DNA from: Gammaproteobacteria bacterium
GTDB taxonomy: Bacteria; Pseudomonadota; Gammaproteobacteria; Eutrophobiales; Eutrophobiaceae
Reading direction: 5' to 3'
Length of the DNA: 64,000 nt
NCBI GenBank assembly: GCA_028281365.1
Contig: JANQJZ010000015.1
Coordinates: forward strand, 13,879-77,878
Shown: one piece after another, positions 1-64,000 of the stretch
Layout of the letters: the number at the start of each line of letters is the position of its first letter
How positions within the stretch are numbered: the first letter of the stretch is position 1
Notes under the pieces: generated by a model
The model's database searches: none
Told to the model about the DNA's origin: nothing
What the model saw: the letters and a program-made list of their open reading frames with translations, nothing else
Program-made: the position numbers and the translations under genes

Positions 1-1180
1 TGCAGATATGATTCTGGCCGTTACCAATAGTGACGAAGTCAATATGATTGCCTGTCAGGTTGCTTATACCTTGTTTCATACACCGACTAAAATTGCACGT
101 ATACGGGAAATTGAATATCTTAAAAATTCACAATTGTTTGCCCAGGAAGCATTGCCAATAGATGTTTTAATCAGTCCTGAGCAATTAGTCACAGATTATA
201 TTCAAAAATTAATATCACATCCTGGGGCCTTACAGGTACTGGACTTTGCTGATGGCAGAGTTCAGATGGTCACGTTAAGGGCATCCTATAGCGGTATTCT
301 GGTTGGCCACTCTGTTAAAAACCTGAGAAGACATTTGAATGGAGTTGAGTATCGCATTGTAATTATATTCAGGAACAATAACCCTATCATTCCTGATAGC
401 AATACTATCATTGAACCTGATGACGAAATTTTCTTTATAGGCTCACAAAAATCAATCCGTCAACTTCTCCAGATAATCCGCACCAAGGAAAAACCTTTAA
501 GGAGTATAATGATAGCGGGCGGAGGAAATATAGGTTTAAGACTGGCCGAGTCGCTGGAAAATACCTATAAAGTAAAATTGATAGAACTGGATTCACACAA
601 GGCACATCTCGCATCTGAAACTCTAAAAAATACTATTGTTCTTAACGGTGATGCTGCAGATGAAGAATTATTAAACGAAGAAGATATTAACCGGACTGAT
701 GTCTTTTGTGCACTTACCAACGCAGATGAGGCTAATATTATTTCATCGATGCTGGCTAAAAGACTTGGTGCACGTAAAGTATTGGCATTAATAAACCGTG
801 CTGCCTATGTTGACCTGGTTCAAAGTAATACTATTGATATTGCTATCTCACCGCAACAAGCAACCATTGGCAGTTTATTGGCACATGTTCGTAAAGGTGA
901 TGTTGTTGTTGTTCACGCGTTACGGCGTGGTGCAGCAGAAGCTATTGAAGCTATTGCACATGGTGATCAAACATCATCCAAAGTAGTTGGAAGAAAAATA
1001 AAAGAAATTGAACTGCCCGCCAGCACCACGATTGGTGCAATTGTTCGGGAAGAAGATGTCATCATTGCAGATAAAGACACACTTATAGAGGCTGACGATC
1101 ACGTAATTTTAGTTGTTGCTGACAAGAAAAATGTTGCTGATGTTGAATCATTATTCCAGGTAGGCATTACCTTCCTGTAG
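1..1180 (+). CDS. trkA: Potassium uptake protein TrkA, NAD-binding peripheral subunit. 5' end is cut by the window edge.
   Basis: The ORF is open to position 1. The translation shows the second Rossmann/TrkA-N domain (IMIAGGGNIGLRLAESL) and TrkA-C domains. trkH lies directly downstream. Confidence 0.85.
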   Translation, partial: ADMILAVTNSDEVNMIACQVAYTLFHTPTKIARIREIEYLKNSQLFAQEALPIDVLISPEQLVTDYIQKLISHPGALQVLDFADGRVQMVTLRASYSGILVGHSVKNLRRHLNGVEYRIVIIFRNNNPIIPDSNTIIEPDDEIFFIGSQKSIRQLLQIIRTKEKPLRSIMIAGGGNIGLRLAESLENTYKVKLIELDSHKAHLASETLKNTIVLNGDAADEELLNEEDINRTDVFCALTNADEANIISSMLAKRLGARKVLALINRAAYVDLVQSNTIDIAISPQQATIGSLLAHVRKGDVVVVHALRRGAAEAIEAIAHGDQTSSKVVGRKIKEIELPASTTIGAIVREEDVIIADKDTLIEADDHVILVVADKKNVADVESLFQVGITFL

Positions 1181-1205
1181 ATAACCCGTACAGAGTAACA
1201 AAAAA

Positions 1206-2657
1206 ATGCAATTTGCTGTCATTCTTCGCATACTTGGTATTTTGCTTTCATTGTTTAGTCTGACGATGTTTCCGCCTTTACTAATCTCATTAGTCACTTC
1301 TGACGGAATGGCAATTCCCTTTCTGTCAGCATTTATATTAATACTGTCAGTTGGCTTAATATTCTGGGTACCCGTACGTAATATCAAGAATGAATTACGT
1401 TTGCGAGATGGGTTTGTTGTTGTCGTTTTATTCTGGGTTGGTCTGGGTTTAAGTGGTAGTGTGCCTTTTATCTTAATTGAAACACCCGAGCTTTCTGTTA
1501 CAGATGCAATATTTGAATCAATATCCGGTTTAACAACAACCGGGGCAACGATAATTGTAGGTATCGACTTTTTACCTAAATCAATTCTTTTTTATCGACA
1601 GGAATTACAGTGGTTAGGAGGTATGGGTATTATTGTACTGGCTGTTGCAATACTACCTATGTTAGGGATCGGTGGTATGCAATTATACCGGGCAGAAACA
1701 CCCGGTCCCGTTAAAGATACCAAACTAACTCCCAGAATTACAGAAACAGCTAAAGCACTCTGGTATGTTTATTTAAGTATTACTGTTATCTGTGCAGTCT
1801 GTTACTGGCTAGCCGGAATGTCATTATTTGATGCTATCAGTCACAGTTTCTCTACCGTATCCATTGGTGGTTTTTCTACACATGATGCAAGTATGGGATA
1901 TTATCAAAGTTTCTGGATCGAGTTCATAGCTGTTATTTTTATGTTAATTGCCGGAATTAATTTTAGTTTGCACTTTTTAGCCTGGAAAAATATGAGTACA
2001 AAACCTTATTGGTACGATGCTGAACTTAGAGCTTACTTTGCCATTCTGATTTTTATTTGTCTCACTGTAGCAAGCTATCATTTTATTGTTGAAGATTACG
2101 AAAAATTTTCTAATGCACTTAAAGACAGTGTATTTCAAACGGTATCGATTGCAACGACAACCGGTTTTACCACAACAGAATATCAGGGGTGGCCAGGCTT
2201 TTTACCCTTACTTTTACTATTTTCCAGTTTTGTAGGTGCCTGCGCCGGATCCACAGGAGGAGGTATAAAGGTTATTCGTATACTTTTATTATTCAAACAA
2301 GGAATGCGAGAAGTAAAACGTTTAATACATCCGAGTGCAATCTTTATTATCAAGATAGGTAACAAACCCATTCCGGAAAGAGTTATCGAAGCAGTCTGGG
2401 GGTTTTTTGCTGCTTATATAGCAATCTTCGTTATTTTGCTGCTTGCTTTAATGGTTACTGATTTGGATCAAGTCACCGCTTTCTCCGCATTAGCAGCTTG
2501 TTTGAATAATCTTGGTCCCGGATTAGGTGATGTCAGCCAGCATTATGGCAATATCAATGATGCCGCAAAATGGATTCTTTGTTTTGCAATGTTATTGGGA
2601 CGTCTTGAAATCTTCACGTTATTAGTTTTATTCACTCCAACATTCTGGCGACGTTGA
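1206..2657 (+). CDS. trkH: Trk system potassium uptake protein TrkH, membrane subunit.
   Basis: 483-aa polytopic membrane protein with repeated pore-loop motifs (SGLTTTGATI, TTTGFTT) typical of TrkH/KtrB. It is adjacent to trkA. Confidence 0.85.
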   Translation: MQFAVILRILGILLSLFSLTMFPPLLISLVTSDGMAIPFLSAFILILSVGLIFWVPVRNIKNELRLRDGFVVVVLFWVGLGLSGSVPFILIETPELSVTDAIFESISGLTTTGATIIVGIDFLPKSILFYRQELQWLGGMGIIVLAVAILPMLGIGGMQLYRAETPGPVKDTKLTPRITETAKALWYVYLSITVICAVCYWLAGMSLFDAISHSFSTVSIGGFSTHDASMGYYQSFWIEFIAVIFMLIAGINFSLHFLAWKNMSTKPYWYDAELRAYFAILIFICLTVASYHFIVEDYEKFSNALKDSVFQTVSIATTTGFTTTEYQGWPGFLPLLLLFSSFVGACAGSTGGGIKVIRILLLFKQGMREVKRLIHPSAIFIIKIGNKPIPERVIEAVWGFFAAYIAIFVILLLALMVTDLDQVTAFSALAACLNNLGPGLGDVSQHYGNINDAAKWILCFAMLLGRLEIFTLLVLFTPTFWRR

Positions 2658-3232
2658 GTATCGAAACAAAAGAAAAGTGGGACAAGAATTATCGATCCTG
2701 CACAAGCGAATTCCCTCAAGCCGCAGAAGTCTTATTGCAAAACCAGTACCTTTTGCCTTCACAGGGAACGGCACTGGATCTGGCCTGTGGTCGAGGTGCA
2801 AATGCGATCTGTCTGGCTGAAAATGGCTTATCTACATCAGCATGGGATATTTCTTCGGTAGCAATTGAACACCTTACTGATAAAGCAAAAGAAAATAATC
2901 TAACAATTAATTCGGAAGTCAGAGATGTTTCACAAAACCCACCTGATCCGAACTCTTTTGATGTCATTGTCATTAGTCGATTTTTAGACCGTAACATCAT
3001 AACCGGGATTAGGAATGCGATAAAAAGAAACGGCTTGATCTACTATCAAACCTTTATAAAGGAAAAAGTTGATTCGATTGGTCCTGGCAATCCTGATTAT
3101 TTATTGGACAAAAATGAATTATTAAAACTTTTCAATGACTGGTACATTCTTTGTTACAGAGAAGAAGGGAATACCGGTAATACGGATAATGGATTTAGAA
3201 ATGAAGCGATGTTAATCGCAAAAAAACCATAA
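2654..3232 (+). CDS. TehB-like SAM-dependent methyltransferase.
   Basis: 192 aa. The LDLACGRGANAICLAENGLSTSAWDIS segment aligns with the E. coli TehB SAM-binding region ([25 protein letters not shown]). Confidence 0.65.
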   Translation: MSIETKEKWDKNYRSCTSEFPQAAEVLLQNQYLLPSQGTALDLACGRGANAICLAENGLSTSAWDISSVAIEHLTDKAKENNLTINSEVRDVSQNPPDPNSFDVIVISRFLDRNIITGIRNAIKRNGLIYYQTFIKEKVDSIGPGNPDYLLDKNELLKLFNDWYILCYREEGNTGNTDNGFRNEAMLIAKKP

Positions 3233-3236
3233 TGTC

Positions 3237-3551
3237 ATGAGTAATCTCGATACTTTTTTATCTTTGCTTGAGAAAGGAAATGATAGTGCATTGCTACGAT
3301 ATAGTCTGGGCAATGAGTATTTTAAATTACAAAATCTGGAACAAGCACTATTCCATATAAGTAAATCCATAGAGCTTGATCAAAGCTATTCAGCTGCGTG
3401 GAAACTTTATGCCAGGTTACTAACTGAAAATAAGCAGACGCAAGAAGCAATAACTGCCTATGAAAAAGGAATTAGTATTGCAGAGAAAAACGGTGATAAA
3501 CAGGCAGCCAGGGAAATGCAGGTGTTTTTGAAACGACTTAAAAAAAATTAA
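3237..3551 (+). CDS. Small tetratricopeptide-repeat protein.
   Basis: 104 aa with two TPR-like helical repeats (YSLGNEYFKLQNLEQALFHISKSIELD / AAWKLYARLLTENKQTQEAITAYEKGI). It has a 4-nt gap from the upstream ORF. Confidence 0.5.
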   Translation: MSNLDTFLSLLEKGNDSALLRYSLGNEYFKLQNLEQALFHISKSIELDQSYSAAWKLYARLLTENKQTQEAITAYEKGISIAEKNGDKQAAREMQVFLKRLKKN

Positions 3552-4510
3552 TCTTCATACAATTCAAGTGCACCGACCAATTCAGAGATATGCTTAAGTT
3601 TATGCTTGTTTAAATATTCTATGATTCCCTGATTAAGTTTCCTGCATATAAGTGGCTCATAAAAAAGAGCTGTACCAACACCTATTGCCGCTGACCCGGC
3701 AATTAGAAATTCAATTGCATCTTCTATGGTTGTAATTCCACCCTGACCAATAATAGGAATATTATGTTGTTTGGCTACCTGATAAACCTGGTATACCTTT
3801 AATAACGCTATAGGTTTAATTGCCGGTCCCGATAAACCGCCCTGGTTATTACCAATAATGGGTTTACGCGATTCGATATCGATCGCCATACCCATCAATG
3901 TATTGATTACAGCAAAGCCATCCGTACCCGCCTCTATACAACGCCGGGCATTTTCCGCAATATCGGTTTGATTGGGTGATAGCTTGGTAATTAACGGTTT
4001 ATCAGTTGCCCTACGGCAAGCCTCAACAACTCTTGCAGACATATCAGGATCATTACCGAATTGAACACCTCCTTCTTTAACATTGGGACAGGAAATATTA
4101 ATCTCCATTGCATCAATCGGTGAATCATCGAATATACATGTGACTTCTTCATATTCTTCAACCGTTGAGCCTGATAAATTTGCGATAAATCGTGTTTCCG
4201 TAAAATCAAGATTGGGTAAATATTCATCAACTACTATTTTAGTCCCGGGGTTTTGTAAGCCAATCGAATTAAGGATCCCCATATAGGTTTCTGCAATTCG
4301 ATGTGGTGAATTGCCGAGACGAGGTTCCAGTGTTGTCCCCTTTAAACAAATCGCGCCGACATCTGTATTAGAAAAACCATTGATACGAGTGTATTCCTCA
4401 CCAAACCCGACACAACCGGATAGTAAAACTAAAGGTGTATTAAACTGTAACCCACAAAACTCTATCTCAAGTCGTTTCTTATCCTGGTCGCTTAGTGATG
4501 TTTCTTCCAT
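3548..4510 (-). CDS. Class 1 dihydroorotate dehydrogenase-like protein, PyrD-1B or PreA-like.
   Basis: 320 aa. The catalytic-Cys motif NISCPNV and FMN-binding glycine-rich segments (IIGNNQGGLSGPAIKPIAL, IGQGGI) are characteristic of class 1 DHOD/DPD-family TIM barrels. Confidence 0.65.
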   Translation of the reverse strand: MEETSLSDQDKKRLEIEFCGLQFNTPLVLLSGCVGFGEEYTRINGFSNTDVGAICLKGTTLEPRLGNSPHRIAETYMGILNSIGLQNPGTKIVVDEYLPNLDFTETRFIANLSGSTVEEYEEVTCIFDDSPIDAMEINISCPNVKEGGVQFGNDPDMSARVVEACRRATDKPLITKLSPNQTDIAENARRCIEAGTDGFAVINTLMGMAIDIESRKPIIGNNQGGLSGPAIKPIALLKVYQVYQVAKQHNIPIIGQGGITTIEDAIEFLIAGSAAIGVGTALFYEPLICRKLNQGIIEYLNKHKLKHISELVGALELYED

Positions 4511-4538
4511 TTGTCCCTCAGAACTATAAAATCGTTAT

Positions 4539-4997
4539 ATGTTTAATATTGTCTTATTTGAACCGGAAATCCCACCGAATACCGGTAACATTATACGTCT
4601 TTGTGCAAATACCGGCGCAAACCTGCATTTAATTCATCCGTTAGCTTTTGATATGGATGAAAAAAGCCTGCGTCGCGCCGGGCTGGATTATATCGATCAA
4701 TCGTTTGTACATCACTATGAAAATTATAGAGATTATCTTGAAAAATCGAAGCCCGCCTCACTCTATGCTATTTCAACCAAGGGCAAACAACATTATTCGG
4801 ATTGTACATTCAAGAATGGCGATAGTTTTATCTTTGGTCCGGAAACACGGGGTTTACCTGCAGAAATATTAAATGAGTTTGAGAGGAATAAAATTTTAAG
4901 AATTCCCATGTTAGAAAATAGTCGCAGTTTAAATCTGTCTAATGCCGCAAGTATTATTGTCTATGAAGCCTGGCGACAGAATAATTTCTTGAATTAG
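4539..4997 (+). CDS. trmL: tRNA (cytidine/uridine-2'-O)-methyltransferase TrmL, SpoU class.
   Basis: 152 aa. The N-terminus MFNIVLFEPEIPPNTGNIIRLCANTGANLHLIHPLAFDMD closely matches E. coli TrmL (YibK). Confidence 0.85.
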   Translation: MFNIVLFEPEIPPNTGNIIRLCANTGANLHLIHPLAFDMDEKSLRRAGLDYIDQSFVHHYENYRDYLEKSKPASLYAISTKGKQHYSDCTFKNGDSFIFGPETRGLPAEILNEFERNKILRIPMLENSRSLNLSNAASIIVYEAWRQNNFLN

Positions 4998-4999
4998 AA

Positions 5000-5452
5000 T
5001 TAAGGAGCATCAGTTACAGAAATATCAATACTTCTGGAAACATAGGTTATACCACCTAGTGTTCCTTTCGATGTAGTAATGCCTAAATTATAAACGCAAT
5101 ATGTTGATGATGCTTCTGTTATTGTATTTTCAGTACAACTTGTTACATTGCCTTGAAACCCGTTAGCACCACCCAAAGTAAAATTAATTGTTGCACCATT
5201 TATGGCAGGCGCGGTTGTACAACAATCTGTTCCACATGTACAAGCAGGCCTGTTTAATGCCTGATATATCGCCCATTCAGCAGTACTTCTGGTAGCAAAC
5301 CATGCTTGCATGGAACCAAGAGATTGAGTTGTATTCAAAGAACCAATATTCGATAGTGTTGCCATATAGATACCTAAAAGGGAAAATAACACAATCAAAA
5401 CAACTGCAATGATAGCGCTAAAACCTTTTTGCTTTTCCTGTCTGATATTCAT
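5000..5452 (-). CDS. MSHA minor pseudopilin, MshP/PilX-like.
   Basis: 150 aa. N-terminal hydrophobic pilin-like segment QKGFSAIIAVVLIVLFSLLGIYMATL lacks Glu5. It is the last gene of the pilin operon. Confidence 0.55.
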   Translation of the reverse strand: MNIRQEKQKGFSAIIAVVLIVLFSLLGIYMATLSNIGSLNTTQSLGSMQAWFATRSTAEWAIYQALNRPACTCGTDCCTTAPAINGATINFTLGGANGFQGNVTSCTENTITEASSTYCVYNLGITTSKGTLGGITYVSRSIDISVTDAP

Positions 5453-6345
5453 GGCTGATTATCAACATGGGCTTGTTGTAAGAGTGTTACTTCCTGACCC
5501 AGATTATTATCTCTCACTGTAATATCAAGAGTTACTAATCCTGCACGAGTGGCAGTACCTGGATCGTAGGTGAAGGTACATGCATTAATCATATTTACTA
5601 ATAAGTTATTTTCAGTCACGCCTGTAAAATCTCCTGGAACTGCGGTTGGCTGAGCTGAAAGAATTCGATATTGAGCCAAACGGCGAATTGTACCTCCATT
5701 ACAAACAAAACTGACAGGCGTATCCACAATTTGAAAACGTTGATTGGGCGACCGAAAAGGAAACCGAAATGTTGGAACATCTGAAGAATTATCAAATGTT
5801 ACACTATTTGCAGCAATACTTGTTATTGATGCTACATTATCTAAATCATATGCATCAGCATTGGTTTGATTAGTATTAAAAATAACCAGACAATCTACAA
5901 CATTATCTCTACAGTCAGTTCGGTTTCCTGCTGAGCCCGTTGCATCGATATTAGCAAAATTTTGTAATGTACCTAATACTTCAAAACAATCAGTTGCACT
6001 GGTAAAACTGAGTCTATTTGCAGCGATACTACCGCATGGTGCTGCTGCTCCCCCTGGATGAGTAAGATTTCTGTAACGACCACCGTCTACAGTCCGTAAA
6101 AACTCGATTGCAGTCGATCCTGATATTCTTACGCTATTAGGTAATGCCAGTCGGATCTCCCGCGTCATCCTCAACAATGCAGTCTCTGCTATATCAACAA
6201 GATTAGCCCGCTGTTCGACCTGTACAAATTGGATCATAGGTCCTCTAAGAATAGTAAAAAGGACAGTCGACAAAATTCCAATAATTAAGATAACGACGAT
6301 TAATTCAATTAAGGTAAAACCTTTTAAATGTCTATTAAGCAACAT
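5449..6345 (-). CDS. MSHA minor pilin, MshO-like.
   Basis: 298 aa. Class III signal and N-methylation motif KGFTLIELIVVILIIGIL. It overlaps neighbouring genes by 1-4 nt, consistent with an operon. Confidence 0.6.
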   Translation of the reverse strand: MLLNRHLKGFTLIELIVVILIIGILSTVLFTILRGPMIQFVQVEQRANLVDIAETALLRMTREIRLALPNSVRISGSTAIEFLRTVDGGRYRNLTHPGGAAAPCGSIAANRLSFTSATDCFEVLGTLQNFANIDATGSAGNRTDCRDNVVDCLVIFNTNQTNADAYDLDNVASITSIAANSVTFDNSSDVPTFRFPFRSPNQRFQIVDTPVSFVCNGGTIRRLAQYRILSAQPTAVPGDFTGVTENNLLVNMINACTFTYDPGTATRAGLVTLDITVRDNNLGQEVTLLQQAHVDNQP

Positions 6346-6965
6346 CAGAAGTTTGTCCTGTAACCCGTAACTGTTATATCCACATCGGCCAGGTTTGCAT
6401 GTGTCACTCTTACATCTATACGTAGACTTCGACCAGATGTTCCATTTAACCCGTTTAAGTTTGCGCCAGCAGCATCATTAATAGTTACCGTTACACTAAA
6501 ATCATTTAAATCTGTTATTTGATTGCCGGTCTGGTCTCTCACAACTGTATCTGGTAAATTAGTGTAATCACATACATCATCGAATAATGCACGGTTAGTA
6601 CCTTCAGAAGTTGGACCATTAGGCCCTCCACAGGTATTTGTCGATGCCGCTGCACATGCTGATTCTGTACAACCTTCACCTGCCGTAGTAGAAGAACACT
6701 CATTTAATCCATCGCCGTCCGGATCAAAATCTGAGTCACAGAATTGTTTTAAAGAAATTTCTTCCAAATAAGCACGTGCAATAGAATTGGCTTGTTGACG
6801 TATCATTGGATCAATACTATTGACTGTGGTCGCATTCATAAGTGTTGCAAATGAAGCAACACCGATACCTATTACAACTATGGCCACAACCAATTCTATC
6901 AATGAGAAACCTTTATTATTCATGAACGAATCCGGTATTTGCTTCAACAGTAACAGTTTGACCAC
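6345..6965 (-). CDS. MSHA minor pilin, MshD-like. The true start is probably the internal Met near position 6923.
   Basis: Prepilin motif NKGFSLIELVVAIVVIGIGVASFATL. Cys-rich C-terminal domain. Confidence 0.6.
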   Translation of the reverse strand: MVKLLLLKQIPDSFMNNKGFSLIELVVAIVVIGIGVASFATLMNATTVNSIDPMIRQQANSIARAYLEEISLKQFCDSDFDPDGDGLNECSSTTAGEGCTESACAAASTNTCGGPNGPTSEGTNRALFDDVCDYTNLPDTVVRDQTGNQITDLNDFSVTVTINDAAGANLNGLNGTSGRSLRIDVRVTHANLADVDITVTGYRTNF

Positions 6966-7350
6966 TTCCGAAATTTACTGTCTGCAAACCTCCAGTTGGT
7001 GCACCTATGTTATTAAAGCTAAAAGCAACTGCAGGACTCACACCAGGGTCACTATCAGTACAAAAATTATTATTACCGGTAGATGGATTAGGGATATTTG
7101 ATGCACCACAAGAACTGCCGACATCAAATGCAATCGTGCAAGATGCAGATGACAATGACACATTAACCTGACAACCACTGGTAATTGCCAATTTTTGTCC
7201 AAAACGAATCATTGCGGTTCCTTGTTGGAACCCTCCCGTCTCTCTAAACGTATCAAGATTGAGTCTGGGTAATACCAGGGCTGAAAGAACGCCTAACAGG
7301 ATAATGACAACTACAAATTCGATTAATGAAAAGCCAGTATTTTTTTTCAT
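6916..7350 (-). CDS. MSHA minor pilin, MshC-like.
   Basis: 144 aa. Prepilin motif KNTGFSLIEFVVVIILLGVLSALVLPRL. Confidence 0.6.
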   Translation of the reverse strand: MKKNTGFSLIEFVVVIILLGVLSALVLPRLNLDTFRETGGFQQGTAMIRFGQKLAITSGCQVNVSLSSASCTIAFDVGSSCGASNIPNPSTGNNNFCTDSDPGVSPAVAFSFNNIGAPTGGLQTVNFGSGQTVTVEANTGFVHE

Positions 7351-7353
7351 AAT

Positions 7354-9216
7354 TTAATGTGACAACTCGTAACTAACTTTATTCAGTACCTTTGATCTAG
7401 GATACATCTTCAAATAATTGGATAAAAGTAACCTGGCTTGATTTTCTTTTCCAAATTTAACTAATGTACGAATATATTCGGCTTGTACTGTGTGATGATG
7501 CGGTTGCCATTCTAATACGCTCAAGAACCAACTTAATATTGTCTTCTCTGATTCAGTGTCATCGAGTAAATCTGATTTTTCTCTATGCAAGATAGCCCGT
7601 TGTAATCGACTTTGGACATCATAAATATCTATGTCCATGATTTTCTTATATAATTTATCCGCATGATTTGCTGCCTTTCGATCATTTTTAACCAAAGCAA
7701 TATTTTTCCAATAGTCAGCTTCTAATAAATAATTTTGTGTTTCTGCTGGTGAAAATCTTCTTGCTCTTTCAAATAACTGTGAAGCCTGATCAATCAGGCC
7801 TGCATTCAGCATACTAGTTCCTGCTCTATAACTAATTTGAGCGATAACGAAGTTAAACAGAAAGATTAATATACTGATACTAATCAAGATCCTGAATAGA
7901 CGAATAAAATTGACTTGAAGAATATTATTTAAATTGACATTAAAACTGTATAACTCCTTATTATTAACAAAAACTTTATTTAATATGGCTGTATATCCCG
8001 CAAAAATAAATAGTAAAATAGGGACATAAAAGACATAGCTCGCTAATGCATGAGTAAAATAACTTGTTAATCCCGATATAATTGCAATTACCCATATCTT
8101 TTCTTCACTACTCTTTATTTTCAGGTATTTAATTCCCTGCCAATAAGTTGTGAATATAATAAAAATGACTATCAATATTCCTGGCAAACCAAGTTCAAGC
8201 CAGTATTGCAGATAATCATTATGTACATAATGAGTGTACGTATATCTTAAATTTTCATAATAAAAATATATGAATTTAAAATAACCGATTCCATTTATCG
8301 GCTGTTCTTTTATTAATTCTAACGAGGTTTTTGCAAGCTCTATCCGTTGTTGTATTGATCTTGTTCCTTTATTTGTTATAGCTATATTTATACTGTTATC
8401 TAAAACCTGAATATTATTTTCTGGCTGTTGGGTAATCTCAATCGGACCAGAAACAATCATGGCCTTTGTGCCATACAGAATAAAAATAACAGCCAGAAAT
8501 CCTGCAAATATTTTCAACCACGTTATTAATGGTATTTTATTTTTAACAAATCTAAATAAAATAATTAGGCAAACTAATCCTGACACAAATGCTATCCAGC
8601 CTGCTCGACTCTGTGTGCTCACTAAACCGGCAAAAATTAAAATAAAACAAAGATAATTTTTAGATAATTCAGTTTTATTACTAAATAAGTAGATTGTAAT
8701 TAACGGTAAAAGAATAAGATTTAAGGCAGCTGCAAATGTGTTGGGATTAGCAAAAATTACACTTGCAGCCACTCCTTTATAATTTATCTGGGCATAATTA
8801 AAAATAAATTGAACTATTGCCCAGCAACTTAATATTGAAAAAATAATTACGATACCATAATAAACAAATTGAATTTGTTGTTTGTCCAGTACTGATATTA
8901 TGAAAAAACCTGAAAAAAAATAAGTAAGGAAAAAATATATAACAGGATAGTTGTTAAAATCAGATTTTGTTATGCTGTTAAAAATTAGTAGCATTAATAA
9001 TATAATACCAATTGCGGGTAATGAAAATGTAACTACTGAAAAGGGTCTTCTTACTAACCAAACAATAAGTATTAAAAATACACCTAGCCATAATCCCAGA
9101 TAGTCATGACTTGATGATACTGAAAGACAAAATATTAATCCTGAACAAATAAAAAAAGAGGGCCAAAAGACCCTCTTTTCAATACTAAACATATGACCCA
9201 CTCTTATCCAGAGCAC
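7354..9216 (-). CDS. Wzy_C / O-antigen-ligase-family membrane protein with a C-terminal TPR-like soluble domain. Candidate pilin O-oligosaccharyltransferase, PglL/TfpO-like.
   Basis: 620 aa with about 10-12 TM helices. Family signature YTHYVHNDYLQYWLELGLPG (H-N-x-Y-L-Q...E-x-G-x-x-G). C-terminal roughly 180-aa helical-repeat domain. Its start overlaps the stop of the major pilin gene by 13 nt. Confidence 0.6.
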   Translation of the reverse strand: MLWIRVGHMFSIEKRVFWPSFFICSGLIFCLSVSSSHDYLGLWLGVFLILIVWLVRRPFSVVTFSLPAIGIILLMLLIFNSITKSDFNNYPVIYFFLTYFFSGFFIISVLDKQQIQFVYYGIVIIFSILSCWAIVQFIFNYAQINYKGVAASVIFANPNTFAAALNLILLPLITIYLFSNKTELSKNYLCFILIFAGLVSTQSRAGWIAFVSGLVCLIILFRFVKNKIPLITWLKIFAGFLAVIFILYGTKAMIVSGPIEITQQPENNIQVLDNSINIAITNKGTRSIQQRIELAKTSLELIKEQPINGIGYFKFIYFYYENLRYTYTHYVHNDYLQYWLELGLPGILIVIFIIFTTYWQGIKYLKIKSSEEKIWVIAIISGLTSYFTHALASYVFYVPILLFIFAGYTAILNKVFVNNKELYSFNVNLNNILQVNFIRLFRILISISILIFLFNFVIAQISYRAGTSMLNAGLIDQASQLFERARRFSPAETQNYLLEADYWKNIALVKNDRKAANHADKLYKKIMDIDIYDVQSRLQRAILHREKSDLLDDTESEKTILSWFLSVLEWQPHHHTVQAEYIRTLVKFGKENQARLLLSNYLKMYPRSKVLNKVSYELSH

Positions 9217-9650
9217 AACCCATCAGGTAATGTCACTGTTCTCGTACTTGCATTACCGCCTACTGATACTTGTATGTTATCTACTGCAGCTGCATTACAA
9301 GATACAGTCAGACCAGTATCACTGCCACAAGTAACATTATTATCAGTAGTTGCATTAACAGTAAGGTTGATTTGGTCTGTGCCTACATCACAATCCACAT
9401 TACTCCAAATGCCACCTGCTGATGATGCAGATCCATTATTTGCAGCAAACTGTATGACTGCAGCAGATGCATATGCCCCAACAATACCATCAGCCACTGC
9501 TGATCTGGCATCACCCGAGACAGAGGCAAATCTGGGTAATGCTGTCGCTGCTAAAATACCTAATATGACAAATACCACGACTAACTCTATTAATGTAAAA
9601 CCTGATTGTTGTCTTTTCATAACAACCTCCACACCTGGGCCGCAGCCCAT
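9204..9650 (-). CDS. mshA: MSHA major pilin, MshA/MshB-like type IVa prepilin.
   Basis: 148 aa. MKRQQSGFTLIELVVVFVILGILAATALPRFASVSGDAR resembles V. cholerae MshA/MshB N-termini. S/T/A/G-rich C-terminal region with a Cys pair. Confidence 0.75.
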   Translation of the reverse strand: MGCGPGVEVVMKRQQSGFTLIELVVVFVILGILAATALPRFASVSGDARSAVADGIVGAYASAAVIQFAANNGSASSAGGIWSNVDCDVGTDQINLTVNATTDNNVTCGSDTGLTVSCNAAAVDNIQVSVGGNASTRTVTLPDGLCSG

Positions 9651-9773
9651 TTAATTAAATCCATAATCCGCCGGTCGCAACCATTGGTTCTTCCTTGAAT
9701 GGATAAAGTAAACCAGCCTCCGAGCTGATTTATATACTGGATTACTCCAGATTCTTTATAAAAATATAGCCCA

Positions 9774-9789
9774 GTCGATAACTATCGAC
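9774..9789. promoter_or_regulatory. Palindromic candidate operator in the major-pilin promoter region.
   Basis: GTCGATA-AC-TATCGAC has 7-bp perfect inverted arms. It lies about 125 bp upstream of the pilin start (9650) within a 194-bp intergenic region. Confidence 0.3.
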
Positions 9790-9844
9790 CCTATTACAAA
9801 TTCTTTAATGTTCAACAAACTCTTCATAATTTCTGTGATTAAGT

Positions 9845-10447
9845 TCACAAATTAAACGGGTTTGTCATCCAAATAATATAAACCGACCCTAGAAAAACAA
9901 CCAAGCCAAATACTCTCGGGTTTCCAGGTAATATCTCTTCTGGAAGGTCTTTACGGTTATCAAAAACTTTTAATGGGGAATCTGTGTCTACCCATTTATT
10001 ACTCAATTTTTCAAGCTTTTTGAGTGCACTTGGTCTAAGAAAAATTACGATACTCATTAAAAAAGATATACATAGCCCCCCAAGAATTATGTAAAAAATT
10101 ACTACAAATAACCATTCTTCAAAATTTGAGTTTGATAAATGTATTAATGATTGCTCTATATAGTTTATTCCTTTGTGAATTGTTAAAAAATACAGACAAA
10201 TTACTGAAGTTATTAAAACCAATGCTCCAAATAATCTATGGTGTCTATAAATAAACCGTTCATGATAAATGGGAACATTTATTTTATTAAAGAACTTTTC
10301 TGTTGAAACCCAACGATTTATTTTATGAGATTTACTCATGATATATTCTGGAACAAGCATAAATACTAAACTGACGGGTACTAGCAGTACCGCCAGGATA
10401 AATAATACATATTCAATTAATGCAACAATTTCATTCGTATACTGCAT
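9845..10447 (-). CDS. Hypothetical 4-TM inner-membrane protein embedded in the MSHA locus.
   Basis: 200 aa with four hydrophobic helices and no recognisable motif. It sits between mshF and the pilin promoter region. Confidence 0.4.
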   Translation of the reverse strand: MQYTNEIVALIEYVLFILAVLLVPVSLVFMLVPEYIMSKSHKINRWVSTEKFFNKINVPIYHERFIYRHHRLFGALVLITSVICLYFLTIHKGINYIEQSLIHLSNSNFEEWLFVVIFYIILGGLCISFLMSIVIFLRPSALKKLEKLSNKWVDTDSPLKVFDNRKDLPEEILPGNPRVFGLVVFLGSVYIIWMTNPFNL

Positions 10448-10463
10448 AATTATAACTTCTATA

Positions 10464-11066
10464 TTAATTCCACGTATATTGATTGACAGATTTCAATTTC
10501 ATATCAATGAGGCTGTCTATATCATGGTTAAACTGTTTATTACCATCATTATCTTTAAAATCAAGTTGAATTTTATATACGGCTCTTGGTATTCCTTCCA
10601 GTTCTGTATCAAAGAATTCATCATTGTTTATAGTATAAATTAATTCCTTGGTTTTTATATCGAAATACCATTTACCCTTCTCAAGAATCGATCCCTCATA
10701 AACAATTTCACCGGCATAATTAATTGGTGCATTTATTATTTCATTTGCAAATACAGTATTAATAATATTGATATCCTTTCCAAATTCATCAATCTCAATT
10801 TTTGAACGCATATCTTCCATAGGATTCATATCCAGTATTTCATCAAGTTTTTCAGACTGATTTCTCATGATCGCAATCGAAACCCGATAATTCAATGCTG
10901 TATTAATATTATTAACTGTTCTACTCACCATGCTTTGTTCAGCCTGAGAAAATGTACCAATCATATACCTGCTGAACGTGGCAATTAAAAGCGAAATCAT
11001 CAATAATGCAAAAACTAACTCTGCCCGGGTCAGATTCCGGTCTAACCATCTGTGTGCTATATACAT
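10464..11066 (-). CDS. MshF-like MSHA biogenesis protein.
   Basis: 200 aa with a single N-terminal TM (LVFALLMISLLIATF). Its position immediately downstream of mshG, with a 1-nt junction, matches mshF. Confidence 0.45.
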   Translation of the reverse strand: MYIAHRWLDRNLTRAELVFALLMISLLIATFSRYMIGTFSQAEQSMVSRTVNNINTALNYRVSIAIMRNQSEKLDEILDMNPMEDMRSKIEIDEFGKDINIINTVFANEIINAPINYAGEIVYEGSILEKGKWYFDIKTKELIYTINNDEFFDTELEGIPRAVYKIQLDFKDNDGNKQFNHDIDSLIDMKLKSVNQYTWN

Positions 11067-12289
11067 TATCTAACAACTTTCGAAAGATCCCACATGGGTA
11101 AGAGAATACCCAATGCTAAAATTAGCACCATAGCACCTATTGCAACTATTAAAACCGGTTCAATTGATGCACTTAAGTTTTTAATATCGTAATCTACTTC
11201 TCGCTCATAATAATCCGCAACCTCAGTCATCATATCATCGACCTGGCCCGTTTCTTCGCCAACGGCCATCATTTGTAAAACAAGTGGAGTAAACATATTA
11301 CTTAAAGCAGCCGTCTTCGTCAGTGCCTCACCTCTTTCAATACCGTTACGCATATTTAATATATGTTCGCCAATATATTCATTATCAACAGCCCTGGAAA
11401 CTACTGTTAGTGCCTGAATTAATGGAACCCCTGAGGTTAGTGCCATAGAAAAAGATCGAGCGAATCTGGCCAAGGTTGCACGATTGATGATATCTCCAAC
11501 AATTATGATCTTTAACTTAAACCTGTCCCATATATAGCGACCCTGTTCTGTTTTTGTATATAAATTAAACCCTATTATCAAGCCGACAACAGATGCTAGA
11601 ATTAAAGGCCACCAAGAAACAAAAAAATCTGATGTGCTAATCAATAACATCGTCTGCCAAGGTAATTCCGTATCCGCCTTTTCAAATATAGGAATAAATG
11701 CTGGTATTACCCAGATATTTATAATCGCAATAGCAATAGCAATGGCAATTAATACAAATATAGGGTAGCGCAGAGCAGCTTTTATTTGCTCACGCGTTTC
11801 TTTTTCCCGCTCTAGGTATTGTGAAATTCTTAAAAAAGATTCTTCCAATCTTCCGGTATTTTCTCCCACCCTGATCATACTTATATATAACGTTGAAAAA
11901 ATATCCGTATGCCTTGCCAATGAACTGGATAAATCCCGACCTGATTCCAGGTTAGACAATATATCTTTCTGCGCATCTACCATTTTAAAATTTCTTGTTG
12001 ACTGGATTAATCCAGTAAAACAACGCACCATTGGTACACCAGCCTTCATTAACGTATACATCTGCCTGCTAAAAAGAATCAGGTCATCCAAATTTGGAGG
12101 CTTTTTATTAAGGTAACTGGAAAAGGATATATCTGATTCTGCCTTTTCTGCTCTCTCTTTAATATCAATTGGAGTGATACCAATATTAAATAACTGTGTC
12201 GCAACCGCGTCGATAGTCCCGGCATCAATCTCGCCTTGAACGAGGCTTCCTCGTGCATTCCTGCCCTTATAAGCAAACTGGGGCATCAA
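11066..12289 (-). CDS. mshG: MSHA biogenesis platform protein MshG, GspF/PilC family.
   Basis: 407 aa. Two T2SS-F repeats and 3 TM segments. Overlaps mshE by 4 nt. Confidence 0.85.
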   Translation of the reverse strand: MMPQFAYKGRNARGSLVQGEIDAGTIDAVATQLFNIGITPIDIKERAEKAESDISFSSYLNKKPPNLDDLILFSRQMYTLMKAGVPMVRCFTGLIQSTRNFKMVDAQKDILSNLESGRDLSSSLARHTDIFSTLYISMIRVGENTGRLEESFLRISQYLEREKETREQIKAALRYPIFVLIAIAIAIAIINIWVIPAFIPIFEKADTELPWQTMLLISTSDFFVSWWPLILASVVGLIIGFNLYTKTEQGRYIWDRFKLKIIIVGDIINRATLARFARSFSMALTSGVPLIQALTVVSRAVDNEYIGEHILNMRNGIERGEALTKTAALSNMFTPLVLQMMAVGEETGQVDDMMTEVADYYEREVDYDIKNLSASIEPVLIVAIGAMVLILALGILLPMWDLSKVVR

Positions 12290-14034
12290 CCAGATACCTC
12301 ACCATCTTTGGAAACTATTTCTTCATCTACTACACTTTCTATATCAGCAGATATTCGAATAACTTCATCCATTGTTGTTATACCTTCGACCGCGTATTGA
12401 AGCGCAACCATATTTAATGGTCTAAAATTTCTTGAATTTTGTGCCTCCTTCATAAAATGGCTACTATCGCCGTGACTTAATATATTGGACAAAGCCTTAT
12501 CGAACTCAAGTAATTCATACACGCCGATTCGACCCCGATAGCCGGTATTATTACAGTGTGCACAACCTATTCCTTTTTTAAATGTGACGTTAAATTGCTT
12601 TTCATTAACAAAACTATTTAACCATCCTTTCTGTTGACCGGTTAATTCGGCTGGCTGAGCACAACTTTGACAAACCCTTCTCACAAGACGTTGGGCTAAG
12701 ATAGCATGTAATGCCGATGCAAGTAGATAGCTTTTAATCCCCATATCCATCAAACGATTGACGGTACTAACAGCATCATTTGTATGTAAGGTTGATAAAA
12801 CTAAATGGCCTGTCATAGCTGCACGTAATGCAATCTCGGCTGTTTCTTCATCACGCATTTCACCGATAAGAACTATATCTGGATCTTGTCTTAATGCCGA
12901 TCGAAGTACAGTCGCAAAAGTAAGACCTATGTCTGAGTTAATCTGGACTTGATTTATGCGGGGTAATTTATATTCAACAGGATCTTCAACCGTGATTATC
13001 TTCTTTTCTGCAATATTTAATGTCTGTAATGCGGCATACAAGGTCGTTGTCTTACCACTACCTGTAGGACCTGTAACCAGTATCATGCCATGCGGCCGTC
13101 GGATCAATTTCTCAAAACGATTCAGTAAAGGTTCAGGCATACCAATTGCGTTTAAATCTAGCGTACCGCCTGTTTGATCGAGTAAACGCATTACAACTGA
13201 TTCACCATACTGTACAGGCATGGTTGATAAACGAATATCGATATTATGATCTTTAACTTTTAAACTAAACCGACCATCTTGAGGTAATCTCTTTTCTGAA
13301 ATATCCAGACCCGCCATTAATTTTAATCTTAGTACAAGTGCAGGGGCGATTCGGATCTCGTCCATTGTATGTTCCTGTAATACACCATCTACGCGTTGTC
13401 TAATCCGAATTACCTTTTCATCAGGCTCAATATGTATATCGGAGGCATTAATTTGAATAGCATCTTCAAATAGAGATGCAAGCAATTTAACTACAGGAGC
13501 CTCATTAACATCAGCATCAGCCAAAAGAGCACCGAGATCAATATCACCTTCCGTTAACTCTTCATTAAGCTGTTCTGCAAAATCACTGATCTGATCAGTT
13601 TTTCTGTAAACAGTATCGATCGTTTTTAAAAGATCAATTTCCCTTACAACTGCGAGTTTTATAGGTTTCTTGAGAATCCTTGATAATTCATCATAGGCAA
13701 AAATATTTGTTGGATCTGCCATTCCAACTAATACACCCGTATCGTCCGTACTGAGCGCAACAGCGCGAAAACGGCGTGATTGTATTTCTGGAATTAATTT
13801 GATAACTTCAGGCTTGAATTTATAGTGTAATAAATCCACGAATGGAATTTTTAACTGTTCAGATAATGCCTCCAGCATTTGATCTTCAGTTAAATAACCA
13901 TCCTCAATCAATACACGCCCAAGCTTTTGGCCACTTTTTTTCTGCCCCTCTAAAGCCTGTTCAAGTTGAGCTTGTGATATGAGTTTATGCTGTATTAACA
14001 GATCACCAAGTCTGATTTTCTTACGTGGATTCAT
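12286..14034 (-). CDS. mshE: MSHA pilus assembly ATPase MshE, GspE family with an N-terminal c-di-GMP-binding MshEN domain.
   Basis: 582 aa. Walker A LVTGPTGSGKTTT. C-terminal tetracysteine CQSC...CAHC. Tandem N-terminal MshEN motifs RLGDLLIQHKLISQAQLEQALEGQ and KLGRVLIEDGYLTEDQMLEALSEQ. Confidence 0.9.
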   Translation of the reverse strand: MNPRKKIRLGDLLIQHKLISQAQLEQALEGQKKSGQKLGRVLIEDGYLTEDQMLEALSEQLKIPFVDLLHYKFKPEVIKLIPEIQSRRFRAVALSTDDTGVLVGMADPTNIFAYDELSRILKKPIKLAVVREIDLLKTIDTVYRKTDQISDFAEQLNEELTEGDIDLGALLADADVNEAPVVKLLASLFEDAIQINASDIHIEPDEKVIRIRQRVDGVLQEHTMDEIRIAPALVLRLKLMAGLDISEKRLPQDGRFSLKVKDHNIDIRLSTMPVQYGESVVMRLLDQTGGTLDLNAIGMPEPLLNRFEKLIRRPHGMILVTGPTGSGKTTTLYAALQTLNIAEKKIITVEDPVEYKLPRINQVQINSDIGLTFATVLRSALRQDPDIVLIGEMRDEETAEIALRAAMTGHLVLSTLHTNDAVSTVNRLMDMGIKSYLLASALHAILAQRLVRRVCQSCAQPAELTGQQKGWLNSFVNEKQFNVTFKKGIGCAHCNNTGYRGRIGVYELLEFDKALSNILSHGDSSHFMKEAQNSRNFRPLNMVALQYAVEGITTMDEVIRISADIESVVDEEIVSKDGEVSG

Positions 14035-15475
14035 CTTTTATTAAGTTATTCAACATACTAATACGTTTGGTAAGAAAATCTCTGGATTCACCGGCTAATG
14101 AAGGATTGCTATACGCTTTTTGGTAAGCATACAAGGCATCCTGATATCGTTTTAATGATTCAAGTGATATACCTAAACCTATCCACCAGACTGATTTAAG
14201 TGGATTTATTTGTAATAAATTTCGATAGATTCTGGCAGATTCGTTGTGGTTATTAAGCTTCTGTAATACAGCTGCCAATAAAGCATAATAATCAATATTA
14301 GAAGACAAATCCGGTTTATTCTTTAGTAAGATTTCTTTCGCTTGTAAAACTTTATCTTCGTTCAGTAGCAAACGAGCATACATCTTCATCCATTCAAGAT
14401 TATCCGGGTATTGAATCATACCTTCATTAAGTACACTGTAAGCCAGATCCGTATGGCCTTGATTTGATAGTATCAGTGCTAATGTAGAACGTGCATTTGT
14501 ATGATCAGGATCATGATCTAATACTGAATTTAATTTTCTGAGACTGCTTGAAATATTACCACTTTTATATTCCGCATACGCTTGTTTAAAAAGTTTATCC
14601 GCATATGCATTTTTTTTCTGTTTTACCGGAGTTTTTACAAGCTCACCTTTGAAAGCAACTTCTTTCTCTTCCTCAACTTGCATATCGACAATTTCTTCGA
14701 GCACATTAGTTTCTTCTATATCATCATTAGCTTGATCCCATTCGTAATCCATCATTACTACTAAATCATGTTGCGCACCATTTTTACCCGTACCACTTTT
14801 TCTTATATTCAAAGGCTGATCAGATTCCAGAATCAATTTAAACCTGTTTTGATCATTAATTAAATAACGTATAGCAACAATAGGTTCTACAGGCTCTAAA
14901 TCTTCAAGAACAAACCCAAGTTGTGCATTATTAACTTCTACAATAATGCGATCCGGGTTATCTAATCCATATACCAGATAATCGATTTCTCGAGGCATTT
15001 TCATTACAAGGTTAATACCTTGCTCACTTGATTCAAAAAATATGTCGTTAATTCGATTTATTGAATCAGTATCAGAAATAATTTCTTTATTATCTGATAC
15101 TGATTCAATAAAAATATTCTCATCAAGTCTCAATAAATGTTGGTTATTGTTGGGGATTACTTTTTTAATACTTTTTGCACTAATAACATTATCCGCATTT
15201 TCTTTTTCTGGTTCCGATAATTCAATTATTTTTGGCTTATATGTATTTTCAGTTATATGATTTTGTTGTTCATAACCATTTAAAAATACTAAAAATAATG
15301 TAAACAATGAACATAATAAAACTATCACTATAAATAATTTGAAAAATGACCTGTTAGTTTGGCTTAACTCAAGATCATATGCAGAATAAAGCCCATCAAG
15401 AATCACGTCCTGATTTTCATCCAGATAAGCATTACGCTTTTCCAGATCACTCAACATTTTGTTAATCAAGCTCAT
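14021..15475 (-). CDS. mshN: MSHA biogenesis TPR protein MshN.
   Basis: 484 aa. N-terminal TM, low-complexity linker, C-terminal multi-TPR array. Position between mshM and mshE. Confidence 0.7.
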   Translation of the reverse strand: MSLINKMLSDLEKRNAYLDENQDVILDGLYSAYDLELSQTNRSFFKLFIVIVLLCSLFTLFLVFLNGYEQQNHITENTYKPKIIELSEPEKENADNVISAKSIKKVIPNNNQHLLRLDENIFIESVSDNKEIISDTDSINRINDIFFESSEQGINLVMKMPREIDYLVYGLDNPDRIIVEVNNAQLGFVLEDLEPVEPIVAIRYLINDQNRFKLILESDQPLNIRKSGTGKNGAQHDLVVMMDYEWDQANDDIEETNVLEEIVDMQVEEEKEVAFKGELVKTPVKQKKNAYADKLFKQAYAEYKSGNISSSLRKLNSVLDHDPDHTNARSTLALILSNQGHTDLAYSVLNEGMIQYPDNLEWMKMYARLLLNEDKVLQAKEILLKNKPDLSSNIDYYALLAAVLQKLNNHNESARIYRNLLQINPLKSVWWIGLGISLESLKRYQDALYAYQKAYSNPSLAGESRDFLTKRISMLNNLIKDEST

Positions 15476-15477
15476 TT

Positions 15478-16365
15478 CTAATTACCAAATAACCATCGTG
15501 AAAAATCCGGAACAAAAGAGGAGAACCCCGATTCAGTTTTTTCTTTTGTATGTTCTATATCCAGAGCTGCTATATTCACATGTTTATGAGTAACTTTTTC
15601 CTTACCCTCTCCATAAGCACAGATTAAGGCCTTATGACACAAAATATTTATTAATCGTGGAATTCCTTCACTGTGGCGGTATATAGCTTCATAAGCACGA
15701 CGTGTGAAAAGCCTATTATTTGTATAGCCCGCAACCTGTAGTCTATGTTTAATATACGCATACATCGCCACCTTATTTAATGGCAATAATCTATATGAAA
15801 ATGTAATTCGTTGCTTCAACTGCCTTACAGAAGGCTGATTTAACAACATATCTAATTCAGGCTGACCAAATAATACAACTTGTAACAACTTCCTTTTTTC
15901 AGTTTCAAGGTTCGTTAATAATCTCAGTGACTCCAACGTCTGTACCGGCATTGCCTGGACTTCATCCAGACAAACAACAACTCTTTTACCCCTTCGATGA
16001 GTGTCTAATAACGCTCGCGTTATTAATTTCATTAACACATGCTGTGAAACGGAATTGGTATATGAGATAGATAATGAATCTGCAATTGCAAATAATAAGC
16101 TATCAGGTTTTATGTAGGGGTTATGAATATAGGCCGTAATAAATTCTTTACTAACAGCTTTCATTAGTGTTCGACAAAGTATAGTTTTTCCGACACCAAC
16201 TTCCCCGATAACTTTTACAAATCCTTCGCCACTGCGGAGCGCAATTGTTAAAACATTTAAAGCATCCTGATAACCGGCTCTATTCATAAAAAAGCTGGTA
16301 TCAGGTGTTATACCAAATGGAAGTTCAGTTAATTGAAAATGTTGTAAATACATAATTTTTCTCAA
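15478..16365 (-). CDS. mshM: MSHA biogenesis ATPase MshM, ExeA-like AAA+.
   Basis: 295 aa. Walker A GEVGVGKT and Walker B VVVCLDE. Overlaps mshL by 4 nt. Confidence 0.8.
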   Translation of the reverse strand: MRKIMYLQHFQLTELPFGITPDTSFFMNRAGYQDALNVLTIALRSGEGFVKVIGEVGVGKTILCRTLMKAVSKEFITAYIHNPYIKPDSLLFAIADSLSISYTNSVSQHVLMKLITRALLDTHRRGKRVVVCLDEVQAMPVQTLESLRLLTNLETEKRKLLQVVLFGQPELDMLLNQPSVRQLKQRITFSYRLLPLNKVAMYAYIKHRLQVAGYTNNRLFTRRAYEAIYRHSEGIPRLINILCHKALICAYGEGKEKVTHKHVNIAALDIEHTKEKTESGFSSFVPDFSRWLFGN

Positions 16366-18161
16366 TTAGAGATATTATCTTTTGCAAATAAATCATCCAG
16401 AAATGTGTCTGGTGGTGGTTCATTCATAACTTCTCGAAGTCCTTTAAGATTACCTCTAGACTTAATCAATTCATTATTCCATTCATCAACTCCTTGAACG
16501 ACAATCGGTTTTAATAGAATCACAAGTTCACTTTTTACTGTCTCTTGTCGTTTATGGTTAAATAATTTTCCAATACCTGGTAAATCACCTAATAAAGGAG
16601 TTTGTGCATCTGTATCGGTTGTTGAATCCTGCATTAATCCTCCTATAACAATTACCTGACCGCTACGTGCTCTTACGATACTATCTGATTCACGTACCGT
16701 ACTTAATGCAAGTGGAAGTTGTTGGGTTGCATTGCCAAGCGTAATCGTTTTCTGTTGGTCAACAACTTCACTAATAGAAGGATGCACATGAAGAGTGACA
16801 TCACCTGATTGACTAATTTGAGGAGTTACATCTAATGCAATTCCTGAAAAAAATGGGGTTAAGGTTACATTAGGATTAAACTGCGTCGCTGTAGATACAG
16901 TTGAAGTTGTCGTTGTAGAAGATACATCGGTAACAAAAAACTCATCACTTCCTACTTTTATTATTGCCTTCTGATTATTTAAAGTCGCAACACGTGGACT
17001 GGAAAGGACTTGTACATTACCTTGCGTTTCGAGTAACTCTATAAACGCATTAAAATCACCGAACTCCAACGCCAGTGTGAAAACGCCTCCGAATGCTGAA
17101 GCAGCGGCACCAGAAATAGCTGAAAAATTATTTGGATTCAGATTACCTGTATTACCTGATAAACCACTTAAGCCACTCTCACCAATTAGCACTGTACCAC
17201 CACCGACATTCGATGCGGTGATTGATTCATTTCCGGGCGTTAATAAAGAGCTCCAGTTGATCCCGGATTGAAAACGATCATTCAACTTGACTTCGATGAT
17301 CTTCGCTTCCAAGATAACCTGACGTTGAACGATCAATTGGGTTGCCTGTAGATAAGCTTCAACCTCCCTTAACTCATTAGGCAGTGCCCTAACAACGACG
17401 ACACCTGATTGTGGATTCACTACAACACTTCGACCATCGCCTGTACCAACTATAGCCTCTACGGATTCCTGAAGTTCTTGCCAAAATGTTGTTAATGATT
17501 GTTGTGTTCGTATCTCTGTACCTATAACGGCAGCGCTTGATGATGTTGTAGTAGAACCACCTTCATCAGTGGTAGCTTCACCCTGGGTTAAAGAACCAGA
17601 ACTAACCAATGTTTGTGAGGTACCCGTTCTTTCTACATTTAAGTAATTTATCTGATAGATACGTGCTCTTAAACGGCCTGGTAATACCTGAAATCCATAT
17701 TGTGTACTAATAAATTCAAAACCATAAACATCTCGTGCTGCTTCCAATACTTCAGGAATTGTTACATTACGAAGGTTTAATGTTATTGATCCCGTTACTT
17801 CCGGATGGATGACCATATTGTAATCTGTCCCATCAACCAAACTGAGAAAAAACTGATCTGCTGGAACCGCATTAACCGATATATCAAATCTTGCTTCATC
17901 TTTAATTTCAGGAACTGTAGAAGCATCAAGTGCAATCGTTGGTATTAATGTATCTGCAACACTATCAGGTACAGATGCCTGGTTGGCATTATCACTAACC
18001 GATTTGTTAACAACATTTTCCATATCATCAACAACGTCTTGCCTGACCACTTCTTCCTGGCAACCAGTCAGAAAAGTTAATAAAAAAATTAAAAATATAT
18101 AGACAGTCTTCTTCATTATCTCTTCAAAAAAATTTAGTAATTTTATTAGCATAATATTCAC
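16362..18161 (-). CDS. mshL: MSHA secretin MshL, GspD/PilQ family outer-membrane channel.
   Basis: 599 aa. Lipoprotein-type signal (LTFLTGC). Secretin N-domain VVVVRALPNELREVEAYL. C-terminal secretin core ending ELVILLKPIVV. Confidence 0.85.
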   Translation of the reverse strand: MNIMLIKLLNFFEEIMKKTVYIFLIFLLTFLTGCQEEVVRQDVVDDMENVVNKSVSDNANQASVPDSVADTLIPTIALDASTVPEIKDEARFDISVNAVPADQFFLSLVDGTDYNMVIHPEVTGSITLNLRNVTIPEVLEAARDVYGFEFISTQYGFQVLPGRLRARIYQINYLNVERTGTSQTLVSSGSLTQGEATTDEGGSTTTSSSAAVIGTEIRTQQSLTTFWQELQESVEAIVGTGDGRSVVVNPQSGVVVVRALPNELREVEAYLQATQLIVQRQVILEAKIIEVKLNDRFQSGINWSSLLTPGNESITASNVGGGTVLIGESGLSGLSGNTGNLNPNNFSAISGAAASAFGGVFTLALEFGDFNAFIELLETQGNVQVLSSPRVATLNNQKAIIKVGSDEFFVTDVSSTTTTSTVSTATQFNPNVTLTPFFSGIALDVTPQISQSGDVTLHVHPSISEVVDQQKTITLGNATQQLPLALSTVRESDSIVRARSGQVIVIGGLMQDSTTDTDAQTPLLGDLPGIGKLFNHKRQETVKSELVILLKPIVVQGVDEWNNELIKSRGNLKGLREVMNEPPPDTFLDDLFAKDNISN

Positions 18162-18529
18162 TTATTGGACTTGTACTCTTTTTTTATCTGGTTTTTAAAA
18201 AGTCTGACTATCAGTTTTCTGTCTTCATGCTCAATAACAACTGAAAGCGGTTTAATCTCTATTACTTTACCTGGTCCAATTTCTTCGCCTTCTCTAACTA
18301 ATTTGTTATTGACAATGGCACTTTTGCTCTGCTCAGATATTCTGATAGCAGAAACTCGCCAGTTGACCTTTTCTTTCGTTTCAATTTCCTCTTCAACAAA
18401 AACAATTGGTTCAGGACTATCAATTACAAAGTTAGCCGGTCTGGTAGGATCAGGTAACTCAGCCATTGCCTGAAGTTGCAATGGCAAGATGCATATCAAA
18501 AGTACAAATTGTTTTATATGACTAAGCAT
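18158..18529 (-). CDS. MshK-like small periplasmic pilus biogenesis protein.
   Basis: 123 aa with an N-terminal signal peptide. Position between mshJ and mshL. Confidence 0.5.
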   Translation of the reverse strand: MLSHIKQFVLLICILPLQLQAMAELPDPTRPANFVIDSPEPIVFVEEEIETKEKVNWRVSAIRISEQSKSAIVNNKLVREGEEIGPGKVIEIKPLSVVIEHEDRKLIVRLFKNQIKKEYKSNK

Positions 18530-19237
18530 CTAGACTCCTATCCACTCCTTATTCAAACTTAATGTAAATATTTCTATTGATGCATTTGCATCAGGATATT
18601 CGCTAACAGTTAACTTAAAGTTATCCCAGAAAAAACCCCACTCGAGTTTTTCCAGACTTTTCAAATAACTAAGTGTTGTTAGGTAATCACCAATGAAATC
18701 AATTCTTAAACCATGTCGATAAGCATTATCAATGTTATCTGCTGTTAATTTCGTTTCATCTTCTTTTAAACCTATATTTTTTGTCACAGCCTCTTGTTCA
18801 GTTTCCTCTTGTACAACTAATGGAGCTACACCAAGACTTTTTAAACCTAGTAACGTTAAACCGCCTGTTTTATGCAGTACTGTCTCAAGAATTTTCGGCA
18901 TATCTTTTGGTGAAACAAGATTCTGCGTTGAAGATTCCAATTCAGCTTGCAATTCAACCAATCTGGATCTAAGTGATTTCAACTTTGCAATATTTTCTGC
19001 ATCAGGATCTTCTTTAGTCTTTGTAAGTAATTGTTGCATACGATCATTGAGTACAGTTCTTTCTGCATTTTTCGTATTAATTTCATTAATCAATGCTTTT
19101 TGTTTTATCTCCAAAGGCTGTATCAATACTGAATCCCAAACTGTAAACATCACAGCAATTGTTCCTATAAAAATGACTGCTCTCTCACGAAGAGTTAAAC
19201 CATCAATCTTTTCAGCAATTTGCTTCAACTGTTCCAT
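18530..19237 (-). CDS. MshJ, a PilO-like inner-membrane pilus alignment protein.
   Basis: 235 aa. N-terminal TM followed by a coiled coil (LRSRLVELQAELESSTQNL) and a periplasmic domain. Confidence 0.6.
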   Translation of the reverse strand: MEQLKQIAEKIDGLTLRERAVIFIGTIAVMFTVWDSVLIQPLEIKQKALINEINTKNAERTVLNDRMQQLLTKTKEDPDAENIAKLKSLRSRLVELQAELESSTQNLVSPKDMPKILETVLHKTGGLTLLGLKSLGVAPLVVQEETEQEAVTKNIGLKEDETKLTADNIDNAYRHGLRIDFIGDYLTTLSYLKSLEKLEWGFFWDNFKLTVSEYPDANASIEIFTLSLNKEWIGV

Positions 19238-19247
19238 AACTCTTCAC

Positions 19248-19844
19248 TCAGTTCGTACTTAACAAAAAATTAAGTTCAGTATCGCCTTCATCTGTCTCTA
19301 CTCTTGCTAACTCCATTACATTAAATGCCGAACCTTCTAAACTTGCTTCTTCGGCTAATTTTTGTATGTAAATAGGAACAAGTTCAGAAGACAAAGTTTT
19401 ACCTTTTAACCCTAAAGCAGTTCCACCTTGTTTAATTTCCACATCAGTTAACCAGGTGCCTTGCACATGACCTTTAGCAAAAGCTTCAAGATAAGTTGAA
19501 AAACCAGATGAGTTACCAAATGATTTATTTAATAGAACTCTCGAAATTCGCTCTCGTTTTTCCAGTTCTTTACTAAGTTTTGCAATCTCTTTTTCAAGCA
19601 ATTTATTCTTGCCTTGTGTAGACTGTGCTCTTTCAAGCGTCAACAACTGAGTCTTTAGTTGTTCAAGTTCCGAATTAATATTTGAAAGCTGTTTCTCATA
19701 AGGTTTAAGGCTTATACTTTGATAAGCATACAAGCCTGTAAAAATAACTAAAAAGAAAATACCAACCTGTAGCATCGTTACCGCAGAAAAAACAATCTTT
19801 TGTTTTCGAAACATTGGTTGATAGAGGTTTATTTGCTGCATCAT
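19248..19844 (-). CDS. MshI C-terminal module as a separate PilN-like protein.
   Basis: 198 aa. TM plus long coiled coil (NSELEQLKTQLLTLERAQ...). Overlaps the upstream PilM-like gene by 4 nt (ATGA). Confidence 0.6.
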   Translation of the reverse strand: MMQQINLYQPMFRKQKIVFSAVTMLQVGIFFLVIFTGLYAYQSISLKPYEKQLSNINSELEQLKTQLLTLERAQSTQGKNKLLEKEIAKLSKELEKRERISRVLLNKSFGNSSGFSTYLEAFAKGHVQGTWLTDVEIKQGGTALGLKGKTLSSELVPIYIQKLAEEASLEGSAFNVMELARVETDEGDTELNFLLSTN

Positions 19845-20800
19845 AAGGCGACTGCCTCCTGACGTAATGCTGACCCTATCGCCAATAAACAGCGTGATTG
19901 CACTAGAGGTGGAATGTTTTCAGGCACATCGATCAACTCGTTAACATCCAGAAACCTTGCAGGAATCGCTAACTGCTCTGACAGATATTCCATCACACCA
20001 GGTATTTCCTTTCCTAATGGAGTCATCACAATTGATGAAACCTGTGGTTGCGAAAAGTGACTCTCGTAATAATCCATGGAACGTTGAACTTCAATAACAA
20101 TGTTATCTAACCAACGTTGACAGGATTCATCATCCATTACACTTAAAACTGATTCAGGTAATATGGATGTACCCACGTTTATTGTTCTGGATAAATAAAG
20201 TGAAGATTGTTTTGTAATAGTGATCAATCCCTGATGTTGCCCAACATAAATTAACGCAACGCCACCCACATCCTCGGGTAACATAGCAGCAATATTCCGT
20301 AATGCTAATTCCGGAATATCAATAATATTTAGTTTTAAACCGGCATTATTAAGTTGACCGATTAATTCTCTTACCCGATTTGATTGCGCTACAACGGCAT
20401 ACATCATTTTGTTTTTGCCTGCAGCTTTATAAGAGGGCACTTCAAACACATCGACGACTGCATCATCAATATGAAAATCGATTAAATCTTTAACCCGCCA
20501 ACGAATTGCTGCACGTAGCTCTTCGGGTTGAACGTCTGGCGCCTCAACTAATAATAAGTTGTAATCACCCAGTTCCAGTGAACTGACACATTCGTATTCA
20601 TCAAGATTATATTGCTTTGTTATTCGAACCAACTCAGCATCACGAATGGAAATATTTTCTATCTCTTGTAATTCACATAGTTCAAGAGAAGGCGGCAGGT
20701 CTTTTTCACGACGCACGCGGGCTATCGTTATCGCGTTCTCATCCGAACAAACAGCGACTTTAGCATCTTTCTTAAGTCTCTTTTTGAAAAAGTCCAGCAA
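19841..20800 (-). CDS. mshI: MshI N-terminal module, a PilM-like actin-fold protein. First gene of the secretion operon.
   Basis: 319 aa cytoplasmic protein with PilM/FtsA-like organisation. A 306-bp AT-rich promoter region lies upstream. Confidence 0.65.
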   Translation of the reverse strand: MLDFFKKRLKKDAKVAVCSDENAITIARVRREKDLPPSLELCELQEIENISIRDAELVRITKQYNLDEYECVSSLELGDYNLLLVEAPDVQPEELRAAIRWRVKDLIDFHIDDAVVDVFEVPSYKAAGKNKMMYAVVAQSNRVRELIGQLNNAGLKLNIIDIPELALRNIAAMLPEDVGGVALIYVGQHQGLITITKQSSLYLSRTINVGTSILPESVLSVMDDESCQRWLDNIVIEVQRSMDYYESHFSQPQVSSIVMTPLGKEIPGVMEYLSEQLAIPARFLDVNELIDVPENIPPLVQSRCLLAIGSALRQEAVAL

Positions 20801-21106
20801 CTTATTACCCCTATTAGTATTTTAGTCTAATATTCTGCTAATATTAGTTGTCGCTAAAAAAAGACGATATTACCCCACTATTTTAACAATAAACTTAAGT
20901 TTTTCACCCTAAGTTATTAATGTCAAATAAATTTATGCTGTTAGAGCTTGAAAATATCAGGCTGAAAAAGAAATAGTAAAAACCACTAAATATATGAAAA
21001 GGTAAAATCAATACCGGACTTGCAAAAGGGAATGTGGAATTAAAGGGTATTAAGTCGATATGACTGACATTTAAGTACTTGATTTAAATATATTTTATTT
21101 CAAATA

Positions 21107-24100
21107 TTACCAGGGTTCCCGTATGTATATTAATTGTCTTGGCCCTTGGAACAAACCAAATTCGGCCCGACCAGACGGATCGACATTAAATGGCCCATCC
21201 CCGGCTTCATCAGCCCAGTCATATTGCAACCAATCCATATTGAGCCCACCTGTACTCAAATCCAGGGTGGTATCAATGAAACCGGTACAACCTGCAGCAG
21301 GGGCTGCAACATCAAAAGATAAGCCCCCGGAACCACTGGCGAATGTGGCATTTGCCATAGTTGCAGTTGCCACACCTGTACCGCCGCATGTTCCTGCATT
21401 AGTGATATCAACATTACCGTCGGTTTCACCTGTTTCAACTGCACTTGTTAAGCTTAAATCCGTTGTGGCAATAGCAGTACATCCATCATCGGTATTTGTA
21501 ATAAAGCTCTGGGTAGTACCGTCATAATATTGTGCTTCAAGCGGTACAGGTAAAGATAACAATTCAGAACCTACCACATTACCAATGAATAACCGACCGA
21601 GACGCAAATTAGCACCCGAAATGTTACTGATAACAAAATTATCAGCGGCAATAGCCTCGCAAGTACCATTATTGTTTCCGTCATAACAGATACCATCATT
21701 ATCTGTTAGATCAAATTCATCACTATTAGTACCGGAAAACGCTGTAAAACTAACATCAGCATCTGCTGCAAACGGTGCCACCAGTTCACTAACACGATCG
21801 TAGCTAAACACATCACCACTGCTTCCACTAGTTAGTGTGTAAAAAGCAACTCCGTCTAAATCATTATGATCCGACAATGTCTCGTTTACCGTATCTACGC
21901 CGGTAAAATTTGTTTGTGAGGCAGTTAATCCAGAGTTGTCACTATAACTATGTTGTATGTTTACAGATTCAGGATCTGCACCAAGAGTTGTAAGTTTCCA
22001 AAATGCCATACCATAATTCAGTGTTGTCTCTGGTGTTCCCGCACCATTCATCGCCGTCACCGTTAAAACCGGCGCGGTATTATAGTAGAAAGGCTGGTCC
22101 ATATAGGTAAAGGTACTATTACAACTATCCGCAAAATCAGGCGTATTCGCACTAACAGCAAAATGATCCGGTGTAAACCGGCCGATATTGATACTGGTAG
22201 ATGGACTTATGGTATCGCCTAAATAAGATATTGCTGTTGCCGGCGCCGTTGCATCACCGCTGGCAGTAATGGTGAATACGCCAACTTCATCAATACTCTG
22301 AGTGTGAGTATCTGTTCCTTTGTCTGCATTGAGTATATCGATGGAAGTGACTAATAGGTCACCGTCTACACCACCCGATGGCTCTATAACATTTGAATTT
22401 AACTCTATTCCAGTTATTTCAAAATTAGGTGTAGTGACATTTCCGGAACCGCCTGCAGTACAATAATCACTATCTGCATCACCATCGACACTATCCCAGG
22501 TAACCCCATTGATTGTTAAATTAAATGCCTCACTTGCTTTTCTAAATACAGTGCATGTTGCACTTGCTGGCATACAATCAGCATTGGCATCAGTCGTTTC
22601 AACACAGATGCCCGCAGGTTTTACAACAAAGGCATTACTCATGCCGATGTTATAAACCATGTTTGGAGGATCAATATCAAAACGAGCATGCAAGGTAACC
22701 TGGCCAGCATCATCATAAACAAAACGTAACGGTGTTTTTGAATCGGCATCAAAATCAAACTGGACACCGGTATAACTGGTCACTGAACCATTAGGATTAC
22801 CAGCAATAGCTTGCAAGGTAGCGCTATCGTCTTCAACCTCTATCTGGACCGTCTCACAGGCTGTCGGGTTATTACATTCGGAAGCCAATTCAACAGTGAC
22901 GTTATTTTCACTTTCAAAAACACCCTGGCATTCAACTGCACTGACTGTTTCAATCGCCTGCAAATAAAGGTCCTGAAAACCCGTGCCTGCCGTGTTGGAC
23001 TGTTTACCAGATAACTTGGCTGAAATAGATACAGGGACAGGTGGGGTAGAATTATCGACGACTCGAAAAACCGCATCACGAAATTCGATCTCAGGATCTT
23101 CTGCATCGCTGTTATCACCGTTACCTTTTTCCATATCACCATTGTCATCAGATAAGTCAATATCAATGGTTAATGCCGTTAATTGTCTCAATTCCAATGT
23201 AACACTGCTTTCTTCTGTGCCACTGGGCCAGGTATAAGTCACCGGATTACCAGCTCCCCCGAATGTACCATTTCCAGTGACTACACTTTCCCAGGTACCA
23301 GTATTGGTTGTTGTACCATCAATATAAGCATTAATGGTTAATACAGTACCGCCTAAAACATTAACAACATTATCACTGCTATCATGGGCTGTAATAGTGA
23401 CCTGTGATGCTTCACAAGTTAGACCGATTGCACCATTAGGATATGTAATCTCATAGTGATCAACCTGATCTAGTACGATTTCTAAATCTAACGTTAATGC
23501 ATCAACATCTTCCCCGCCGGATGTAAAATTGGCTTCAGAGAAGTAGATAGAGGCAGTATCTGTATTACGGTTATACAATACAACATCACCGTCCAGAACT
23601 GCTGTCCCACGGATCGTGTTATTGTTTGCAATACTGAATAAAATCAGATTCGAATCATCATTTAATAGATGCACACCATCAATATCTTCATCACCACCTG
23701 CATTAGGAATTAGATTCGTCGTTGCACTTTCATCCAGAAACATAGTGGCACAGGTATTTGTCGGATCCCATTCAACCAGATCATCGTCTATGAAATTTAA
23801 ATTTCCACCACCACACATTGGCAATGTTGCATTTCCTGTAGTTGATAAAATAATATTCCCGTTTCCGCGTACATAAACCGCATCAACGGTTTCATCAGCG
23901 GTAAAATTAGTCTCGGCAAATAATGTTCCAACAAAATTATATACACCTGCAGAACCTGAAGGCGTCACTTCAACAATATCGCCATTTGCAAAAGTATTTC
24001 CACCAATAGTTGCGCCACCGGCGGTGGTCACTGCAAGATTACCGTTAGTATATTGATGTATACCATTCAGTGTTTCATTCGCGGCAAAAGTTGCGTCGTC

Positions 24101-26260
24101 AAAAAATAGGGTCCCTGAATCATTTAGAATATCGTATTCAACTGCTTCATCCTGATCGATGGCCTGTCCACCAAGCGTTGAATTATTATTAGTGCTGACA
24201 ATGATATTTCTTAGATCGGCGTACCAAATCTCAACCTGATGACAATATGTATCATCGACCAGGACTGTTGCAGCCTGGGTTAACGAAATATTGCCATAAG
24301 TAACACTGCTTACCCGGCCCGTACCACATCCAGAAGGTTCCTCTATCGTTATACCAACGATAAGTTTTGTATTGATCGTATCATTAGTAACAAAAGTATG
24401 TGTCCAACTTAATGTAGATGTTGTGGCTGCACCGGTATCATTACTGGCCGCTGCATCAAAGGCAATCGTTGAACCCGCTGCCGGAGCAACGGCAATAATG
24501 GCATGTGCAATCCGATTTGAGTCAGGTGGATTATCAAAATCCTGTGTCATTGAATCCAAACCGGCCGTTGCAACCGGTTTGGTACTCATTGCACCGGTCG
24601 AACTGTCTGCTGAAGTATCCCAACGTTCTGTCTGCCCCGCACCTGGTGTAAATGAACCGGGCTGACCATCGCCAACCGTATCAATCAACCAGGCGTTGTT
24701 CGTTAGGGTCGTGATATTGGTTGTAATATCATTATCAGCATCGGTTGTTTCGGTACCAGTTGCCGTAGCCTCGGGGGTACCAAGAGATGTACCGGTAAGG
24801 CTGATTGATCCGCCATTAATATTATCAACGTTACCGGTTAGCGTAACTGTAACCGTATTAGTAATTACAATCGGCGTTAAAGCCACGAGTTGAGCAACAC
24901 CGGTATCCGCATTACCTGCAACGGTTGCCGTTTTGTTACCTGTTGCACCAGTAGCAGCTTGTAAAACATCATTCATTTCCAGTGATATACCTGCCGCATT
25001 CGGTGTTGTTAATGAGGCAACATCGACCTGTTCTGTCATGCCAGCAGGTGGCGTCCACGTTTCTGATGAACTAAAACTATGCGTACTGACTATCATGGTA
25101 TTTGCTACGGTTGTATTAATACTATTTGCAGTATGACTGGTGCCAGATACTGTCGTGTTACCGCCCGATGCATCGATAGGACTAGTCGTATCGACCCCCC
25201 TATACGTAATAATACCACCCGCAGTTCCTGTAATTGCAACACCAGAAAAAGCCCAAACATATGCAGTCGGTTCTGTAGAAGTCGCTACCCGATAATAAGT
25301 CGCTTGCGAATTACTATTTCCAGCTGCCTGATTAACACGGTTTATTAATGTCCATCCGGCTGGAGCTGTTATTGTTGTTGTCGAAGGTCTTACAGAAATT
25401 GCTGCAAGCATGACATCATTTGTTGTTGTCCCAGTAGGAACATTGATAGATATACCATCAAGCGAGTTATCAGGTGTCAGTGCAAACAACACACCGATAC
25501 TCTCGTCAGTACCAAGGTTTTGTGGCCAGGTAAATGCCCCCTTTGCGCCTGCTGTTGCTTCCTGCCGGTAATTAAGAGAAATCGCACTGTCTCTATTAGC
25601 AGCCGAAGCGGAATCAAACGATTCAGAAAAACCATCTGCCTCGGTAACCACGGCATTATCATTGATAAACGTAACGGCAATAGACATTGCAGTGGCAGTA
25701 GTCGTTGTCTCGGTACCTGTCGTGACGTTTGCTGTATTTTGCGTGCTTGAATTTCCTGCAAGTATGGGATTGGTCTCAAACGGTGCAGTTGTATTGACAC
25801 CATCGAACCGGGAAATCCGACCTCGTAATGATTGACAATTAGCAGGGCCGCCAGTTGATGTTGACGTTATCGTATTTGGATCACCCCCGGTAGCAATACG
25901 CCAAAAAATATAACCGCCAAGATCCTGGTTACCATCAACACCATGGTACCCGGAATAATATAGGTTCCAGCCTGGCATTGTTACATTGGTCGTGTTTTCC
26001 CTGATTACGGCTACAGCGATTAATAGATCACCAACACTACCTGCAGGTATTGTTGGCGAAATATTTCCACAATTATTTCTCGAAACAAATGTCCCGGTGC
26101 CAACATGATTAATGATACCAACCGTAGTTCCGCTTTGTTCTGATGCAACCGTTGAGATTGCGGCATATGCCGGTAATGCATGGATTGTAAAGACACTAAA
26201 TAAAAAACAAACACAATATTTGCGAATAACAAATATAAAATTTTTAGTGCCTGTTTTCAT
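21107..26260 (-). CDS. Giant secreted Thr/Gly/Asn/Asp-rich repeat protein (1717 aa). Candidate MshQ-like pilus-associated adhesin.
   Basis: Uninterrupted 5.15-kb ORF. Sec signal MKTGTKNFIFVIRKYCVCFLFSVFTIHALPAYA. Low-complexity T/G/S/N/D-rich beta-type sequence. Three internal repeats (FDDATFAANETLNG / LFAETNFTADETVDA / IYFSEANFTSGGEDVDA). Co-operonic with the ECF sigma/anti-sigma pair, and mshQ is missing from its canonical place. Confidence 0.6.
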   Translation of the reverse strand: MKTGTKNFIFVIRKYCVCFLFSVFTIHALPAYAAISTVASEQSGTTVGIINHVGTGTFVSRNNCGNISPTIPAGSVGDLLIAVAVIRENTTNVTMPGWNLYYSGYHGVDGNQDLGGYIFWRIATGGDPNTITSTSTGGPANCQSLRGRISRFDGVNTTAPFETNPILAGNSSTQNTANVTTGTETTTTATAMSIAVTFINDNAVVTEADGFSESFDSASAANRDSAISLNYRQEATAGAKGAFTWPQNLGTDESIGVLFALTPDNSLDGISINVPTGTTTNDVMLAAISVRPSTTTITAPAGWTLINRVNQAAGNSNSQATYYRVATSTEPTAYVWAFSGVAITGTAGGIITYRGVDTTSPIDASGGNTTVSGTSHTANSINTTVANTMIVSTHSFSSSETWTPPAGMTEQVDVASLTTPNAAGISLEMNDVLQAATGATGNKTATVAGNADTGVAQLVALTPIVITNTVTVTLTGNVDNINGGSISLTGTSLGTPEATATGTETTDADNDITTNITTLTNNAWLIDTVGDGQPGSFTPGAGQTERWDTSADSSTGAMSTKPVATAGLDSMTQDFDNPPDSNRIAHAIIAVAPAAGSTIAFDAAASNDTGAATTSTLSWTHTFVTNDTINTKLIVGITIEEPSGCGTGRVSSVTYGNISLTQAATVLVDDTYCHQVEIWYADLRNIIVSTNNNSTLGGQAIDQDEAVEYDILNDSGTLFFDDATFAANETLNGIHQYTNGNLAVTTAGGATIGGNTFANGDIVEVTPSGSAGVYNFVGTLFAETNFTADETVDAVYVRGNGNIILSTTGNATLPMCGGGNLNFIDDDLVEWDPTNTCATMFLDESATTNLIPNAGGDEDIDGVHLLNDDSNLILFSIANNNTIRGTAVLDGDVVLYNRNTDTASIYFSEANFTSGGEDVDALTLDLEIVLDQVDHYEITYPNGAIGLTCEASQVTITAHDSSDNVVNVLGGTVLTINAYIDGTTTNTGTWESVVTGNGTFGGAGNPVTYTWPSGTEESSVTLELRQLTALTIDIDLSDDNGDMEKGNGDNSDAEDPEIEFRDAVFRVVDNSTPPVPVSISAKLSGKQSNTAGTGFQDLYLQAIETVSAVECQGVFESENNVTVELASECNNPTACETVQIEVEDDSATLQAIAGNPNGSVTSYTGVQFDFDADSKTPLRFVYDDAGQVTLHARFDIDPPNMVYNIGMSNAFVVKPAGICVETTDANADCMPASATCTVFRKASEAFNLTINGVTWDSVDGDADSDYCTAGGSGNVTTPNFEITGIELNSNVIEPSGGVDGDLLVTSIDILNADKGTDTHTQSIDEVGVFTITASGDATAPATAISYLGDTISPSTSINIGRFTPDHFAVSANTPDFADSCNSTFTYMDQPFYYNTAPVLTVTAMNGAGTPETTLNYGMAFWKLTTLGADPESVNIQHSYSDNSGLTASQTNFTGVDTVNETLSDHNDLDGVAFYTLTSGSSGDVFSYDRVSELVAPFAADADVSFTAFSGTNSDEFDLTDNDGICYDGNNNGTCEAIAADNFVISNISGANLRLGRLFIGNVVGSELLSLPVPLEAQYYDGTTQSFITNTDDGCTAIATTDLSLTSAVETGETDGNVDITNAGTCGGTGVATATMANATFASGSGGLSFDVAAPAAGCTGFIDTTLDLSTGGLNMDWLQYDWADEAGDGPFNVDPSGRAEFGLFQGPRQLIYIREPW

Positions 26261-26264
26261 AATA

Positions 26265-26672
26265 TTAATATGATTCTCTCTGATAGATTATTGGTGAATC
26301 ATTATCTCGATAACCGGTATTGTTGCTCTCACCAGCCTCCGTTTTTTGATCATCATCAACCACTCCGGGTCCGGATTCATTCATCTTACCATTGCCTTGC
26401 AGTTGTTTTTCTATAATTTCCGGTTGCTGTTTACTCACTATCATATCTCCGATCCACCATGCTGCACTTGCAAAACCACCCGCTAATAATAAAACGATCC
26501 ACCACGGTATTTTGTTCAGGCTTTTTTGAGTCCTGGTTCTCTTTGCATGAAGTAGTAACCTGCTTTCAATAGTCGACAGTCTTGATTGGTCGGCGTCAGG
26601 CATGGATTCATAAACCTGTACAATCAGGTGTTCAACCTCTGACTCTGAAACAGGTGGAAATTTATGTGTCAC
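26265..26672 (-). CDS. Putative single-pass anti-sigma factor.
   Basis: 135 aa. Cytoplasmic N-terminus, one TM (WWIVLLLAGGFASAAWWI), short periplasmic tail. Overlaps the ECF sigma gene by 11 nt and ends 4 nt before the giant gene. Confidence 0.5.
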   Translation of the reverse strand: MTHKFPPVSESEVEHLIVQVYESMPDADQSRLSTIESRLLLHAKRTRTQKSLNKIPWWIVLLLAGGFASAAWWIGDMIVSKQQPEIIEKQLQGNGKMNESGPGVVDDDQKTEAGESNNTGYRDNDSPIIYQRESY

Positions 26673-27195
26673 TTGAGTCCTCTTGCCATCGCTGCTTCAG
26701 CTTATTAATGATGGCTGCACATTGTCTACGTACTGTGCCTTCCGGTAATTCCAGCATTGTTGCGATCTCTTTATGTGTTAACCCAACTCTATAACGCATG
26801 AACAACAGATTTTGTTCATCCTGGGGAAGTTTTTTTATTAATCTTTCAAGATAAAGTTGTTGATCCTTATATTCAGGATCCTGGCCCGCTTGTTGTTCTA
26901 TATCTATATCAATATTATCGACAGGTGACGCTTTCTCTCTACGATAAGCATCAATATGTAAATTGATCGCTATTCGATATAACAACGCTTTGGGAGATCG
27001 TAAATCTTTACAAACAACCTGAATAAATTTAAGAAAAGCATCCGCAAGCAGGTCATACGCGGCATCCGGATTACACCCCCTGTTTTTTAAAAATTGCCAC
27101 AGACGAGGTGACTCGGAACGATAAAAGCGGCTGAATGCATTTGTATCTGCATCTTTACAATATTGTTCGAGTAATTGTTTCGAATTGTCCTGCAT
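26662..27195 (-). CDS. ECF-type RNA polymerase sigma-70 family factor.
   Basis: 177 aa. Region 2 (AAYDLLADAFLKFIQ...LYRIAINLHIDAYRR) and region 4 HTH (LTHKEIATMLELPEGTVRRQ). Confidence 0.8.
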   Translation of the reverse strand: MQDNSKQLLEQYCKDADTNAFSRFYRSESPRLWQFLKNRGCNPDAAYDLLADAFLKFIQVVCKDLRSPKALLYRIAINLHIDAYRREKASPVDNIDIDIEQQAGQDPEYKDQQLYLERLIKKLPQDEQNLLFMRYRVGLTHKEIATMLELPEGTVRRQCAAIINKLKQRWQEDSSDT

Positions 27196-27254
27196 AACAC
27201 ATAACCTGTTGCAGGAAAGAGATTATCGTAGAACAGGATTAAAAAGAATATGAA

Positions 27255-28247
27255 TTAGTTTATTTCCGCACGCGGATCACGGGTTAATAATGCCTGTACT
27301 GCATCTTTTGGTTCAACTTCGCCATTGAGTACTCGCATTACCTGCTCGCTGATTGGCATTTCTATCTGATGTTTCCTTGCTAATTGTTCAACCTCGATAG
27401 CAGTTTTGATACCTTCGATCGCTTGTCCAATCTTTTTTTGTGCTTCTTCCAAAGAAAGTCCTTCAGCCAACAATAGACCCAAACTACGATTACGTGATTG
27501 GTTATCGGTACAGGTTAAAACTAAATCCCCCAGACCTGCCAAACCCATAAAGGTTTCCTGCTTTGCACCAAGTGCCATACCCAATCGCATTATCTCGGCA
27601 AGCCCCCGGGTAATTAATGCTGATCGCGTGTTTGCACCAAAACCTAAACCATCTGCAATACCTGCTGCAATTGCCATTACGTTTTTAACAGCACCACCAA
27701 CCTGAACACCAATATAATCATCATGTGTATAAATTCGAAATAACTCGTTATGAAACAAATTAGCAAAGTCCTGTGCAACGTTATCATCAGTTGCAGTAAT
27801 CGTTACCGCAGTCGGATAGCCGGCAGCAACTTCTTTTGCAAACGAGGGTCCGGATAATATTGCAGTAGGGCAATCAAGCACTTCTTTTACAACTTCATGA
27901 TTTAATTTTTGTGTGCCCGATTCAAAACCTTTGCAAGCCAAACAAATTTTTATATCGGAAAATGAATTTAATGAATCCAGGCTGGTACGCAGACCATGAC
28001 ATGGTACCGCATTCACAAATAGAGAAGTGTCTGCAGGTACCTGATCAATAGATTCGACTGGAAAAAGGTTTTCAGGAAATTTGACTGAAGGAATATATCG
28101 TTCATTGGAACGGTTATTTTGTAAATCTTTAACAAGATCTGTATCAATGTCCCAAAGATAAACCTGGTGTTGGTTACGAGCCAAAACTAATGCCAATGCA
28201 GTGCCCCACGATCCTGCACCAAGCACTAGTACTGTCTTCATCGACAT
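27255..28247 (-). CDS. gpsA: NAD(P)H-dependent glycerol-3-phosphate dehydrogenase.
   Basis: 330 aa. N-terminal Rossmann VLVLGAGSWGTALALVLARN. secB-gpsA synteny. Confidence 0.9.
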   Translation of the reverse strand: MSMKTVLVLGAGSWGTALALVLARNQHQVYLWDIDTDLVKDLQNNRSNERYIPSVKFPENLFPVESIDQVPADTSLFVNAVPCHGLRTSLDSLNSFSDIKICLACKGFESGTQKLNHEVVKEVLDCPTAILSGPSFAKEVAAGYPTAVTITATDDNVAQDFANLFHNELFRIYTHDDYIGVQVGGAVKNVMAIAAGIADGLGFGANTRSALITRGLAEIMRLGMALGAKQETFMGLAGLGDLVLTCTDNQSRNRSLGLLLAEGLSLEEAQKKIGQAIEGIKTAIEVEQLARKHQIEMPISEQVMRVLNGEVEPKDAVQALLTRDPRAEIN

Positions 28248-28259
28248 TAATTATACCTG

Positions 28260-28733
28260 CTAGTGTGTTGTTTTTTCCTGTTCAGCCGCTTGTTGTTGCT
28301 GCTGAACATATAAAGCGTCGAAGTTTACCGGTGCAAGTAATAATTGCGGAAAACCACCGCGGGTGACAATATCTGAAATCGTTTCACGGGCAAAAGGAAA
28401 TAGAATATTTGGGCAAACTGTTGCCAACGTTCGATCCATTATATCTTCGGGGATATTATTAATAAAAAATATTCCGGCCTGATTAACTTCTACCAAATAA
28501 GCTGTTTTATCATTAATCTTGACCGTCAAAGTCACAGACAGAACAATTTCGTATAGATTATCTTCAATTTTATTTGCTTCATTTGTCATGTGCATATCGA
28601 CAACGGGCTTCCATTCCATCTTGAAAACCTCTGGAGAATTGGGTGTTTCAAAAGAGAGATCTTTTACGTAGACCTTTTGCACTGAAAATTGAATTTCAGC
28701 ATTTTGTTCTTCATTCCTGTTTTCTTTAGCCAT
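28260..28733 (-). CDS. secB: Protein-export chaperone SecB.
   Basis: 157 aa. EIQFSVQKVYVKDLSFETPNSPEVF matches the SecB N-terminus. Acidic C-terminal tail. Confidence 0.9.
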   Translation of the reverse strand: MAKENRNEEQNAEIQFSVQKVYVKDLSFETPNSPEVFKMEWKPVVDMHMTNEANKIEDNLYEIVLSVTLTVKINDKTAYLVEVNQAGIFFINNIPEDIMDRTLATVCPNILFPFARETISDIVTRGGFPQLLLAPVNFDALYVQQQQQAAEQEKTTH

Positions 28734-28757
28734 TTTTAAACCTGTTTATAATATTAA

Positions 28758-29189
28758 TTATTTTAGTCCTTTGGTTAAAGGCAAGCTTGCATTCTCCCAG
28801 GCTAAAAGACCACCTTTAAGACAATATACTTTTTCATACCCTTCATTCATTAATTTCCTTGCTTCCCTTGAAGAAACCGAACCATTTGTACAACAGAAAA
28901 TAATTCCCTTGTCTTTATAGGGTTTCAGTTTATCAAGTTGGTTTCCTAATTGGTCAACACTAATATTAATAGCATCAATGATATGGCCCTTTTCAAATTC
29001 CGATTGGGATCGTAAATCTATAACCTTTGCATCTTCGCGATTAATCAATCGGGTCACTTCATCAGGAATGACCAGCTTGATACCACTCAAAATATCTCCA
29101 AACAGATTCCACATTAGTAGCGTCAGAATGGCAATTAACAATGAAAATAAAAATAGATGATTGGCTACAAATTCGGGGAAACGTTCCAT
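28758..29189 (-). CDS. yibN: Membrane-anchored rhodanese-domain protein, YibN-like.
   Basis: 143 aa, the same length as E. coli YibN. N-terminal TM. Rhodanese active-site Cys loop FCCTNGSVSS. Same position relative to secB-gpsA and divergent from gpmI as in E. coli. Confidence 0.75.
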   Translation of the reverse strand: MERFPEFVANHLFLFSLLIAILTLLMWNLFGDILSGIKLVIPDEVTRLINREDAKVIDLRSQSEFEKGHIIDAINISVDQLGNQLDKLKPYKDKGIIFCCTNGSVSSREARKLMNEGYEKVYCLKGGLLAWENASLPLTKGLK

Positions 29190-29470
29190 TTGCTACTCTC
29201 AAAAATCACTCGTAAAAAAATGAGGGTCGCATAATACGTGATATCAGCATGTGAAAAAACAGCTGGGATAGCCAAAAACCGCAATTATATATGTATGTGT
29301 AGTCAGCCACAGATTCATGCTAAGATTCGCGCACATTAAATTTGTACTGATTTGCGGGTTTTAGACTCATTACTAGTAAGCCTAATTGCCTATTAATATT
29401 GCATATTGAAATTGCAGCAGTCTCCATCACCCCCCATTTCTGACTAACCGAAGTGTAATTTAATTCCACA

Positions 29471-31060
29471 ATGCAAGTGATTCATAGACCGACAATTCTC
29501 ATTATTCTGGATGGTTGGGGCCATACAGATAATACGGTCTATAACGCCATCTACTCCGCCCACAAACCTACCTGGGACAAAATTTGGTATGAATACCCAC
29601 ATACCCTAATCAGCGCCTCAGGCATCGATGTTGGACTACCCGCCTCACAGATGGGTAATTCCGAGGTTGGCCATATGAATATCGGCTCCGGCAGGATAGT
29701 CGATCAGGAGTTTACCCGTATCACACACGCCATTGAGGACGGCCGTTTCTATAATAATGACATCCTGAATTCCGCCTTCAAGACAGCCGCCGCAAACAAC
29801 AAATCCGTCCATCTTCTGGGCTTGCTTTCACCCGGTGGCGTGCATAGCCACGAAGATCATATATTCGCGTTAATGGAACTTGCCGCTCAAAGTCAGGTTA
29901 AAAATCTTTATCTCCATGCATTTTTAGACGGCCGTGATACACCGCCAAAAAGCGCCGTTGAATCGATCCACAAGGCCCAGTTAAAAATGAAAGAATTAGG
30001 CATTGGACGATTTGTCTCGTTGGTAGGACGTTACTATGCCATGGATCGTAATAAGCATTGGGACAGAACCAAACTGGCCTATGATCTGATTAGTCAGGGT
30101 AAATCTGACTTTTGGTCGGTTGACCCATTTATTGCTGTCGATATGGCTTATGCACGTAATGAGACTGACGAGTTTATTAGTCCTACTGCCATAACCAGAC
30201 CGGGTGAACCCCCTGTCATTGTCGATGATGATGACGTACTTGTGTTTGCGAATTATCGGGCTGATCGGGCGCGCCAATTGGCACGGGCATTTACAAAGCC
30301 TGCATTTAAGGCATTCGAACGTGAACGCAACCCCAAGCTGGCTGCATTTATCAGTCTGACCTCCTATAAAGCCAATTACGAATTTCCCGTTGCTTTCCCA
30401 CCGGTCAGTTTGCGCAATGTCTTTGGAGAATACATCTCAAGCTTTGGCCTGAAACAATTACGAATCGCTGAAACAGAGAAATATGCTCATGTTACATTCT
30501 TCTTCAATGGCGGCGAAGAACGTGTGTTTGAAGGTGAGGATCGTATCCTTGTACCTTCACCACATGTTGCAACTTATAACAAGCAACCCGAGATGAGTGC
30601 CAATGAGATTACCGATCGTTTGATTGAATCAATCAACAGTCGTAAATATGATGCCATTATCTGTAATTTTGCCAATGCAGATATGGTTGGTCATACAGGG
30701 GATTTCAAAGCTACTATTACCGCAATTGAAACAATCGATAAATGCCTGAAGAAGATAATCGATTGTACACAACAAGTCAGCGGTGAAATTATCATAACGG
30801 CAGACCATGGTAATGCCGAACAACTTAAAGCTTATACAACTGAAAAAATTAAATCACAGGCCCATACTGCACATACGAGTAACCTGGTTCCATTAATTTA
30901 CATTGGCAGACCCGCCGAGTTTTTGCCGGGTACGGGTTCTCTTTCTGATATCGCACCATCATTGCTCACTATTATGGGAATTCCCCAGCCTGAAGAAATG
31001 ACAGGCAAATCACTTATACGGTTACTCGAAGAGGAAACTCCGGCGGTTATTGGTAAGTGA
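29471..31060 (+). CDS. gpmI: 2,3-bisphosphoglycerate-independent phosphoglycerate mutase.
   Basis: 529 aa. N-terminal ILIILDGWG...SEVGHMNIGSGR metal-binding motifs. envC lies downstream as in E. coli. Confidence 0.9.
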   Translation: MQVIHRPTILIILDGWGHTDNTVYNAIYSAHKPTWDKIWYEYPHTLISASGIDVGLPASQMGNSEVGHMNIGSGRIVDQEFTRITHAIEDGRFYNNDILNSAFKTAAANNKSVHLLGLLSPGGVHSHEDHIFALMELAAQSQVKNLYLHAFLDGRDTPPKSAVESIHKAQLKMKELGIGRFVSLVGRYYAMDRNKHWDRTKLAYDLISQGKSDFWSVDPFIAVDMAYARNETDEFISPTAITRPGEPPVIVDDDDVLVFANYRADRARQLARAFTKPAFKAFERERNPKLAAFISLTSYKANYEFPVAFPPVSLRNVFGEYISSFGLKQLRIAETEKYAHVTFFFNGGEERVFEGEDRILVPSPHVATYNKQPEMSANEITDRLIESINSRKYDAIICNFANADMVGHTGDFKATITAIETIDKCLKKIIDCTQQVSGEIIITADHGNAEQLKAYTTEKIKSQAHTAHTSNLVPLIYIGRPAEFLPGTGSLSDIAPSLLTIMGIPQPEEMTGKSLIRLLEEETPAVIGK

Positions 31061-31063
31061 GTA

Positions 31064-32206
31064 ATGTTTACAATAACAAAAAAAAATTATTACCTGTTTT
31101 TCCTTGTCATATTCCTTACACCAATTACAACCTTAGCGGACAAAGCCTCCGAACTTGAAAGTTTACGAATTCGTATCAAGGACGTTGAAACAAAAATAAG
31201 AGGCGCACAGGACGAAGCTGAAAGATTAAGAAAAGAGCTGCGTGAAAATGAAATTACTACAGCCGAAACATTAACCCGTTTGCATGACATCGAACTGGCA
31301 ATATCAGAAAAAAATGCTGAGTTAAAAGAACTTTCTTTCGAACAACTCGAGTATGAAAAAGCTATGGAACTGGAAAAAGAAAAATTGATCCACCAAATCC
31401 GTTCTGCTTATCGGATAGGACGTAATGACTATATCAAGCTTATCCTGAACCAGCAGGATCCCGTATTAATGGGTCGCGCATTGGCTTACTACGATTATCA
31501 CAATCGCGCACGTACTGAACGTATAGATAATGTCAAACAAACTTTGGCAAGTTTGTCTGAGATACAGTCTTCTATTCAGTCTGAAACTCTGAAATTGGAA
31601 ACTTTGAAATCTGAACATGAAAATAAGCTCACTGATTTTCACCAATACCGGGCAAGCCGTTACGACATCATTACGCGTTTACAAAACTATATTGCGGAAC
31701 AAGACGTTGAATTACAGACCTTACAGGAAAATGAACGTGAATTAGGAAAATTATTTCAGGGACTGAAGCAGGAGGAAACAGTCGCAATCGAGATGTTTGA
31801 AGACATGCCTCCTTTTAATACATTAAAAGGTCTCCTGGACTGGCCGGTAAATGGAAAATTACTGAAACGATTTGGTAATTCAAAAAAAGGCGGGAACCTT
31901 AAATGGCAAGGGGTACTGATCGATGCCGAGACCGGTACCGATGTTAAAGCTATCGGTACCGGCAAGGTAGTATTTGCCGACTGGTTCCGTAATCTTGGTT
32001 TATTAATTATCATCGATCATGGTGATGAATATATGAGCCTGTATGGTCATAACCAGAATCTGTTAAAAAATACCGGAGATTGGGTTTTGGCCGGAGAAAA
32101 GATTGCAACAGTCGGGGATAGTGGTGGCCAACAGGATACGGCTTTGTATTTCGAAATACGGAAAGGCGCTGAACCATTGAACCCGACATTATGGTGTAGA
32201 AAATAA
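31064..32206 (+). CDS. envC: Murein hydrolase activator EnvC, coiled-coil plus LytM/M23 domain.
   Basis: 380 aa. Signal peptide, long coiled coil, C-terminal M23 domain (GVLIDAETGTDVKAIGTGKVVFADW...LYFEIR). Confidence 0.8.
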   Translation: MFTITKKNYYLFFLVIFLTPITTLADKASELESLRIRIKDVETKIRGAQDEAERLRKELRENEITTAETLTRLHDIELAISEKNAELKELSFEQLEYEKAMELEKEKLIHQIRSAYRIGRNDYIKLILNQQDPVLMGRALAYYDYHNRARTERIDNVKQTLASLSEIQSSIQSETLKLETLKSEHENKLTDFHQYRASRYDIITRLQNYIAEQDVELQTLQENERELGKLFQGLKQEETVAIEMFEDMPPFNTLKGLLDWPVNGKLLKRFGNSKKGGNLKWQGVLIDAETGTDVKAIGTGKVVFADWFRNLGLLIIIDHGDEYMSLYGHNQNLLKNTGDWVLAGEKIATVGDSGGQQDTALYFEIRKGAEPLNPTLWCRK

Positions 32207-32370
32207 GCACTACGAGCAAATAAATTATTTTAGAATCTACACTATAATGGTTAAATGAGTTGTCATGAACATGATGACACGAGTATGCTTAAATATTGGA
32301 CATTAATCTGAACCTGATAGTAAATAATCAGTCAAGTAATAGGTGTCTGCCTGTCGTAATGGAGTAAATA

Positions 32371-33699
32371 ATGGTTTTCTTAAAAAATAGTCTGCATTCC
32401 CTGTTATTTTTATTAGCGTTAGTTTCCAATGCTATTGCTAACACTGAACCGAGTGATGATATAGATGCTCTGCCTTTGGATGAGCTGCGTACTTTTACCG
32501 AAGTTTTTGCAAAGATAAAGAATGATTACGTAGAAAGCGTTGATGATCGAAAACTATTAGAAAATGCGATAAGAGGAATGCTGGAGGGATTGGATCCGCA
32601 TTCGACATATCTGGACAAAGACTCTTATAAAGAATTACAGGAAGGTACTACCGGAGAATTTGGTGGCTTAGGCATTGAAGTGGGGATGGAAGATGGCTTT
32701 GTCAAGGTAATCTCTCCAATAGACGATACTCCGGCCCAACGTGCTGGTATTAAAGCAGGTGACCTGATTATTCGACTGGATGATAAAGCAGTTAAAGGCA
32801 TGATGCTTAATGAAGCAGTTAAATTAATGCGCGGCAAACCAGGCAGTGACATTACCCTGACAGTAGTCAGAGAAGGGGAAGAAAAACCGCTTAGCATTAC
32901 CATTACAAGAGATATTATTACTGTTAAGAGTGTTCGTGGCGAAACACTCGAACCGGGATTTGCCTATATACGTGTCTCAAACTTTCAATCACACACCGCT
33001 GAAGATTTACGAAAATCCTTGGAAGAACTAAAAAAAGAAAATGACAATGACATACGTGGACTAATTCTTGATTTAAGAAACAATCCTGGTGGAATCCTGA
33101 ATGCTGCCGTTAGCGTTTCTGATCTATTTTTAGATAATGGGCTAATAGTATATACCGAAGGCCGCATTAAAGATTCGAAATTAAAGTTCAAGGCAAAACC
33201 TTCTGATATTTTGAAAAATGCACCAATCATTGTTCTTGTTAACGGTGGGTCTGCATCTGCATCCGAGATCGTTGCTGGTGCCTTACAGGATCATGAGCGA
33301 GCTATTATCATGGGAGAACAGACTTTTGGTAAGGGTTCGGTTCAAACTATCTTACCCATGAATGATGAAGCTGCACTTAAATTAACTACCGCACGTTATT
33401 TCACGCCTTCCGGCCGTTCAATTCAGGCAGAAGGTATCAAGCCAGATATCATCATTGAAAATATTCGCGTTGACAGTATTACTGATACTACAACCGGACA
33501 AATAAAAGAAGCCGATTTGAGTGGCCATCTGGATAATGGTGATCAGGAAAAAACTGAAATAGAGGAAACTTCAGACAAAAATGATAAGAAAGTAGATAAA
33601 GATAAAAAGGAACCTTCTCTTGCAGAAACGGACTATCAACTCTATGAAGCATTGAATGTATTGAAGGGTCTGGCAATTCATTTAAAGAAAATTGGATAA
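32371..33699 (+). CDS. ctpA: Carboxy-terminal processing protease, S41 family.
   Basis: 442 aa. Signal peptide, PDZ domain (GIEVGMEDGFVKVISPIDDTPAQRAGIKAGDLI), catalytic VLVNGGSASASEI and TFGKGSVQT motifs. Confidence 0.85.
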   Translation: MVFLKNSLHSLLFLLALVSNAIANTEPSDDIDALPLDELRTFTEVFAKIKNDYVESVDDRKLLENAIRGMLEGLDPHSTYLDKDSYKELQEGTTGEFGGLGIEVGMEDGFVKVISPIDDTPAQRAGIKAGDLIIRLDDKAVKGMMLNEAVKLMRGKPGSDITLTVVREGEEKPLSITITRDIITVKSVRGETLEPGFAYIRVSNFQSHTAEDLRKSLEELKKENDNDIRGLILDLRNNPGGILNAAVSVSDLFLDNGLIVYTEGRIKDSKLKFKAKPSDILKNAPIIVLVNGGSASASEIVAGALQDHERAIIMGEQTFGKGSVQTILPMNDEAALKLTTARYFTPSGRSIQAEGIKPDIIIENIRVDSITDTTTGQIKEADLSGHLDNGDQEKTEIEETSDKNDKKVDKDKKEPSLAETDYQLYEALNVLKGLAIHLKKIG

Positions 33700-33705
33700 C
33701 TGTTA

Positions 33706-34521
33706 GTGCATAGGGACATACTGTATTTAAAAGGTAAATATTTTCTTTTTATTCTCGTTTATTTATTTCTAATACCTGTTCAAACATCTGCTGAACAGAG
33801 TTTAAAACCAACCATCTCCATTATTATCGATGACCTGGGATATACACTGGAAGAAGACCTGCGTGCACTATCACTGCCGGGGCCGGTTGCCTATGCAATA
33901 CTGCCTCACGCCCCGCACACAAAAAGAATCTCGTTAATCGCAACCCAAAGAGGCAAAGATATTTTATTACATCAACCTATGCAAGCAATGGAAAAAAACC
34001 AGTACCTTGGCCCAGGTGCATTAACATTAAATATGACACGCGAGGAATTTCTAAAAACGTTGAATATTAATATGAGTAATGTACCCAATCTGATTGGTAT
34101 TAATAATCATATGGGCAGTCTGTTAACCCGTCATCCCGGCCACATGCAATGGCTCATGGATACTATCAAATCCAGTGGACAATTTTATGTTGATAGTTTA
34201 ACCAGTAACTACAGTGTCGCTGCTAAAATTGCTAAAAAAAATAATATTCCTTACTTAACACGCGATGTATTCCTGGATAACAGGCAAAACCCTGAATACA
34301 TACTTAATCAGTTTAAGGAGCTGGTCAAAGTTGCAAAACGGAAGGGATCTGCGTTGGGCATTGGTCACCCCCATCCTTCTACTGTTGAAGTCTTATCACA
34401 GGTTTTACACAACGTAGATAAATATGGTGTACAGTTAATAGGTTTAAAATCACTAATAATCAAACAAAAAAACAGAAAACAATATGCACAAGGTCCTCGT
34501 TCCTCTGGCACAGGGTTGTGA
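33706..34521 (+). CDS. yibQ: Divergent polysaccharide deacetylase family protein, YibQ-like.
   Basis: 271 aa. Signal peptide. YibQ-family core (SIIIDDLGY...INNHMGS). The gpmI-envC...yibQ synteny matches E. coli. Confidence 0.75.
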   Translation: MHRDILYLKGKYFLFILVYLFLIPVQTSAEQSLKPTISIIIDDLGYTLEEDLRALSLPGPVAYAILPHAPHTKRISLIATQRGKDILLHQPMQAMEKNQYLGPGALTLNMTREEFLKTLNINMSNVPNLIGINNHMGSLLTRHPGHMQWLMDTIKSSGQFYVDSLTSNYSVAAKIAKKNNIPYLTRDVFLDNRQNPEYILNQFKELVKVAKRKGSALGIGHPHPSTVEVLSQVLHNVDKYGVQLIGLKSLIIKQKNRKQYAQGPRSSGTGL

Positions 34522-35026
34522 AGAACTCGAAGCTGTAACGATTATTGATTTATTGCGTCGTGCAGAGATCGAGGTTGTCACAGCCGGCCTCGATAACAGT
34601 CCTGTTACAGCCAGTCGGGGTACAGTAATCAAGCCGGATACCGATCTGGATACTGCACTAACAGAAGACTACGATATGGTCGTTCTACCTGGCGGTTTGC
34701 CTGGTGCAGACCATCTTGATAATGATCAACGAATTAAAGATATATTAGTCAAAATGGCCAATAGTGAAAAATTTACTGCGGCAATCTGTGCTGCACCCAA
34801 GGTTTTGGCTAATGCCGGAATTCTTGATGGTAAAAAAGCTACCAGCTACCCTAGTTTTCTTGACGATGCAGAAAATGTTGACGTCTCCGGTGATGCAGTG
34901 GTCAAAGATGGAAAAATCATTACATCTCGTGGCCCAGGCACGGCAATGGATTTTGCGTTAACATTAATTGAAACTCTGGTTGGAAAAGAAAAAAGAGATG
35001 AGGTAGAAAAAGGATTAGTTAGATAA
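34484..35026 (+). CDS. DJ-1/PfpI family protein, YajL/ThiJ-like.
   Basis: 180 aa. KVLVPLAQGCEELEAVTIIDLLRRA and nucleophile-elbow AAICAAP motifs. Its start overlaps yibQ by 38 nt. Confidence 0.75.
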   Translation: MHKVLVPLAQGCEELEAVTIIDLLRRAEIEVVTAGLDNSPVTASRGTVIKPDTDLDTALTEDYDMVVLPGGLPGADHLDNDQRIKDILVKMANSEKFTAAICAAPKVLANAGILDGKKATSYPSFLDDAENVDVSGDAVVKDGKIITSRGPGTAMDFALTLIETLVGKEKRDEVEKGLVR

Positions 35027-35050
35027 TCTTTAATTTATTAAAACTTGGTT

Positions 35051-36709
35051 TTACTTCTCTTGCCAGGAAAGATACAACAACATCATCCCTGCAAACCCTA
35101 ACAACCACGAAACAATAGGTACAGAGGCTAAAGTACCATGAGTTGTATTATCCAGTGCATAGATTATAGATGATGATAACAGAAAACCGGATCCGACAAC
35201 TGCTAAAACGGTTCGTCTATTGTAAGTCTTCATCTCATTACGTAATTGATGTATTTCTTTTGACTTGTTTTCCATTTCTATTTTTCCCTCATGTAATCGA
35301 TCCACGACATCGATAACACGGTTTGGCAGATCCGGTAAACGATCAACCAATTTTGGAATATTAATCCTTGCACCTTTAATCAATCCTTTTGCTCCTATTC
35401 GTTCTTCCATCCATCGTTCGCATTGAGGTCGTGCAGCTTTCCATAAATCCAGTTCCGGGTATAGTTGTCTGCCAATACCTTCGATATTGATGATCGTTTT
35501 TTGTAACATCACCAGTTGCGGCATGATCTCGACATTAAAACTGCGCGCTATTTGAAACAGTCGTTGCAACAATTCACCAAATGAAATCTCGCGCATCGGC
35601 CTATCAAGCAATGGCTCACAAACCGTACGTATTGCAGATTCAAATTCATCTAAACGAGTTCCTTTAGGTACCCACTCAGACTCTATATGCAGGGCTGCAA
35701 CCCGATGATAATCCCGATTTAAAAATGCCATAAAATTATCAGCCAGATAGCGTTGATCAAACTCGGTAAGTGAACACATAATGCCAAAGTCGATTACTTT
35801 AACTGTTGCCGGTTTACCTGCCTCTGCCGGTACAACAAAAATATTGCCGGGATGCATATCTGCATGGAAAAAATTATCTCTAAAGACCTGAGTAAAAAAG
35901 ACCTCTACGCCGTATTCAGCCAACCATCTTAAATCAATACCCGCCGTTTTAAGTGCATCAATGTCCCGGACTGAAATGCCGGTAACCCGTTCCATAGCAA
36001 GCACATTTCGACGCGTCAGCTCCCAATTTATTTCGGGAACAAAATACTGCTCTTCATTAATGAAGTTTCTTCTTAATTGAGATGCATTGGCAGCTTCCCT
36101 TTGCAGATCAAGTTCATTCAATAACGTTTTTTCAAACTCATCTACGACACCTGTAAACCGTAGTGCCTTGCCTTTTGGATAATATTTCTCTGCCTTTTCA
36201 GCCAACAAATGCAATAACCCTAAATCTTTACGAATCAACTGTTCGATATCCGGGCGAATAACCTTGATTATAAATTCCCGTCCATCTTTCAATACCGCAC
36301 GGTGTACCTGGGCACCAGATGCCGAGGCCAGTGGTGTTTCATCAAATTCCAGAAATACCTCATCAAGATTACGTTCGTAAGCATCCTCAATAATCTTACG
36401 TGCAATCTTGCCGGAAAAAGGAGTGACATCGTCCTGTAATTTCGCAAACTCATTCGCGATATCTTCCGGCATCAGGTCACGTCGTGTTGAAAGGATTTGT
36501 CCCAGCTTTACATAAATAGGACCTAATTCTTCCAGCATTAAACGCATACGCCTCGCCCTGGGTTCTTTTGTCCGCCCAAACCAGTTCCACGGCAAGATAA
36601 AAAAGACAAAACGAAATGGACGAAATAGATGCGTTGCAAAGATAAATTCATCCAATCCATATTTTATGAAAGCTCGCTGGATAGCTAATAATCGAAGGAT
36701 TTGACCCAT
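35051..36709 (-). CDS. ubiB: Ubiquinone biosynthesis regulatory protein kinase-like UbiB.
   Basis: 552 aa. ABC1/UbiB kinase-like domain (ASASGAQVHRAVLKDGREFIIKV...HADMHPGNIFV) with two C-terminal TM segments. ubiE-ubiJ-ubiB order. Confidence 0.9.
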   Translation of the reverse strand: MGQILRLLAIQRAFIKYGLDEFIFATHLFRPFRFVFFILPWNWFGRTKEPRARRMRLMLEELGPIYVKLGQILSTRRDLMPEDIANEFAKLQDDVTPFSGKIARKIIEDAYERNLDEVFLEFDETPLASASGAQVHRAVLKDGREFIIKVIRPDIEQLIRKDLGLLHLLAEKAEKYYPKGKALRFTGVVDEFEKTLLNELDLQREAANASQLRRNFINEEQYFVPEINWELTRRNVLAMERVTGISVRDIDALKTAGIDLRWLAEYGVEVFFTQVFRDNFFHADMHPGNIFVVPAEAGKPATVKVIDFGIMCSLTEFDQRYLADNFMAFLNRDYHRVAALHIESEWVPKGTRLDEFESAIRTVCEPLLDRPMREISFGELLQRLFQIARSFNVEIMPQLVMLQKTIINIEGIGRQLYPELDLWKAARPQCERWMEERIGAKGLIKGARINIPKLVDRLPDLPNRVIDVVDRLHEGKIEMENKSKEIHQLRNEMKTYNRRTVLAVVGSGFLLSSSIIYALDNTTHGTLASVPIVSWLLGFAGMMLLYLSWQEK

Positions 36710-36716
36710 ATGTAAC

Positions 36717-37358
36717 TTACTCTGCCATTCTATTTTTTATTTGTGACTCAATTTTATTCAGATGTTGGGTGAAACGATCAACATCTTCACGTAATTGTTC
36801 AACATCGTTGCAAAATTCCTCAACCAACAGGTCATCGGGTAACATTTCTATTTCAAAACGTAAATATTCACTCATATCCATCGTTAAAGTTTTTCCAGTA
36901 TTGAAAATATATCGAGTTGAACCTCTAACTATTCTGCCTAGTTGATAAGCAGTTGTATCTCCAACCCATCTGGATAACGGCTCTTCAAGATCAATCTCCA
37001 TTGACTGCATTATCTGCTGGAATTTTTGTGCCAAACTAACATCTCCAATAATCTGCATATCTGAAGGTAGTTCGGTCGAATTTTTACCCGAAGCAGCAAT
37101 CATCATTATAAAATTTGAAGGCGTGCCTTTGATTAAGACATCAGGTTTTTCCTGATGATTTGTTTCTAATACTAATCCCTGCTCTGTTGGGAACATAAAC
37201 AGGATTAATTTGGTATTTAAAAATTCAAATGCGATGATTTTATCTTTTAAATGTCCTAATGAAATCAAGGTTTCCTCATCTAATTGCAAGGTCCTATTAA
37301 TTAGTTTCTCTAATTGTTTAACCCAGGTCGGATGTTTTTCTTTTTTGATCGTATTCAT
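36717..37358 (-). CDS. ubiJ: Ubiquinone biosynthesis accessory factor UbiJ, SCP2 domain.
   Basis: 213 aa. Its position between ubiE and ubiB is identical to E. coli yigP/ubiJ. Confidence 0.7.
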   Translation of the reverse strand: MNTIKKEKHPTWVKQLEKLINRTLQLDEETLISLGHLKDKIIAFEFLNTKLILFMFPTEQGLVLETNHQEKPDVLIKGTPSNFIMMIAASGKNSTELPSDMQIIGDVSLAQKFQQIMQSMEIDLEEPLSRWVGDTTAYQLGRIVRGSTRYIFNTGKTLTMDMSEYLRFEIEMLPDDLLVEEFCNDVEQLREDVDRFTQHLNKIESQIKNRMAE

Positions 37359-38116
37359 AATTTAAAGCCACGATGAATGGCGACAATTCCACCAGAAAGA
37401 TTATGGTAATCAATTTTTTCAAAACCCGCTTCTTTCATCATCAATGATAAGGCTTTCTGATCAGGAAACATTCGGATTGACTCGACTAAATACTGATAAC
37501 TTGCTTCATCCTTTGCAACCAGTTTTCCAAACTTTGGAATCATCCTGAAAGAATATTGATCATAGATTTTGTCCAGTATTGGTAAAACAACTTTTGAAAA
37601 TTCGAGGATTAATAACTGTGAACCATATTTGAGTTTACTATACATTGAACGTAACGCAGTTTCCTTATCCGTCACATTGCGTAAGCCGAAAGCTATCGTA
37701 ATACAATCAAAACTTTGATCATTGAAAGGCAACGCTTCCGCATTTGCCTGCACATAATTAATTCCTGTAATAATTCCTTTATTAATAAAACTATCTTGTC
37801 CCTGTTTTAACATTTTCTGATTGACGTCACATAAGGTTACCTGGCCTTCATCACCCAGTTTTTGATGAATGAGTCTGGCCATATCGCCTGTTCCACTGGC
37901 CACATCGAGCACATGATAATTTTCTCTAATGGCACATAAGTTAATAGCATGGCGTTTCCATAAACGATGTATACCAAATGACATTATGTCATTCATCAAA
38001 TCATATTCAGTTGCGACTGAACTGAATACGTCTGTTACACGATGTGTCTTTTCACTTTTCGTGACTTTTTCAAAACCAAAATCTGTCGTCTGTTCAATCA
38101 TTGTTTTTACGAACAT
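37355..38116 (-). CDS. ubiE: Ubiquinone/menaquinone C-methyltransferase UbiE.
   Basis: 253 aa. SAM motif VLDVASGTGDMA. N-terminal UbiE-specific region. Confidence 0.9.
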   Translation of the reverse strand: MFVKTMIEQTTDFGFEKVTKSEKTHRVTDVFSSVATEYDLMNDIMSFGIHRLWKRHAINLCAIRENYHVLDVASGTGDMARLIHQKLGDEGQVTLCDVNQKMLKQGQDSFINKGIITGINYVQANAEALPFNDQSFDCITIAFGLRNVTDKETALRSMYSKLKYGSQLLILEFSKVVLPILDKIYDQYSFRMIPKFGKLVAKDEASYQYLVESIRMFPDQKALSLMMKEAGFEKIDYHNLSGGIVAIHRGFKL

Positions 38117-38465
38117 GTCCTGCCTGTTTTAAGGCTTCAAGATAATCTGCCCAGTTTACTTCTTGTGCCTGACCTAATTCATATAAATATTCCCAGGTAT
38201 ATAAACCCGTGTTATGACCATCATCAAATATTAATTTAATGGCGTAGTTTCCAACAGGTTCTATTTCATTGATATTTACACTCTCCTTACCGATCTGTAA
38301 AACTTCCTGACCAGGACCATGTCCTTTTACGTCTGCCGATGGGGAAAAGACACGTAAATATTCACATGTTAGATTGAAATGCGCACCATCATTATATTCA
38401 ATCTCCAGTAAACGGGATTTTTGGTGCAAGTTAATTGCAGTTGGATAAGGTTTAGCGTCAGGCAT
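38094..38465 (-). CDS. DUF971 protein, gamma-butyrobetaine-hydroxylase-like N-terminal domain.
   Basis: 123 aa. Small soluble protein directly upstream of ubiE with a 23-nt overlap, as in many gammaproteobacteria. Confidence 0.55.
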   Translation of the reverse strand: MPDAKPYPTAINLHQKSRLLEIEYNDGAHFNLTCEYLRVFSPSADVKGHGPGQEVLQIGKESVNINEIEPVGNYAIKLIFDDGHNTGLYTWEYLYELGQAQEVNWADYLEALKQAGHVRKNND

Positions 38466-38593
38466 ATTACCGATTAGTTTTTTTTACTATTCTACGCTTG
38501 AGTGATTAAGATTTATAGGACGAATAGTTAGATATATAAATATTAATAATTCTTTTTATATCTACATGAAACAAAACAAAATGATTTCGATAT

Positions 38594-39922
38594 CTACAGA
38601 ATATAACGGCTTAAATCCTCGTCTCCGACCAATTCATTTAGATGATCATTAACATAAGCAGCATCTATTGAGATAGACTCGCCTTCTTTTTCAGACGCTT
38701 CAAACGAAAGGGTTTCAAGTAATCTTTCCATGACAGTATGGAGCCGTCGTGCACCAATATTTTCGGTTGCTTCATTAACTTGCCAGGCTATTTCTGCAAT
38801 GCGCTGTATACCATCTTCAGTAAAATTAATCTCAACACCTTCTGTTGCCATCAACACTGTATATTGTTCTGTTAAAGAGGCATCGGGTTCGGTAAGTATT
38901 CGTATAAAATCATCTGTTACCAGGGCACTTAATTCCACGCGTATCGGTAACCGCCCCTGTAGCTCCGGAATAAGATCAGAAGGTTTTGCCAGATGAAACG
39001 CCCCCGAAGCAATAAAAAGAATATGGTCCGTCTTTACCATCCCATACCTGGTTGAAACAGTACTACCTTCGACAAGTGGTAACAAATCACGTTGTACACC
39101 TTCGCGGGAAACATCCGGTCCACTGGTCTCTGAACGTCGTGTGACTTTATCCAGTTCATCCAGAAAAACAATACCGTGTTGCTCTACCCTTTCAATTGCC
39201 TTTGCCTTTATATCATCTTCGTTAACCAGTTTCGCAGCTTCTTCTTCAGCCAATAACTTTAGCGCATTTTTTACTTTTAATTTACGTGATTGTTTTCTAC
39301 CTGACCCCATATTCTGAAACATACCCTGTAGCTGACTGGTCATTTCTTCCATCCCGGGAGGAGCCATAATCTCGACACCAATACTGGGGGCATTTAATTC
39401 TACTTCGATCTCTTTATCATCAAACTTGCCTTCAACGATCATTTGTTTAAATTTTTCGCGTGTAGAGTTAACGCCTGATTCATGATCATCTTCACCCATC
39501 ATTCTTGCAGGCGGTAATAAGATATCCAGTACGCGTTCCAATGCCGACCTTTCTGCGTCATCCCGTACTTTGTCCATTTCGATCTCACGGGTCTGCTTTA
39601 TCGCAACATCGGCTAAATCCCGAACTATCGATTCAACATCGCGTCCAACATAGCCTACCTCGGTAAATTTGGTTGCCTCGATTTTTATAAACGGGGCCTG
39701 GGCCAGCTTGGCAAGCCGCCTTGCTATTTCGGTTTTACCAACACCGGTTGGGCCAATCATTAATATATTTTTCGGGGTAATCTCATTACGGATCGATTCA
39801 TCAACCTGGGCACGACGCCAGCGATTACGCAACGCGATCGCAACAGCCCGTTTAGCTGAATCTTGTCCTACGATATGTTTGTTTAATTCGGCAACAATAG
39901 CCTGTGGTGTTAAATCTGACAT
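38594..39922 (-). CDS. hslU: ATP-dependent protease ATPase subunit HslU.
   Basis: 442 aa. [22 protein letters not shown]...[42 protein letters not shown] is near-identical to the E. coli HslU N-terminus. Confidence 0.95.
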
Positions 39923-39952
39923 GAAATTCCATTAAATTTTTTAATTAGTATT

Positions 39953-40486
39953 CTATAACTCTTCAATTGTCAGAGAGGTATTTGTATAAATACAAATATC
40001 GGCAGCAATGCCCAAAGCCTTCTCAACAATTTCACGTGCACCTAAATCTGTATTCTCCAGCAATGCCAGCGCAGCAGATTTAGCAAAATGACCACCTGAA
40101 CCTATAGCCATAATATTATCTTCCGGTTCGATAACATCGCCGTTTCCGGAAATAATTAATGACGTCGATTTATCAGCCACACAAAGCATGGCCTCTAATC
40201 GTCTGAGCATTCGATCTGTACGCCAATCTTTGGCTAATTCGACAGCCGAACGCATCAAATTACCCTGATGTTTTTGTAACTTGGCTTCAAACCGTTCAAA
40301 TAATGTAAAAGCATCGGCAGTACCACCTGCAAAACCAGCCAGAATTTCATCATTAAATAAACGGCGCACCTTGCGTGCATTACCCTTCATTACCGTATCG
40401 CCCAGCGAAACCTGGCCATCACCACCAATGACTACATTATCATCGCGTCTGACAGACAGTATTGTTGTGCCACTAAATTGTTCCAA
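39953..40486 (-). CDS. hslV: ATP-dependent protease peptidase subunit HslV.
   Basis: 177 aa. N-terminal Thr nucleophile context [23 protein letters not shown]. Confidence 0.95.
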
Positions 40487-40561
40487 TATTTCTCTCCAAA
40501 CCGGGAAGCGGGATTGTACCTGAGCCTACATATAGACTTAAGTAATTTACCCGCAACTATC

Positions 40562-41461
40562 CTAATCCGATTTTTTTCTATGCGCTCGTGGATGTGCTTT
40601 ATCATAAACTTGGGCCAAATGTTGAAAATCCAAGTGGGTATAGACCTGAGTGGTACTAATATCGGTGTGACCAAGTAATTCCTGCACGGCGCGTAAATCT
40701 CCGCTGGATTCTAACATATGACTGGCAAATGAATGACGTAACATGTGTGGATGAACATGGGTCGGCAAACCCTGCTTGACAGCCCATTGTTTTAACCGTT
40801 GTTGTACAGAACGGGGACTAATACGTTTACCACGGTTGCTGACAAATAATGCCTGTTCTTCCCCTGCAGCAATCGATCGCCTGTTTTTTAACCAATTTTT
40901 TATTGCCTCAATGGCATGTTGGCCTACCGGTATACTTCTTGTTTTTTTCCCCTTACCGGTCACCGTTAAAATACGATCATTAAAATCAATATCATTGATA
41001 TCGAGACTAACCAGTTCGGATAATCTCAGACCGGAAGAATAAATTAACTCAAGCATCGCCTTGTCACGAACCGCAAGATTATTATTGCCTTCAATTTCAA
41101 CTAACTGTGTCGTTTGATCAACATCCAGCACCTTTGGCAGTTTTCGGGAAGTCTTTGGAGCAGTAATACCTTCAGCAGGATTATTCTTAACCTTACCCTG
41201 ATCAAGCAAATACCGGAAAAAAGCACGAATCGCAGAAAGATTACGTTGTAACGATCGACCACCTATTCCCTGTCGATGACGTGCAGCTACAAAACCTCTT
41301 AGTAAGCGTCCATTTAAATCAGACCATCTTTCAATTTCATTTTTATCACAATAATCCTGTAAATAAGATAAATCACGCTGATAGGCATTACATGTATGTA
41401 CTGACAAGTGATGTAAGGTTTTTAAGAATGCTTCGAGTAAAAGCGTCTCAGTAGACTGCAT
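40562..41461 (-). CDS. xerC: Tyrosine recombinase XerC, chromosome dimer resolution.
   Basis: 299 aa. Catalytic RHSFASHML...LLGHTDISTTQVYTHL box. Conserved dapF-DUF484-xerC context. Confidence 0.85.
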   Translation of the reverse strand: MQSTETLLLEAFLKTLHHLSVHTCNAYQRDLSYLQDYCDKNEIERWSDLNGRLLRGFVAARHRQGIGGRSLQRNLSAIRAFFRYLLDQGKVKNNPAEGITAPKTSRKLPKVLDVDQTTQLVEIEGNNNLAVRDKAMLELIYSSGLRLSELVSLDINDIDFNDRILTVTGKGKKTRSIPVGQHAIEAIKNWLKNRRSIAAGEEQALFVSNRGKRISPRSVQQRLKQWAVKQGLPTHVHPHMLRHSFASHMLESSGDLRAVQELLGHTDISTTQVYTHLDFQHLAQVYDKAHPRAHRKKSD

Positions 41462-41490
41462 ATTAAGTTAAAAGCTTATATGAATCGGTA

Positions 41491-42195
41491 TCAATCTTCT
41501 TTAATCCAGGGCTTTAGTATAAAACTTAATATTTCACCCAGATTAGCAAGCAATTCAACACCCATCCCCGGTTGAAATCGCTCTGCATCAAAACTGCCTA
41601 TCGCCAGTATGCCACCCCAGCTCTCACCATGTAGTGGTACCATTACAGAAGAGGCAATATCATCACCATCATCACCGAATAGAAAAACCTGCTGTTGGCG
41701 CTTCATTCGTCCACTTAATGGCATACGTTTTTCAATTATACTTTTAAATAAAGATTGCTCCTGTATGTCTTTACCGGAAAATTCTTCAGTTGGAAATGAA
41801 TCGACAAAAGCCGGATCCGCAAATAACTTTACCACCACACGATCTGCATGAAAATTTTTCTTCAGGTTTTCATACATTGTTTTAAAGATATCTTTTGGTT
41901 CATCTGCCTCCATTAACGTCAGGGCCAATTGATGCATGCGTCTGGCTAATTCTTCATTCTGTCTCGCAATTTCAATCAGCTCATGTAAACGTTTACGAGT
42001 TTGCTGATTTTGTTCACGTAATACCGCAACCTGTTTTTCAACTAATGAAATTGCAGCCCCTCTCTCATGCGGAATCTGTAATTCTGCAAGAATAGATGGG
42101 TGTTTATTGAAAAAATCCGGATTATTCTGAAGGTATTCAGCAACATTTTCTTCAGAAATTATGTTCGTTTCCAGATTTTCTTCCTGTGCGCTCAT
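41491..42195 (-). CDS. DUF484 (YigA-like) protein.
   Basis: 234 aa. Position between dapF and xerC identical to E. coli yigA. 4-nt overlap with dapF. Confidence 0.7.
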   Translation of the reverse strand: MSAQEENLETNIISEENVAEYLQNNPDFFNKHPSILAELQIPHERGAAISLVEKQVAVLREQNQQTRKRLHELIEIARQNEELARRMHQLALTLMEADEPKDIFKTMYENLKKNFHADRVVVKLFADPAFVDSFPTEEFSGKDIQEQSLFKSIIEKRMPLSGRMKRQQQVFLFGDDGDDIASSVMVPLHGESWGGILAIGSFDAERFQPGMGVELLANLGEILSFILKPWIKED

Positions 42196-43022
42196 AATTC
42201 TATCTTCCCCTCAAATACGGTTATGGCAGGTCCAGTCATAAATACCGGCTGACCTTCTCCTGACCATTCTAATATTAAATGCCCCCCACGTAATTCAGCG
42301 TCTATTTTCCCTTCCAAATACCCCTGCTGGCAAGCAATAACCATCGCCGCACAAGCTCCACTGCCACAGGCTAATGTTTCCCCTGAGCCCCGTTCATAAA
42401 CACGTAATTTAAACGCCTTTTTATTCAATACCTGGATAAATCCGACATTCACACTCTCAGGAAACAAATCTTTACTTTGTAATTCAGCCCCTATTCTTTC
42501 GACTTCAACCCGATCGACGTCAGGCACATTGATTACCGCATGCGGATTACCCATCGATAATGCTCCAAACTCGACCATTCCATCCGATAGTTCAATCTGA
42601 TAGTGCTCTGACCGCTCGGAATAGCGTAATGGAATATCTTCAGGTTCGAAGACGGGTATACCCATATTGACTGTCACCCTTTGATCGTCATCAATTTGCA
42701 ACACCAGTATTCCCTCACCAGTATCCGCGATAATCTCACTTTTGCTTATTATTCCTTTCTGTCGCAAATAAATAGCGACACATCTGGCCCCGTTCCCACA
42801 TTGGCTAACTTCACCGCCATCAGCATTAAATATTCGATAACGAACATCTGTCTGTTCGTCAACCGGTGGTTCCAATAGCAAGACCTGATCGCAACCTATA
42901 CCAAAATGCCGGTCTGCAATATGTCTGACCTGTTCCCGAGAGAGATTGATCTGGTTGCTAAAAGTATCAAAAACGACAAAATCATTTCCGATACCATGCA
43001 TTTTCGTAAAGTGATATTCCAT
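42192..43022 (-). CDS. dapF: Diaminopimelate epimerase.
   Basis: 276 aa. FTKMHGIGNDFVVFD N-terminus. Catalytic Cys motifs CGNGARC and ACGSGACA. Confidence 0.9.
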   Translation of the reverse strand: MEYHFTKMHGIGNDFVVFDTFSNQINLSREQVRHIADRHFGIGCDQVLLLEPPVDEQTDVRYRIFNADGGEVSQCGNGARCVAIYLRQKGIISKSEIIADTGEGILVLQIDDDQRVTVNMGIPVFEPEDIPLRYSERSEHYQIELSDGMVEFGALSMGNPHAVINVPDVDRVEVERIGAELQSKDLFPESVNVGFIQVLNKKAFKLRVYERGSGETLACGSGACAAMVIACQQGYLEGKIDAELRGGHLILEWSGEGQPVFMTGPAITVFEGKIEL

Positions 43023-43116
43023 GGGTGTAGATTACCGCCAATCGACAGGAAGGCAAAGCAAACTGTGAACAACGACAGCGTTTTAAGCAAACAGCAATTT
43101 ACAAGCTTGTTTTATT

Positions 43117-44211
43117 TTAATCGGCCACATTAACAGTATCAGGGATGTGTAATGTTGACGTTGGAAAGGCACACTCAGCATCATGGGATTCTATGATATC
43201 AATAATTTTTAACATGACATCCTGTTTGACTTCGTGAAACTCAATCCAGTTGGTCGTTTTAGTAAAGGTATAGATGAAGAAATCCAGTGACGACGGGGCA
43301 AATTCATTAAAATTTACGATCAAGGTCTGGTTAGTATCGATGTCTTCATGATCCTGCAGCATTTTTTTAACATCTGCAATTATATCCCTCATCTTATTAA
43401 CATCGTCATAACGGATACCGATTGTTTCCTTGATACGACGATTAGACATACGCGATGGGTTTTCCACAGAGATACTGGTAAAGACAGCATTAGGTACATA
43501 AAGTGGGCGTTTCTCAAATGTACGAACGGTTGTTAGTCGCCAACCAATCTTTTCTACAGTCCCTTCGATTTCCTGATCAGGCGACCTTACCCAATCTCCA
43601 ACATCAAACGGTCGATCCATATAGATCATTAAACCACCAAAAAAATTGGCTAATAAATCCCTGGCTGCAAAACCAACTGCAATACCACCAATACCACCAA
43701 ATGCCAATACACCGGATATACTGTAACCTAATGTTTGTAGAATAACCAAGGCACTGGTAATGATGACAGATATGCGAAGTAGTTTAGCAATTGCATCAGC
43801 TGTCGTTTCATCAAACTCTTCACCAGCAATCTTTTTCTTCTCAATAATATTTTCTTCAGCCCGGCCAATGAAACGAACCAGGAACCAACTAATCGCTACA
43901 ATTACACCAACATCCCTGATCGGATCGATTGCCTGAAATATTACGGCATCCGCTTCTGCTTTAATAATGTCCGCAGCAAAGCAAAGACCAATTATCCAGA
44001 TTAAAAAATAAAGTGGCTTTCTTGCAGCATCGAATAGAGCATCATCCCAATAAGTACTGGTTCGTTGTAGTTTAAGTACAACCTTTTTCAGTATTCGTTT
44101 TAATATCCAGTTTAGTAAAGCAGTAAAAAAAACTACGATAAATACCTGAACCACCCAGGTCTCTTCACCAAAAAAACTTAATGCTTCTTTTAATATCTGA
44201 TTTATATCCAT
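43117..44211 (-). CDS. Mechanosensitive ion channel, MscS family.
   Basis: 364 aa. N-terminal TM helices and a conserved MscS pore/beta-domain region (GGIGGIAVGFAARDLLANFFGGLMIYMDRPFDVGDWV). Confidence 0.8.
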   Translation of the reverse strand: MDINQILKEALSFFGEETWVVQVFIVVFFTALLNWILKRILKKVVLKLQRTSTYWDDALFDAARKPLYFLIWIIGLCFAADIIKAEADAVIFQAIDPIRDVGVIVAISWFLVRFIGRAEENIIEKKKIAGEEFDETTADAIAKLLRISVIITSALVILQTLGYSISGVLAFGGIGGIAVGFAARDLLANFFGGLMIYMDRPFDVGDWVRSPDQEIEGTVEKIGWRLTTVRTFEKRPLYVPNAVFTSISVENPSRMSNRRIKETIGIRYDDVNKMRDIIADVKKMLQDHEDIDTNQTLIVNFNEFAPSSLDFFIYTFTKTTNWIEFHEVKQDVMLKIIDIIESHDAECAFPTSTLHIPDTVNVAD

Positions 44212-44226
44212 TGAACTAACCTTAAG

Positions 44227-45156
44227 TTAATAAACTACTGAAACCTTATATCCCTGTTTTTCAAGTAATGATAAAACACCACCTTCTCCACTAAGATGCA
44301 TAGCGCCTATTGCAATAAAAGATTTACCTTTTTCCAGAGTCGGTTGCATACGTTTTACCATCGTAATATTTCTATCCGTAATTAGTTTTTTCATCAGTTT
44401 CTTATAAACCGGTTCCTCGATAGTCGAAAAACGCTGGGTATGATTATATAAACCGCCAAGATCCTGTTTCAAATAAAACTCTTTCAATACTTCAAAATCC
44501 TGCCTTACGACATCATAATGGCAGACTGTATCTGTTAATAGTTTTACCTGCTCGTCTATAGTTAATTCGTTAAAGATATCTCCCTGTTCCTTTAATGACT
44601 CCAAACCTGATACAGAAGCTCCATTTTGCTGAGCTATAGATAATAATACGAGATCCAGGGCTGCCCCCTGATCAGGCGGATAATTCATCATTAAAAATGC
44701 GGCCCAGGGTTTCATAACAGAAACCGAATCGCTGCCTAAAAAATAAGAAGAAAGAATTTCTATAGTTTTATTGTAAATCGATTCATCAATATACTCTGAC
44801 AATTTTCGTCCATCGTTAAAAAACATCAATTGAGATAATAACAACATTTGCTCTGCATCAGGCAAGGCTTCCATAACAAATTGATCTGATTCATGTAAAG
44901 CCTCATCGACAACATTGGGTAATGTTGTCACTTCAGGATCAGAAACATGTATTGTTCCAAATACATAGTTAGAGTTATTTTCCCCCTTACTAACTTTCCA
45001 AAGAAGCCCTTTCGAATAACGTAATTCCTGTTTTACCCCTGTTCCTTCAACCAGGGGTTCACATTGGCTTGAAATCAATTCTTTTGCTTGTACAAAAGAG
45101 TTGATTGATAAACTAATTAATAAAAAATAAAGTGACAGTCTAGATTGCATCATCAC
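44227..45156 (-). CDS. TraB/GumN family periplasmic protein.
   Basis: 309 aa. Signal peptide. GTIHV... and AIGAMHL motifs of the TraB/GumN fold. Overlaps nagZ by 17 nt. Confidence 0.6.
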   Translation of the reverse strand: MMMQSRLSLYFLLISLSINSFVQAKELISSQCEPLVEGTGVKQELRYSKGLLWKVSKGENNSNYVFGTIHVSDPEVTTLPNVVDEALHESDQFVMEALPDAEQMLLLSQLMFFNDGRKLSEYIDESIYNKTIEILSSYFLGSDSVSVMKPWAAFLMMNYPPDQGAALDLVLLSIAQQNGASVSGLESLKEQGDIFNELTIDEQVKLLTDTVCHYDVVRQDFEVLKEFYLKQDLGGLYNHTQRFSTIEEPVYKKLMKKLITDRNITMVKRMQPTLEKGKSFIAIGAMHLSGEGGVLSLLEKQGYKVSVVY

Positions 45157-46198
45157 CCAGATTTAATTCCGGTTCCTTTTCGAGTCTTGAAACTACTTCG
45201 GATCGTTGTTTCCATAATCCGGTTTGTTTTAATTTATCTAATGACATATTAAATTGCCCATGCATTCTAATTAGTCTGGACTGAGATTCAATATTGTCTT
45301 TAATATCCGCTTTTTCAAGGATTGCCACGGCACCAGGTTGATTATTACATGCTAATACCATATCACAGCCCGCATTAAGTGCCGCTTCTGCCCGTTGCGG
45401 ATAATCACCCATAACTTCGGCCCCGGCCATACTCAAATCATCACTAAAGATTGTGCCTTGATAACCCATTTGTTTTCGCAGGATATGCTTTAACCAGACA
45501 GCTGAAAAACCTGCCGGTTTATCGTCAATCTCCGTATATATAACATGAGCTGGCATCAAACCCGACAATCCGCTATTTATCATCCTTTCAAACGGGATGA
45601 GATCATGCATCTTGATATCTTCAAAAGAACGGCGATCATAAGGAATTGCAACATGTGAATCCTCAACTACAGAACCGTGGCCAGGAAAATGTTTGCCGAC
45701 CGCTGTCATTCCTGCTTCTTTCATACCTCTGATATAAACTTTGGCAAGTAAACTGATTTGTTCAGGATCAGTATGAAATGCTCGATCGCCTATAACCTGA
45801 CTGGTTTTACCACCAACATCCAGGACAGGAGCAAAACTAAGATCGATGCCCGTTGCTAATAATTCTGCTGCCATCAACCATCCTGCCTGCTCTGCTACCG
45901 TTTTTGCATCTTCAGATAATAAACAACCAATTAATTCACATGCTGGTAACCGGCTGAAACCTTCCCGGAACCGTTGCACACGTCCGCCTTCATGATCAAC
46001 TGCGATAAGTAAATGAGGTTGCCGTAATTCATGTATAGACGCCGTCAATGCCTCTAATTGTTCCGGGGACTCATAATTACGTGTAAATAAAATAACGCCA
46101 CCAATATGCGGATGCATTAACATTTCACGTTCATCATCTTCCAATTGCAGACCGCGGAGGTCACACATAATCGGGCCTAATGACATTTTTTTAATCAC
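45140..46198 (-). CDS. nagZ: Beta-N-acetylhexosaminidase NagZ, GH3, peptidoglycan recycling.
   Basis: 352 aa. GH3 motifs (GGVILFTRN, KHFPGHG, catalytic-region SDDLSMAGA). Confidence 0.85.
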   Translation of the reverse strand: MIKKMSLGPIMCDLRGLQLEDDEREMLMHPHIGGVILFTRNYESPEQLEALTASIHELRQPHLLIAVDHEGGRVQRFREGFSRLPACELIGCLLSEDAKTVAEQAGWLMAAELLATGIDLSFAPVLDVGGKTSQVIGDRAFHTDPEQISLLAKVYIRGMKEAGMTAVGKHFPGHGSVVEDSHVAIPYDRRSFEDIKMHDLIPFERMINSGLSGLMPAHVIYTEIDDKPAGFSAVWLKHILRKQMGYQGTIFSDDLSMAGAEVMGDYPQRAEAALNAGCDMVLACNNQPGAVAILEKADIKDNIESQSRLIRMHGQFNMSLDKLKQTGLWKQRSEVVSRLEKEPELNLGDDAI

Positions 46199-46203
46199 CG
46201 GAA

Positions 46204-47028
46204 TCAGATCCTGTTAAATAATTTATCGCTATCCATTTCACGAATGTCCATTTTGTCTCTTAGCTTATCGCCTAATAAATTAATGCATAATACTAAAGTC
46301 AGGATAGCAAAACCGGGAGCCAAAACCATATGTGGCGCTACTAACATATAGTTAGTTCCATCACGAATCATACTGCCCCAGGATGCAACAGGTGGTTGCA
46401 CACCCAAACCAAGAAATGACAAGCTAGCTTCGGCAATTACAACCCCGGCAAATGAAAATGTTGCTTCAACAATTAACGGGGCCAATATTAAGGGCAGGAT
46501 ATGCTGAAAAATAACAGTTATTCCTGAACTGCCTAATGCTATTGCAGCAGTAATATGGTCTCGATCTTTTATTGACAAGGTTTGCACTCGCGCCAGGCGA
46601 GCAAACCCTACCCAACTGACTATCGATAATGCGATTACAGCATTGAAAAGTCCGGGCCCCAACAACCCGGCTAATGCGATAGCTAATAAAATACCGGGGA
46701 AAGCAATAAAAAGATCAATAATAATGATTAAACACCTATCCCATATCCCTCCTAACCAGGCCCCCATTACGCCTAACAAGGTGCCGACAACAAATGAGAT
46801 ACTGACAACAATAACTGCAACGCTTAATGATGTTCGTGCGCCCATAATAAGACGGGCACCGATAGAACGACCAAGATCATCATGCCCCAACCAATTCTCG
46901 AAATTTGGCATAACTAATATCTTTTCCAAAATGATTAAGTCCGGGTAGATTGGAAGTATTGGACCAAGTAATGCCAATATTAGCCATATAAGTAATATAA
47001 ATACCGGTATAGAAATAAAACTTTTCAT
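46204..47028 (-). CDS. ABC transporter permease, DppC/NikC-like.
   Basis: 274 aa, 6 TM. Inner-membrane component signature IAEASLSFLGLGVQPP. Confidence 0.8.
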   Translation of the reverse strand: MKSFISIPVFILLIWLILALLGPILPIYPDLIILEKILVMPNFENWLGHDDLGRSIGARLIMGARTSLSVAVIVVSISFVVGTLLGVMGAWLGGIWDRCLIIIIDLFIAFPGILLAIALAGLLGPGLFNAVIALSIVSWVGFARLARVQTLSIKDRDHITAAIALGSSGITVIFQHILPLILAPLIVEATFSFAGVVIAEASLSFLGLGVQPPVASWGSMIRDGTNYMLVAPHMVLAPGFAILTLVLCINLLGDKLRDKMDIREMDSDKLFNRI

Positions 47029-47951
47029 TACTCAAGTCTGACTCTTGGATCCAGTACTGAATAAGTAATATCAGTAATTAAATTAACGACAACATAAACA
47101 AAACTGATTAACAGTACACAGGCTTGTACAACCGGGTAGTCACGTTTTTGAATCGATTCGATCAATAACTGTCCAATTCCTGGCCAGGAAAATATCGTTT
47201 CGGTAATCACGGCCCCTGCCAGCAATGCACCAAGTTGCATACCAAGAATCGTAATAACTGGTAAAGCGGCATTACGTAATGCATGTAAAATTAAAACATG
47301 AAATTCAGATAAACCACGTGCCCTGGCAGCACGGATATAATCTTCTTCCAGTACTTCCAACATAGAAGCCCGTACCATTCGGGAAAGTATCGCTGCCAAG
47401 GCTGTACCCAATGTAATCGCAGGCAAAACTAATGATGCTAAACCATCTTTTCCACTAACCGGAAACCAGCCTAAACTTAAACTAAATATAATGATTAACA
47501 ATGGCCCCATAACAAAATTAGGGATCGACACACCTAGCATGGCAGTAACCATAGCCAATCGATCCCAAATCGAGTTTTTATAAAGTGCTGCTAATATTCC
47601 TAGTGGTAAGGCAATAATGATAGCGATAATAAGACTGGCAACACTCAACACGACTGTCGCTGGAACATGATCTATTAACAACTGGCTGACTGACTGCCTG
47701 GAGTGCAGTGATTGACCAAAATCCAATTGAATTATTCCTGCCAGATATTGCCACCATTGTTGTAGCAGCGGTAAATCGAGTCCCAATGCATGATGTAATG
47801 CATCACGATCTGCAGGTCGTGCTGTTTCGCCTAACATGACTTCTACCGGATCGCCCGGTACGATATGTATTAAAAGAAATACAATAGTCGTAATGCCAAA
47901 TAGAACTAAAATGGCACTGAGTAAACGTTTGATTAAGTATTCCAAATACAC
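47028..47951 (-). CDS. ABC transporter permease, DppB/NikB-like.
   Basis: 307 aa. BPD-transporter signature LEEDYIRAARARGLSEFHVLILHALRNA. Its stop abuts the next permease. Confidence 0.8.
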   Translation of the reverse strand: MYLEYLIKRLLSAILVLFGITTIVFLLIHIVPGDPVEVMLGETARPADRDALHHALGLDLPLLQQWWQYLAGIIQLDFGQSLHSRQSVSQLLIDHVPATVVLSVASLIIAIIIALPLGILAALYKNSIWDRLAMVTAMLGVSIPNFVMGPLLIIIFSLSLGWFPVSGKDGLASLVLPAITLGTALAAILSRMVRASMLEVLEEDYIRAARARGLSEFHVLILHALRNAALPVITILGMQLGALLAGAVITETIFSWPGIGQLLIESIQKRDYPVVQACVLLISFVYVVVNLITDITYSVLDPRVRLE

Positions 47952-48044
47952 AATTTTTAAAAATCCTGGTTCATATCAATCCCCAATTAGGGCTACAATT
48001 ACCATAATAACTCAAGAAGAGTTTATAAGATTTGGGTTAGAATT

Positions 48045-48533
48045 ATGTACAAATTTGATAATAATAATGAAGAAGATACGGAATCTGATAAATCGTTAGC
48101 TATGTCAATAAATGAAACCAGTCAGGATGTACTTAGCATCGTCGTACGCTTATGTGGCTTGACCTTGTTATTTATAGGTATGTGGATAGCAATACAGGTA
48201 TTCCAGGAAGCCATTTCATTATATCGTGATCCGACCAATATTGAGCGTATTGCGAAAGCTATCGAAGAAGGCTCCAATATAGATAAAAGCATCGCACCAA
48301 TCCGGGATAGTATTTTAGGAGAAGATGAAGAACAGACAGAAAACAAATCTGAATCAAACCCTGAAGGTTTTAGAATTTCCTACTTCATTGCCTGGGTAGT
48401 TGATTTACTACTACTCTTACTACTCGCACGCATCGCCATTATGGCAGTTAAAACCGGTGGCGAACTTGCTTTATATGATGCTCAGGTTAAACGACTAGCG
48501 AGACAAATTGTAAATGCAAGAAAAAAAGAATAA
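48045..48533 (+). CDS. Hypothetical membrane protein with 2 TM and an acidic linker.
   Basis: 162 aa. Two clear TM helices separated by a charged, Glu-rich loop. No recognisable family. Confidence 0.4.
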   Translation: MYKFDNNNEEDTESDKSLAMSINETSQDVLSIVVRLCGLTLLFIGMWIAIQVFQEAISLYRDPTNIERIAKAIEEGSNIDKSIAPIRDSILGEDEEQTENKSESNPEGFRISYFIAWVVDLLLLLLLARIAIMAVKTGGELALYDAQVKRLARQIVNARKKE

Positions 48534-48597
48534 TTCAAAGTTCAACAAACAAGCCAAAGCGGATAACCTTAATTTCATAAACTACAAAGAGTAGACG

Positions 48598-49221
48598 ATG
48601 AAACTAATAATTTTTGGGGCTACAGGTACAATTGGGTCTCAGGTTGTAGAGAAATCTTTAGCACAAGGACATCAGGTAACTGCATTCGCACGTAACCTAT
48701 CAACATTAAATATGGAACACCCAAATCTCATGCTAACAGCTGGAGATGTCTTAAATAAGGATTTAGTAACCAATACTATTAAGGATCATGATGCCGTAAT
48801 TATTACTCTTGGAGCAGGAATAAAGGGAAATGTCCGTTCTGCTGGAACAAAGAATATTATTGAAGGAATGAAGCAGCATGGGATACGACGAGTAGTTTGC
48901 CTCTCAACACTTGGTGCGGGAGATAGCCACGATACACTTAATTTCTTCTGGAAGTATATAATGTTTGGACTATTGCTTCGCCAAGCTTTGGCAGACCACG
49001 AAGCACAAGAGGAAGTAATTAAAAATAGTAACCTCGATTGGATCATCGTAAGACCTGCAGCATTTACTGATGGGCCTGCAACCGGGACTTATAAGCATGG
49101 AGAACTAGATTCCGGGAAAAATCTGAAATTAAAAGTTTCCCGTAATGACATTGCAGATTTTATTATTAAATGTCTTAACGATAATACTTATTTACATAAA
49201 ACACCCGGATTATCCTACTAA
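48598..49221 (+). CDS. NAD(P)H-binding oxidoreductase, NmrA/atypical SDR-like.
   Basis: 207 aa. N-terminal Rossmann MKLIIFGATGTIGSQVV. Confidence 0.7.
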   Translation: MKLIIFGATGTIGSQVVEKSLAQGHQVTAFARNLSTLNMEHPNLMLTAGDVLNKDLVTNTIKDHDAVIITLGAGIKGNVRSAGTKNIIEGMKQHGIRRVVCLSTLGAGDSHDTLNFFWKYIMFGLLLRQALADHEAQEEVIKNSNLDWIIVRPAAFTDGPATGTYKHGELDSGKNLKLKVSRNDIADFIIKCLNDNTYLHKTPGLSY

Positions 49222-49269
49222 TAACTAATTGATGTCTGCTTCCGGACGAAAACAGATATTTTAAATATT

Positions 49270-49914
49270 TTATCTATCCGTTGTACTTGCTGGTCGGTCT
49301 GTAATTCTATCCGTTGTCCTGTCTCTTTTTTGTTGCATAAATCGACGTCTTTCTTCTTTAGACATATTTCTTAGTCGTTCTCTTAAAGCCTTACGTTCTT
49401 CCTCAGGTAAACTCTGCATATATTCACGCATCTTCTTGCGTTTGTTTTTTATCTTCTTACGAAAAGCCTTACGTTCTTCCGGTGACATGCTTTGAAACTT
49501 TTCTCTAAGTTCCCTGCGTTTTTCTTCAGGTAAATTCTTAAACCAGGACTGCCTGTTCCTGATTCTTTGCTGCTGTTCCGGTGATAATTCCTGAAACCGT
49601 TGAAAACGATCCCTTATCTTCTGTTTCTGATCTGAATCCATGGATTGCCAGCGCTGCATGCGTTGTTTGGCCTTTTCGCGTTGTTCATCGGACATCTGAT
49701 CCCAACGGCTGGCGCCTCTTTGTAATCGCTGCTGACGTTTGGCAGGCAATTCATCCCAACTGTCCTTAAAATCCTTCAACAGATTTTGTTCATCTGCTGA
49801 TAATGAATCCCAGGCGACACCTTCTTCGGCAAATATATTTGCTGAAAATAGAAAACAAAATAATAAAATTATCGTTAATCTAATTTTCATTTTCAGCCTC
49901 AATAACCGTTTCAA
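49270..49914 (-). CDS. DUF3106-like secreted protein with a repetitive Arg/Gln/Glu-rich helical region.
   Basis: 214 aa. Signal peptide. Repeated motif xQRxxxxRWxxMSxEQRxK (RWDQMSDEQREKAKQRMQRWQSMDSDQKQK...). Confidence 0.55.
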   Translation of the reverse strand: MKRLLRLKMKIRLTIILLFCFLFSANIFAEEGVAWDSLSADEQNLLKDFKDSWDELPAKRQQRLQRGASRWDQMSDEQREKAKQRMQRWQSMDSDQKQKIRDRFQRFQELSPEQQQRIRNRQSWFKNLPEEKRRELREKFQSMSPEERKAFRKKIKNKRKKMREYMQSLPEEERKALRERLRNMSKEERRRFMQQKRDRTTDRITDRPASTTDR

Positions 49915-50122
49915 TTAATGATTCAATTTCATCATCTTCTAAATCAGCAGGATCAATCCATTCACCTTCTTCTGTTTCCCATTCACCCAGAAACTCCAAA
50001 AACTCTATCGTTGGGTTGTTATCCTCTGTTACTTGTTGTTCTGCAAATAAGAGTGAATATGAACAAAATAACAACATGGCACAGGGTTTAACCAAATAAT
50101 GCTTCATCTTCGAGCCATTCAT
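49880..50122 (-). CDS. Small acidic secreted peptide.
   Basis: About 75-80 aa. Signal peptide MKHYLVKPCAMLLFCSYSLLFA then a highly acidic tail (EEGEWIDPADLEDDEIESLIETVIEAENEN). It sits between the anti-sigma and DUF3106 genes. Confidence 0.35.
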   Translation of the reverse strand: MNGSKMKHYLVKPCAMLLFCSYSLLFAEQQVTEDNNPTIEFLEFLGEWETEEGEWIDPADLEDDEIESLIETVIEAENEN

Positions 50123-50507
50123 AAAATTCCAGATCTTCGTATAACTCCAGGTTATCGGAAGATGAGATTAGATCCAGATCATCAATTGGTGTCATCTGTG
50201 AGGTATCAGGTGAATTCAATAGAATCATTATTGCAAAGACCATAACACAAGCTGTTGCTAAAGCGCCTGACATAAGACCAAACCAGTTAAGTGATCTATC
50301 CTCAGTCTGTTCTATAGCTCGACTACGAACTTGTCGAATTCTGGACAAGGTTTGTGCATCCAGACTGTCAACACTATCATCCAGCGTCTGTTTGATATTT
50401 ACAGCTAATTTGTCTTTGTCATGTTTATTCATAATAAAATTATTACCAATGCTCACCCAGTTTCTCTCGTAAGCTGTGTATTGCTCTTGAGTAATGCGTT
50501 TTGACAC
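50088..50507 (-). CDS. Putative single-TM anti-sigma factor. The likely true start is an internal Met near 50432.
   Basis: Cytoplasmic N-domain, TM (LMSGALATACVMVFAIMILL), short periplasmic tail. Immediately downstream of the ECF sigma gene and overlapping it. Confidence 0.5.
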   Translation of the reverse strand: MSKRITQEQYTAYERNWVSIGNNFIMNKHDKDKLAVNIKQTLDDSVDSLDAQTLSRIRQVRSRAIEQTEDRSLNWFGLMSGALATACVMVFAIMILLNSPDTSQMTPIDDLDLISSSDNLELYEDLEFYEWLEDEALFG

Positions 50508-50916
50508 TTCCGCTTGAACATTTCATCGCCCTTGCTGTTTCATCAACACTATACCCTTCCCATATCCTTAATAAAAACGCCTGCTGTTGACGTAACGGTA
50601 ATTCATGTAATGCATGATCCAGTTCATCGATTCGTTTATCTGCCTGCAATAATTGTTCGGGTGTTCTTGCGCTTTCATCTTCAGCCGATTGTACAAGATC
50701 TTCCTGTTCGCCATCTTTACTGCCAAACCAGATACGAAATTTATTTCTAACCTGATTACGTCGATACCAATCATTGATTCGACTTTGCAATATGGTTGTA
50801 AACAATGGCCCCCATTCACTGGGATTACGTTGTGCATATTTCTCTACCAGTTTAAACATGGCATCCTGCAAAATGTCCAATGCCTCATCCCGATTGCCGG
50901 TCGCGATCATCGCCAT
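50443..50916 (-). CDS. ECF-type sigma-70 family factor. The N-terminus is possibly extended by about 20 codons to a non-ATG start.
   Basis: 157 aa from the first ATG. Region 2.2 ALDILQDAMFKLVEKY and region 4 HTH (YSVDETARAMKCSSGSVKTHYSRA). The in-frame upstream sequence TLESRRELDTFLASVEKRAYR encodes region 2.1 but carries no ATG. Confidence 0.75.
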   Translation of the reverse strand: MAMIATGNRDEALDILQDAMFKLVEKYAQRNPSEWGPLFTTILQSRINDWYRRNQVRNKFRIWFGSKDGEQEDLVQSAEDESARTPEQLLQADKRIDELDHALHELPLRQQQAFLLRIWEGYSVDETARAMKCSSGSVKTHYSRAIHSLREKLGEHW

Positions 50917-51069
50917 ACGATAAGCCCGCTTTTCAACACTGGCAAGAAAGGTATCCAGTTCACGCCGAGATTCCAGTGTTTATCCCCTTTTATAAAAACT
51001 CTCAAGAAAATGAAATTCATCTTATAACTAACGTAGCCAGACACTTCCGGCTACGTCATTATCGAATGA

Positions 51070-51738
51070 TTAACGGGTTCGGGCAACGCGTGCACGTCGT
51101 TGATTAACATTTGCACGGTCACGAACATTTTCCCTTCTGTCCCTGACATCTTCCCGACGATCACGAACATCTTCCCGGCGGTCAGCAATATCTTCCCTCC
51201 TGTCTCTCACATCTTCACGTCGATCACGAACATCTTCCCTTCTATCCTGATACCATTCCCTTGTACCCGGCTCGTAATTTGTTCGTGCATCCCGGATATC
51301 TTCTCGACGATCGCGAATATCTTCACGTCGATCAGCCACATCCTCGCGACGATCTCTTATATCTTCGCGTCGATCAGCACGATCCTCCCGACGGTCGCGA
51401 ATATCCTCACGTTCGTCACGATTCAACCGACCATCGCCGTCATCATCAAAACGCTCAATTCGATTCTCGCGTCTAATTTCACGAACAGCTTGTCGTTCAT
51501 CCTGACTCAATCGCCCGTCACCATCTGTATCAGCACGTTCAAATCTTTCTGCTCGAGTCAGACGATCTGTATCTGTTGATTCATCATCTTCGGCGATTAC
51601 TGGTGAGCTAAGTGCAACACCTAATAGCAATATGCTTATTTTTTTTAAATTCTGTACTTGCATTGTTGTTATCCTCCTTACGGATATTCTGATTACAACT
51701 CTACTAACGCATGGGGTATCATTCGGTTGACAAAACAA
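51070..51738 (-). CDS. Secreted EF-hand calcium-binding protein with tandem DRREDxR heptad repeats. Probable start at the Met of MQVQNLKKISILLL near position 51663.
   Basis: Signal peptide. Two canonical EF-hand loops DTDGDGRLSQDE and DDDGDGRLNRDE. More than 14 tandem heptads (DRREDIR/DRREDVA...) encoded by 21-bp DNA repeats. Confidence 0.6.
   Translation of the reverse strand: MFCQPNDTPCVSRVVIRISVRRITTMQVQNLKKISILLLGVALSSPVIAEDDESTDTDRLTRAERFERADTDGDGRLSQDERQAVREIRRENRIERFDDDGDGRLNRDEREDIRDRREDRADRREDIRDRREDVADRREDIRDRREDIRDARTNYEPGTREWYQDRREDVRDRREDVRDRREDIADRREDVRDRREDVRDRRENVRDRANVNQRRARVARTR
51100..51460. repeat. Coding tandem repeat array with 21-bp periodicity inside the EF-hand protein gene.
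   Basis: Visible iterations of units like cgatcacgaacatcttcccg / cgatcagccacatcctcgcga. The plus-strand shadow ORF 51100..51579 translates as an NIFP-type repeat, which is an artefact of the same periodicity. Confidence 0.7.
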
Positions 51739-51867
51739 TTAAAAATGAAAGCCGGACTCAGTGTTGAAGAAACGGTTGAACAAATTAATGAACTTGAGGA
51801 GGAAATCCAAAAACAGGCCCCAACTGTTAAATGGTGTTTCATGGAACCGGATACTAAAATTTAATAA

Positions 51868-52353
51868 TTGATGAAGATCGTTTTATACATTGTAATAGGG
51901 TTGATAGTTGGCAGCATAGGTGGCTTTGGTGCTGGCATTATTGCCTTCCCCTATTTATTTCCTCCTCCACCTGTTAATGAACAGGTTGCTGATAAGGAAA
52001 CCAAACAAGTTGTTGCGACCGGGCAATTTATTCATGCAGATCCCTCTGACCCGGTACACTTTGGTGAAGGTGGTGTAACAATTTATAAAGACTTATTACA
52101 TCTCGAAGCTAACTTTAAGGTCGGTCCCGGCCCCAAGTATCATGTCTACCTTGTTCCTGATGGAAATATTACTCCGGATACCGATGTACAAAACACCATG
52201 TATGTCGATCTTGGCAGGTTAAAGGCATTTGAAGGTAGTCAGAATTATCCAATCCCCGAAGGGGTTAATTTAAGCAAATACCAATCCACTGTTGTCTGGT
52301 GTGAACAATTCAATGTTTTGATCTCGCCAGCAACGCTAGATTTCAAAAATTAA
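51868..52353 (+). CDS. DM13-domain-like protein with an N-terminal membrane anchor.
   Basis: 161 aa. N-terminal TM. The C-terminal region (FGEGGVTIYKD...HLEANFKVGPGPKYHVYLVPDG) resembles a DM13 beta-domain. Confidence 0.45.
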   Translation: MMKIVLYIVIGLIVGSIGGFGAGIIAFPYLFPPPPVNEQVADKETKQVVATGQFIHADPSDPVHFGEGGVTIYKDLLHLEANFKVGPGPKYHVYLVPDGNITPDTDVQNTMYVDLGRLKAFEGSQNYPIPEGVNLSKYQSTVVWCEQFNVLISPATLDFKN

Positions 52354-53333
52354 TTTATTAACACTGCAGCGCCCTGAACCTGACCCGAACGTAATTGTTC
52401 CAGAGCCTTATTCGCATCACTTAAAGGAAACGTCTGTGTTTCAGTCTTGACGGATATTTTATCCATCAGTTTTAAAAACTCTTCACCATCCCTGCGTGTT
52501 AAATTGGCTACCGATTTAACCGTTCGTTCCCCCCAAAGTATATCGTAGGGAAAACCTGGTATATCACTCATATGAATTCCGGCACAAACAACAATACCGC
52601 CTTTCTTGACTGCTTTTAGTGCTAATGGAACCAGTTCTCCTACAGGGGCATATAAAATAGCAGCATCTAATGGAACAGGTGCAGGCTTATTTGAATCACC
52701 TGCCCATTTTGCACCGAGTTGTTTAGCAAAGTTTTGGGCTTCTGCATCTCTAGGACTGGTAAACGCGTAGACTTCTTTTCCCTGTTGAATCGCTACCTGC
52801 GTAATAATATGTGCCGCTGCACCGAAACCATAGATACCAAGCCGTTGACTATCATTCGTCATTTTGTACGAGCGATAACCAATTAAACCGGCACAAAGCA
52901 AAGGTGCAACTTCAACATCATTCATCGCATTATTTAGAGGAAAAACAAAATGTTGATTTGCGATCGTGTATTCGGCAAATCCACCATCAATGTGATAACC
53001 GGTAAAGGATGCACTATTACACAGGTTTTCATTGTTACTTAAACAATACTCACATTTACCACAGGTAAAACCTAACCAGGGCACACCAACACGGTCACCC
53101 GTTTTTAAATCGTTAACTTCGTCTCCACAAGAAACCACATGACCAACTATTTCGTGGCCAGGGATCAAAGGCAGTTTGGGTTGCTTGAGATCACCGTCAC
53201 AGACATGTAGATCGGTTCGACAAACCGCACATGCAGAGATTTTAATTAAAACATCCTGTGTTCCAGGTTCGGGGATAGGACATTCATCAAGGACAAGAGG
53301 TTTGCCCTGTTCATGTAAGCGCATTGCTTTCAT
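52350..53333 (-). CDS. Zinc-dependent alcohol dehydrogenase, MDR family, AdhP-like.
   Basis: 327 aa. Catalytic Zn motif CAVCRTDLHV...GHEIVGHV. Structural Zn Cys cluster CGKCEYC. Rossmann GFGAAAH. Confidence 0.85.
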   Translation of the reverse strand: MKAMRLHEQGKPLVLDECPIPEPGTQDVLIKISACAVCRTDLHVCDGDLKQPKLPLIPGHEIVGHVVSCGDEVNDLKTGDRVGVPWLGFTCGKCEYCLSNNENLCNSASFTGYHIDGGFAEYTIANQHFVFPLNNAMNDVEVAPLLCAGLIGYRSYKMTNDSQRLGIYGFGAAAHIITQVAIQQGKEVYAFTSPRDAEAQNFAKQLGAKWAGDSNKPAPVPLDAAILYAPVGELVPLALKAVKKGGIVVCAGIHMSDIPGFPYDILWGERTVKSVANLTRRDGEEFLKLMDKISVKTETQTFPLSDANKALEQLRSGQVQGAAVLIN

Positions 53334-53456
53334 TAGAGCTTAATAATATTTCGTTATACTGTTAAGATGATATATATATCTTTATCAAGATCAAAGGGCT
53401 TTCAATTTCTGGTACAAATTAACTGACTGCCCTAATTAGGTGACATTTTAAAAGGT

Positions 53457-53804
53457 ATGAATATGGCTTCAGAAAATAACTCAAATGATATGCGGGACAA
53501 GGGTCGAGTCCAGGCCATGATCGATATTTCGACCTATATTGATAACAAAAAACTCGATACCTATATGCGTAATTTGTCCTGTAGCGGGATTATGATTGTT
53601 GATGACCCTGATACAGACTATGAACCTGGTCGGGAATGTAAGATAGCGATACCTCTGGATGAATCAAGAAGCATAGAACTGGATGCAAAAATTGTATGGC
53701 GAAAAGATGGTCTGGTTGGACTCAATTTTCCCAACATAGATGAATCAGCATCATCAAATTTAAATCAATTAATATTGAGACAAATCAATAATCCATCCAG
53801 CTAG
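53457..53804 (+). CDS. Stand-alone PilZ-domain c-di-GMP receptor.
   Basis: 115 aa. PilZ motifs RDKGR (RxxxR) and NLSCSG (D/NxSxxG) at the expected spacing. Confidence 0.7.
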   Translation: MNMASENNSNDMRDKGRVQAMIDISTYIDNKKLDTYMRNLSCSGIMIVDDPDTDYEPGRECKIAIPLDESRSIELDAKIVWRKDGLVGLNFPNIDESASSNLNQLILRQINNPSS

Positions 53805-53908
53805 TAACATTATTTAATATCTTTGTTCATCATATGGTTTGCCGCTTGTATAAATGATGACATCCAACACGCTCAAACGCTGTTTCCAGTCGGTAGACTT
53901 TTGCTTCT

Positions 53909-54388
53909 CTATTCATCCTCAATTATGACCTGCATCCCTGTTTCAACTATATTAAATAATTCAATCATGTCTTCGTTTTGCATACGTATACAGCCACGCG
54001 ATCCGGGCTTACCCATTTCTACATCATCCGGGGCACCATGGATATAGATGTAACGATCATGACTATCGACACTACCACCTTTATTCTTCCCTTCTTCAGT
54101 ACCGCTTAACCAGAGTATGCGTGTTAGTATCCAGTCCCTTTCCGGGTGCAATTCTCGCAATGCCGGCTCATAGATTTCACCAGTAGGTATCCGGCCGACA
54201 AAAACAGAATTAATTTCACAGCCTTCACCAATTTTCTCGGAAATTATATGCGCACCACGTGGTGTACATTCACTGTCCATGGCTTCACCTACACCATTTT
54301 TCGCTGTTGATATGGAATATTTTTTTAATTGTTTATTATCTTCAAACAATATCAATGTTTGATCATTAATTGAAACTTCTATGTGCAT
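53909..54388 (-). CDS. L,D-transpeptidase, YkuD domain.
   Basis: 159 aa. Catalytic motif HGAP...GSRGCIRM. Confidence 0.8.
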   Translation of the reverse strand: MHIEVSINDQTLILFEDNKQLKKYSISTAKNGVGEAMDSECTPRGAHIISEKIGEGCEINSVFVGRIPTGEIYEPALRELHPERDWILTRILWLSGTEEGKNKGGSVDSHDRYIYIHGAPDDVEMGKPGSRGCIRMQNEDMIELFNIVETGMQVIIEDE

Positions 54389-54393
54389 AATAA

Positions 54394-55902
54394 TTAGTGA
54401 ATTATTCTCTTTACATTATTTAATGAATCAAAATTACCATCCATATCGGGGGCATAGCCCTGTATATCATCACGCATCGCCAATACATTATCTTCATACC
54501 ATAATGGTACATAGGGAATCGTCTCAATTAAATACTTCTGCAAGTCTCGATAATAGTCTGCCTGTTTCGTTAATGATAATTCTGTTTCCGCTGACTCAAT
54601 CAATAAATCAACATTGGCATCGATAAAACGTCCGCGGTTTGCGCCATTTGGCGGTACAGAACTACTATGAAAGACATAACGAAAGATATCCGGCATATTT
54701 AACCCCACCCAGGATAAGCTATAGAGTTGAAAACGACCCGCTTTGATATCCCCATAGAAAGTCCCCCAGTCATAACTTCTGATATCGACATCAATTCCTA
54801 CATCTTTTAATTGTTGCTGGATAATTGTTGCCAAGCGAAGTCGAAAAGAATTATTTGACGTTTTATAGACCAGTTTCAATCGTTTTGTTTCATCATATCC
54901 CTGTTGTTTGAGTAACTCTCTTGACTTATCGGGATCAAAATCAATACCCGTTAAAGATGGATTACCCGCCCAGTGGTTGGGTGGTAATATGGCACCAGCA
55001 AGCCGCGCGGCTTCCCCCATAACATATTTGATAATCAATTGGCGATCGATGGCATGGGCAATAGCTTGTCTAATATTTAAATTACCTGTTTTCCTGTCTT
55101 CAAGATTAAAACCAATATAGGTAAATGTGTTTCCCTGTTTACGTTTTACAATAATCGATTGCTTATCATCCAGCCATTTAACGATTTCAGGTGGAATATT
55201 ACCTTGCAGTAAATCGATCTCTCCACGTAACAACTTTAATACCCGTACAGTGGGATCTTTTAAAGTAATAAATTTAAAGAGTTGGTTATCATCAAGACGT
55301 AGTAAATGTATTTGATCATCATCTTGCCATTCAGCAAAGCGCATTGGACCGCTACCGATAGGTTGGCGGCTAAAATCATGTCCATCTGAAATTAATTTAC
55401 CGGGCAAAATACCGATAACCAATCGACCAGGGAAAAGGGGATCGGGTTGGGATAACTTAAAATCGATCGTATTGTCATCAATGACTTCCATAGTATCAAT
55501 CATCTGCACAGAACCACGGTGCGGAGAAATTGTTGTAGTATCTAATACTGTTTCGTAGGTTTTTTTGACATCGTTTGCTGTTAGTTCCGAACCATCATGA
55601 AATGTTCTGAATTTATCTAATAAATAAAAACGATAATGATCCGGTGCCAGTTGTTCCCAGCGGGCAAGATCAGGCACCACCTGGAATTGTTCGTCAAAAT
55701 CGATCAGGCTTTTATAGATTAAACGTGATAATCGATAGGACACAGCATCGGTGGCATAACGTGGATCAAGTGTGACTGGTGCGGTGTTTAGTCCAAAATT
55801 AATACTGCTTCGATCTAATTCAGTACAGGCATTAATAAAGATTAGACAACAAAAACTTAATAGAACCGCTAGTTTTTTCATTAACAATTTAATATAGCGC
55901 AT
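54394..55902 (-). CDS. ABC transporter substrate-binding lipoprotein, family 5, peptide/nickel type.
   Basis: 502 aa. Signal with lipobox-like FINAC. SBP_bac_5 architecture. Confidence 0.85.
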   Translation of the reverse strand: MRYIKLLMKKLAVLLSFCCLIFINACTELDRSSINFGLNTAPVTLDPRYATDAVSYRLSRLIYKSLIDFDEQFQVVPDLARWEQLAPDHYRFYLLDKFRTFHDGSELTANDVKKTYETVLDTTTISPHRGSVQMIDTMEVIDDNTIDFKLSQPDPLFPGRLVIGILPGKLISDGHDFSRQPIGSGPMRFAEWQDDDQIHLLRLDDNQLFKFITLKDPTVRVLKLLRGEIDLLQGNIPPEIVKWLDDKQSIIVKRKQGNTFTYIGFNLEDRKTGNLNIRQAIAHAIDRQLIIKYVMGEAARLAGAILPPNHWAGNPSLTGIDFDPDKSRELLKQQGYDETKRLKLVYKTSNNSFRLRLATIIQQQLKDVGIDVDIRSYDWGTFYGDIKAGRFQLYSLSWVGLNMPDIFRYVFHSSSVPPNGANRGRFIDANVDLLIESAETELSLTKQADYYRDLQKYLIETIPYVPLWYEDNVLAMRDDIQGYAPDMDGNFDSLNNVKRIIH

Positions 55903-56020
55903 GCATAGAGATTTTATTCTAAGACGAGGCGAAAATGCGCACAGCGGCGGAGTTTATATCTAATAAATGAGCAAGCGAGCACATTTTCAACGAAGTATGA
56001 GAATAAAATATCATGCATGC
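55899..56020. repeat. Imperfect inverted-repeat element of about 122 bp, with 22-bp arms and a 78-bp spacer, between rlmD and the SBP gene.
   Basis: Left arm GCATGCATAGAGATTTTATTCT (55899-55920) and right arm GAGAATAAAATATCATGCATGC (55999-56020). The arms are reverse complements except for a 3-4 nt internal mismatch. They overlap the SBP start codon and the rlmD stop codon. Confidence 0.55.
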
Positions 56021-57348
56021 TACTTAATAAATAATGCAATAGATTCAACATGAGTAGTATGAGGGAACATATCCATCACACCGGCTTGTTTCAATTCAAA
56101 CCCTCTTTCATGTACCAATATTCCTGCATCACGTGCTAATGTTGCCGGGTTACAAGAGACGTAAACAATTCGTTTTGTTTTGTTTAAATTGATTGCTGAT
56201 AGTATCTCTTTGGCACCGGTTCGTGCGGGGTCGAGTAATATCTTGTCATACTCTTTATTCATAAACGGGTAAGGTTCTTCGACTTTAAATAGATCAGCAA
56301 CATGAAATTCGACATTAGCAATATTATTTTTCTTTGCATTATTCCTTGCACGGTCAACCAAACCTTTATCACCTTCGGTACCAACAACTGTCTTTGCCTT
56401 ACGTGCCAATGGTAAGGTAAAGTTCCCAACACCACAAAATAGATCCAGTATCTCTTCATCTTTTCCAGGTTCAAGTAATTCAATCGCCATATTGATCATA
56501 GATTTATTAATATCGATATTAATCTGGGTAAAGTCAGTTGGTTTAAAATAGATCCTTACATCATGATCCTGTAATTCATAAAATAAACCTTCATTGATAT
56601 TATCATCAAGTCTATGAACACTGTCATAACCTTCCGGTTGTAAATAAATCCTGAAATTATGTTTCTGTTCAAACTCTGTTAATTGTTTTAAATCACTATC
56701 TGTTAAAGGCTTAAGATGACGAAAAACTAATGCTGTGCCGTTATCACTCACAGCCACCTCAATCTGTGGTATCTGATTATAGATAGAAAGGTTTTCTATT
56801 AACTGCTGTAGCTCCAGTAACTTAGTACCGATAGTCGGATGTAAGACTTTACATTCATCAATATCCGCAACAAATGGACTACGTTTTTCACGGAAACCAA
56901 CCAGTACCTTTTCTTTTTTTATGACATGTTTAACTGCGAGTCGTGCTTTATGCCGATACCCAAACACTGAGCCGACTAATGGTGGCAAGACAGTTTCCGG
57001 TTCGACCTTGCCAAGATGATTAAATTGTTCCATTAGAACAGCTTGTTTATGTTGTAACTGTGCCTGTGGTTGCATATGTTGCAGACTACATCCACCACAA
57101 TAACCAAAGTATTCACACTCCGGTTCATTGCGCGATCCATTCGATTTAATAATACTTCCCGTAACGCCTTCATCAAATTTTGAACGTTTACTGATATAGT
57201 TGAACTCAACTTGCTCATTAGCAAGTGCGCCATCAATGAATACTGTCTTGCCATCGATATGTGCAACACCCCGACCCTCATGTGATAAGGATTCTATTTC
57301 AGCAAGGAATAGACCTTGTGGGATCTTGTTACGACGACGTCTACCCAT
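56020..57348 (-). CDS. rlmD: 23S rRNA (uracil1939-C5)-methyltransferase RlmD (RumA).
   Basis: 442 aa. N-terminal TRAM domain. 4Fe-4S Cys cluster CEYFGYCGGCSLQH. SAM-MTase motifs DLFCGVGNF and the catalytic Cys region VYVSCNP. Confidence 0.9.
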   Translation of the reverse strand: MGRRRRNKIPQGLFLAEIESLSHEGRGVAHIDGKTVFIDGALANEQVEFNYISKRSKFDEGVTGSIIKSNGSRNEPECEYFGYCGGCSLQHMQPQAQLQHKQAVLMEQFNHLGKVEPETVLPPLVGSVFGYRHKARLAVKHVIKKEKVLVGFREKRSPFVADIDECKVLHPTIGTKLLELQQLIENLSIYNQIPQIEVAVSDNGTALVFRHLKPLTDSDLKQLTEFEQKHNFRIYLQPEGYDSVHRLDDNINEGLFYELQDHDVRIYFKPTDFTQINIDINKSMINMAIELLEPGKDEEILDLFCGVGNFTLPLARKAKTVVGTEGDKGLVDRARNNAKKNNIANVEFHVADLFKVEEPYPFMNKEYDKILLDPARTGAKEILSAINLNKTKRIVYVSCNPATLARDAGILVHERGFELKQAGVMDMFPHTTHVESIALFIK

Positions 57349-57365
57349 AGATAAATAAACTAGAT

Positions 57366-58142
57366 TTAGCCTTGCCAGGCATCGAGAAATTCTTTCAAGT
57401 GTGGCTTATTTTCACTTTTTAACATGTCACGGACTTGATCATTGGCATCCTGATATGCATTTTCAGTTAAACGACCACGTATTAATTCATAACGCAGATA
57501 AACGAGATAGGTATTTAATACATCCGTTTCGCAGTAATTACGTATTGCTTCTATTTCACCAGCAACAAAACAGTCCCACACCTTGTCACCACTCATCCCC
57601 ATCTTGCCCGGGAAACCCAATATCGTTGCGATTTGATCCAATGGTGCTTTAGCAGTTGGCATATATCCCGATAACACATCCATTAAATCGGTATGGCGAC
57701 TGTGAAAGCGCGATAAATAATTATTCCATTTAAAACTCTGATCATCATCACCATTCTCCCAATAGCGTTGTGCAACAACACCATGTAACAGCGAACGATA
57801 ATGTAATACCGGCAGATCAAACCCACTACCGTTCCATGACACAATCGTTGGTGTGTAACGTTCAATGCCCTCAAAGAATCGATGAATGATTTCTTTTTCA
57901 TCGGCATCGACATCACCCAAAGACCAGACTTTTAACGTATCGTTGGTTTTTAAGACAACAGATATCGCAACGATCTGATGCAGATGGAGTCTTAAAAATT
58001 CAGAATTGCCATCTGTCTCCTGCCGGCGATGACTGAACATTAATTCAGCTGCATCTTCGGCTTCCAGACCATCCAGATTATAAAGTTTTTTACCCGACTC
58101 AATATCCGGCACGGTTTCAATATCGAAAACTAGAATATTCAT
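57366..58142 (-). CDS. Predicted 3'-5' exonuclease, RNase H-like fold, PolB exonuclease-domain-related.
   Basis: 258 aa. N-terminal MNILVFDIETVPD (Exo I DxE motif). Later acidic motifs (NGSGFDLPVL, YCETDVLNTY) resemble DEDD-type Exo II and III. Confidence 0.6.
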   Translation of the reverse strand: MNILVFDIETVPDIESGKKLYNLDGLEAEDAAELMFSHRRQETDGNSEFLRLHLHQIVAISVVLKTNDTLKVWSLGDVDADEKEIIHRFFEGIERYTPTIVSWNGSGFDLPVLHYRSLLHGVVAQRYWENGDDDQSFKWNNYLSRFHSRHTDLMDVLSGYMPTAKAPLDQIATILGFPGKMGMSGDKVWDCFVAGEIEAIRNYCETDVLNTYLVYLRYELIRGRLTENAYQDANDQVRDMLKSENKPHLKEFLDAWQG

Positions 58143-58179
58143 TTTTTAATAAAGGTCTTTAATCAGTCAGAAGCGAATA

Positions 58180-58509
58180 TTAAGATTTTTGTCTATTTTG
58201 CATATATACGAAAATAAAACATGAAGAAACGGCTAATATAAAGTAGATAAAAAACTTGTAAATGTATCTAAGCCAAAATTCCTTATAAGTTGTACCATTG
58301 ATTACAGATTGAAACCTTGAAACGTTAGCAACTCTATCGGCTAGATATTCTTGAGCTTCTTTATATGGCATATCATTTACTTTATTCCATTCAACTTGAG
58401 CGACGTAAATAGTACCGCCACTGAATATAAAATATTCAATAGAAGCTATAACTAACGCAGAAAGAAAACTAGCAATAAGTAAATTTCTTTTGTTATTTGT
58501 GATTCCCAT
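58180..58509 (-). CDS. Hypothetical small membrane protein.
   Basis: 109 aa with two TM helices and no recognisable family. Confidence 0.35.
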   Translation of the reverse strand: MGITNNKRNLLIASFLSALVIASIEYFIFSGGTIYVAQVEWNKVNDMPYKEAQEYLADRVANVSRFQSVINGTTYKEFWLRYIYKFFIYFILAVSSCFIFVYMQNRQKS

Positions 58510-58553
58510 ATGTAATTGGTTGGAGTGTCTGCTTTGGGTCGTTAGCGGAAAAA

Positions 58554-59525
58554 TTAACTCGGAAAAACATTCGTAGAAAGATAACGATCTCCACGATCAC
58601 AGACAATCGAAACAATCACCGCATTTTCAACTTCATTAGATAACTGCAATGCGGCGGCCATTGCACCACCGGATGAGATACCGGCAAAGATGCCTTCCTG
58701 GGCACCGAGTTCTCGGGTGGTTTTTTCCGCGAGTTCCTGACCGACATCGATAATGCGATCGACACGAGGTGGTTCGTAAATCTTAGGTAAGTATTCTTCT
58801 GGCCACCGACGAATGCCGGGTATCTTGGCACCGTCTTCCGGCTGTACACCGATGATCTGAATATCCGGATTTACTTCTTTAAAAAAACGGGATGACCCCA
58901 TGATCGTACCCGTCGTGCCCATTGAACTGACGAAGTGGGTAATTTTGCCATTGGTATCGCGCCAGATTTCCGGACCTGTTCCTTCATAATGTGAACGTGG
59001 GTTATCCGGGTTGGCAAATTGATCCAGAATACGTCCCTTACCATCGGCTTCCATTTCACGCGAGACATCGATCGCTTCTTCCATACTGCCTTCTTCTGAT
59101 GTTAATACGATCTCGGCACCAAAGGCTTTCATCACTGCACGGCGTTCAAGACTCATACTTTCCGGCATAATTAAAATCATTTTATAGCCACGTATCGCTG
59201 CAGCCATTGCCAGGGCAATACCTGTATTACCACTGGTTGCTTCTATAAGTGTATCGCCCGGTTTAATCTCGCCTCTTTCTTCTGCATGTTTAATCATGCT
59301 AATCGCAGGTCGGTCTTTAACCGAACCTGCCGGATTATTACCTTCCAGTTTGGCAAGAATGATATTACTTGTATCGCCCGGTAAGCGTTGCAATCGAACT
59401 AATGGTGTATTACCGACATAGGATTCCAGCGTTGGAAAGTCGGGTAATGAATTGATATTGATATCTGCTTTTTTCGTACTCATTTTCAGGTACTCATAGC
59501 TCTCCCGTAATAACTGTTCTTGCAA
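58554..59525 (-). CDS. cysM: Cysteine synthase B, O-acetylserine sulfhydrylase, with a roughly 20-aa N-terminal extension. The probable start is an internal Met near 59483.
   Basis: Near-collinear with E. coli CysM (VGNTPLVRLQRL...LEGNNPAGSVKDRPA...TSGNTGIALAMAAA...HFVSSMGTTGTI...GIRRWPEEYLP...DRGDRYLST). The first annotated Met would overlap rimI by 32 nt. Confidence 0.9.
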   Translation of the reverse strand: MQEQLLRESYEYLKMSTKKADININSLPDFPTLESYVGNTPLVRLQRLPGDTSNIILAKLEGNNPAGSVKDRPAISMIKHAEERGEIKPGDTLIEATSGNTGIALAMAAAIRGYKMILIMPESMSLERRAVMKAFGAEIVLTSEEGSMEEAIDVSREMEADGKGRILDQFANPDNPRSHYEGTGPEIWRDTNGKITHFVSSMGTTGTIMGSSRFFKEVNPDIQIIGVQPEDGAKIPGIRRWPEEYLPKIYEPPRVDRIIDVGQELAEKTTRELGAQEGIFAGISSGGAMAAALQLSNEVENAVIVSIVCDRGDRYLSTNVFPS

Positions 59526-59973
59526 ATATTAAAGCATCTTCACGCCCGATCTTTGCAGGATAGTAATTTCGTCGTGTTCCAATTTCATCAAAGCCTGTAT
59601 CTAAATATAGCTTTATTGCCGCAAAGTTGGATGGCCTGACTTCGAGAAATGTCATATTTGCATTATGGTCATGTGCAACCTCAAGTAAATGCATTAGTAA
59701 TGTTCTACCAATACCAATAGATTGAAAATCCGGGTGTACACATAAGTTAAGTATATGCGATTCACCGACCGCGACTGACATCACGCCATAAGCAATTAAC
59801 TGGTTATCGCGCTCCAGCACCCAACAACAATAACCCACGCGAAGACAGTCCTGAAAAATGGTCTTTGTCCATGGGAAATCATAGGCACGGGTTTCTATAG
59901 CCAATACATTTTGCAAGTCTTCTTCCTGCATTGGACGGACATAGAACTCTGCTTCCTTGATTACTGCACTCAT
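59494..59973 (-). CDS. rimI: Ribosomal-protein-alanine N-acetyltransferase RimI.
   Basis: 159 aa GNAT. Acetyl-CoA motif QSIGIGRTLL. 4-nt overlap with the UDG gene. Confidence 0.85.
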   Translation of the reverse strand: MSAVIKEAEFYVRPMQEEDLQNVLAIETRAYDFPWTKTIFQDCLRVGYCCWVLERDNQLIAYGVMSVAVGESHILNLCVHPDFQSIGIGRTLLMHLLEVAHDHNANMTFLEVRPSNFAAIKLYLDTGFDEIGTRRNYYPAKIGREDALIFARTVITGEL

Positions 59974-60671
59974 GAATCTTCTCTATAAATTTGCATTGCA
60001 ACTTTGAGATCTTCCCAGGACTTGCGTTTTTCCCGGGGTGATCTTAATAAATAAGCCGGATGATAGGTCACAACGACTGGAAGATCACTATCCGGGTATT
60101 GGTACACATTACCGCGCATCTTGCCTATCGGTGTATCGACCTTTAACAGGTTTTGTGCTGCGATTCGTCCGACCGCGAGTATTATTTTAGGCTGTATCAG
60201 TTCTATCTGTCGACGTAGATAGGATTCACAGGCAACGACTTCTTCCGGTCTTGGATCACGATTATTCGGTGGCCTGCATTTTAGGATATTTGCGATATAG
60301 ACCTGTTCGCGGCTAAGCCCCATTGCCCTTAACATGGAGTTTAATAATTTACCGGCACGACCGACAAACGGTTCTCCCTGTCGATCTTCTTCTGCACCAG
60401 GTGCTTCACCAATCACTAACCAATCCGCATTCGGATTGCCAACGCCAAACACGGTTTGTGTTCGACCTTCGTGCAAACTACATTGCTGGCACACTGCAAC
60501 CTTTTTCGCCAGTGAATCTAATTCTGGCGAACTGCTTTGTTTCGGTAAATCCGATTTGTTATCTGTCTTTTCTTCTGCAGGTGAATCCATAACATTTAAC
60601 ACAGGTGTATTGCGATCGATCCAGACATCGACACCCATTTCTTTTAAATACTGTAATTGGTTTACTTGCAT
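59970..60671 (-). CDS. Uracil-DNA glycosylase family 4, Fe-S type.
   Basis: 233 aa. 4Fe-4S Cys CQQCSLHE. Motif [21 protein letters not shown]. Motif B region HPAYLLR. Confidence 0.85.
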
Positions 60672-60674
60672 TAC

Positions 60675-62213
60675 TTATAGGCGTTGCGGATGGGCACGTT
60701 CACTATGATCCATGGCCTTGTTCAGCGCATTGATATAGGCCTTGGCCGAAGCAGTCACGATATCCGTATCCGCACCGAGCCCGTTGACAATTCGTCCGTC
60801 CTTATCAATACGCACCGTGACCTCACCTTGTGAATCAATTCCCGCCGTAATGTTATTGACTGAGAATAACTGCAGATTACAGCCACTATTTACCATACTT
60901 TCAATTGCCTTAAAGGCTGCATCTACCGGACCACCACCTTCAGCATTTGCGTGTTGTTCCTCACCGTCAATAGACAAAGTAATTTCTGCTTTCGGTGTTT
61001 CACCTGTCTCTATACCCACCTTTAAAGAAACCAGTTTGATGCGTTCATCAGAGCTGTCCTGGATCGTATCACTGACCAGGGCCTGTAAATCATCATCAAA
61101 GACTTCATGTTTCTTATCGGCCAATTCCTTAAACCTGGAAAACGCGGCATTCAGATCTTCTTCCTTTTCAAAGGTAATGCCGAGTTCTTCCAAACGAGTA
61201 CGGAATGCATTACGACCTGAGTGCTTACCTAATACCATACGGTTCGTATTCCAGCCAACATCCTGGGCACGCATGATTTCATAGGTTTCACGACTCTTTA
61301 AAACGCCGTCCTGATGAATACCTGATTCATGCGCAAAGGCATTGGCACCGACAATGGCCTTGTTCGGTTGCACAGGAAAACCGGTTATCGTAGAAACCAG
61401 ACGCGAGCAATTTACAATCTGGGTTGTATCCAGTTCAGTATCACAGGTAAATACATCACGACGAGTGCGAACGGTCATTACGACTTCTTCTAGTGCCGCA
61501 TTACCGGCGCGTTCTCCCAGACCATTAATTGTACATTCCACCTGTCGGGCACCATTCAATACAGCTGATAAGGAATTACCCACGGCCAAACCAAGATCAT
61601 TATGACAATGTACAGAAAATATGGCCTTGTCTGAGTTCGGTATGTTTTTTATTAATTTTCCGATCAACTCACCAAAGAACTGCGGCAGGTTATAACCGAC
61701 CGTATCCGGGATATTTATCGTCGTTGCACCGGCATCAATCACTGCCTCTATAACACGGCATAAAAAATCGAATTCGGAACGGCCCGCATCTTCGGGAGAA
61801 AATTCAACATTATCCGTATAGTTTCTGGCGCGCTTTACAGCATGTATCGCCGCTTGCAAGACCTGATCAGGCTCCATGCGTAATTTCTCACGCATATGGA
61901 TCGGTGATGTTGCCAAAAACGTATGGATACGCATTGAGTTTGCCGGCTTAAGTGCTTCAGCTGCTCGATCGATATCTTTATCCAGTGCCCTGGCCAAACC
62001 ACAGACAGTACTGTCTTTAATGACTTCTGCAACAGCTTTAACCGCCTCGAAGTCACCCTGGCTGGCAATAGGGAAACCGGCCTCGATAATATCGACACGC
62101 ATTTTTTCCAGCGCCTTGGCGATACGAATTTTTTCGTCCTTCGTCATCGAAGCACCGGGGCTTTGTTCGCCATCGCGTAACGTCGTGTCGAAAATAATTA
62201 ATTTGTCCTGCAT
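60675..62213 (-). CDS. leuA: 2-isopropylmalate synthase.
   Basis: 512 aa. N-terminal [31 protein letters not shown] metal site. C-terminal LeuA allosteric domain. Confidence 0.95.
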
Positions 62214-62468
62214 TTTTCTTTACTCCGAAACTTGTGCCCAGTCTATTTGGTTCAACTGGGCAATACAAATATGAAACTTGCGTTTTAGAAACGCGGAACT
62301 ACCAACAGATTGTGAAATAGATATTTTTGCCCCTTAGGGCAGTAGGAGTAACAGGCGAGACAAACCGGACTGCAATAAATTGCAGTGGCTAAAAGAATGG
62401 TTTGATGTGTAATTTTCCAAAGTCATAGTCAAAATATATCTACATTGACATAAAATTCAATGAGTAAT

Positions 62469-63218
62469 TCATTCACTCCCGGTATTTTCAGACATTTTTC
62501 TTGATTCGCGATGCTTTCTCAACATAGCTAATGTAATAACAGGGCCAGAAACAGCATATATTCCCGCTAAGCTGAAAAGGACAAGTGGCGGTTCTGAGGC
62601 AATAAAGGCAAATACGGCAACGACTATCAATACTGCCATAAACGGGACGCGGCCCTTCAGGTCAAATTGCTTGAAACTGTGATAACGGACATTACTGACC
62701 ATTAAAATCCCGACCAGGATGGTTGCCGGAAAACAAAACACCAATAAAGTTGCTCCTTCAGCCAGCTCATAACTGCTACCGACCCAAATCATCCCCGCTA
62801 ATACTGCGGCGGCGGCAGGACTGGGAAGACCCTGAAAAAAACGTTTGTCTGCACTTCCGGCCTGCGTATTAAAACGGGCCAGTCTCAATGCTGCTGATGC
62901 AGCATAGACAAAAGCAGCCAGCCAACCCAGCTTACCCATATCTACCAGGGTCCATTGATACATCACTAATGCAGGTGCAAGACCAAATGACACCATGTCT
63001 GACAAACTATCATATTGCACACCAAAATCACTTTGCGTATTAGTTAAGCGAGCAATACGTCCATCCATGCCATCAAGTACCATTGCGACAAAGATTGCTA
63101 TCGCTGCTGCTTCAAATTTTTCATTCATCGCCGCAACAATTGAATAAAAACCAGCGAATAACGCAGCCGTCGTAAATAAATTCGGCAATAAATAAATACC
63201 ACGTCTTCGTTTAGCCAC
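62469..63218 (-). CDS. pssA: CDP-diacylglycerol--serine O-phosphatidyltransferase, CDP-alcohol phosphatidyltransferase class.
   Basis: 249 aa polytopic. CDP-OH motif DGMDGRIAR...SLSDMVSFG. Confidence 0.8.
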   Translation of the reverse strand: MAKRRRGIYLLPNLFTTAALFAGFYSIVAAMNEKFEAAAIAIFVAMVLDGMDGRIARLTNTQSDFGVQYDSLSDMVSFGLAPALVMYQWTLVDMGKLGWLAAFVYAASAALRLARFNTQAGSADKRFFQGLPSPAAAAVLAGMIWVGSSYELAEGATLLVFCFPATILVGILMVSNVRYHSFKQFDLKGRVPFMAVLIVVAVFAFIASEPPLVLFSLAGIYAVSGPVITLAMLRKHRESRKMSENTGSE

Positions 63219-63319
63219 GATCTTTAATCCCTAATGGTAATAAATGAAACCAAAGTTGCAGTGTACCTTTGATAACTTGTTTCTTAAAGAAATGAAACAA
63301 GGATTTTATTAAGAGATTG

Positions 63320-63973
63320 TTAAGACTCTGTAATAACGGATGCGCCGTTTGAGTGAATTAACTGTGCCAATACCGTACTGCCTGAATTAACATGTTGACC
63401 TTCTTCTACTTCGACTTTCGATTGCAACGGCAAAAATATATCGACTACGCCACCAAAATACAGATAACCACAACGTTGTCCCTGTCCAACTCTTTCTCCT
63501 GAATGCAAGTAAACATGAAACCGGCGAATAATATCTTTTAACCTGATTGCAGTTACGACGTCATCACCTTCATCTGTTCGAATGTGAAAATCAAAATGTC
63601 GCCGGGATTCATTCTCGTCAGGTTGTGAACACCATTGTTCCATTACCTTACCTTCGATAGGACTACGTAATGAATAAATATCGTTAACACCCATTGTGAT
63701 TTGTATACGCTTACTGCGGTTCTTTAACCGGATTTCGTCAGCTTCTTCCACCAATGTAATTACACCTTGCACAGGGCTTACCACTGCTAATGGATGTGCA
63801 GGAATGGCTCGATACGGATCACGGAATAAATAAACTGTTATTAACAGAACAGAAAGAGAAAAAATAAAAGCGACTGGCCCGGCTAAAAACTGTGACAACA
63901 ATGTTAAACCTAGCAACACAAACAGGATAGGCCATGCCTCTCGTGCAATAATTGGATATCGATTACTTGGCAT
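63320..63973 (-). CDS. Phosphatidylserine decarboxylase-related protein, short Asd-type proenzyme.
   Basis: 217 aa. N-terminal TM. Self-cleavage GST motif near the C-terminus (VNSGSTVLAQ). Paired with pssA upstream. Confidence 0.7.
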   Translation of the reverse strand: MPSNRYPIIAREAWPILFVLLGLTLLSQFLAGPVAFIFSLSVLLITVYLFRDPYRAIPAHPLAVVSPVQGVITLVEEADEIRLKNRSKRIQITMGVNDIYSLRSPIEGKVMEQWCSQPDENESRRHFDFHIRTDEGDDVVTAIRLKDIIRRFHVYLHSGERVGQGQRCGYLYFGGVVDIFLPLQSKVEVEEGQHVNSGSTVLAQLIHSNGASVITES

Positions 63974-64000
63974 AATCTTACAGAGTGAAAGGTGAAACGT

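Follow-up and report, generated by a model that had tools for sequence, protein, structure and literature searches.

A candidate pilin O-oligosaccharyltransferase with a WaaL-type fold and a TPR domain, encoded next to the major pilin in an MSHA-type cluster

Our analysis of the window, by which we mean the whole 64-kb stretch of DNA, reveals that, in an MSHA-type cluster, the gene directly following that of the major pilin encodes a membrane enzyme with a Wzy_C/WaaL fold and a C-terminal TPR domain, a candidate pilin O-oligosaccharyltransferase (O-OTase). With confidence a little above even, we propose that the pilin gene and its 612-amino-acid (aa) neighbor form a pilin-accessory cassette, in which an active enzyme would transfer a glycan to the MSHA pilin while its own expression would be attenuated by a terminator. 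That the pilin is O-glycosylated is predicted solely from gene context, and the enzyme appears to be a plausible, widespread variant of the pilin O-OTase.

O-linking oligosaccharyltransferases are few, with four recognized classes (PglL, PglS, TfpO, and TfpM), and they are wanted for conjugate vaccine production because the classes differ in their acceptor sequons and in the glycans that they tolerate. For aquatic bacteria, MSHA-type pili are key organelles of attachment to surfaces. A bolder proposal, which we advance tentatively and at somewhat less than even confidence, is that the protein represents a fifth class of bacterial O-OTase, one with a WaaL fold, a thirteenth transmembrane helix (TM13), and a periplasmic TPR domain for acceptor docking. 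This class would serve MSHA-type pili exclusively, would be common among environmental Gamma- and Betaproteobacteria, methanotrophs, and Nitrospirae, and would have its dosage set by a terminator in its own codons. If true, many MSHA-type pili would be glycoproteins, and acceptor recognition would gain a new mode in a large pilin-linked class that has a TPR domain built in. The gene has cultured carriers, Methylobacter tundripaludum and Thiohalophilus thiocyanatoxydans DSM 16326, which makes the prediction of glycosylation directly testable.

Fold, conserved residues, and domain architecture of the enzyme

The enzyme gene occupies positions 7354 to 9192 on the minus strand, the strand of all features described here. 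Its product contains a Wzy_C domain at residues 182 to 343 in the 612-aa numbering (8164 to 8649), which matches Pfam PF04932 with 79.9 bits against a cut-off of 31.7 (E = 2.2e-22), and the same domain is matched in 24/24 family members. The O-antigen-ligase family signature HNDYLQYWLELGLPG, which an earlier note on this DNA had pointed out, is present in this protein. Profile and fold matches also uphold the placement of the enzyme in the Wzy_C/WaaL superfamily, within which O-OTases are not separable from WaaL and Wzy by sequence alone. The top match in both fold and profile comparisons is WaaL of Cupriavidus metallidurans (PDB 7tpg/7tpj), with 340 residues aligned. A PDB search with the single sequence returned no match, and it was the family profile that found WaaL. 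Overall, the best structural matches are WaaL, FtsW, and RodA, and there is no GT-C structure among the fold matches listed.

Conservation within the domain is concentrated at a small set of positions. S195-R196, R283, G301-x-G303, and H324-N-D-Y-L-Q (8206 to 8223) fall in the Wzy_C domain, and these S-R, R, GxG, and HNDYxQ elements are invariant in the 24 family members even though those proteins share only 19 to 46% identity. A functional active site would be expected to keep the two arginines, the histidine, and HNDYxQ invariant at such distances, so the enzyme would be catalytically active. In the alignment with the Cupriavidus WaaL (7tpg), R196, R283, and H324 fall opposite R191, R265, and H313, and the protein has the polytopic WaaL-type fold with the conserved Arg, Arg, and His on loops that would face the periplasm. 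The equivalent residues are important in Escherichia coli WaaL and Neisseria meningitidis PglL (PMC3643930), and the literature describes the conserved histidine as required in Wzy_C oligosaccharyltransferases.

Beyond the catalytic part, predicted secondary structure (AF2), hydropathy, and the distribution of charge point to TM13 at about residues 427 to 453 (7834 to 7914). It is followed at about residues 455 to 612 (7357 to 7830) by eight helices that profile and fold matches identify as a TPR domain. This is the C-terminal helical-repeat domain that had been described from the letters, and its proposed periplasmic side depends on helix parity. Specifically, with 13 helices and the N terminus inside, TM13 would return the chain across the membrane, and the TPR domain would lie in the periplasm.

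The pilin-enzyme pair, its junction, and its conservation

The major pilin gene (9204 to 9620; N_methyl, E = 1.1e-9) lies in an open reading frame that extends from 9204 to 9650 and could encode 148 aa. The most likely start is the ATG at 9620, which has GGAGG 6 nt upstream; the frame is open to the ATG at 9650, but that codon has no ribosome-binding site. The resulting prepilin of 138 aa carries the leader MKRQQSG ahead of FTLIELV, giving a mature pilin of 131 aa. In the PDB, its sequence best matches that of the MSHA major pilin MshA (9lab, E = 3e-13). Cysteines occupy positions 70, 91, 101, and 129, and the C101-C129 pair is kept in 96 to 98% of 57 related pilins in our alignment.

The C terminus of the pilin, LCSG, does end in CSG as had been noted. 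Its C-terminal half was also said to be rich in Ser, Thr, and Ala, which holds only mildly: Ser and Thr together account for 16/66 residues, and all three for 0.32, versus 0.37 in the N-terminal half. Across the 57 associated pilins, the alignment contains no invariant Ser or Thr, the best columns being 58 to 67% Ser/Thr, so the alignment singles out no acceptor site. We considered the C-terminal Ser as a TfpO-like acceptor but did not adopt it, as the position is not conserved: the residue after the last Cys is Ser or Thr in 58% of the 57 pilins, and while the window pilin has a penultimate Ser, the pilins of its closest relatives end in CGG and some others end at the Cys itself.

Where the enzyme gene begins determines how the two genes are joined. 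The window contains an open reading frame of 620 aa (7354 to 9216) when counted from the GTG at 9216, and a 13-nt overlap with the pilin gene, together with translational coupling, had been claimed on that basis. However, the overlap exists only with this most upstream GTG. Both P0001, the 612-aa version of the protein in the public database, and P0006, its closest homologue (MFSIEKRAF...), begin at the ATG at 9192, which is most likely the start of the gene. A start there leaves no overlap and instead an 11-nt spacer (9193 to 9203) after the pilin stop codon (9204 to 9206), in keeping with the gaps of mostly 4 to 30 nt in related loci.

Coupling is further called into question by a conserved terminator-like hairpin that comes after the pilin stop and ahead of most of the enzyme coding sequence. 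The element (9143 to 9180), which we recognize from folding and from its enrichment in relatives, resembles a Rho-independent terminator, with a 12-bp stem (GAAAAGAGGGTC/GGCCCTCTTTTT), a UUUU loop, and then a T-run. Its hairpin (9153 to 9180) sits within codons 5 to 13 of the enzyme gene, where the element also encodes E-K-R-V-F-W-P-S-F-F, and its minimum free energy of -20.1 kcal/mol (z = -2.95) was equaled by 0 of 200 shuffled sequences. A comparable hairpin 20 to 100 nt past the pilin stop is found in 38/58 related loci versus 19/1160 (1.6%) random windows and after 0 to 11% of other msh genes; in 36 of the 38 loci it lies within the open frame of the enzyme. We judged the hairpin by enrichment over background windows, since a covariation count is circular when segments are chosen for pairing. 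Pilin-accessory cassettes have been described as carrying a terminator downstream of the pilin gene, where it sets stoichiometry (PMC11841053), and the Rho-independent terminator that the Burrows laboratory uses to define such cassettes is found here at the level of a sequence element. If the hairpin acts as a terminator, as its form and position suggest, expression of the enzyme looks attenuated, as in known cassettes, rather than translationally coupled. A terminator within the N-terminal codons of the enzyme would represent compact dual coding that fixes the pilin-to-enzyme ratio.

The surrounding genes confirm that the locus is of the MSHA type, as previously suggested. Upstream (9845 to 20800) are the assembly genes MshI, I2, J, K, L, M, N, E, G, and F, assigned from an MshL equivalog, an MshE domain, and PilB-, PilC-, and PilM-like matches, together with an unassigned 200-aa membrane open reading frame (9845 to 10447). 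The MshL equivalog TIGR02519 scores 273.6 bits against a cut-off of 250.2, MshE has its N-terminal c-di-GMP-binding domain (NF053729, E = 5.6e-21), and the order from MshI to MshP is retained. Downstream, where minor pilins had been reported, are four pilin-like genes (5000 to 7350) supported by N_methyl and PilV matches and by gene calls on an identical contig: MshC-like (6916 to 7350), MshD/PilV-like (6345 to 6923), MshO-like (5449 to 6345), and MshP-like (5000 to 5452). This downstream order is also kept in related loci. The scanned parts of the window contain no genes for lipopolysaccharide, capsule, glycan, or core-oligosaccharide synthesis and none for Wzx, Wzz, or glycosyltransferases, and the pathway for a glycan donor is not within the window.

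Conserved synteny is the strongest evidence for the suggested pilin-linked role. Among the 80 most similar genomic loci, from Gamma- and Betaproteobacteria, Methylobacter, and Nitrospirae, a prepilin gene ends less than 200 nt upstream of the enzyme gene in 54 of the 67 testable loci, MshC-, MshD-, or MshO-like genes follow it in 51/71, and both features occur together in 41/58; because these loci were chosen by similarity to the window enzyme, the counts show that the subfamily is pilin-linked and not what share of MSHA clusters carries the gene. The linkage is to the major pilin gene, as the pair stays together where the minor pilins have moved (L019), are absent (L008 and L010), or are either elsewhere or absent (L054, L056, L058, and L069). 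The converse was seen at one locus only (L055). In addition, some loci have two tandem copies of the enzyme gene after the pilin (L056). The family also occurs in other type IV filament settings: a paralogue adjoins a second pilin cluster at L011, and a subfamily of 650 to 666 aa is likewise found after pilins. The relatives of the window organism are uncultured Gammaproteobacteria known from metagenome-assembled genomes, and the enzyme family is widespread, with no fewer than 1,382 clusters when grouped at 50% identity.

A possible mechanism and competing explanations

In the mechanism that we favor, the acceptor would probably be a Ser or Thr of the MSHA pilin while the pilin is still anchored in the membrane and not yet assembled into a pilus. 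The enzyme would work on the periplasmic side of the inner membrane, and its donor would probably be a glycan carried on undecaprenyl pyrophosphate and produced by genes elsewhere in the genome. TM13 would put the TPR domain in the periplasm beside the catalytic loops, where, by analogy with TfpW, it would most likely dock the pilin. The hairpin in the first codons of the enzyme could halt most transcripts after the pilin, yielding much pilin and little enzyme. Under the bolder proposal of a fifth class, read-through might even require that a ribosome be translating across the hairpin.

An argument can be made that the enzyme is tied to the pilus and yet modifies something other than the major pilin. 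The acceptor could be a minor pilin (MshC, MshD, MshO, or MshP) or an MshQ-like adhesin, or the enzyme could be a general periplasmic O-OTase like PglL that is merely co-expressed. Such a role would fit a gene that lies between major and minor pilins, a length nearer to that of PglL than to TfpO or TfpM, and a major pilin without a conserved Ser or Thr. It also has a parallel in Vibrio cholerae, where the literature places the gene for a general OTase, pglL_Vc, just upstream of the msh operon. Nevertheless, we consider this rather unlikely, given that the pair persists in seven loci whose minor pilins are elsewhere or absent, with L055 the only converse case, and that a terminator inside the open reading frame would tie expression of the enzyme specifically to the major pilin transcript.

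A different concern is that the protein could be a standard O-antigen ligase (WaaL) or a polymerase of the Wzy type whose substrate is lipid A-core or a surface polysaccharide, so that it would leave pilus proteins untouched despite its place in the pilus operon. WaaL is its top structural and profile match, naming sources label the homologues "O-antigen ligase," and the Wzy_C family includes both ligases and polymerases. Linkage to MSHA-type pilin operons is nevertheless conserved in dozens of genomes and across classes and phyla, which argues against a stray WaaL or Wzy. This explanation, which we regard as quite unlikely, also has to contend with the absence of TM13 and TPR from WaaL, with the tandem copies after the pilin at loci such as L056, and with scanned parts of the window that hold no core-oligosaccharide, Wzx, Wzz, or glycosyltransferase genes. 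Finally, the protein might retain a WaaL-like scaffold and serve as a noncatalytic assembly or chaperone factor like TfpY or TfpZ. Accessory genes after pilins are not always enzymes and share terminator-controlled low expression (PMC11841053), and TPR domains commonly mediate protein-protein contacts, but invariance of Arg/Arg/His and HNDYxQ at 19 to 46% identity makes this very improbable.

Relation to known systems

Compared with described glycan transferases, the enzyme shares features with several and matches none in full. The earlier note likened its position to that of tfpO, and like tfpO and tfpW in Pseudomonas, as described in the literature, the gene does directly follow the major pilin gene. 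In Pseudomonas aeruginosa group I and Acinetobacter, the gene for TfpO (PilO) comes right after pilA, much as the window gene follows its pilin after 11 nt and homologues do so in 54/67 loci. Membership in the TfpO family is another matter: TfpO has 440 to 470 aa (Knoot 2022, Table 2) and TfpM 420 to 440 aa, compared with 612 aa and a TPR domain here, a separation that is based on published sizes. Furthermore, TfpO lacks a TPR domain, belongs to a PilA-type system, and modifies a C-terminal Ser or Thr, whereas the window enzyme has both TM13 and TPR, belongs to an MSHA-type system, and accompanies a pilin whose CSG serine is not conserved.

PglL (PglO) of Neisseria and PglL_Vc (VC0393) share the Wzy_C domain and its Arg/Arg/His positions with the window enzyme, and with 550 to 600 aa and a large C-terminal periplasmic region PglL is similar in size. 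However, PglL is a general OTase that modifies numerous periplasmic proteins at internal sequons and whose gene is usually unlinked to pilin genes or merely near them, while the window gene is embedded in a pilin operon. A PglL-like identity, as first proposed, was not borne out by the Pfam models, which are what set the enzyme apart from PglL: in the 24 members there was no match to PglL_A, a model made to tell PglL from WaaL (Schulz 2013), at E up to 1, and Wzy_C_2 matched weakly in 3/24. WaaL itself has about 400 aa and 12 transmembrane helices, lacks TM13 and TPR, transfers glycan to lipid A-core, and is found at core-oligosaccharide or lipopolysaccharide loci; the window enzyme differs in its size, its added helix and domain, and its place in a pilus operon.

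The closest likeness in architecture is to TfpW of P. aeruginosa group IV (Pa5196 and PA7), a polytopic glycosyltransferase whose roughly 646 aa include a TPR domain at the C terminus, on the periplasmic side, encoded immediately after pilA and required for pilin glycosylation according to the literature. The window enzyme likewise combines a C-terminal TPR domain, on what would be the periplasmic side, with a gene directly after the pilin. Yet TfpW is a GT-C protein, modeled on ArnT, with a DDX motif and D-arabinofuranose as its sugar, while the catalytic part of the window enzyme has a WaaL/SEDS-like fold, with no GT-C structure among the fold matches listed. Given these different catalytic folds, the shared architecture would be convergent.

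Our literature search for MSHA with Wzy_C or MSHA pilin glycosylation found no description of a pilin/Wzy_C-TPR arrangement. In V. cholerae, glycosylation of the MSHA pilin has only been speculated upon, and the cryo-EM paper on Shewanella oneidensis MshA mentions glycosylation solely for flagellin. The MSHA locus of V. cholerae (mshI-F and mshB-A-C-D-O-P-Q) has its assembly genes and minor-pilin order in common with the window. There, mshA (VC0409) leads directly to mshC (VC0410) with nothing between, which bears out the view that the enzyme gene is foreign to the canonical locus; in the window, a Wzy_C-TPR gene is inserted at this point. The window also has one pilin where V. cholerae has MshB plus MshA, an extra 200-aa membrane open reading frame, and an MshQ-like gene upstream of mshI.

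A Wzy_C gene within an MSHA cluster

Given strong comparative genomics, the gene at 7354-9192 (minus strand, 612 aa) is best described as encoding a pilin-linked Wzy_C enzyme. An earlier note had placed a 620-aa reading frame next to an MSHA major pilin gene, and our analysis confirmed this observation in part. The long frame is present (7354-9216, minus strand, 620 aa when counted from a GTG), as is the prepilin frame at 9204-9650. The 620-aa protein contains HNDYLQYWLELGLPG and matches Pfam Wzy_C with an E value of 2.2e-22, far over the gathering score, and four more pilin-like genes lie 3' of it. The cluster is of the MSHA type: its secretin exceeds the MshL equivalog cut-off, its ATPase has an MshE-type c-di-GMP-binding domain, and, of all solved structures, its pilin matches an MshA major pilin best. 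The proposed 13-nt overlap is probably not real; it needs the most upstream GTG. The public identical protein (612 aa) begins at ATG 9192 (MFSIEKR...), the closest homologue begins in the same way, and an alignment of 18 homologues also opens at this position. With this start, an 11-nt spacer therefore lies downstream of the pilin stop. For the pilin itself, sequence features make ATG 9620 the most likely start, with GGAGG upstream and a normal 7-residue leader (MKRQQSG, then FTLIE).

Several other features of the cluster were recorded. The pilin (9204-9620, minus strand) also aligns almost end to end with the narrow-pilus PilA5 of Thermus thermophilus (8qqj, 6xxe; E about 2e-8), while the MshA match is N-terminal. 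Between MshF and the pilin is a 200-aa membrane ORF (9845-10447, minus strand) that has no Pfam or NCBIfam match; it shares 25-51% identity with counterparts in closer MSHA loci and has none in the V. cholerae locus. Within 21107-27195 (minus strand) lies the gene for a DUF6701 protein of 1717 aa, which we take to be MshQ-like. It is placed upstream of mshI instead of closing the pilin operon, and an ECF-type sigma factor gene (26662-27195) and a 135-aa ORF come before it. The MshM-like ATPase (15478-16365, minus strand) matches an XrtA/PEP-CTERM-associated ATPase model at E 2.7e-66, under that model's cut-off, and the MshN-like TPR protein shows weak similarity to PrsT, a PEP-CTERM TPR lipoprotein.

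Gene order among relatives

As the earlier note held, the gene is not part of the canonical MSHA locus: in V. cholerae, mshA (VC0409) is followed directly by mshC (VC0410). A scan with one genome per species found 184 relatives, the best 80 of which were used for loci. Their hosts are uncultured Gammaproteobacteria, Betaproteobacteria, Methylobacter (including cultured M. tundripaludum), Thiohalophilus thiocyanatoxydans, and Nitrospirae. When searched with the MSHA proteins of the window, most loci shared the order MshE, MshG, (MshF), pilin, Wzy_C-TPR, MshC, MshD, MshO, MshP. A prepilin gene ended less than 200 nt upstream of the enzyme gene in 54 of 67 testable loci, and MshC/D/O-like genes lay 3' of it in 51 of 71 (41 of 58 with an upstream prepilin as well); having been picked by enzyme similarity, these loci tie the subfamily to pilins but give no frequency of the gene among MSHA clusters. 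The pilin-enzyme pair stays intact where the minor pilins have been relocated (locus L019) or are absent (L008 and L010). One chromosome (OZ271833.1, with loci L011 6410-11578 and L032) has two Wzy_C-TPR genes, one in its MSHA cluster and the other (L011) divergent from a separate cluster of three pilin-like genes, including one for a 319-aa pilin. In another locus (L056 8936-13591), the pilin gene is succeeded by two tandem ORFs of Wzy_C-TPR size (662 and 659 aa), a layout that resembles the tandem tfpO-pglL arrangement of Acinetobacter. A longer subfamily (650-666 aa) with identical architecture is also found after a pilin gene (L082 2-2352; L083 1943-4654). The full-length profile recovered at least 1,382 clusters (50% identity) at E values up to 1e-30.

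A conserved hairpin at the junction

Within the enzyme gene, codons 5-13 fold into a G+C-rich hairpin of 12 bp, and a T-run comes next (9180-9143, minus strand); a scan called this element terminator-like. Its folding energy is -20.1 kcal/mol, a stability that not one of 200 shuffles reached. Among 58 loci encoding relatives of the enzyme, 38 have a hairpin with T-run 20-100 nt past the pilin stop, against 19 of 1160 random 120-nt windows drawn from those loci; behind other msh genes the rate was 0-11%. Stem sequences vary while pairing is kept (e.g., GAGGGTC/GGCCCTC, GGGCGC/GCGCCC, GGGAGC/GCTCCC). The open frame of the enzyme contains the hairpin in 36 of these 38 loci, and an in-frame start codon precedes it in 35; translation of the hairpin and U-tract thus yields the conserved N-terminal peptide K-R/G-A-x-x-P-S/F-F-F. 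Pilin-accessory cassettes characteristically have a Rho-independent terminator behind the pilin gene, a feature believed to fix their stoichiometry (PMC11841053), which is why we read the junction as attenuation. The probable start at ATG 9192, the resulting lack of overlap, and the conserved hairpin favor this reading over the translational coupling proposed earlier; the pilin-linked Wzy_C enzyme is the part of that interpretation that stands. We speculate that a ribosome starting at ATG 9192 could melt the hairpin and promote read-through.

Candidate function and known glycosylation systems

The family profile matches WaaL (7tpg, E 2.9e-11), and R196, R283, and H324 of the enzyme (612-aa numbering) correspond to R191, R265, and H313 in that structure; equivalent positions are reported to matter in the WaaL of E. 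coli and the PglL of N. meningitidis (PMC3643930). Because these three residues, a GxG, and HNDYxQ are invariant among family members at 19-46% identity, the sequences argue for a working enzyme. Twelve WaaL-like helices are followed by one more transmembrane helix, the 13th, and then by a TPR domain of eight helices. This domain is probably periplasmic, like the catalytic loops, given the basic N-terminus, the positive loops at 358-365 and 409-434, and helix parity.

Together, the evidence fits a putative pilus-dedicated glycan transferase. Its WaaL-fold active site would use an Und-PP-linked glycan, the TPR domain may serve as a docking site for the acceptor, a role also proposed in TfpW, and expression of the enzyme would be linked to that of the major pilin but held far lower. 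No glycan-synthesis genes were found in the scanned parts of the window. Related pilins have a common C-terminal disulfide loop (C101-C129, 96-98% conserved) and then zero to three residues, often S-G; the pilin terminates right at the last Cys in L082 (...ITSAGC), L034, L039, L056, and L060. The acceptor residue cannot be named: just 58% of pilins have S/T immediately behind their last Cys, CGG is the C-terminus of the closest relatives, and S/T stays at or below 67% in every aligned column. Our literature searches returned no paper that connects Wzy_C genes to MSHA loci and none demonstrating that MSHA pilin is glycosylated; the cryo-EM paper on S. oneidensis MshA mentions glycosylation for flagellin only.

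The enzyme had been likened to PglL and TfpO, a comparison that holds only in part. The target of TfpO (440-470 aa) and TfpM (420-440 aa) is a C-terminal Ser or Thr, whereas PglL (550-600 aa) and PglS (520-550 aa) use internal sequons (PMC9829042). All four have the Wzy_C domain in common with the window enzyme, which resembles TfpO in gene position and PglL in length. However, the PglL_A model matched none of 24 family members, and the enzyme is too long for TfpO or TfpM and has the wrong architecture. We did not assign it to any of these classes; the enzyme is a member of the Wzy_C/WaaL superfamily. In V. cholerae, PglL is encoded upstream of the msh operon, not inside it, and glycosylation of MSHA there is only speculated. 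TfpW is a pilin glycosyltransferase of the GT-C type whose TPR domain is periplasmic; the window enzyme resembles it in having a TPR domain and in gene position but differs in catalytic fold.

Follow-up and report, generated by a model that had tools for sequence, protein, structure and literature searches.

An ECF sigma factor gene, a gene for a small single-pass membrane protein and mshQ form a conserved three-gene module, found at more than 30 loci. The small protein, which we call anti-sigma-like, ends in a near-invariant octapeptide, P-[IV]-I-Y-Q-R-E-x-[FY]-COOH, that matches the MshQ tail IYxRExW/Y in the same C-terminal register. We propose, as a reading with about an even chance of being right, that this protein, acting as a tethered mimic, competes with MshQ for the minor pilin MshP and thereby reports adhesin vacancy to the sigma factor.

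The locus and its giant secreted protein

The module studied here lies in a 64,000-nucleotide stretch of DNA (the window; the GC content of the source MAG is 39%), and its features are collected in Table 1. The sigma gene stop overlaps the anti-sigma-like start by 11 nt, and a gap of only 4 nt (TATT) separates the anti-sigma-like stop from the start of the giant gene. The three genes thus have operon-like spacing, and their coordinates and spacings agree in full with those given by an earlier annotation made from the letters of the window (the sequence-only reading). Immediately downstream of the giant gene, on the same strand, lie mshI to mshG, pilin genes and mshD-O-P. This flanking locus is of MSHA type, encoding a PilM_2-like MshI, a Secretin_N_2 secretin, a T2SSE ATPase with an MshEN domain and five N_methyl pilins. 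The MshP-like protein has a prepilin-like N-terminus (KG/FSAI) and a C-terminus similar to that of MshP in three divergent loci, L113-L115. As the sequence-only reading had also noted, the pilin operon terminates at the mshP-like gene against convergent trmL with no MshQ there. The window holds no second ORF of DUF6701 size.

Table 1. Features of the locus, with positions in the window.
Feature	Position	Strand	Details
SpoU-family methylase gene trmL	4539..4997	+	convergent with, and adjoining, the MshP-like gene
MshP-like minor pilin (PilK/GspK position)	5000..5452	-	150 aa; final gene of mshC-D-O-P pilin operon
Conserved promoter/operator block of mshI operon	20863..20935	-	TTGACA at 20921-20926, then ACTTA..TAAGT inverted repeat
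MshQ-family giant secreted protein, putative MSHA pilus tip adhesin	21107..26260	-	1717 aa
Extreme C-terminus of giant protein, predicted beta-strand donated to MshP	21110..21136	-	QLIYIREPW-COOH
DUF6701 (MshQ core) region	21116..22966	-	aa 1099-1715, PF20419
N-terminal duplicated beta-sandwich domain pair of giant protein	24836..26161	-	aa 34-475
Anti-sigma-like gene	26265..26672	-	135 aa, GTG start
Anti-sigma-like tail, proposed mimic of MshQ docking strand	26268..26297	-	SPIIYQRESY-COOH
TM segment of anti-sigma-like protein	26445..26507	-	PWWIVLLLAGGFASAAWWIGD
ECF (group 4) sigma-70 factor gene	26662..27195	-	177 aa
Candidate ECF-type promoter of sigma operon	27221..27252	-	ATTC, 17 nt, CGATAA

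Two origins had been suggested for the giant gene: a relocated mshQ placed under dedicated ECF control, or a distinct ECF-regulated adhesin recruited to the pilus locus. Pfam PF20419 (DUF6701) matches the giant protein with an E-value of 5.1e-106 (356 bits) over aa 1099-1715, covering profile positions 38-576 of 577, and precomputed matches on the identical protein P0001 include PF28243, PF28247 and PF28238 (DUF6701_2nd, _3rd and _4th). Many of the 198 homologues carry the name 'MSHA biogenesis protein MshQ' (JGI); elsewhere the database labels of these giant proteins read 'DUF6701' only. The protein ends FGLFQGPRQLIYIREPW, placing the family strand motif ..G.F.G....IYxRE.. at its free carboxyl end; in the tails of 18 diverse DUF6701 proteins I622, R625 and E626 are invariant and Y623 is nearly so. 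Because of the DUF6701 match, the MshQ-named homologues and the C-terminal IYxRE strand, we assign the giant protein to the MshQ family and regard its gene as homologous to mshQ rather than as that of an unrelated adhesin.

The remainder of the protein is less typical. The sequence-only reading had looked to MshQ models that combine a LamG-like jelly-roll with a C-terminal DUF; the latter is present, at E 5e-106, but LamG (PF13385) domains were not found in the giant protein, whose N-terminal ~1100 aa are unusual. DUF6701 was the sole Pfam match, with the PilY1/PilC beta-propeller absent, and a search of the PDB found no sequence relative; the protein is probably a functional analogue only of PilC/PilY1. 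It begins with a Sec-type leader (..HALPAYA/AIS) and is rich in T (13.9%), A (10.0%), G (9.7%), S (8.0%), D (7.9%) and N (7.8%). Its repeats are two internal domain duplications rather than short tandem repeats, and its N-terminal ~950 aa are a mosaic.

An N-terminus of 1100 aa that lacks the LamG typical of MshQ and resembles generic binding modules, encoded by a gene outside the canonical post-mshP site, is what one might expect of a separate ECF-regulated adhesin that sits beside the MSHA locus, has nothing to do with the pilus and resembles MshQ in its tail by chance. We consider this highly improbable. The recruitment of a distinct adhesin is rejected by the DUF6701 match (E 5e-106 over 620 aa), by the family tail and by four divergent loci (L113-L116) that carry the same module straight after mshP. 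In addition, the window offers no alternative MshQ candidate, and the tail motif occurs in 0 of ~6600 unrelated ORFs and is under peptide-level selection.

In the window, mshQ lies 15 kb from mshP and before mshI, departing from the canonical V. cholerae order in which it follows mshP. Across the MshQ/DUF6701 family, however, its site varies (after mshP, before mshC or before mshI), and the post-mshP position is typical of the family, not defining. A location just before mshI is common to a whole clade and to other lineages, so the placement is not, as it had appeared, a peculiarity of a single genome.

Conservation and reach of the three-gene module

The sigma factor consists of regions 2 and 4 only (Sigma70_r2, aa 24-88; Sigma70_r4_2, aa 114-158) and scores 77.2 bits against TIGR02937 (sigma70-ECF; cut-off 42.9). 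The triad was followed through the window and loci L002/3, L006, L007, L009, L013, L085-L108 and L111. At all loci holding the small protein, a sigma gene lies just upstream; just downstream, wherever the sequence continues, comes either a DUF6701 protein or a long ORF with a signal peptide. The gap from the anti-sigma-like gene to mshQ in relatives is -4 to 21 nt at most loci. The synteny comparison called for by the sequence-only reading thus finds the triad arrangement conserved beyond the window.

All four divergent members looked up, L113-L116, have the canonical order mshO-mshP-sigma-antisigma-mshQ, and the sigma factor between mshP and mshQ in L115 is 50% identical to that of the window. 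Because these loci carry the sigma factor and the small protein between mshP and mshQ, the module belongs to mshQ wherever mshQ is located. What survives of the idea of a relocated mshQ under dedicated ECF control is the tight coupling of an MshQ homologue to an ECF pair; the pair itself is not a by-product of relocation.

The module is ancestral in the window's clade and has been lost at least three to four times, with two losses leaving remnants. The sigma and anti-sigma genes were lost jointly in L001 and L017, remnants persist in L005 and in L004/L008, and these losses are nested inside sigma-positive lineages. Since several lineages dropped the pair yet retained mshQ in place, ECF control is dispensable. 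A literature search returned no paper connecting an ECF sigma factor with MSHA pili, and within that search the statement that such control is not a described feature of MSHA systems holds.

How far does the sigma factor reach? Orthologous sigma genes at about 12 loci, including L005, L013, L088, L091, L092, L094, L095, L097 and L104, are preceded by a conserved motif, aGTTCTTTTAT-N10-CTGCGTTAC-TCTTTTGCATAG (GTTC-17-CGTTA), and L105 gives an independent match of 42.7 bits. The candidate promoter of the window falls within the 59-nt gpsA-sigma spacer; this syntenic copy of the motif is weak (5.2 bits, 14th-ranked in the window) and not significant alone. In L113-L115, with only 8-27 nt between mshP and the sigma gene, no such motif was found. 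A consensus scan of positions 20700-27500 gave no sigma-70 promoter or terminator above shuffled expectation, and no terminator-like site was found between the operon genes. Neither the region before mshI, nor the rest of the window, nor 112 loci yielded a second copy of the motif in a PWM search, and we therefore do not extend the regulon beyond the sigma factor's own operon.

The mshI operon has a conserved promoter/operator block of its own, which is the only strongly conserved part of the 306-nt mshQ-mshI spacer across eight loci, some of them without the sigma factor. Because of this TTGACA block, the ECF link is limited to the adhesin. The earlier claim that the sigma factor ties in pilus or adhesin expression is thus supported for the adhesin but not for the whole pilus, as the mshI promoter is conserved with or without the sigma factor.

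The anti-sigma-like protein and its tail

The gene for a single-pass N-in protein directly after an ECF sigma gene is the canonical anti-sigma arrangement, and it is from this genomic context that we infer sigma binding by the small protein. Its layout comprises cytoplasmic helices (~aa 10-47), a TM segment, a disordered periplasmic linker and the conserved C-terminal octapeptide. The sole hydrophobic segment is PWWIVLLLAGGFASAAWWIG (aa 56-75), and the preceding KRTRTQKSLNK indicates a likely N-in topology. An AF2 model of low confidence (mean pLDDT 58) places helices at 10-22 and 29-47 and gives the linker, residues 82-124, a pLDDT below 50; the disordered periplasmic stretch spans ~50-60 residues. 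The protein has 44 close homologues and falls into 185 representative clusters. The TM segment is the best-conserved block of alignment A5, with P56, W57, W58, V60, L61, G65, A70 and W72 invariant, and the cytoplasmic 50 residues are also conserved (LExLIxQVYESMPxxDQSRLSxIExRL).

Profile searches were less informative. None of the 44 members has a Pfam match above threshold, with 38 weakly matching the DotU C-terminus (helix-plus-TM), and no PDB relative of the protein was found. Profiles detected neither a class I ASD nor a zinc-binding ZAS anti-sigma domain in it, and the cytoplasmic part of the window protein has no Cys, so that the ZAS HxxxCxxC is absent. FecR domains and RseA_N/RseA_C homology were likewise not found in the protein. 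Databases label these small proteins 'hypothetical' and, in one case, 'RodZ'.

The tail stands out from its surroundings. Among the 44 homologues the 45 aa before it are hypervariable; within it, I129 never varies and S126, Y130, R132 and E133 reach 90% conservation or more, and the tail is retained in nearly all of 131 distant representatives. The regular expression [IVLFYM][IVL]Y.RE.{1,4}$, run on 6750 ORFs, matched 46 MshQ-type proteins, six anti-sigma proteins and no others. We also built a PSSM from 54 MshQ tails, all from outside the window's clade, and applied it to 6661 ORF C-termini. With two unlabelled MshQ proteins set aside, anti-sigma tails were the top non-MshQ C-termini, and that of the window scored 21.8 bits compared with 14.1 for the window's own MshQ. 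The last residue varies with that of the cognate MshQ: an MshQ ending in W is paired with an anti-sigma protein ending in F or Y, whereas Y is terminal in both proteins of L113-L116, with RELY closing both in L115.

Arg at conserved tail residues is encoded by AGR 15 times and by CGN 13 times, and Ile by ATC (13), ATT (13) and ATA (5). Because synonymous codons vary so freely, the conservation of the tail is at the level of the peptide. The same variation rules out the tail as a DNA-level ribosome-binding site for mshQ, which starts 4 nt downstream, a possibility that is also at odds with loci in which 16-131 nt separate the retained tail from mshQ.

PDZ domains read C-terminal aromatic signals (DegS/RseA, Prc), and DegS is switched on by the C-termini of outer-membrane proteins (YxF) to cleave RseA. 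The shared tail could thus be a motif for a periplasmic PDZ protease, either DegS-like or a tail-specific Prc/CtpA, rather than for MshP. Unassembled MshQ tails would then activate, or compete for, anti-sigma cleavage, as in DegS/RseA, and sigma output would still report the assembly state of MshQ. Both tails do have a terminal aromatic at the free carboxyl after an alternating hydrophobic pattern, a CtpB-like S41 PDZ protease is encoded ~5 kb away in a conserved gpmI-M23-ctpA cluster, and the strongly conserved TM helix suits regulated intramembrane proteolysis. That cluster, however, is a housekeeping one also found without the sigma pair, and eight conserved positions, including a buried-strand-like I-Y-x-R-E, exceed a typical three-residue PDZ ligand. 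The sole published role of such a tail, moreover, is strand addition to PilK/MshP. On balance, we regard a protease motif as unlikely.

In an AlphaFold prediction, V. cholerae MshQ contributes its tail to the minor pilin MshP as an inserted beta-strand (2026 paper, PMC13533445). In the same paper, PilC/PilY1 completes the PilK beta-sheet with its final 10-12 residues, which pilus initiation requires and for which they are partly sufficient. By analogy, we infer that the anti-sigma tail may bind MshP as the MshQ tail is predicted to do, which would make the MshP-like protein a common receptor of both. In the PNAS model, the strand is deeply buried and is added ahead of trimer formation, so simple reversible competition may be too naive.

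Alternatively, the small protein may not be an anti-sigma factor. It could be a membrane-anchored placeholder or chaperone that lends MshP a strand until MshQ arrives, keeping MshP folded or preventing premature initiation, with the sigma factor regulated otherwise. No anti-sigma domain was found by Pfam or PDB profiles, and a PilC strand fused to PilK is partly sufficient, such that a tethered strand could act alone. But the small gene is always translationally coupled to, and lost with, the ECF sigma gene, a purely periplasmic placeholder would not need 50 conserved cytoplasmic residues, and gene order and topology match the canonical anti-sigma arrangement. A placeholder is, in our judgment, a distinctly improbable reading.

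Proposed feedback and comparison with known systems

The sequence-only reading had assumed a generic envelope signal as the input to the sigma factor. We favour a different reading, as the only conserved periplasmic feature of the anti-sigma-like protein copies the docking tail of MshQ, which suggests that it senses the pilus tip complex. In the tethered-mimic model, the dedicated ECF sigma factor would drive one operon, comprising its own gene, the anti-sigma gene and mshQ, and the cytoplasmic helical domain of the anti-sigma protein would presumably hold the sigma factor. MshQ would dock at the pilus tip by adding its C-terminal strand to the incomplete beta-sheet of MshP, a slot that the anti-sigma tail could also occupy. 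When MshP is present and MshQ scarce, vacant MshP would capture the tethered tail, and the anti-sigma protein would be inactivated by proteolysis or pulling, freeing the sigma factor to increase mshQ transcription. Newly made MshQ would then fill MshP and restore the anti-sigma protein, a negative feedback fitting adhesin supply to tip complexes. The direction of this feedback is a guess.

In a more mechanical version, which we think has only a small chance of being right, the anti-sigma tail would enter the MshD-MshO-MshP initiation complex in place of MshQ, and a pilus lacking its adhesin would begin to form while still tethered to the anti-sigma protein. The extension motor would then pull on the 50-residue linker, mechanically extracting or exposing the anti-sigma protein and releasing the sigma factor. 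If true, this would be force-coupled sigma signalling by a type IV pilus and a checkpoint for the building of adhesin-less pili.

The design of the locus, in which a regulator bears on a tether a copy of the peptide by which its target protein docks, is simple and testable. Were the tail to bind MshP, evolution would independently back the newly proposed strand addition in MSHA pili, and ECF signalling would gain a new kind of input, in which a ligand is mimicked or an assembly intermediate competed for. Synthetic reporters of pilus assembly might then be built from this compact sensor module, of which environmental Proteobacteria have 185 sequence clusters. The annotation of the small 'hypothetical'/'RodZ' proteins and the giant 'DUF6701' proteins is also corrected.

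In V. cholerae, loss of mshQ leads to fewer surface MSHA pili (PMC7096442), and MshQ has been proposed as the PilC/PilY1 equivalent (PMC13533445). Like V. cholerae MshQ, the window protein is large and secreted, is encoded in an MSHA-type locus and has a C-terminal DUF6701 core ending in an IYxRE strand. It is longer (1717 compared with ~1200 aa), lacks LamG and has two duplicated beta-sandwich pairs and a mosaic N-terminus. Its gene lies before mshI behind an ECF sigma/anti-sigma pair, whereas V. cholerae mshQ immediately follows mshDOP. In the PilC/PilY1-PilK system, an adhesin C-terminus of ~10 residues completes the minor-pilin sheet and licenses assembly, as predicted for MshQ-MshP; a regulator bearing the same tail on a flexible membrane tether, as in the window, is absent from that paper (PMC13533445).

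This logic has a precedent in P. aeruginosa, where an inner-membrane sensor lets tip-complex proteins influence transcription of the genes that encode them: through FimS-AlgR, the operon of PilY1 and the minor pilins is repressed by its own products (Marko et al. 2018, PMC5979040). There, however, the sensor is a two-component histidine kinase rather than an ECF sigma/anti-sigma pair, no ligand-mimic peptide is known, and the whole minor-pilin operon is regulated rather than the adhesin alone. To our knowledge, the control of tip-adhesin amount relative to minor-pilin primers is largely unknown beyond FimS-AlgR, and ECF anti-sigma sensing beyond proteolytic stress cascades and TonB transducers is poorly mapped.

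FecI/FecR is a dedicated ECF pair beside its one operon that responds to a specific envelope machine, and the window pair likewise adjoins the operon it is predicted to control. In contrast to FecI/FecR, the window pair has no FecR domain, the periplasmic part is a disordered tail rather than a folded sensor, and no TonB-dependent transducer or receptor was found in the neighbourhood gene lists of the loci examined. In Sigma-E/RseA/DegS, an ECF sigma factor is held by a single-pass N-in anti-sigma protein, and an envelope protein left unassembled provides the signal through its free C-terminal peptide. The window locus combines the same elements: an ECF sigma factor, a single-pass N-in anti-sigma-like protein and a free C-terminal peptide. 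But the Sigma-E peptide belongs to the clients, outer-membrane proteins, and is read by the PDZ domain of a protease, whereas in the window it is the anti-sigma protein that bears the client-like peptide, and one adhesin gene makes up the predicted regulon.

Gene arrangement and identity of the giant protein

Three minus-strand ORFs, for an ECF sigma factor, a small membrane protein and a giant protein, are arranged with operon-like spacing at positions identical to those in the sequence-only reading of the window. The sigma factor scores 77 bits against the ECF superfamily model TIGR02937 (cut-off 42.9). The small protein has a single hydrophobic segment with a Lys/Arg patch just before it, and the giant protein begins with a Sec-type leader and contains 13.9% T, 9.7% G, 7.9% D and 7.8% N. 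Downstream on the same strand is a complete MSHA-type locus containing MshI (PilM_2-like), a secretin (Secretin_N_2), an ATPase with an MshEN domain and five N_methyl pilins.

Positions of the features in the window
Feature	Position	Strand	Description
Sigma-upstream motif	27221-27252
ECF sigma gene	26662..27195	-	177 aa; regions 2 and 4 only
Small-protein gene	26265..26672	-	135 aa; GTG start; 11-nt overlap with sigma stop
Small-protein TM helix	26445..26507
Giant gene	21107..26260	-	1717 aa; starts after 4-nt gap (TATT) from small-protein gene
Conserved block, mshQ-mshI spacer	20863..20935	-
MshA-like major pilin gene	9204..9650	-
Wzy_C protein gene	7354..9216	-	620 aa; follows the MshA-like gene with a 13-nt overlap
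MshD gene	6345..6965
MshO gene	5449..6345
MshP-like gene	5000..5452	-	last of the MSHA locus; abuts convergent SpoU-type methylase

The giant protein had been proposed to be either a relocated MshQ or a distinct adhesin recruited to the pilus locus. A profile search identified the Pfam domain DUF6701 nearly end to end over residues 1099-1715 (E 5e-106), and a database search returned 198 relatives, all with the same DUF6701 sub-domains; JGI has named many of them 'MSHA biogenesis protein MshQ'. At its C-terminus the giant protein reads ...FGLFQGPRQLIYIREPW, matching a family tail in which, across an alignment of 18 diverse members, I, R and E are invariant and Y nearly so. Because of the domain match, the MshQ-named relatives and the conserved tail residues, we assign the giant protein by homology to MshQ; the domain match and the tail led us to reject an unrelated adhesin.

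The N-terminal 1100 residues are atypical for MshQ. A domain search found no LamG domain in the giant protein, which carries two internal duplications. Across the nine homologues nearest to the giant protein, identity is 65-80% in the N-terminal 950 residues (aa 34-960) but only 25-50% in the pilus-docking DUF6701 part (aa 1099-1717); in the segments aa 476-700 and 961-1098 it shifts between ~30% and ~80% depending on the homologue. This uneven identity suggests recombination, with adhesin modules exchanged between lineages.

In L113 (10398..17488), one sigma/anti-sigma pair is followed by two tandem DUF6701 proteins, of 1345 aa with LamG and of 950 aa with Big_1/Invasin_D3; both end in IYLRERY, so one sigma module may serve alternative tip adhesins. 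In L085 (1482..7581), the MshQ-like gene downstream of the sigma pair is in two pieces, ORFs of 1040 aa and 895 aa that meet at a small ORF on the opposite strand; the cause could be a frameshift or an assembly error, or the adhesin could really be split. Separately, the Wzy_C protein of the window (O-antigen-ligase-like, E 2e-22, with TPR repeats) is a candidate pilin O-glycosyltransferase (PglL/TfpO-like) of MSHA loci; its pairing with an MshA-like pilin is also found in L068, L072 and L113.

Position of mshQ and history of the sigma pair

We recovered 79 genome loci via the DUF6701 domain and found mshQ-type genes in four positions: after mshP, which is canonical, before mshC, between mshP and mshI, and directly before mshI. 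The clade of gammaproteobacterial MAGs to which the window belongs has the conserved order rhodanese-secB-gpsA-[sigma-antisigma]-mshQ-mshI...mshP-trmL, indicating that the 'relocation' of mshQ is an old feature of a lineage. The proposal that mshQ had moved and come under ECF control was right in that the giant gene lies before mshI and not after mshP, but this order is clade-wide and not specific to the window.

When 1.84 billion representative proteins were searched with a profile of the small protein, 185 clusters were found, 103 with E values of 1e-10 or lower. In every locus with a small protein, the sigma gene overlaps its gene from upstream; immediately downstream, contig permitting, comes either a DUF6701 gene or a long ORF that encodes a signal peptide and is cut off by the contig end. 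All four of the divergent members placed on contigs (loci L113-L116) show the canonical order mshO-mshP-sigma-small protein-mshQ, and the sigma factor of a canonical-order locus is 50% identical to that of the window. The presence of the same trio at these loci argues that sigma factor, small protein and mshQ form an old module that travels with mshQ. Synteny with relatives therefore bore out the adjacency of the ECF pair and mshQ, but the pair is found in canonical loci as well.

In a gpsA-gene tree of the window clade, every deep branch carries sigma-positive loci, and four sigma-negative ones fall in among them; judged from sequence, the pair is ancestral and dispensable in this clade. Its two genes are conserved together and lost together. 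In the L005 remnant a deletion has joined sigma codons 1-32 to the TM segment of the anti-sigma, and the tail can still be read as SPLIYQREDF; in L004 and L008 only the last 12 codons persist before the mshQ start. L109 and L110 retain gpsA, the sigma gene, a truncated anti-sigma gene (aa 4-90 only) and convergent trmL, and lack the entire mshQ..mshP pilus locus between the same flanks as in the window, which looks like a clean ~22 kb deletion cutting into the anti-sigma gene.

The C-terminal tail of the small protein

Alignment of 44 small-protein homologues revealed four zones. A cytoplasmic part of 50 residues shows moderate conservation, and the TM helix after it hardly varies. Next come an acidic linker of ~45 residues, hypervariable in sequence and modelled by AF2 with pLDDT below 50, and an extreme C-terminus that is close to invariant, S-P-[IV]-I-Y-Q-R-E-[SG]-[FY]. 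From what is generally known of ECF systems and from the context here, namely gene overlap with the sigma factor and a single-pass, N-in protein whose cytoplasmic part is conserved, we infer that the small protein is an anti-sigma factor. The TM helix, IPWWIVLLLAGGFAxAAWW, is the best-conserved part and exceeds the needs of a plain anchor; 38 of the 44 proteins also weakly match, below threshold, the end of the T6SS protein DotU/TssL that comprises a helix and the TM segment.

Aligned from the carboxyl end, the small-protein C-terminus corresponds in register to the MshQ-family tail, and it is kept in nearly all of 131 distant representatives. Across 84 loci, a regex for the C-terminal motif matched 46 MshQ-type ORFs and six of six anti-sigma-like ORFs, with zero matches in the remaining ~6700 ORFs. 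We also ranked 6661 C-termini with a PSSM built solely from 54 MshQ tails outside the window clade: the anti-sigma-like tails were the best non-MshQ sequences, after two unlabelled MshQ proteins, and the small-protein tail of the window scored higher (21.8 bits) than its MshQ (14.1).

C-terminal tails of the small protein and MshQ in the window and in four canonical-order loci
Locus	Small-protein tail	MshQ tail
Window	IIYQRESY	LIYIREPW
L113	TIYRREVY	QIYLRERY
L114	IIYQREDY	TIYIREVY
L115	VIDQRELY	TIYLRELY
L116	TIYRKENY	HIYIRERY

Synonymous codons vary freely at the conserved tail residues (Arg AGR 15, CGN 13; Ile ATC 13, ATT 13, ATA 5; Glu GAA 17, GAG 12). This variation argues that selection acts on the peptide, and it rules out conservation of the tail as an overlapping mshQ ribosome-binding site.

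Promoters and a proposed feedback cycle

Upstream of orthologous sigma genes lies a conserved motif, aGTTCTTTTAT-N10-CTGCGTTAC-TCTTTTGCATAG (GTTC, 17 nt, CGTTA), present once per locus and confirmed by an independent match in L105; the window copy is syntenic and recognisable, though weak and alone not significant. No second site was found before mshI. In the mshQ-mshI spacer there is instead a conserved block of ~70 nt that contains a perfect TTGACA and, as an inverted repeat, ACTTA..TAAGT. It hardly differs between eight loci in which the rest of the spacer is unalignable, and it is present with or without the sigma pair. This block is probably the mshI operon promoter with an operator for some regulator. 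Given the lack of a second motif before mshI and the independent mshI block, the sigma factor most likely controls the adhesin and not the whole pilus machine. The suggested link between an ECF sigma factor and pilus or adhesin expression is thus retained for the adhesin, but not for the pilus as a whole. In L087 (~9400-9480), five tandem AAGGTTC heptamers directly precede the sigma gene and overlap the site at which its relatives have the GTTC -35-like element.

Ellison et al. (PNAS 2026, PMC13533445) found that the last 10-12 residues of PilC/PilY1 adhesins complete the beta-sheet of a PilK-family minor pilin, that these residues are necessary for pilus initiation and, fused to PilK, partly sufficient, and that AlphaFold predicts the same strand addition for V. 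cholerae MshQ with MshP. Loss of V. cholerae mshQ results in fewer surface MSHA pili (PMC7096442). By analogy, the simplest reading is that the small protein, too, offers this strand to the receptor of the MshQ tail, but from a flexible tether in the membrane. Its tail would then bind MshP, as this literature leads us to expect, and the two tails probably compete for one binding partner. Alternatively, a PDZ protease could recognise the tail, as in the DegS/RseA pathway, or the small protein could be no anti-sigma factor but a placeholder that donates a strand. Against both speak the close genetic link between the small protein and the sigma factor, the conservation of its cytoplasmic domain and the number of conserved residues in its tail.

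If the small protein is a mimic-tailed anti-sigma factor, a vacant MshP would capture its tail and thereby inactivate it, the freed sigma factor would raise transcription of the sigma, anti-sigma and mshQ genes, and fresh MshQ would occupy MshP and turn the system off. Our confidence in this full chain is evenly divided.

ECF sigma/anti-sigma pairs are known, as is MshQ; our literature search found no type IV pilus tip adhesin with an ECF pair dedicated to it, and no anti-sigma factor that copies the docking peptide of its target. The mimic-tailed system is specific and widespread (185 clusters), and the model is open to direct test by complex prediction and simple reconstitution. In Pseudomonas, PilY1 and minor pilins feed back via FimS-AlgR (PMC5979040); the cycle proposed here would follow the same logic with different parts.

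Follow-up and report, generated by a model that had tools for sequence, protein, structure and literature searches.

A predicted ECF sigma factor operon with a conserved putative CUG start codon and oppositely charged secreted proteins

Introduction

On the minus strand of the DNA analysed here (64 kb; this whole stretch is called the window in the following) a gene encoding an ECF sigma factor shows no ATG where region 2.1 of the protein begins. A preliminary description of the locus offered two options for this, a non-canonical start or an N-terminal truncation, and placed the gene in a module with four neighbours. This raises the question of where translation of the sigma factor starts and whether the five genes act together. 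Our main reading, to which we assign a probability of about 0.72 with the inferred signalling included, is one ECF sigma operon in which a promoter-driven EF-hand gene is followed by a hairpin, a sigma gene started at CUG and the genes for a DUF3619 protein, a small acidic protein and a DUF3106 protein.

Gene order and conservation of the module

All five genes were found on the minus strand in the order given before, i.e. an EF-hand/charged-repeat protein, sigma, DUF3619, an acidic protein of 80 amino acids and DUF3106. Judged from its sequence, the segment 51732..49270 of this strand is a single compact ECF sigma signalling operon of five genes. The module had been taken to end at 51738. This position is an upstream TTG of the first open reading frame; the first gene starts at ATG 51663. 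The block from sigma to DUF3106, called tightly overlapping before, contains two overlaps, DUF3619/small gene (35 nt; 20 nt if counted from the second ATG) and small gene/DUF3106 (11 nt; 35 nt if DUF3106 starts at TTG), but sigma and DUF3619 are 10 nt apart. Likewise, the gap of 153 bp reported in front of sigma is right if measured to ATG 50916, but amounts to 93 nt if measured to the CTG discussed below.

About 130 non-redundant loci, spread over several phyla, show the order sigma, DUF3619, small protein and DUF3106 together with the promoter motif. Of 80 genome loci, 72 have DUF3619 and 76 have DUF3106 downstream of sigma, and the motif of the small acidic protein was found in 100 of 121 loci; the neighbourhood is hence co-conserved elsewhere, as the preliminary description had proposed to check. 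The extreme charge ascribed to the products was also borne out. The small acidic protein has a charge of -21 and contains neither K nor R, the periplasmic tail of the DUF3619 protein has a charge of -13, DUF3106 has a net charge of +17 (pI 10.4), and charged residues make up 66% of the first gene product.

A tblastn search detected no paralogous sigma gene in the window. The other ECF sigma encoded there (26662..27195) is unrelated and has an ordinary ATG start. Rfam showed no known RNAs in the window. Nothing relevant emerged when the literature was searched for DUF3106/DUF3619, for PRK09047, for the promoter string or for CUG starts combined with ECF sigma factors, and the main text of the 2021 ECF classification (PMC7826278) names neither DUF3619, DUF3106, the promoter motif nor this group. 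Downstream of the module, a hairpin predicted by folding (49235..49256) occupies the 48-nt gap to a convergent NAD(P)H-binding gene. It has a T-rich tail only on the plus strand and is possibly, at low confidence, a terminator shared with that gene.

The sigma factor and its start codon

The sigma factor was recognized by NCBIfam NF006550/PRK09047 with 224.4 bits (curated cutoff 173), residues 2-176 being aligned to positions 9-190 of the 194 of the profile. TIGR02937 (82.8 bits) and the Pfam models Sigma70_r2 (25.1 bits), Sigma70_r4_2 (55.7 bits) and Sigma70_ECF matched, too. With sigma2 and sigma4 domains only and a length in the range of about 170-200 amino acids, the protein fits the ECF (group IV) architecture. 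In the AlphaFold2 model, two helical domains are joined by a disordered linker (residues 86-101), and residues 2-26 form one helix with a pLDDT of 82-89.

Around the proposed start, the codons of the sigma frame are AAA AGG GGA TAA ACA CTG GAA TCT CGG. A Shine-Dalgarno sequence, AAAGGGGA (50983..50990, minus strand), ends 6 nt upstream of CTG 50976..50974, and an in-frame TAA (50980..50982, minus strand) is located between the two. Since this TAA lies in the sigma frame, an N-terminal extension is excluded. From the TAA up to the ATG at codon 21 (50916) there is no ATG, GTG or TTG, confirming the missing ATG at region 2.1. In our view, a CUG start at 50976..50974 accounts best for the missing ATG, and codon statistics, the Shine-Dalgarno sequence, selection and the model speak in its favour; of the two options mentioned above, the non-canonical start is thus preferred. 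The Shine-Dalgarno sequence is rated as strong and its spacing to the CUG as optimal. Read in this way, the gene (50443..50976, minus strand) encodes 177 amino acids and the expected N-terminal peptide is (M/L)ESRRELDTFLASVEK; annotated elsewhere, the protein has 157 amino acids and begins at ATG 50916.

The codon aligned to this start in 137 non-redundant loci was CTG in 100 cases, ATG in five, and GTG and TTG in two each. CTG accounted for 100 of the 102 Leu codons at this position; at positions 7 and 11, where Leu is conserved, five to six synonymous codons are in use. In loci with less than 45% GC, CTG makes up 16% of the Leu codons, yet position 1 was CTG in 13 of 13. An SD-like tetramer at -15..-5 preceded the CTG in all 100 loci with CTG at position 1, compared to 18% of random in-frame codons and 22% of internal CTGs. 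Thirty loci, among them Nitrospiraceae, Geobacter sp. OR-1, Syntrophales, Zetaproteobacteria and Thiogranum, show an in-frame stop codon and thereafter no ATG, GTG or TTG ahead of the CTG. About three quarters of the sigma family, from several bacterial phyla, share the putative CUG start.

The annotated start could still be correct, in which case ATG 50916 would begin a sigma of 157 amino acids and the conserved codons upstream would belong to an untranslated leader. Gene callers settled on this start both in the window and in over 50 of the 120 top-ranking homolog clusters, and ATG initiates far better than CUG: in E. coli reporters CUG initiation reaches about 0.02-3% of that of AUG, so that very little sigma would be made. 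However, pairwise differences within the window clade amount to 130 synonymous versus 176 non-synonymous ones in codons 2-20 of the sigma frame, compared to 12 versus 325 in the +1 frame, by which codons 2-20 are under purifying selection at the amino-acid level. The same codons are covered by the alignments with the NCBIfam and Pfam profiles and constitute most of sigma2 helix 1 in the AlphaFold2 model. Furthermore, codon 21 is not conserved as a start because it encodes Ile in 65 of the 137 loci, and ATG 50916 lacks a good Shine-Dalgarno sequence upstream. We regard the annotated start as improbable.

Even less credit can be given to the truncation, i.e. a decaying sigma gene in which the nonsense codon TAA shortened a once longer reading frame. 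Some relatives indeed possess open frames and ATGs farther upstream. But 10 diverged clade sequences (76-82% identity) all retain the arrangement SD-stop-NNN-CTG, with TAA or TAG as the stop, and this clade has no upstream in-frame start at all. Purifying selection extends over the whole sigma gene, and the downstream partner genes are intact. An equivalent SD-stop-CTG arrangement is present in Geobacter and Nitrospiraceae; TGA or TAG occupies the corresponding stop site in L167, in a Geobacter locus (L057) and in a Nitrospiraceae locus (L017). A truncation hence appears extremely unlikely.

An ATG located 44 nt upstream of the CTG, in the +1 frame, is invariant in the clade. The N-terminal codons of sigma might be reached from there by a programmed frameshift, or the overlapping upstream reading frame, which has 37-38 codons in 8 of 10 sequences and in the window ends in a TGA overlapping an ATG, might regulate sigma translation. 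We think both very unlikely. A -1 shift ahead of the CTG would meet TAA or TAG at once and a slippery heptamer after the CTG is absent, so the frameshift was rejected on frame and stop-codon grounds. The ATG itself has no Shine-Dalgarno sequence and lies in the base of a hairpin, and the +1 frame shows no coding-type conservation, as the 12 synonymous against 325 non-synonymous differences indicate.

The family also contains variants of the proposed CUG start. In sister lineages an ATG is found one codon earlier (AAAGGGGA TGA ATG CTG). The residue following this ATG is L, Q, P or R, indicating that Leu itself is not required. A GTG is located four codons upstream of the CTG in 13 loci and could be the start there. 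The 'LGYD' subclade has a protein-like, conserved N-terminal extension from an upstream ATG; here the CTG may be internal or the start of a second isoform.

The first gene and its promoter

The first gene (51070..51663, minus strand) starts with an ATG preceded by the strong Shine-Dalgarno sequence GGAGG and encodes a secreted protein of 197 amino acids with a signal peptide. Two loops read directly from the sequence, DTDGDGRLSQDE (51531..51496, residues 45-56) and DDDGDGRLNRDE (51447..51412, residues 73-84), fit the canonical 12-residue EF-hand loop D-x-[DN]-x-[DNS]-G-x-hydrophobic-x-x-x-E. Pfam EF-hand_5 gave a borderline match (26.8 bits, cutoff 25.9) and the remaining Pfam EF-hand models stayed below their cutoffs. 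The product is a predicted EF-hand calcium-binding protein. Its earlier designation as an EF-hand repeat protein applies to the two loops, but these are followed by charged DRREDxxD repeats, and tandem periods of 21, 42 and 63 nt were detected at 51116..51412.

An ECF-type promoter, TGTCAACC-N15-CGTT (51706..51732, minus strand; -35 at 51732..51725, -10 CGTT at 51709..51706), lies 42 nt upstream of the ATG of this gene. It is the only exact copy in the window, which supports the assignment of the EF-hand gene to the module. The search for ECF-type motifs upstream of each gene proposed earlier was therefore successful for the first gene, but revealed no further exact copy. In the 1.0 Mb of loci, 142 strict matches were counted compared to about two expected, and the motif was located upstream of the operon in 118 cases. 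A first candidate, GTAA-N18-CGWTA, was not enriched in the window and was replaced by this motif.

There are 81 loci that have no first gene and carry the ECF-type promoter directly upstream of sigma, indicating that autoregulation is the rule in this family. We infer that the freed sigma would use the TGTCAACC-N15-CGTT promoter. Equivalent first genes are present in 32 loci, and in most other lineages the first gene encodes a charged 11-mer repeat protein and no EF-hand protein. Apparent EF-hand matches obtained by tblastn in distant loci were really matches of the charged repeats and did not involve the EF-hand loops. Other lineages carry separate copies of the promoter upstream of genes for secreted EF-hand proteins, which these copies would drive as a regulon.

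The hairpin between the first gene and sigma

Between the first gene and sigma we detected a long conserved hairpin (51017..51069, minus strand) by minimum free energy and covariation. The 116-nt stretch holding it has a minimum free energy of -31.7 kcal/mol (z -2.7), and 18 pairs are conserved, two of them with compensatory changes; additional covarying versions occur in L165 and L167. The hairpin is probably an attenuator, a partial terminator or a processing site and may partly separate transcription of the EF-hand gene from that of sigma.

A stricter separation is conceivable, with the first gene and the sigma block as two transcription units. The hairpin would then terminate the sigma-dependent transcript, and sigma, DUF3619, the small gene and DUF3106 would be read only from a sigma-70-type promoter, leaving sigma without autoregulation. 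The strong conserved hairpin in front of sigma is in line with this, as are the GC hairpins at the equivalent site in other lineages, several of which are followed by T runs (clearly terminator-like in L040, L033, L067 and L032). A consensus scan provided a low-confidence candidate promoter, TTGCCC-N17-GATAAT (51058..51086, minus strand), within the 3' end of the first gene, and it is kept in the clade: GATAAT is invariant and TTGC mostly conserved in 9 clade sequences. However, the hairpin of the window has no proper U tract, and the candidate agrees with the consensus at just 9 of 12 positions, a quality of match that turns up in shuffled sequence at least as often as in this region. Autoregulation as the family rule, deduced from the 81 loci above, also argues against two units, which we consider possible but doubtful. 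We prefer the single operon with a hairpin that only partly separates its first gene.

DUF3619, the small acidic protein and DUF3106

The gene following sigma (50088..50432, minus strand) encodes a DUF3619 protein of 114 amino acids (Pfam PF12279, residues 6-107, 30 bits, gathering cutoff 22.2), a single-pass membrane protein with the N-terminus inside and a transmembrane segment at residues 58-72. We presume that it is the anti-sigma factor. A cognate anti-sigma gene next to sigma and an autoregulated promoter with AAC in the -35 and CGT in the -10 region are hallmarks of ECF operons; the single-pass DUF3619 gene after sigma and the TGTCAACC-N15-CGTT motif agree with them. The periplasmic tail carries the motif LELYEDLEFYEWL, found in 93 of 121 loci, and a conserved C-terminal motif, LEFY.WL, is present as well.

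The next gene (49880..50122, minus strand) encodes the small secreted acidic protein of 80 amino acids, or 75 if started at ATG 50107, with the core motif IEFLEFLGEWETEEGEWIDP. It has no matches in Pfam or NCBIfam and belongs to no named family, and relatives were detected in 1126 representative clusters at E<=1e-3. The similarity of its core to the DUF3619 tail is weak (hhalign P 0.023, probability 2%).

The last gene (49270..49890, minus strand) encodes 206 amino acids from ATG 49890, the reading frame extending to TTG 49914. The label DUF3106-like can be made definite, as Pfam PF11304 matched in two stretches with 101.3 bits (gathering cutoff 24.3). A signal peptide is followed by basic helical repeats of the type W..(L/M)S.E(Q/E)R. 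A homolog search gave three matches only, and no relation to any solved sensor or chaperone was detectable. Membership in the CpxP/Spy LTXXQ family was rejected, there being no Pfam LTXXQ match at E<=1 and no match to CpxP, Spy or ZraP in the PDB at E<=10; the best weak matches of the PDB search were repeats of the apolipoprotein A-I type.

Proposed mechanism and significance

In the mechanism we propose for the operon, DUF3619 would hold sigma at the membrane, and the basic DUF3106 would pair either with the acidic tail of DUF3619 in the periplasm or with the small acidic protein. Sigma would be released by a change in the periplasm, of which Ca2+, the ionic conditions and the charge of the envelope are the likeliest candidates, and would then transcribe from the TGTCAACC-N15-CGTT promoter. 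The hairpin might allow strong expression of the first gene while limiting read-through into sigma, and the weak CUG start would keep sigma synthesis far below that of the anti-sigma and so damp the positive feedback. Signalling in the periplasm, with the basic DUF3106 set against two acidic partners, can only be inferred from the sequences.

With odds slightly better than even, this ECF sigma family (Gammaproteobacteria, Nitrospirota, Nitrospinota, Zetaproteobacteria, Desulfuromonadales/Syntrophales) has long kept a CUG with a strong Shine-Dalgarno sequence as a translational throttle, possibly an IF3-sensitive switch. The proteins under the control of sigma, oppositely charged ones and EF-hand proteins, would form a system in the periplasm for sensing or buffering Ca2+ or ionic conditions, and one subclade would have a second, shorter isoform.

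For bacteria, there is hardly any record of conserved CUG starts. The present family, with a putative CUG start in about 75% of its members and with clean internal controls, lends itself to studying how weak start codons persist and why. It would also point to a systematic annotation error, public sigma calls being either 20 residues short, with the loss of most of sigma2 helix 1, or extended upstream. A widespread, uncharacterised ECF module thereby gains a parts list comprising its promoter motif, the presumed anti-sigma, a family of small proteins that is new and counts more than 1000 representative clusters, and the secreted EF-hand and charged-repeat proteins to which the module is repeatedly linked, by which the function of DUF3619 and DUF3106 becomes directly testable.

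Comparison with known systems

The module resembles the rpoE operon of E. coli (sigmaE-RseA-RseB) and other autoregulated ECF operons in its two-domain ECF sigma, the N-in single-pass protein encoded directly downstream, a periplasmic accessory protein in the operon and a promoter with AAC in the -35 and CGT in the -10 region. In contrast to rpoE, no sequence relation of DUF3619 and DUF3106 to RseA and RseB was found, and the module differs further by its additional small acidic secreted protein, by the cargo gene and hairpin that precede sigma, and by the putative CUG start.

For CpxP and CpxA, electrostatic binding of CpxP to an acidic sensor segment has been proposed. Like CpxP, Spy and ZraP (LTXXQ), DUF3106 is basic, helical and periplasmic with repeated (L/M)S.E(Q/E)R and could bind an acidic sensor segment electrostatically, but it lacks the LTXXQ match and the PDB match to CpxP or Spy, as stated above. 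In CnrH-CnrY-CnrX of Cupriavidus metallidurans, the anti-sigma is a very short single-pass protein (about 100 amino acids) with a short cytoplasmic sigma-binding segment, and a separate periplasmic partner is present. A short single-pass presumed anti-sigma occurs here, too, and a separate periplasmic partner would sense a cation-type signal. Gene order and families differ, however, and no metal-binding site was identified in DUF3106. CnrY-like anti-sigmas are mentioned in the ECF classification (PMC7826278).

SigR of S. coelicolor and SigH of M. smegmatis are made as two isoforms via alternative starts, according to PMC7826278. Similarly, the 'LGYD' subclade keeps an upstream ATG and an internal Shine-Dalgarno sequence with CTG, which would give putative long and short sigma forms. 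Unlike these, the window clade with its upstream stop codon can make the short form only.

The gene infC, encoding IF3, starts with AUU and uses this non-canonical codon as a regulatory device. Its AUU belongs to a translation factor with autoregulation, whereas here a CUG is conserved across a sigma family. In both, a regulator gene combines a conserved weak start with a good Shine-Dalgarno sequence, and expression of the sigma factor would, as for infC, be sensitive to IF3-dependent start discrimination.

Gene order and conservation of the module

The module (51732..49270) comprises five genes on the minus strand and is flanked by a convergent NAD(P)H-binding gene (48598..49221, plus strand) and a divergent DM13 gene (51868..52353, plus strand). 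The genes follow one another as reported in the preliminary description, i.e. an EF-hand protein (51663..51070), an ECF sigma factor (50976..50443), a DUF3619 protein (50432..50088), a small acidic protein (50122..49880) and a DUF3106 protein (49890..49270). The exported members are strongly charged, as had also been noted: the small protein (80 aa) and DUF3106 both carry a signal peptide and have net charges of -21 (mature part, no K/R) and +17 (pI 10.4), respectively, and the first gene, starting at an ATG with the SD GGAGG, encodes a signal peptide and DRREDxxD repeats. The neighbourhood is co-conserved, with DUF3619 following sigma in 72 and DUF3106 being present in 76 of 80 genome loci (tblastn).

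The region 47028..54388 shares synteny with the homologous loci L001, L165 and L167 (peptide ABC transporter, YkuD, DM13 or cation efflux, module), indicating that the module is stably maintained on the chromosome in this group of gammaproteobacteria. The window contains another ECF sigma gene (26662..27195, minus strand; 177 aa), which has an ordinary ATG start, aligns to Sigma70_r2 from residue 24 and is located directly upstream of a 1717-aa ORF (21107..26260). It is not related to the sigma factor of the module.

Start codon of the sigma gene

The sigma factor of the module belongs to NCBIfam NF006550/PRK09047 (224 bits, cutoff 173). Public gene calls use the ATG at 50916 (codon 21), and the window's own product is recorded with 157 aa; among the 120 best homolog clusters, calls of 156-160 aa beginning with MA(E/Q/M)IATGN account for more than 50. 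The sigma frame of the window reads AAA AGG GGA TAA ACA CTG GAA TCT CGG CGT GAA CTG GAT ... CGT ATG GCG ATG. From the TAA to codon 21 it is free of ATG, GTG and TTG, which bears out the earlier observation that the gene lacks an ATG where region 2.1 begins. Translation of the 20 codons that follow the TAA gives (L)ESRRELDTFLASVEKRAYR, which aligns to Pfam Sigma70_r2 and, beginning at residue 2, to the NCBIfam profile. Residues 2-26 form a single helix (pLDDT 82-89) in an AlphaFold2 model built on a 45-sequence alignment (mean pLDDT 79), and the product of ATG 50916 would therefore lack the larger part of this helix, the first one of the sigma2 domain. Among the 10 sequences of the window's clade (76-82% identical to the window), codons 2-20 exhibit 130 synonymous and 176 non-synonymous pairwise differences in the sigma frame, compared to 12 and 325 in the +1 frame.

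Loci from species-representative genomes (80), metagenomes (80) and seven others yielded 137 non-redundant start regions. At the position of the window's CTG, 100 of these have CTG, 5 ATG, 2 GTG and 2 TTG; most of the remaining 28 are alignment shifts by one codon, with CTG or a canonical start adjoining. CTG thereby makes up 100 of the 102 Leu codons at position 1. The conserved Leu residues at positions 7 and 11 of the same sequences are encoded by five to six synonymous codons, with CTG accounting for 35% and 34%, respectively. The position-1 CTG loci range from 38 to 68% GC, and in the 13 with a GC content below 45% CTG represents only 16% of the gene-body Leu codons. The codons at -12..-7 (GGG/AGG/GAG, then AGA/GGA/GAG) form a Shine-Dalgarno sequence at ideal spacing. 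An SD-like tetramer was present at -15..-5 in all 100 CTG loci (GGAG, GAGG or AGGA in 85); for random in-frame and internal CTG codons, the corresponding values are 18% and 22%, respectively. Thirty loci have an upstream in-frame stop and no canonical start ahead of the CTG, including the window's clade, a Nitrospiraceae MAG, Geobacter sp. OR-1, Syntrophales, Zetaproteobacteria and Thiogranum.

Syntenic sister lineages use a canonical ATG one codon earlier, L167 reading AAAGGGGA TGA ATG CTG GAA and L165 AAAGGAATCCA ATG TTG CAA. Where this earlier start is used, it is followed by L, Q, P, R, G, N or A, so that no Leu is required at this site; CTG is fixed only in those loci that have no other possible start. 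Of the two explanations considered in the preliminary description, a non-canonical start or an N-terminal truncation, the counts for position 1, its SD and the loci lacking any other start favour the former. On comparative sequence grounds we conclude that CUG 50976..50974 is the predicted start of sigma. A longer form is excluded in the clade by an in-frame TAA or TAG between SD and CUG. CUG is rarely annotated as a start codon; it is decoded by the initiator tRNA, with E. coli reporters showing about 0.02-3% of the level obtained with AUG.

One subclade (L156, L097, L098, L103, L114, L123 and others) has a conserved protein-like N-terminal extension (..SDTPxVLGYDN..), beginning at an ATG 28-36 codons upstream, with GGGAGA-N6-CTG kept inside this ORF. 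This suggests long and short sigma isoforms. A TGA separates the LGYD motif from the CTG in locus L095 (3001-3534). Thirteen loci may start at a GTG located at -4.

About 20 nt upstream of position 5001 in the Geobacter sp. OR-1 locus (L057, NZ_BAZF01000010.1) there is a five-codon in-frame ORF, ATG CCA AGT GGG GAG TGA (MPSGE*), which stops within the SD, one codon ahead of the CTG, a possible termination-reinitiation arrangement.

Promoter, hairpin and putative regulon

The upstream regions of the family have TGTCAACC-N15-(G)CGTT in common, a typical ECF-type promoter. A search of 1.0 Mb of loci with the strict pattern GT[CA]AACC-N15/16-CGTT gave 142 matches compared to about 2 expected, 118 of them upstream of the operon on the operon strand. 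A slightly looser pattern was detected within 260 nt of the CTG in 81 loci, mostly 70-190 nt upstream; in 32 loci the distance is 290-920 nt, and this interval mostly contains a gene for a secreted protein. The search for ECF-type motifs proposed in the preliminary description revealed a single exact match in the 64 kb (51732..51706, minus strand). It is located 42 nt ahead of the first gene's ATG and thus makes the first gene the promoter-proximal member of the sigma-dependent unit.

The first gene and sigma are separated by a long, conserved hairpin (51069..51017, minus strand). The 116-nt stretch containing it folds with -31.7 kcal/mol (z -2.7). Of the 18 pairs conserved in the alignment, 2 exhibit compensatory changes, and further covarying versions occur in L165 and L167. 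The hairpin has no proper U tract and no match in Rfam. Other lineages exhibit GC-rich hairpins at the same position, several with T runs (L040, L033, L067, L032). We read the hairpin as a putative attenuator favouring the first gene over the sigma block. Basal transcription may be provided by a sigma-70-like TTGCCC-N17-GATAAT (51086..51058, minus strand), which is conserved in the clade and weakly matches the consensus.

The hairpin base also contains a conserved +1-frame ATG that precedes the sigma CTG by 44 nt. Its ORF (window 51020..50907, minus strand) has 37-38 codons in 8 of 10 clade members, ends in the window at a TGA overlapping sigma codon 23 (ATGA), and shows neither an SD nor coding-type conservation in the clade.

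The first gene of the window encodes two canonical EF-hand loops, DTDGDGRLSQDE and DDDGDGRLNRDE, followed by the DRREDxxD repeats (tandem periods of 21/42/63 nt); in the clade and its sisters two to four loops are encoded. In most other lineages it encodes a secreted protein of 11-residue repeats (LDRRGDRIExR) resembling apolipoprotein-type amphipathic repeats with scores below cutoffs; other charged repeats occur, too. Secreted proteins with the 11-residue repeats (R-L-D-R-[RK]-G-D-R-I-[ED]-x) occupy the promoter-to-sigma interval e.g. in L017, L069, L031, L040 and L066, have no family assignment and show apolipoprotein- or LEA-type amphipathic likeness.

Extra copies of the family promoter precede genes for secreted EF-hand, other charged-repeat and His/Arg-rich proteins and DUF4382 lipoproteins. 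In the L116, L120, L131 and L143 groups and related loci, a second copy lies ahead of a convergent minus-strand gene, about +2500 to +2950 from the sigma start, encoding a secreted protein with several EF-hand loops (Pfam, L116 and L120: EF-hand_7 45-53 bits, EF-hand_1 up to 57 bits). The EF-hand or charged first genes together with these separate promoter-driven genes link sigma to secreted EF-hand/charged proteins in two gene arrangements.

The promoter was also found ahead of 600-640-aa lipoproteins in L010 (+3658), L027 (+2742) and L028 (+2838); the one scanned, from L010, matches DUF4382 (28.6 bits). These are candidates for further regulon members.

DUF3619, the small acidic protein and DUF3106

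DUF3619 (114 aa) has one TM segment (residues 58-72) and an acidic C-terminal periplasmic tail (charge -13, no K/R) containing LEL(Y/F)E(D/N)LEFY.WL in 93 of 121 loci. From its position and topology we infer a short single-pass anti-sigma factor. The small ORF between DUF3619 and DUF3106 is nearly universal and consists of signal peptide, core and acidic tail, with the core motif P(S/D)LE(F/L)LEFLG.(W/F)ET.(D/E)GEWIDP in 100 of 121 loci. It matches no Pfam or NCBIfam family; a profile search retrieved 1126 representative clusters (E<=1e-3), and the relatives seen bear only the name 'hypothetical protein' and no Pfam domain. The resemblance of its core to the DUF3619 tail is weakly supported (hhalign P 0.023). 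No relation of DUF3106 to CpxP/Spy or any solved sensor was found.

Proposed mechanism and comparison with known systems

The three named families are already in Pfam and NCBIfam as uncharacterised, and a literature search found no paper on them in this context. The new elements are the predicted CUG start across the family and the mis-annotation it entails, a promoter motif, a family of small proteins and the putative regulon link to EF-hand/charged-repeat proteins.

Basic DUF3106 would have two acidic candidate partners in the periplasm, the DUF3619 tail and the small protein. An electrostatic partner switch responding to Ca2+, ionic strength or envelope charge is plausible. Hairpin and CUG start would both hold down the synthesis of sigma compared to that of cargo and anti-sigma, and thus limit positive feedback. 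The module is probably best regarded as a variant of a known system type, not as a new type. Its putative partner switch would act like those of CnrYXH and sigmaE-RseA-RseB, without being related to either.
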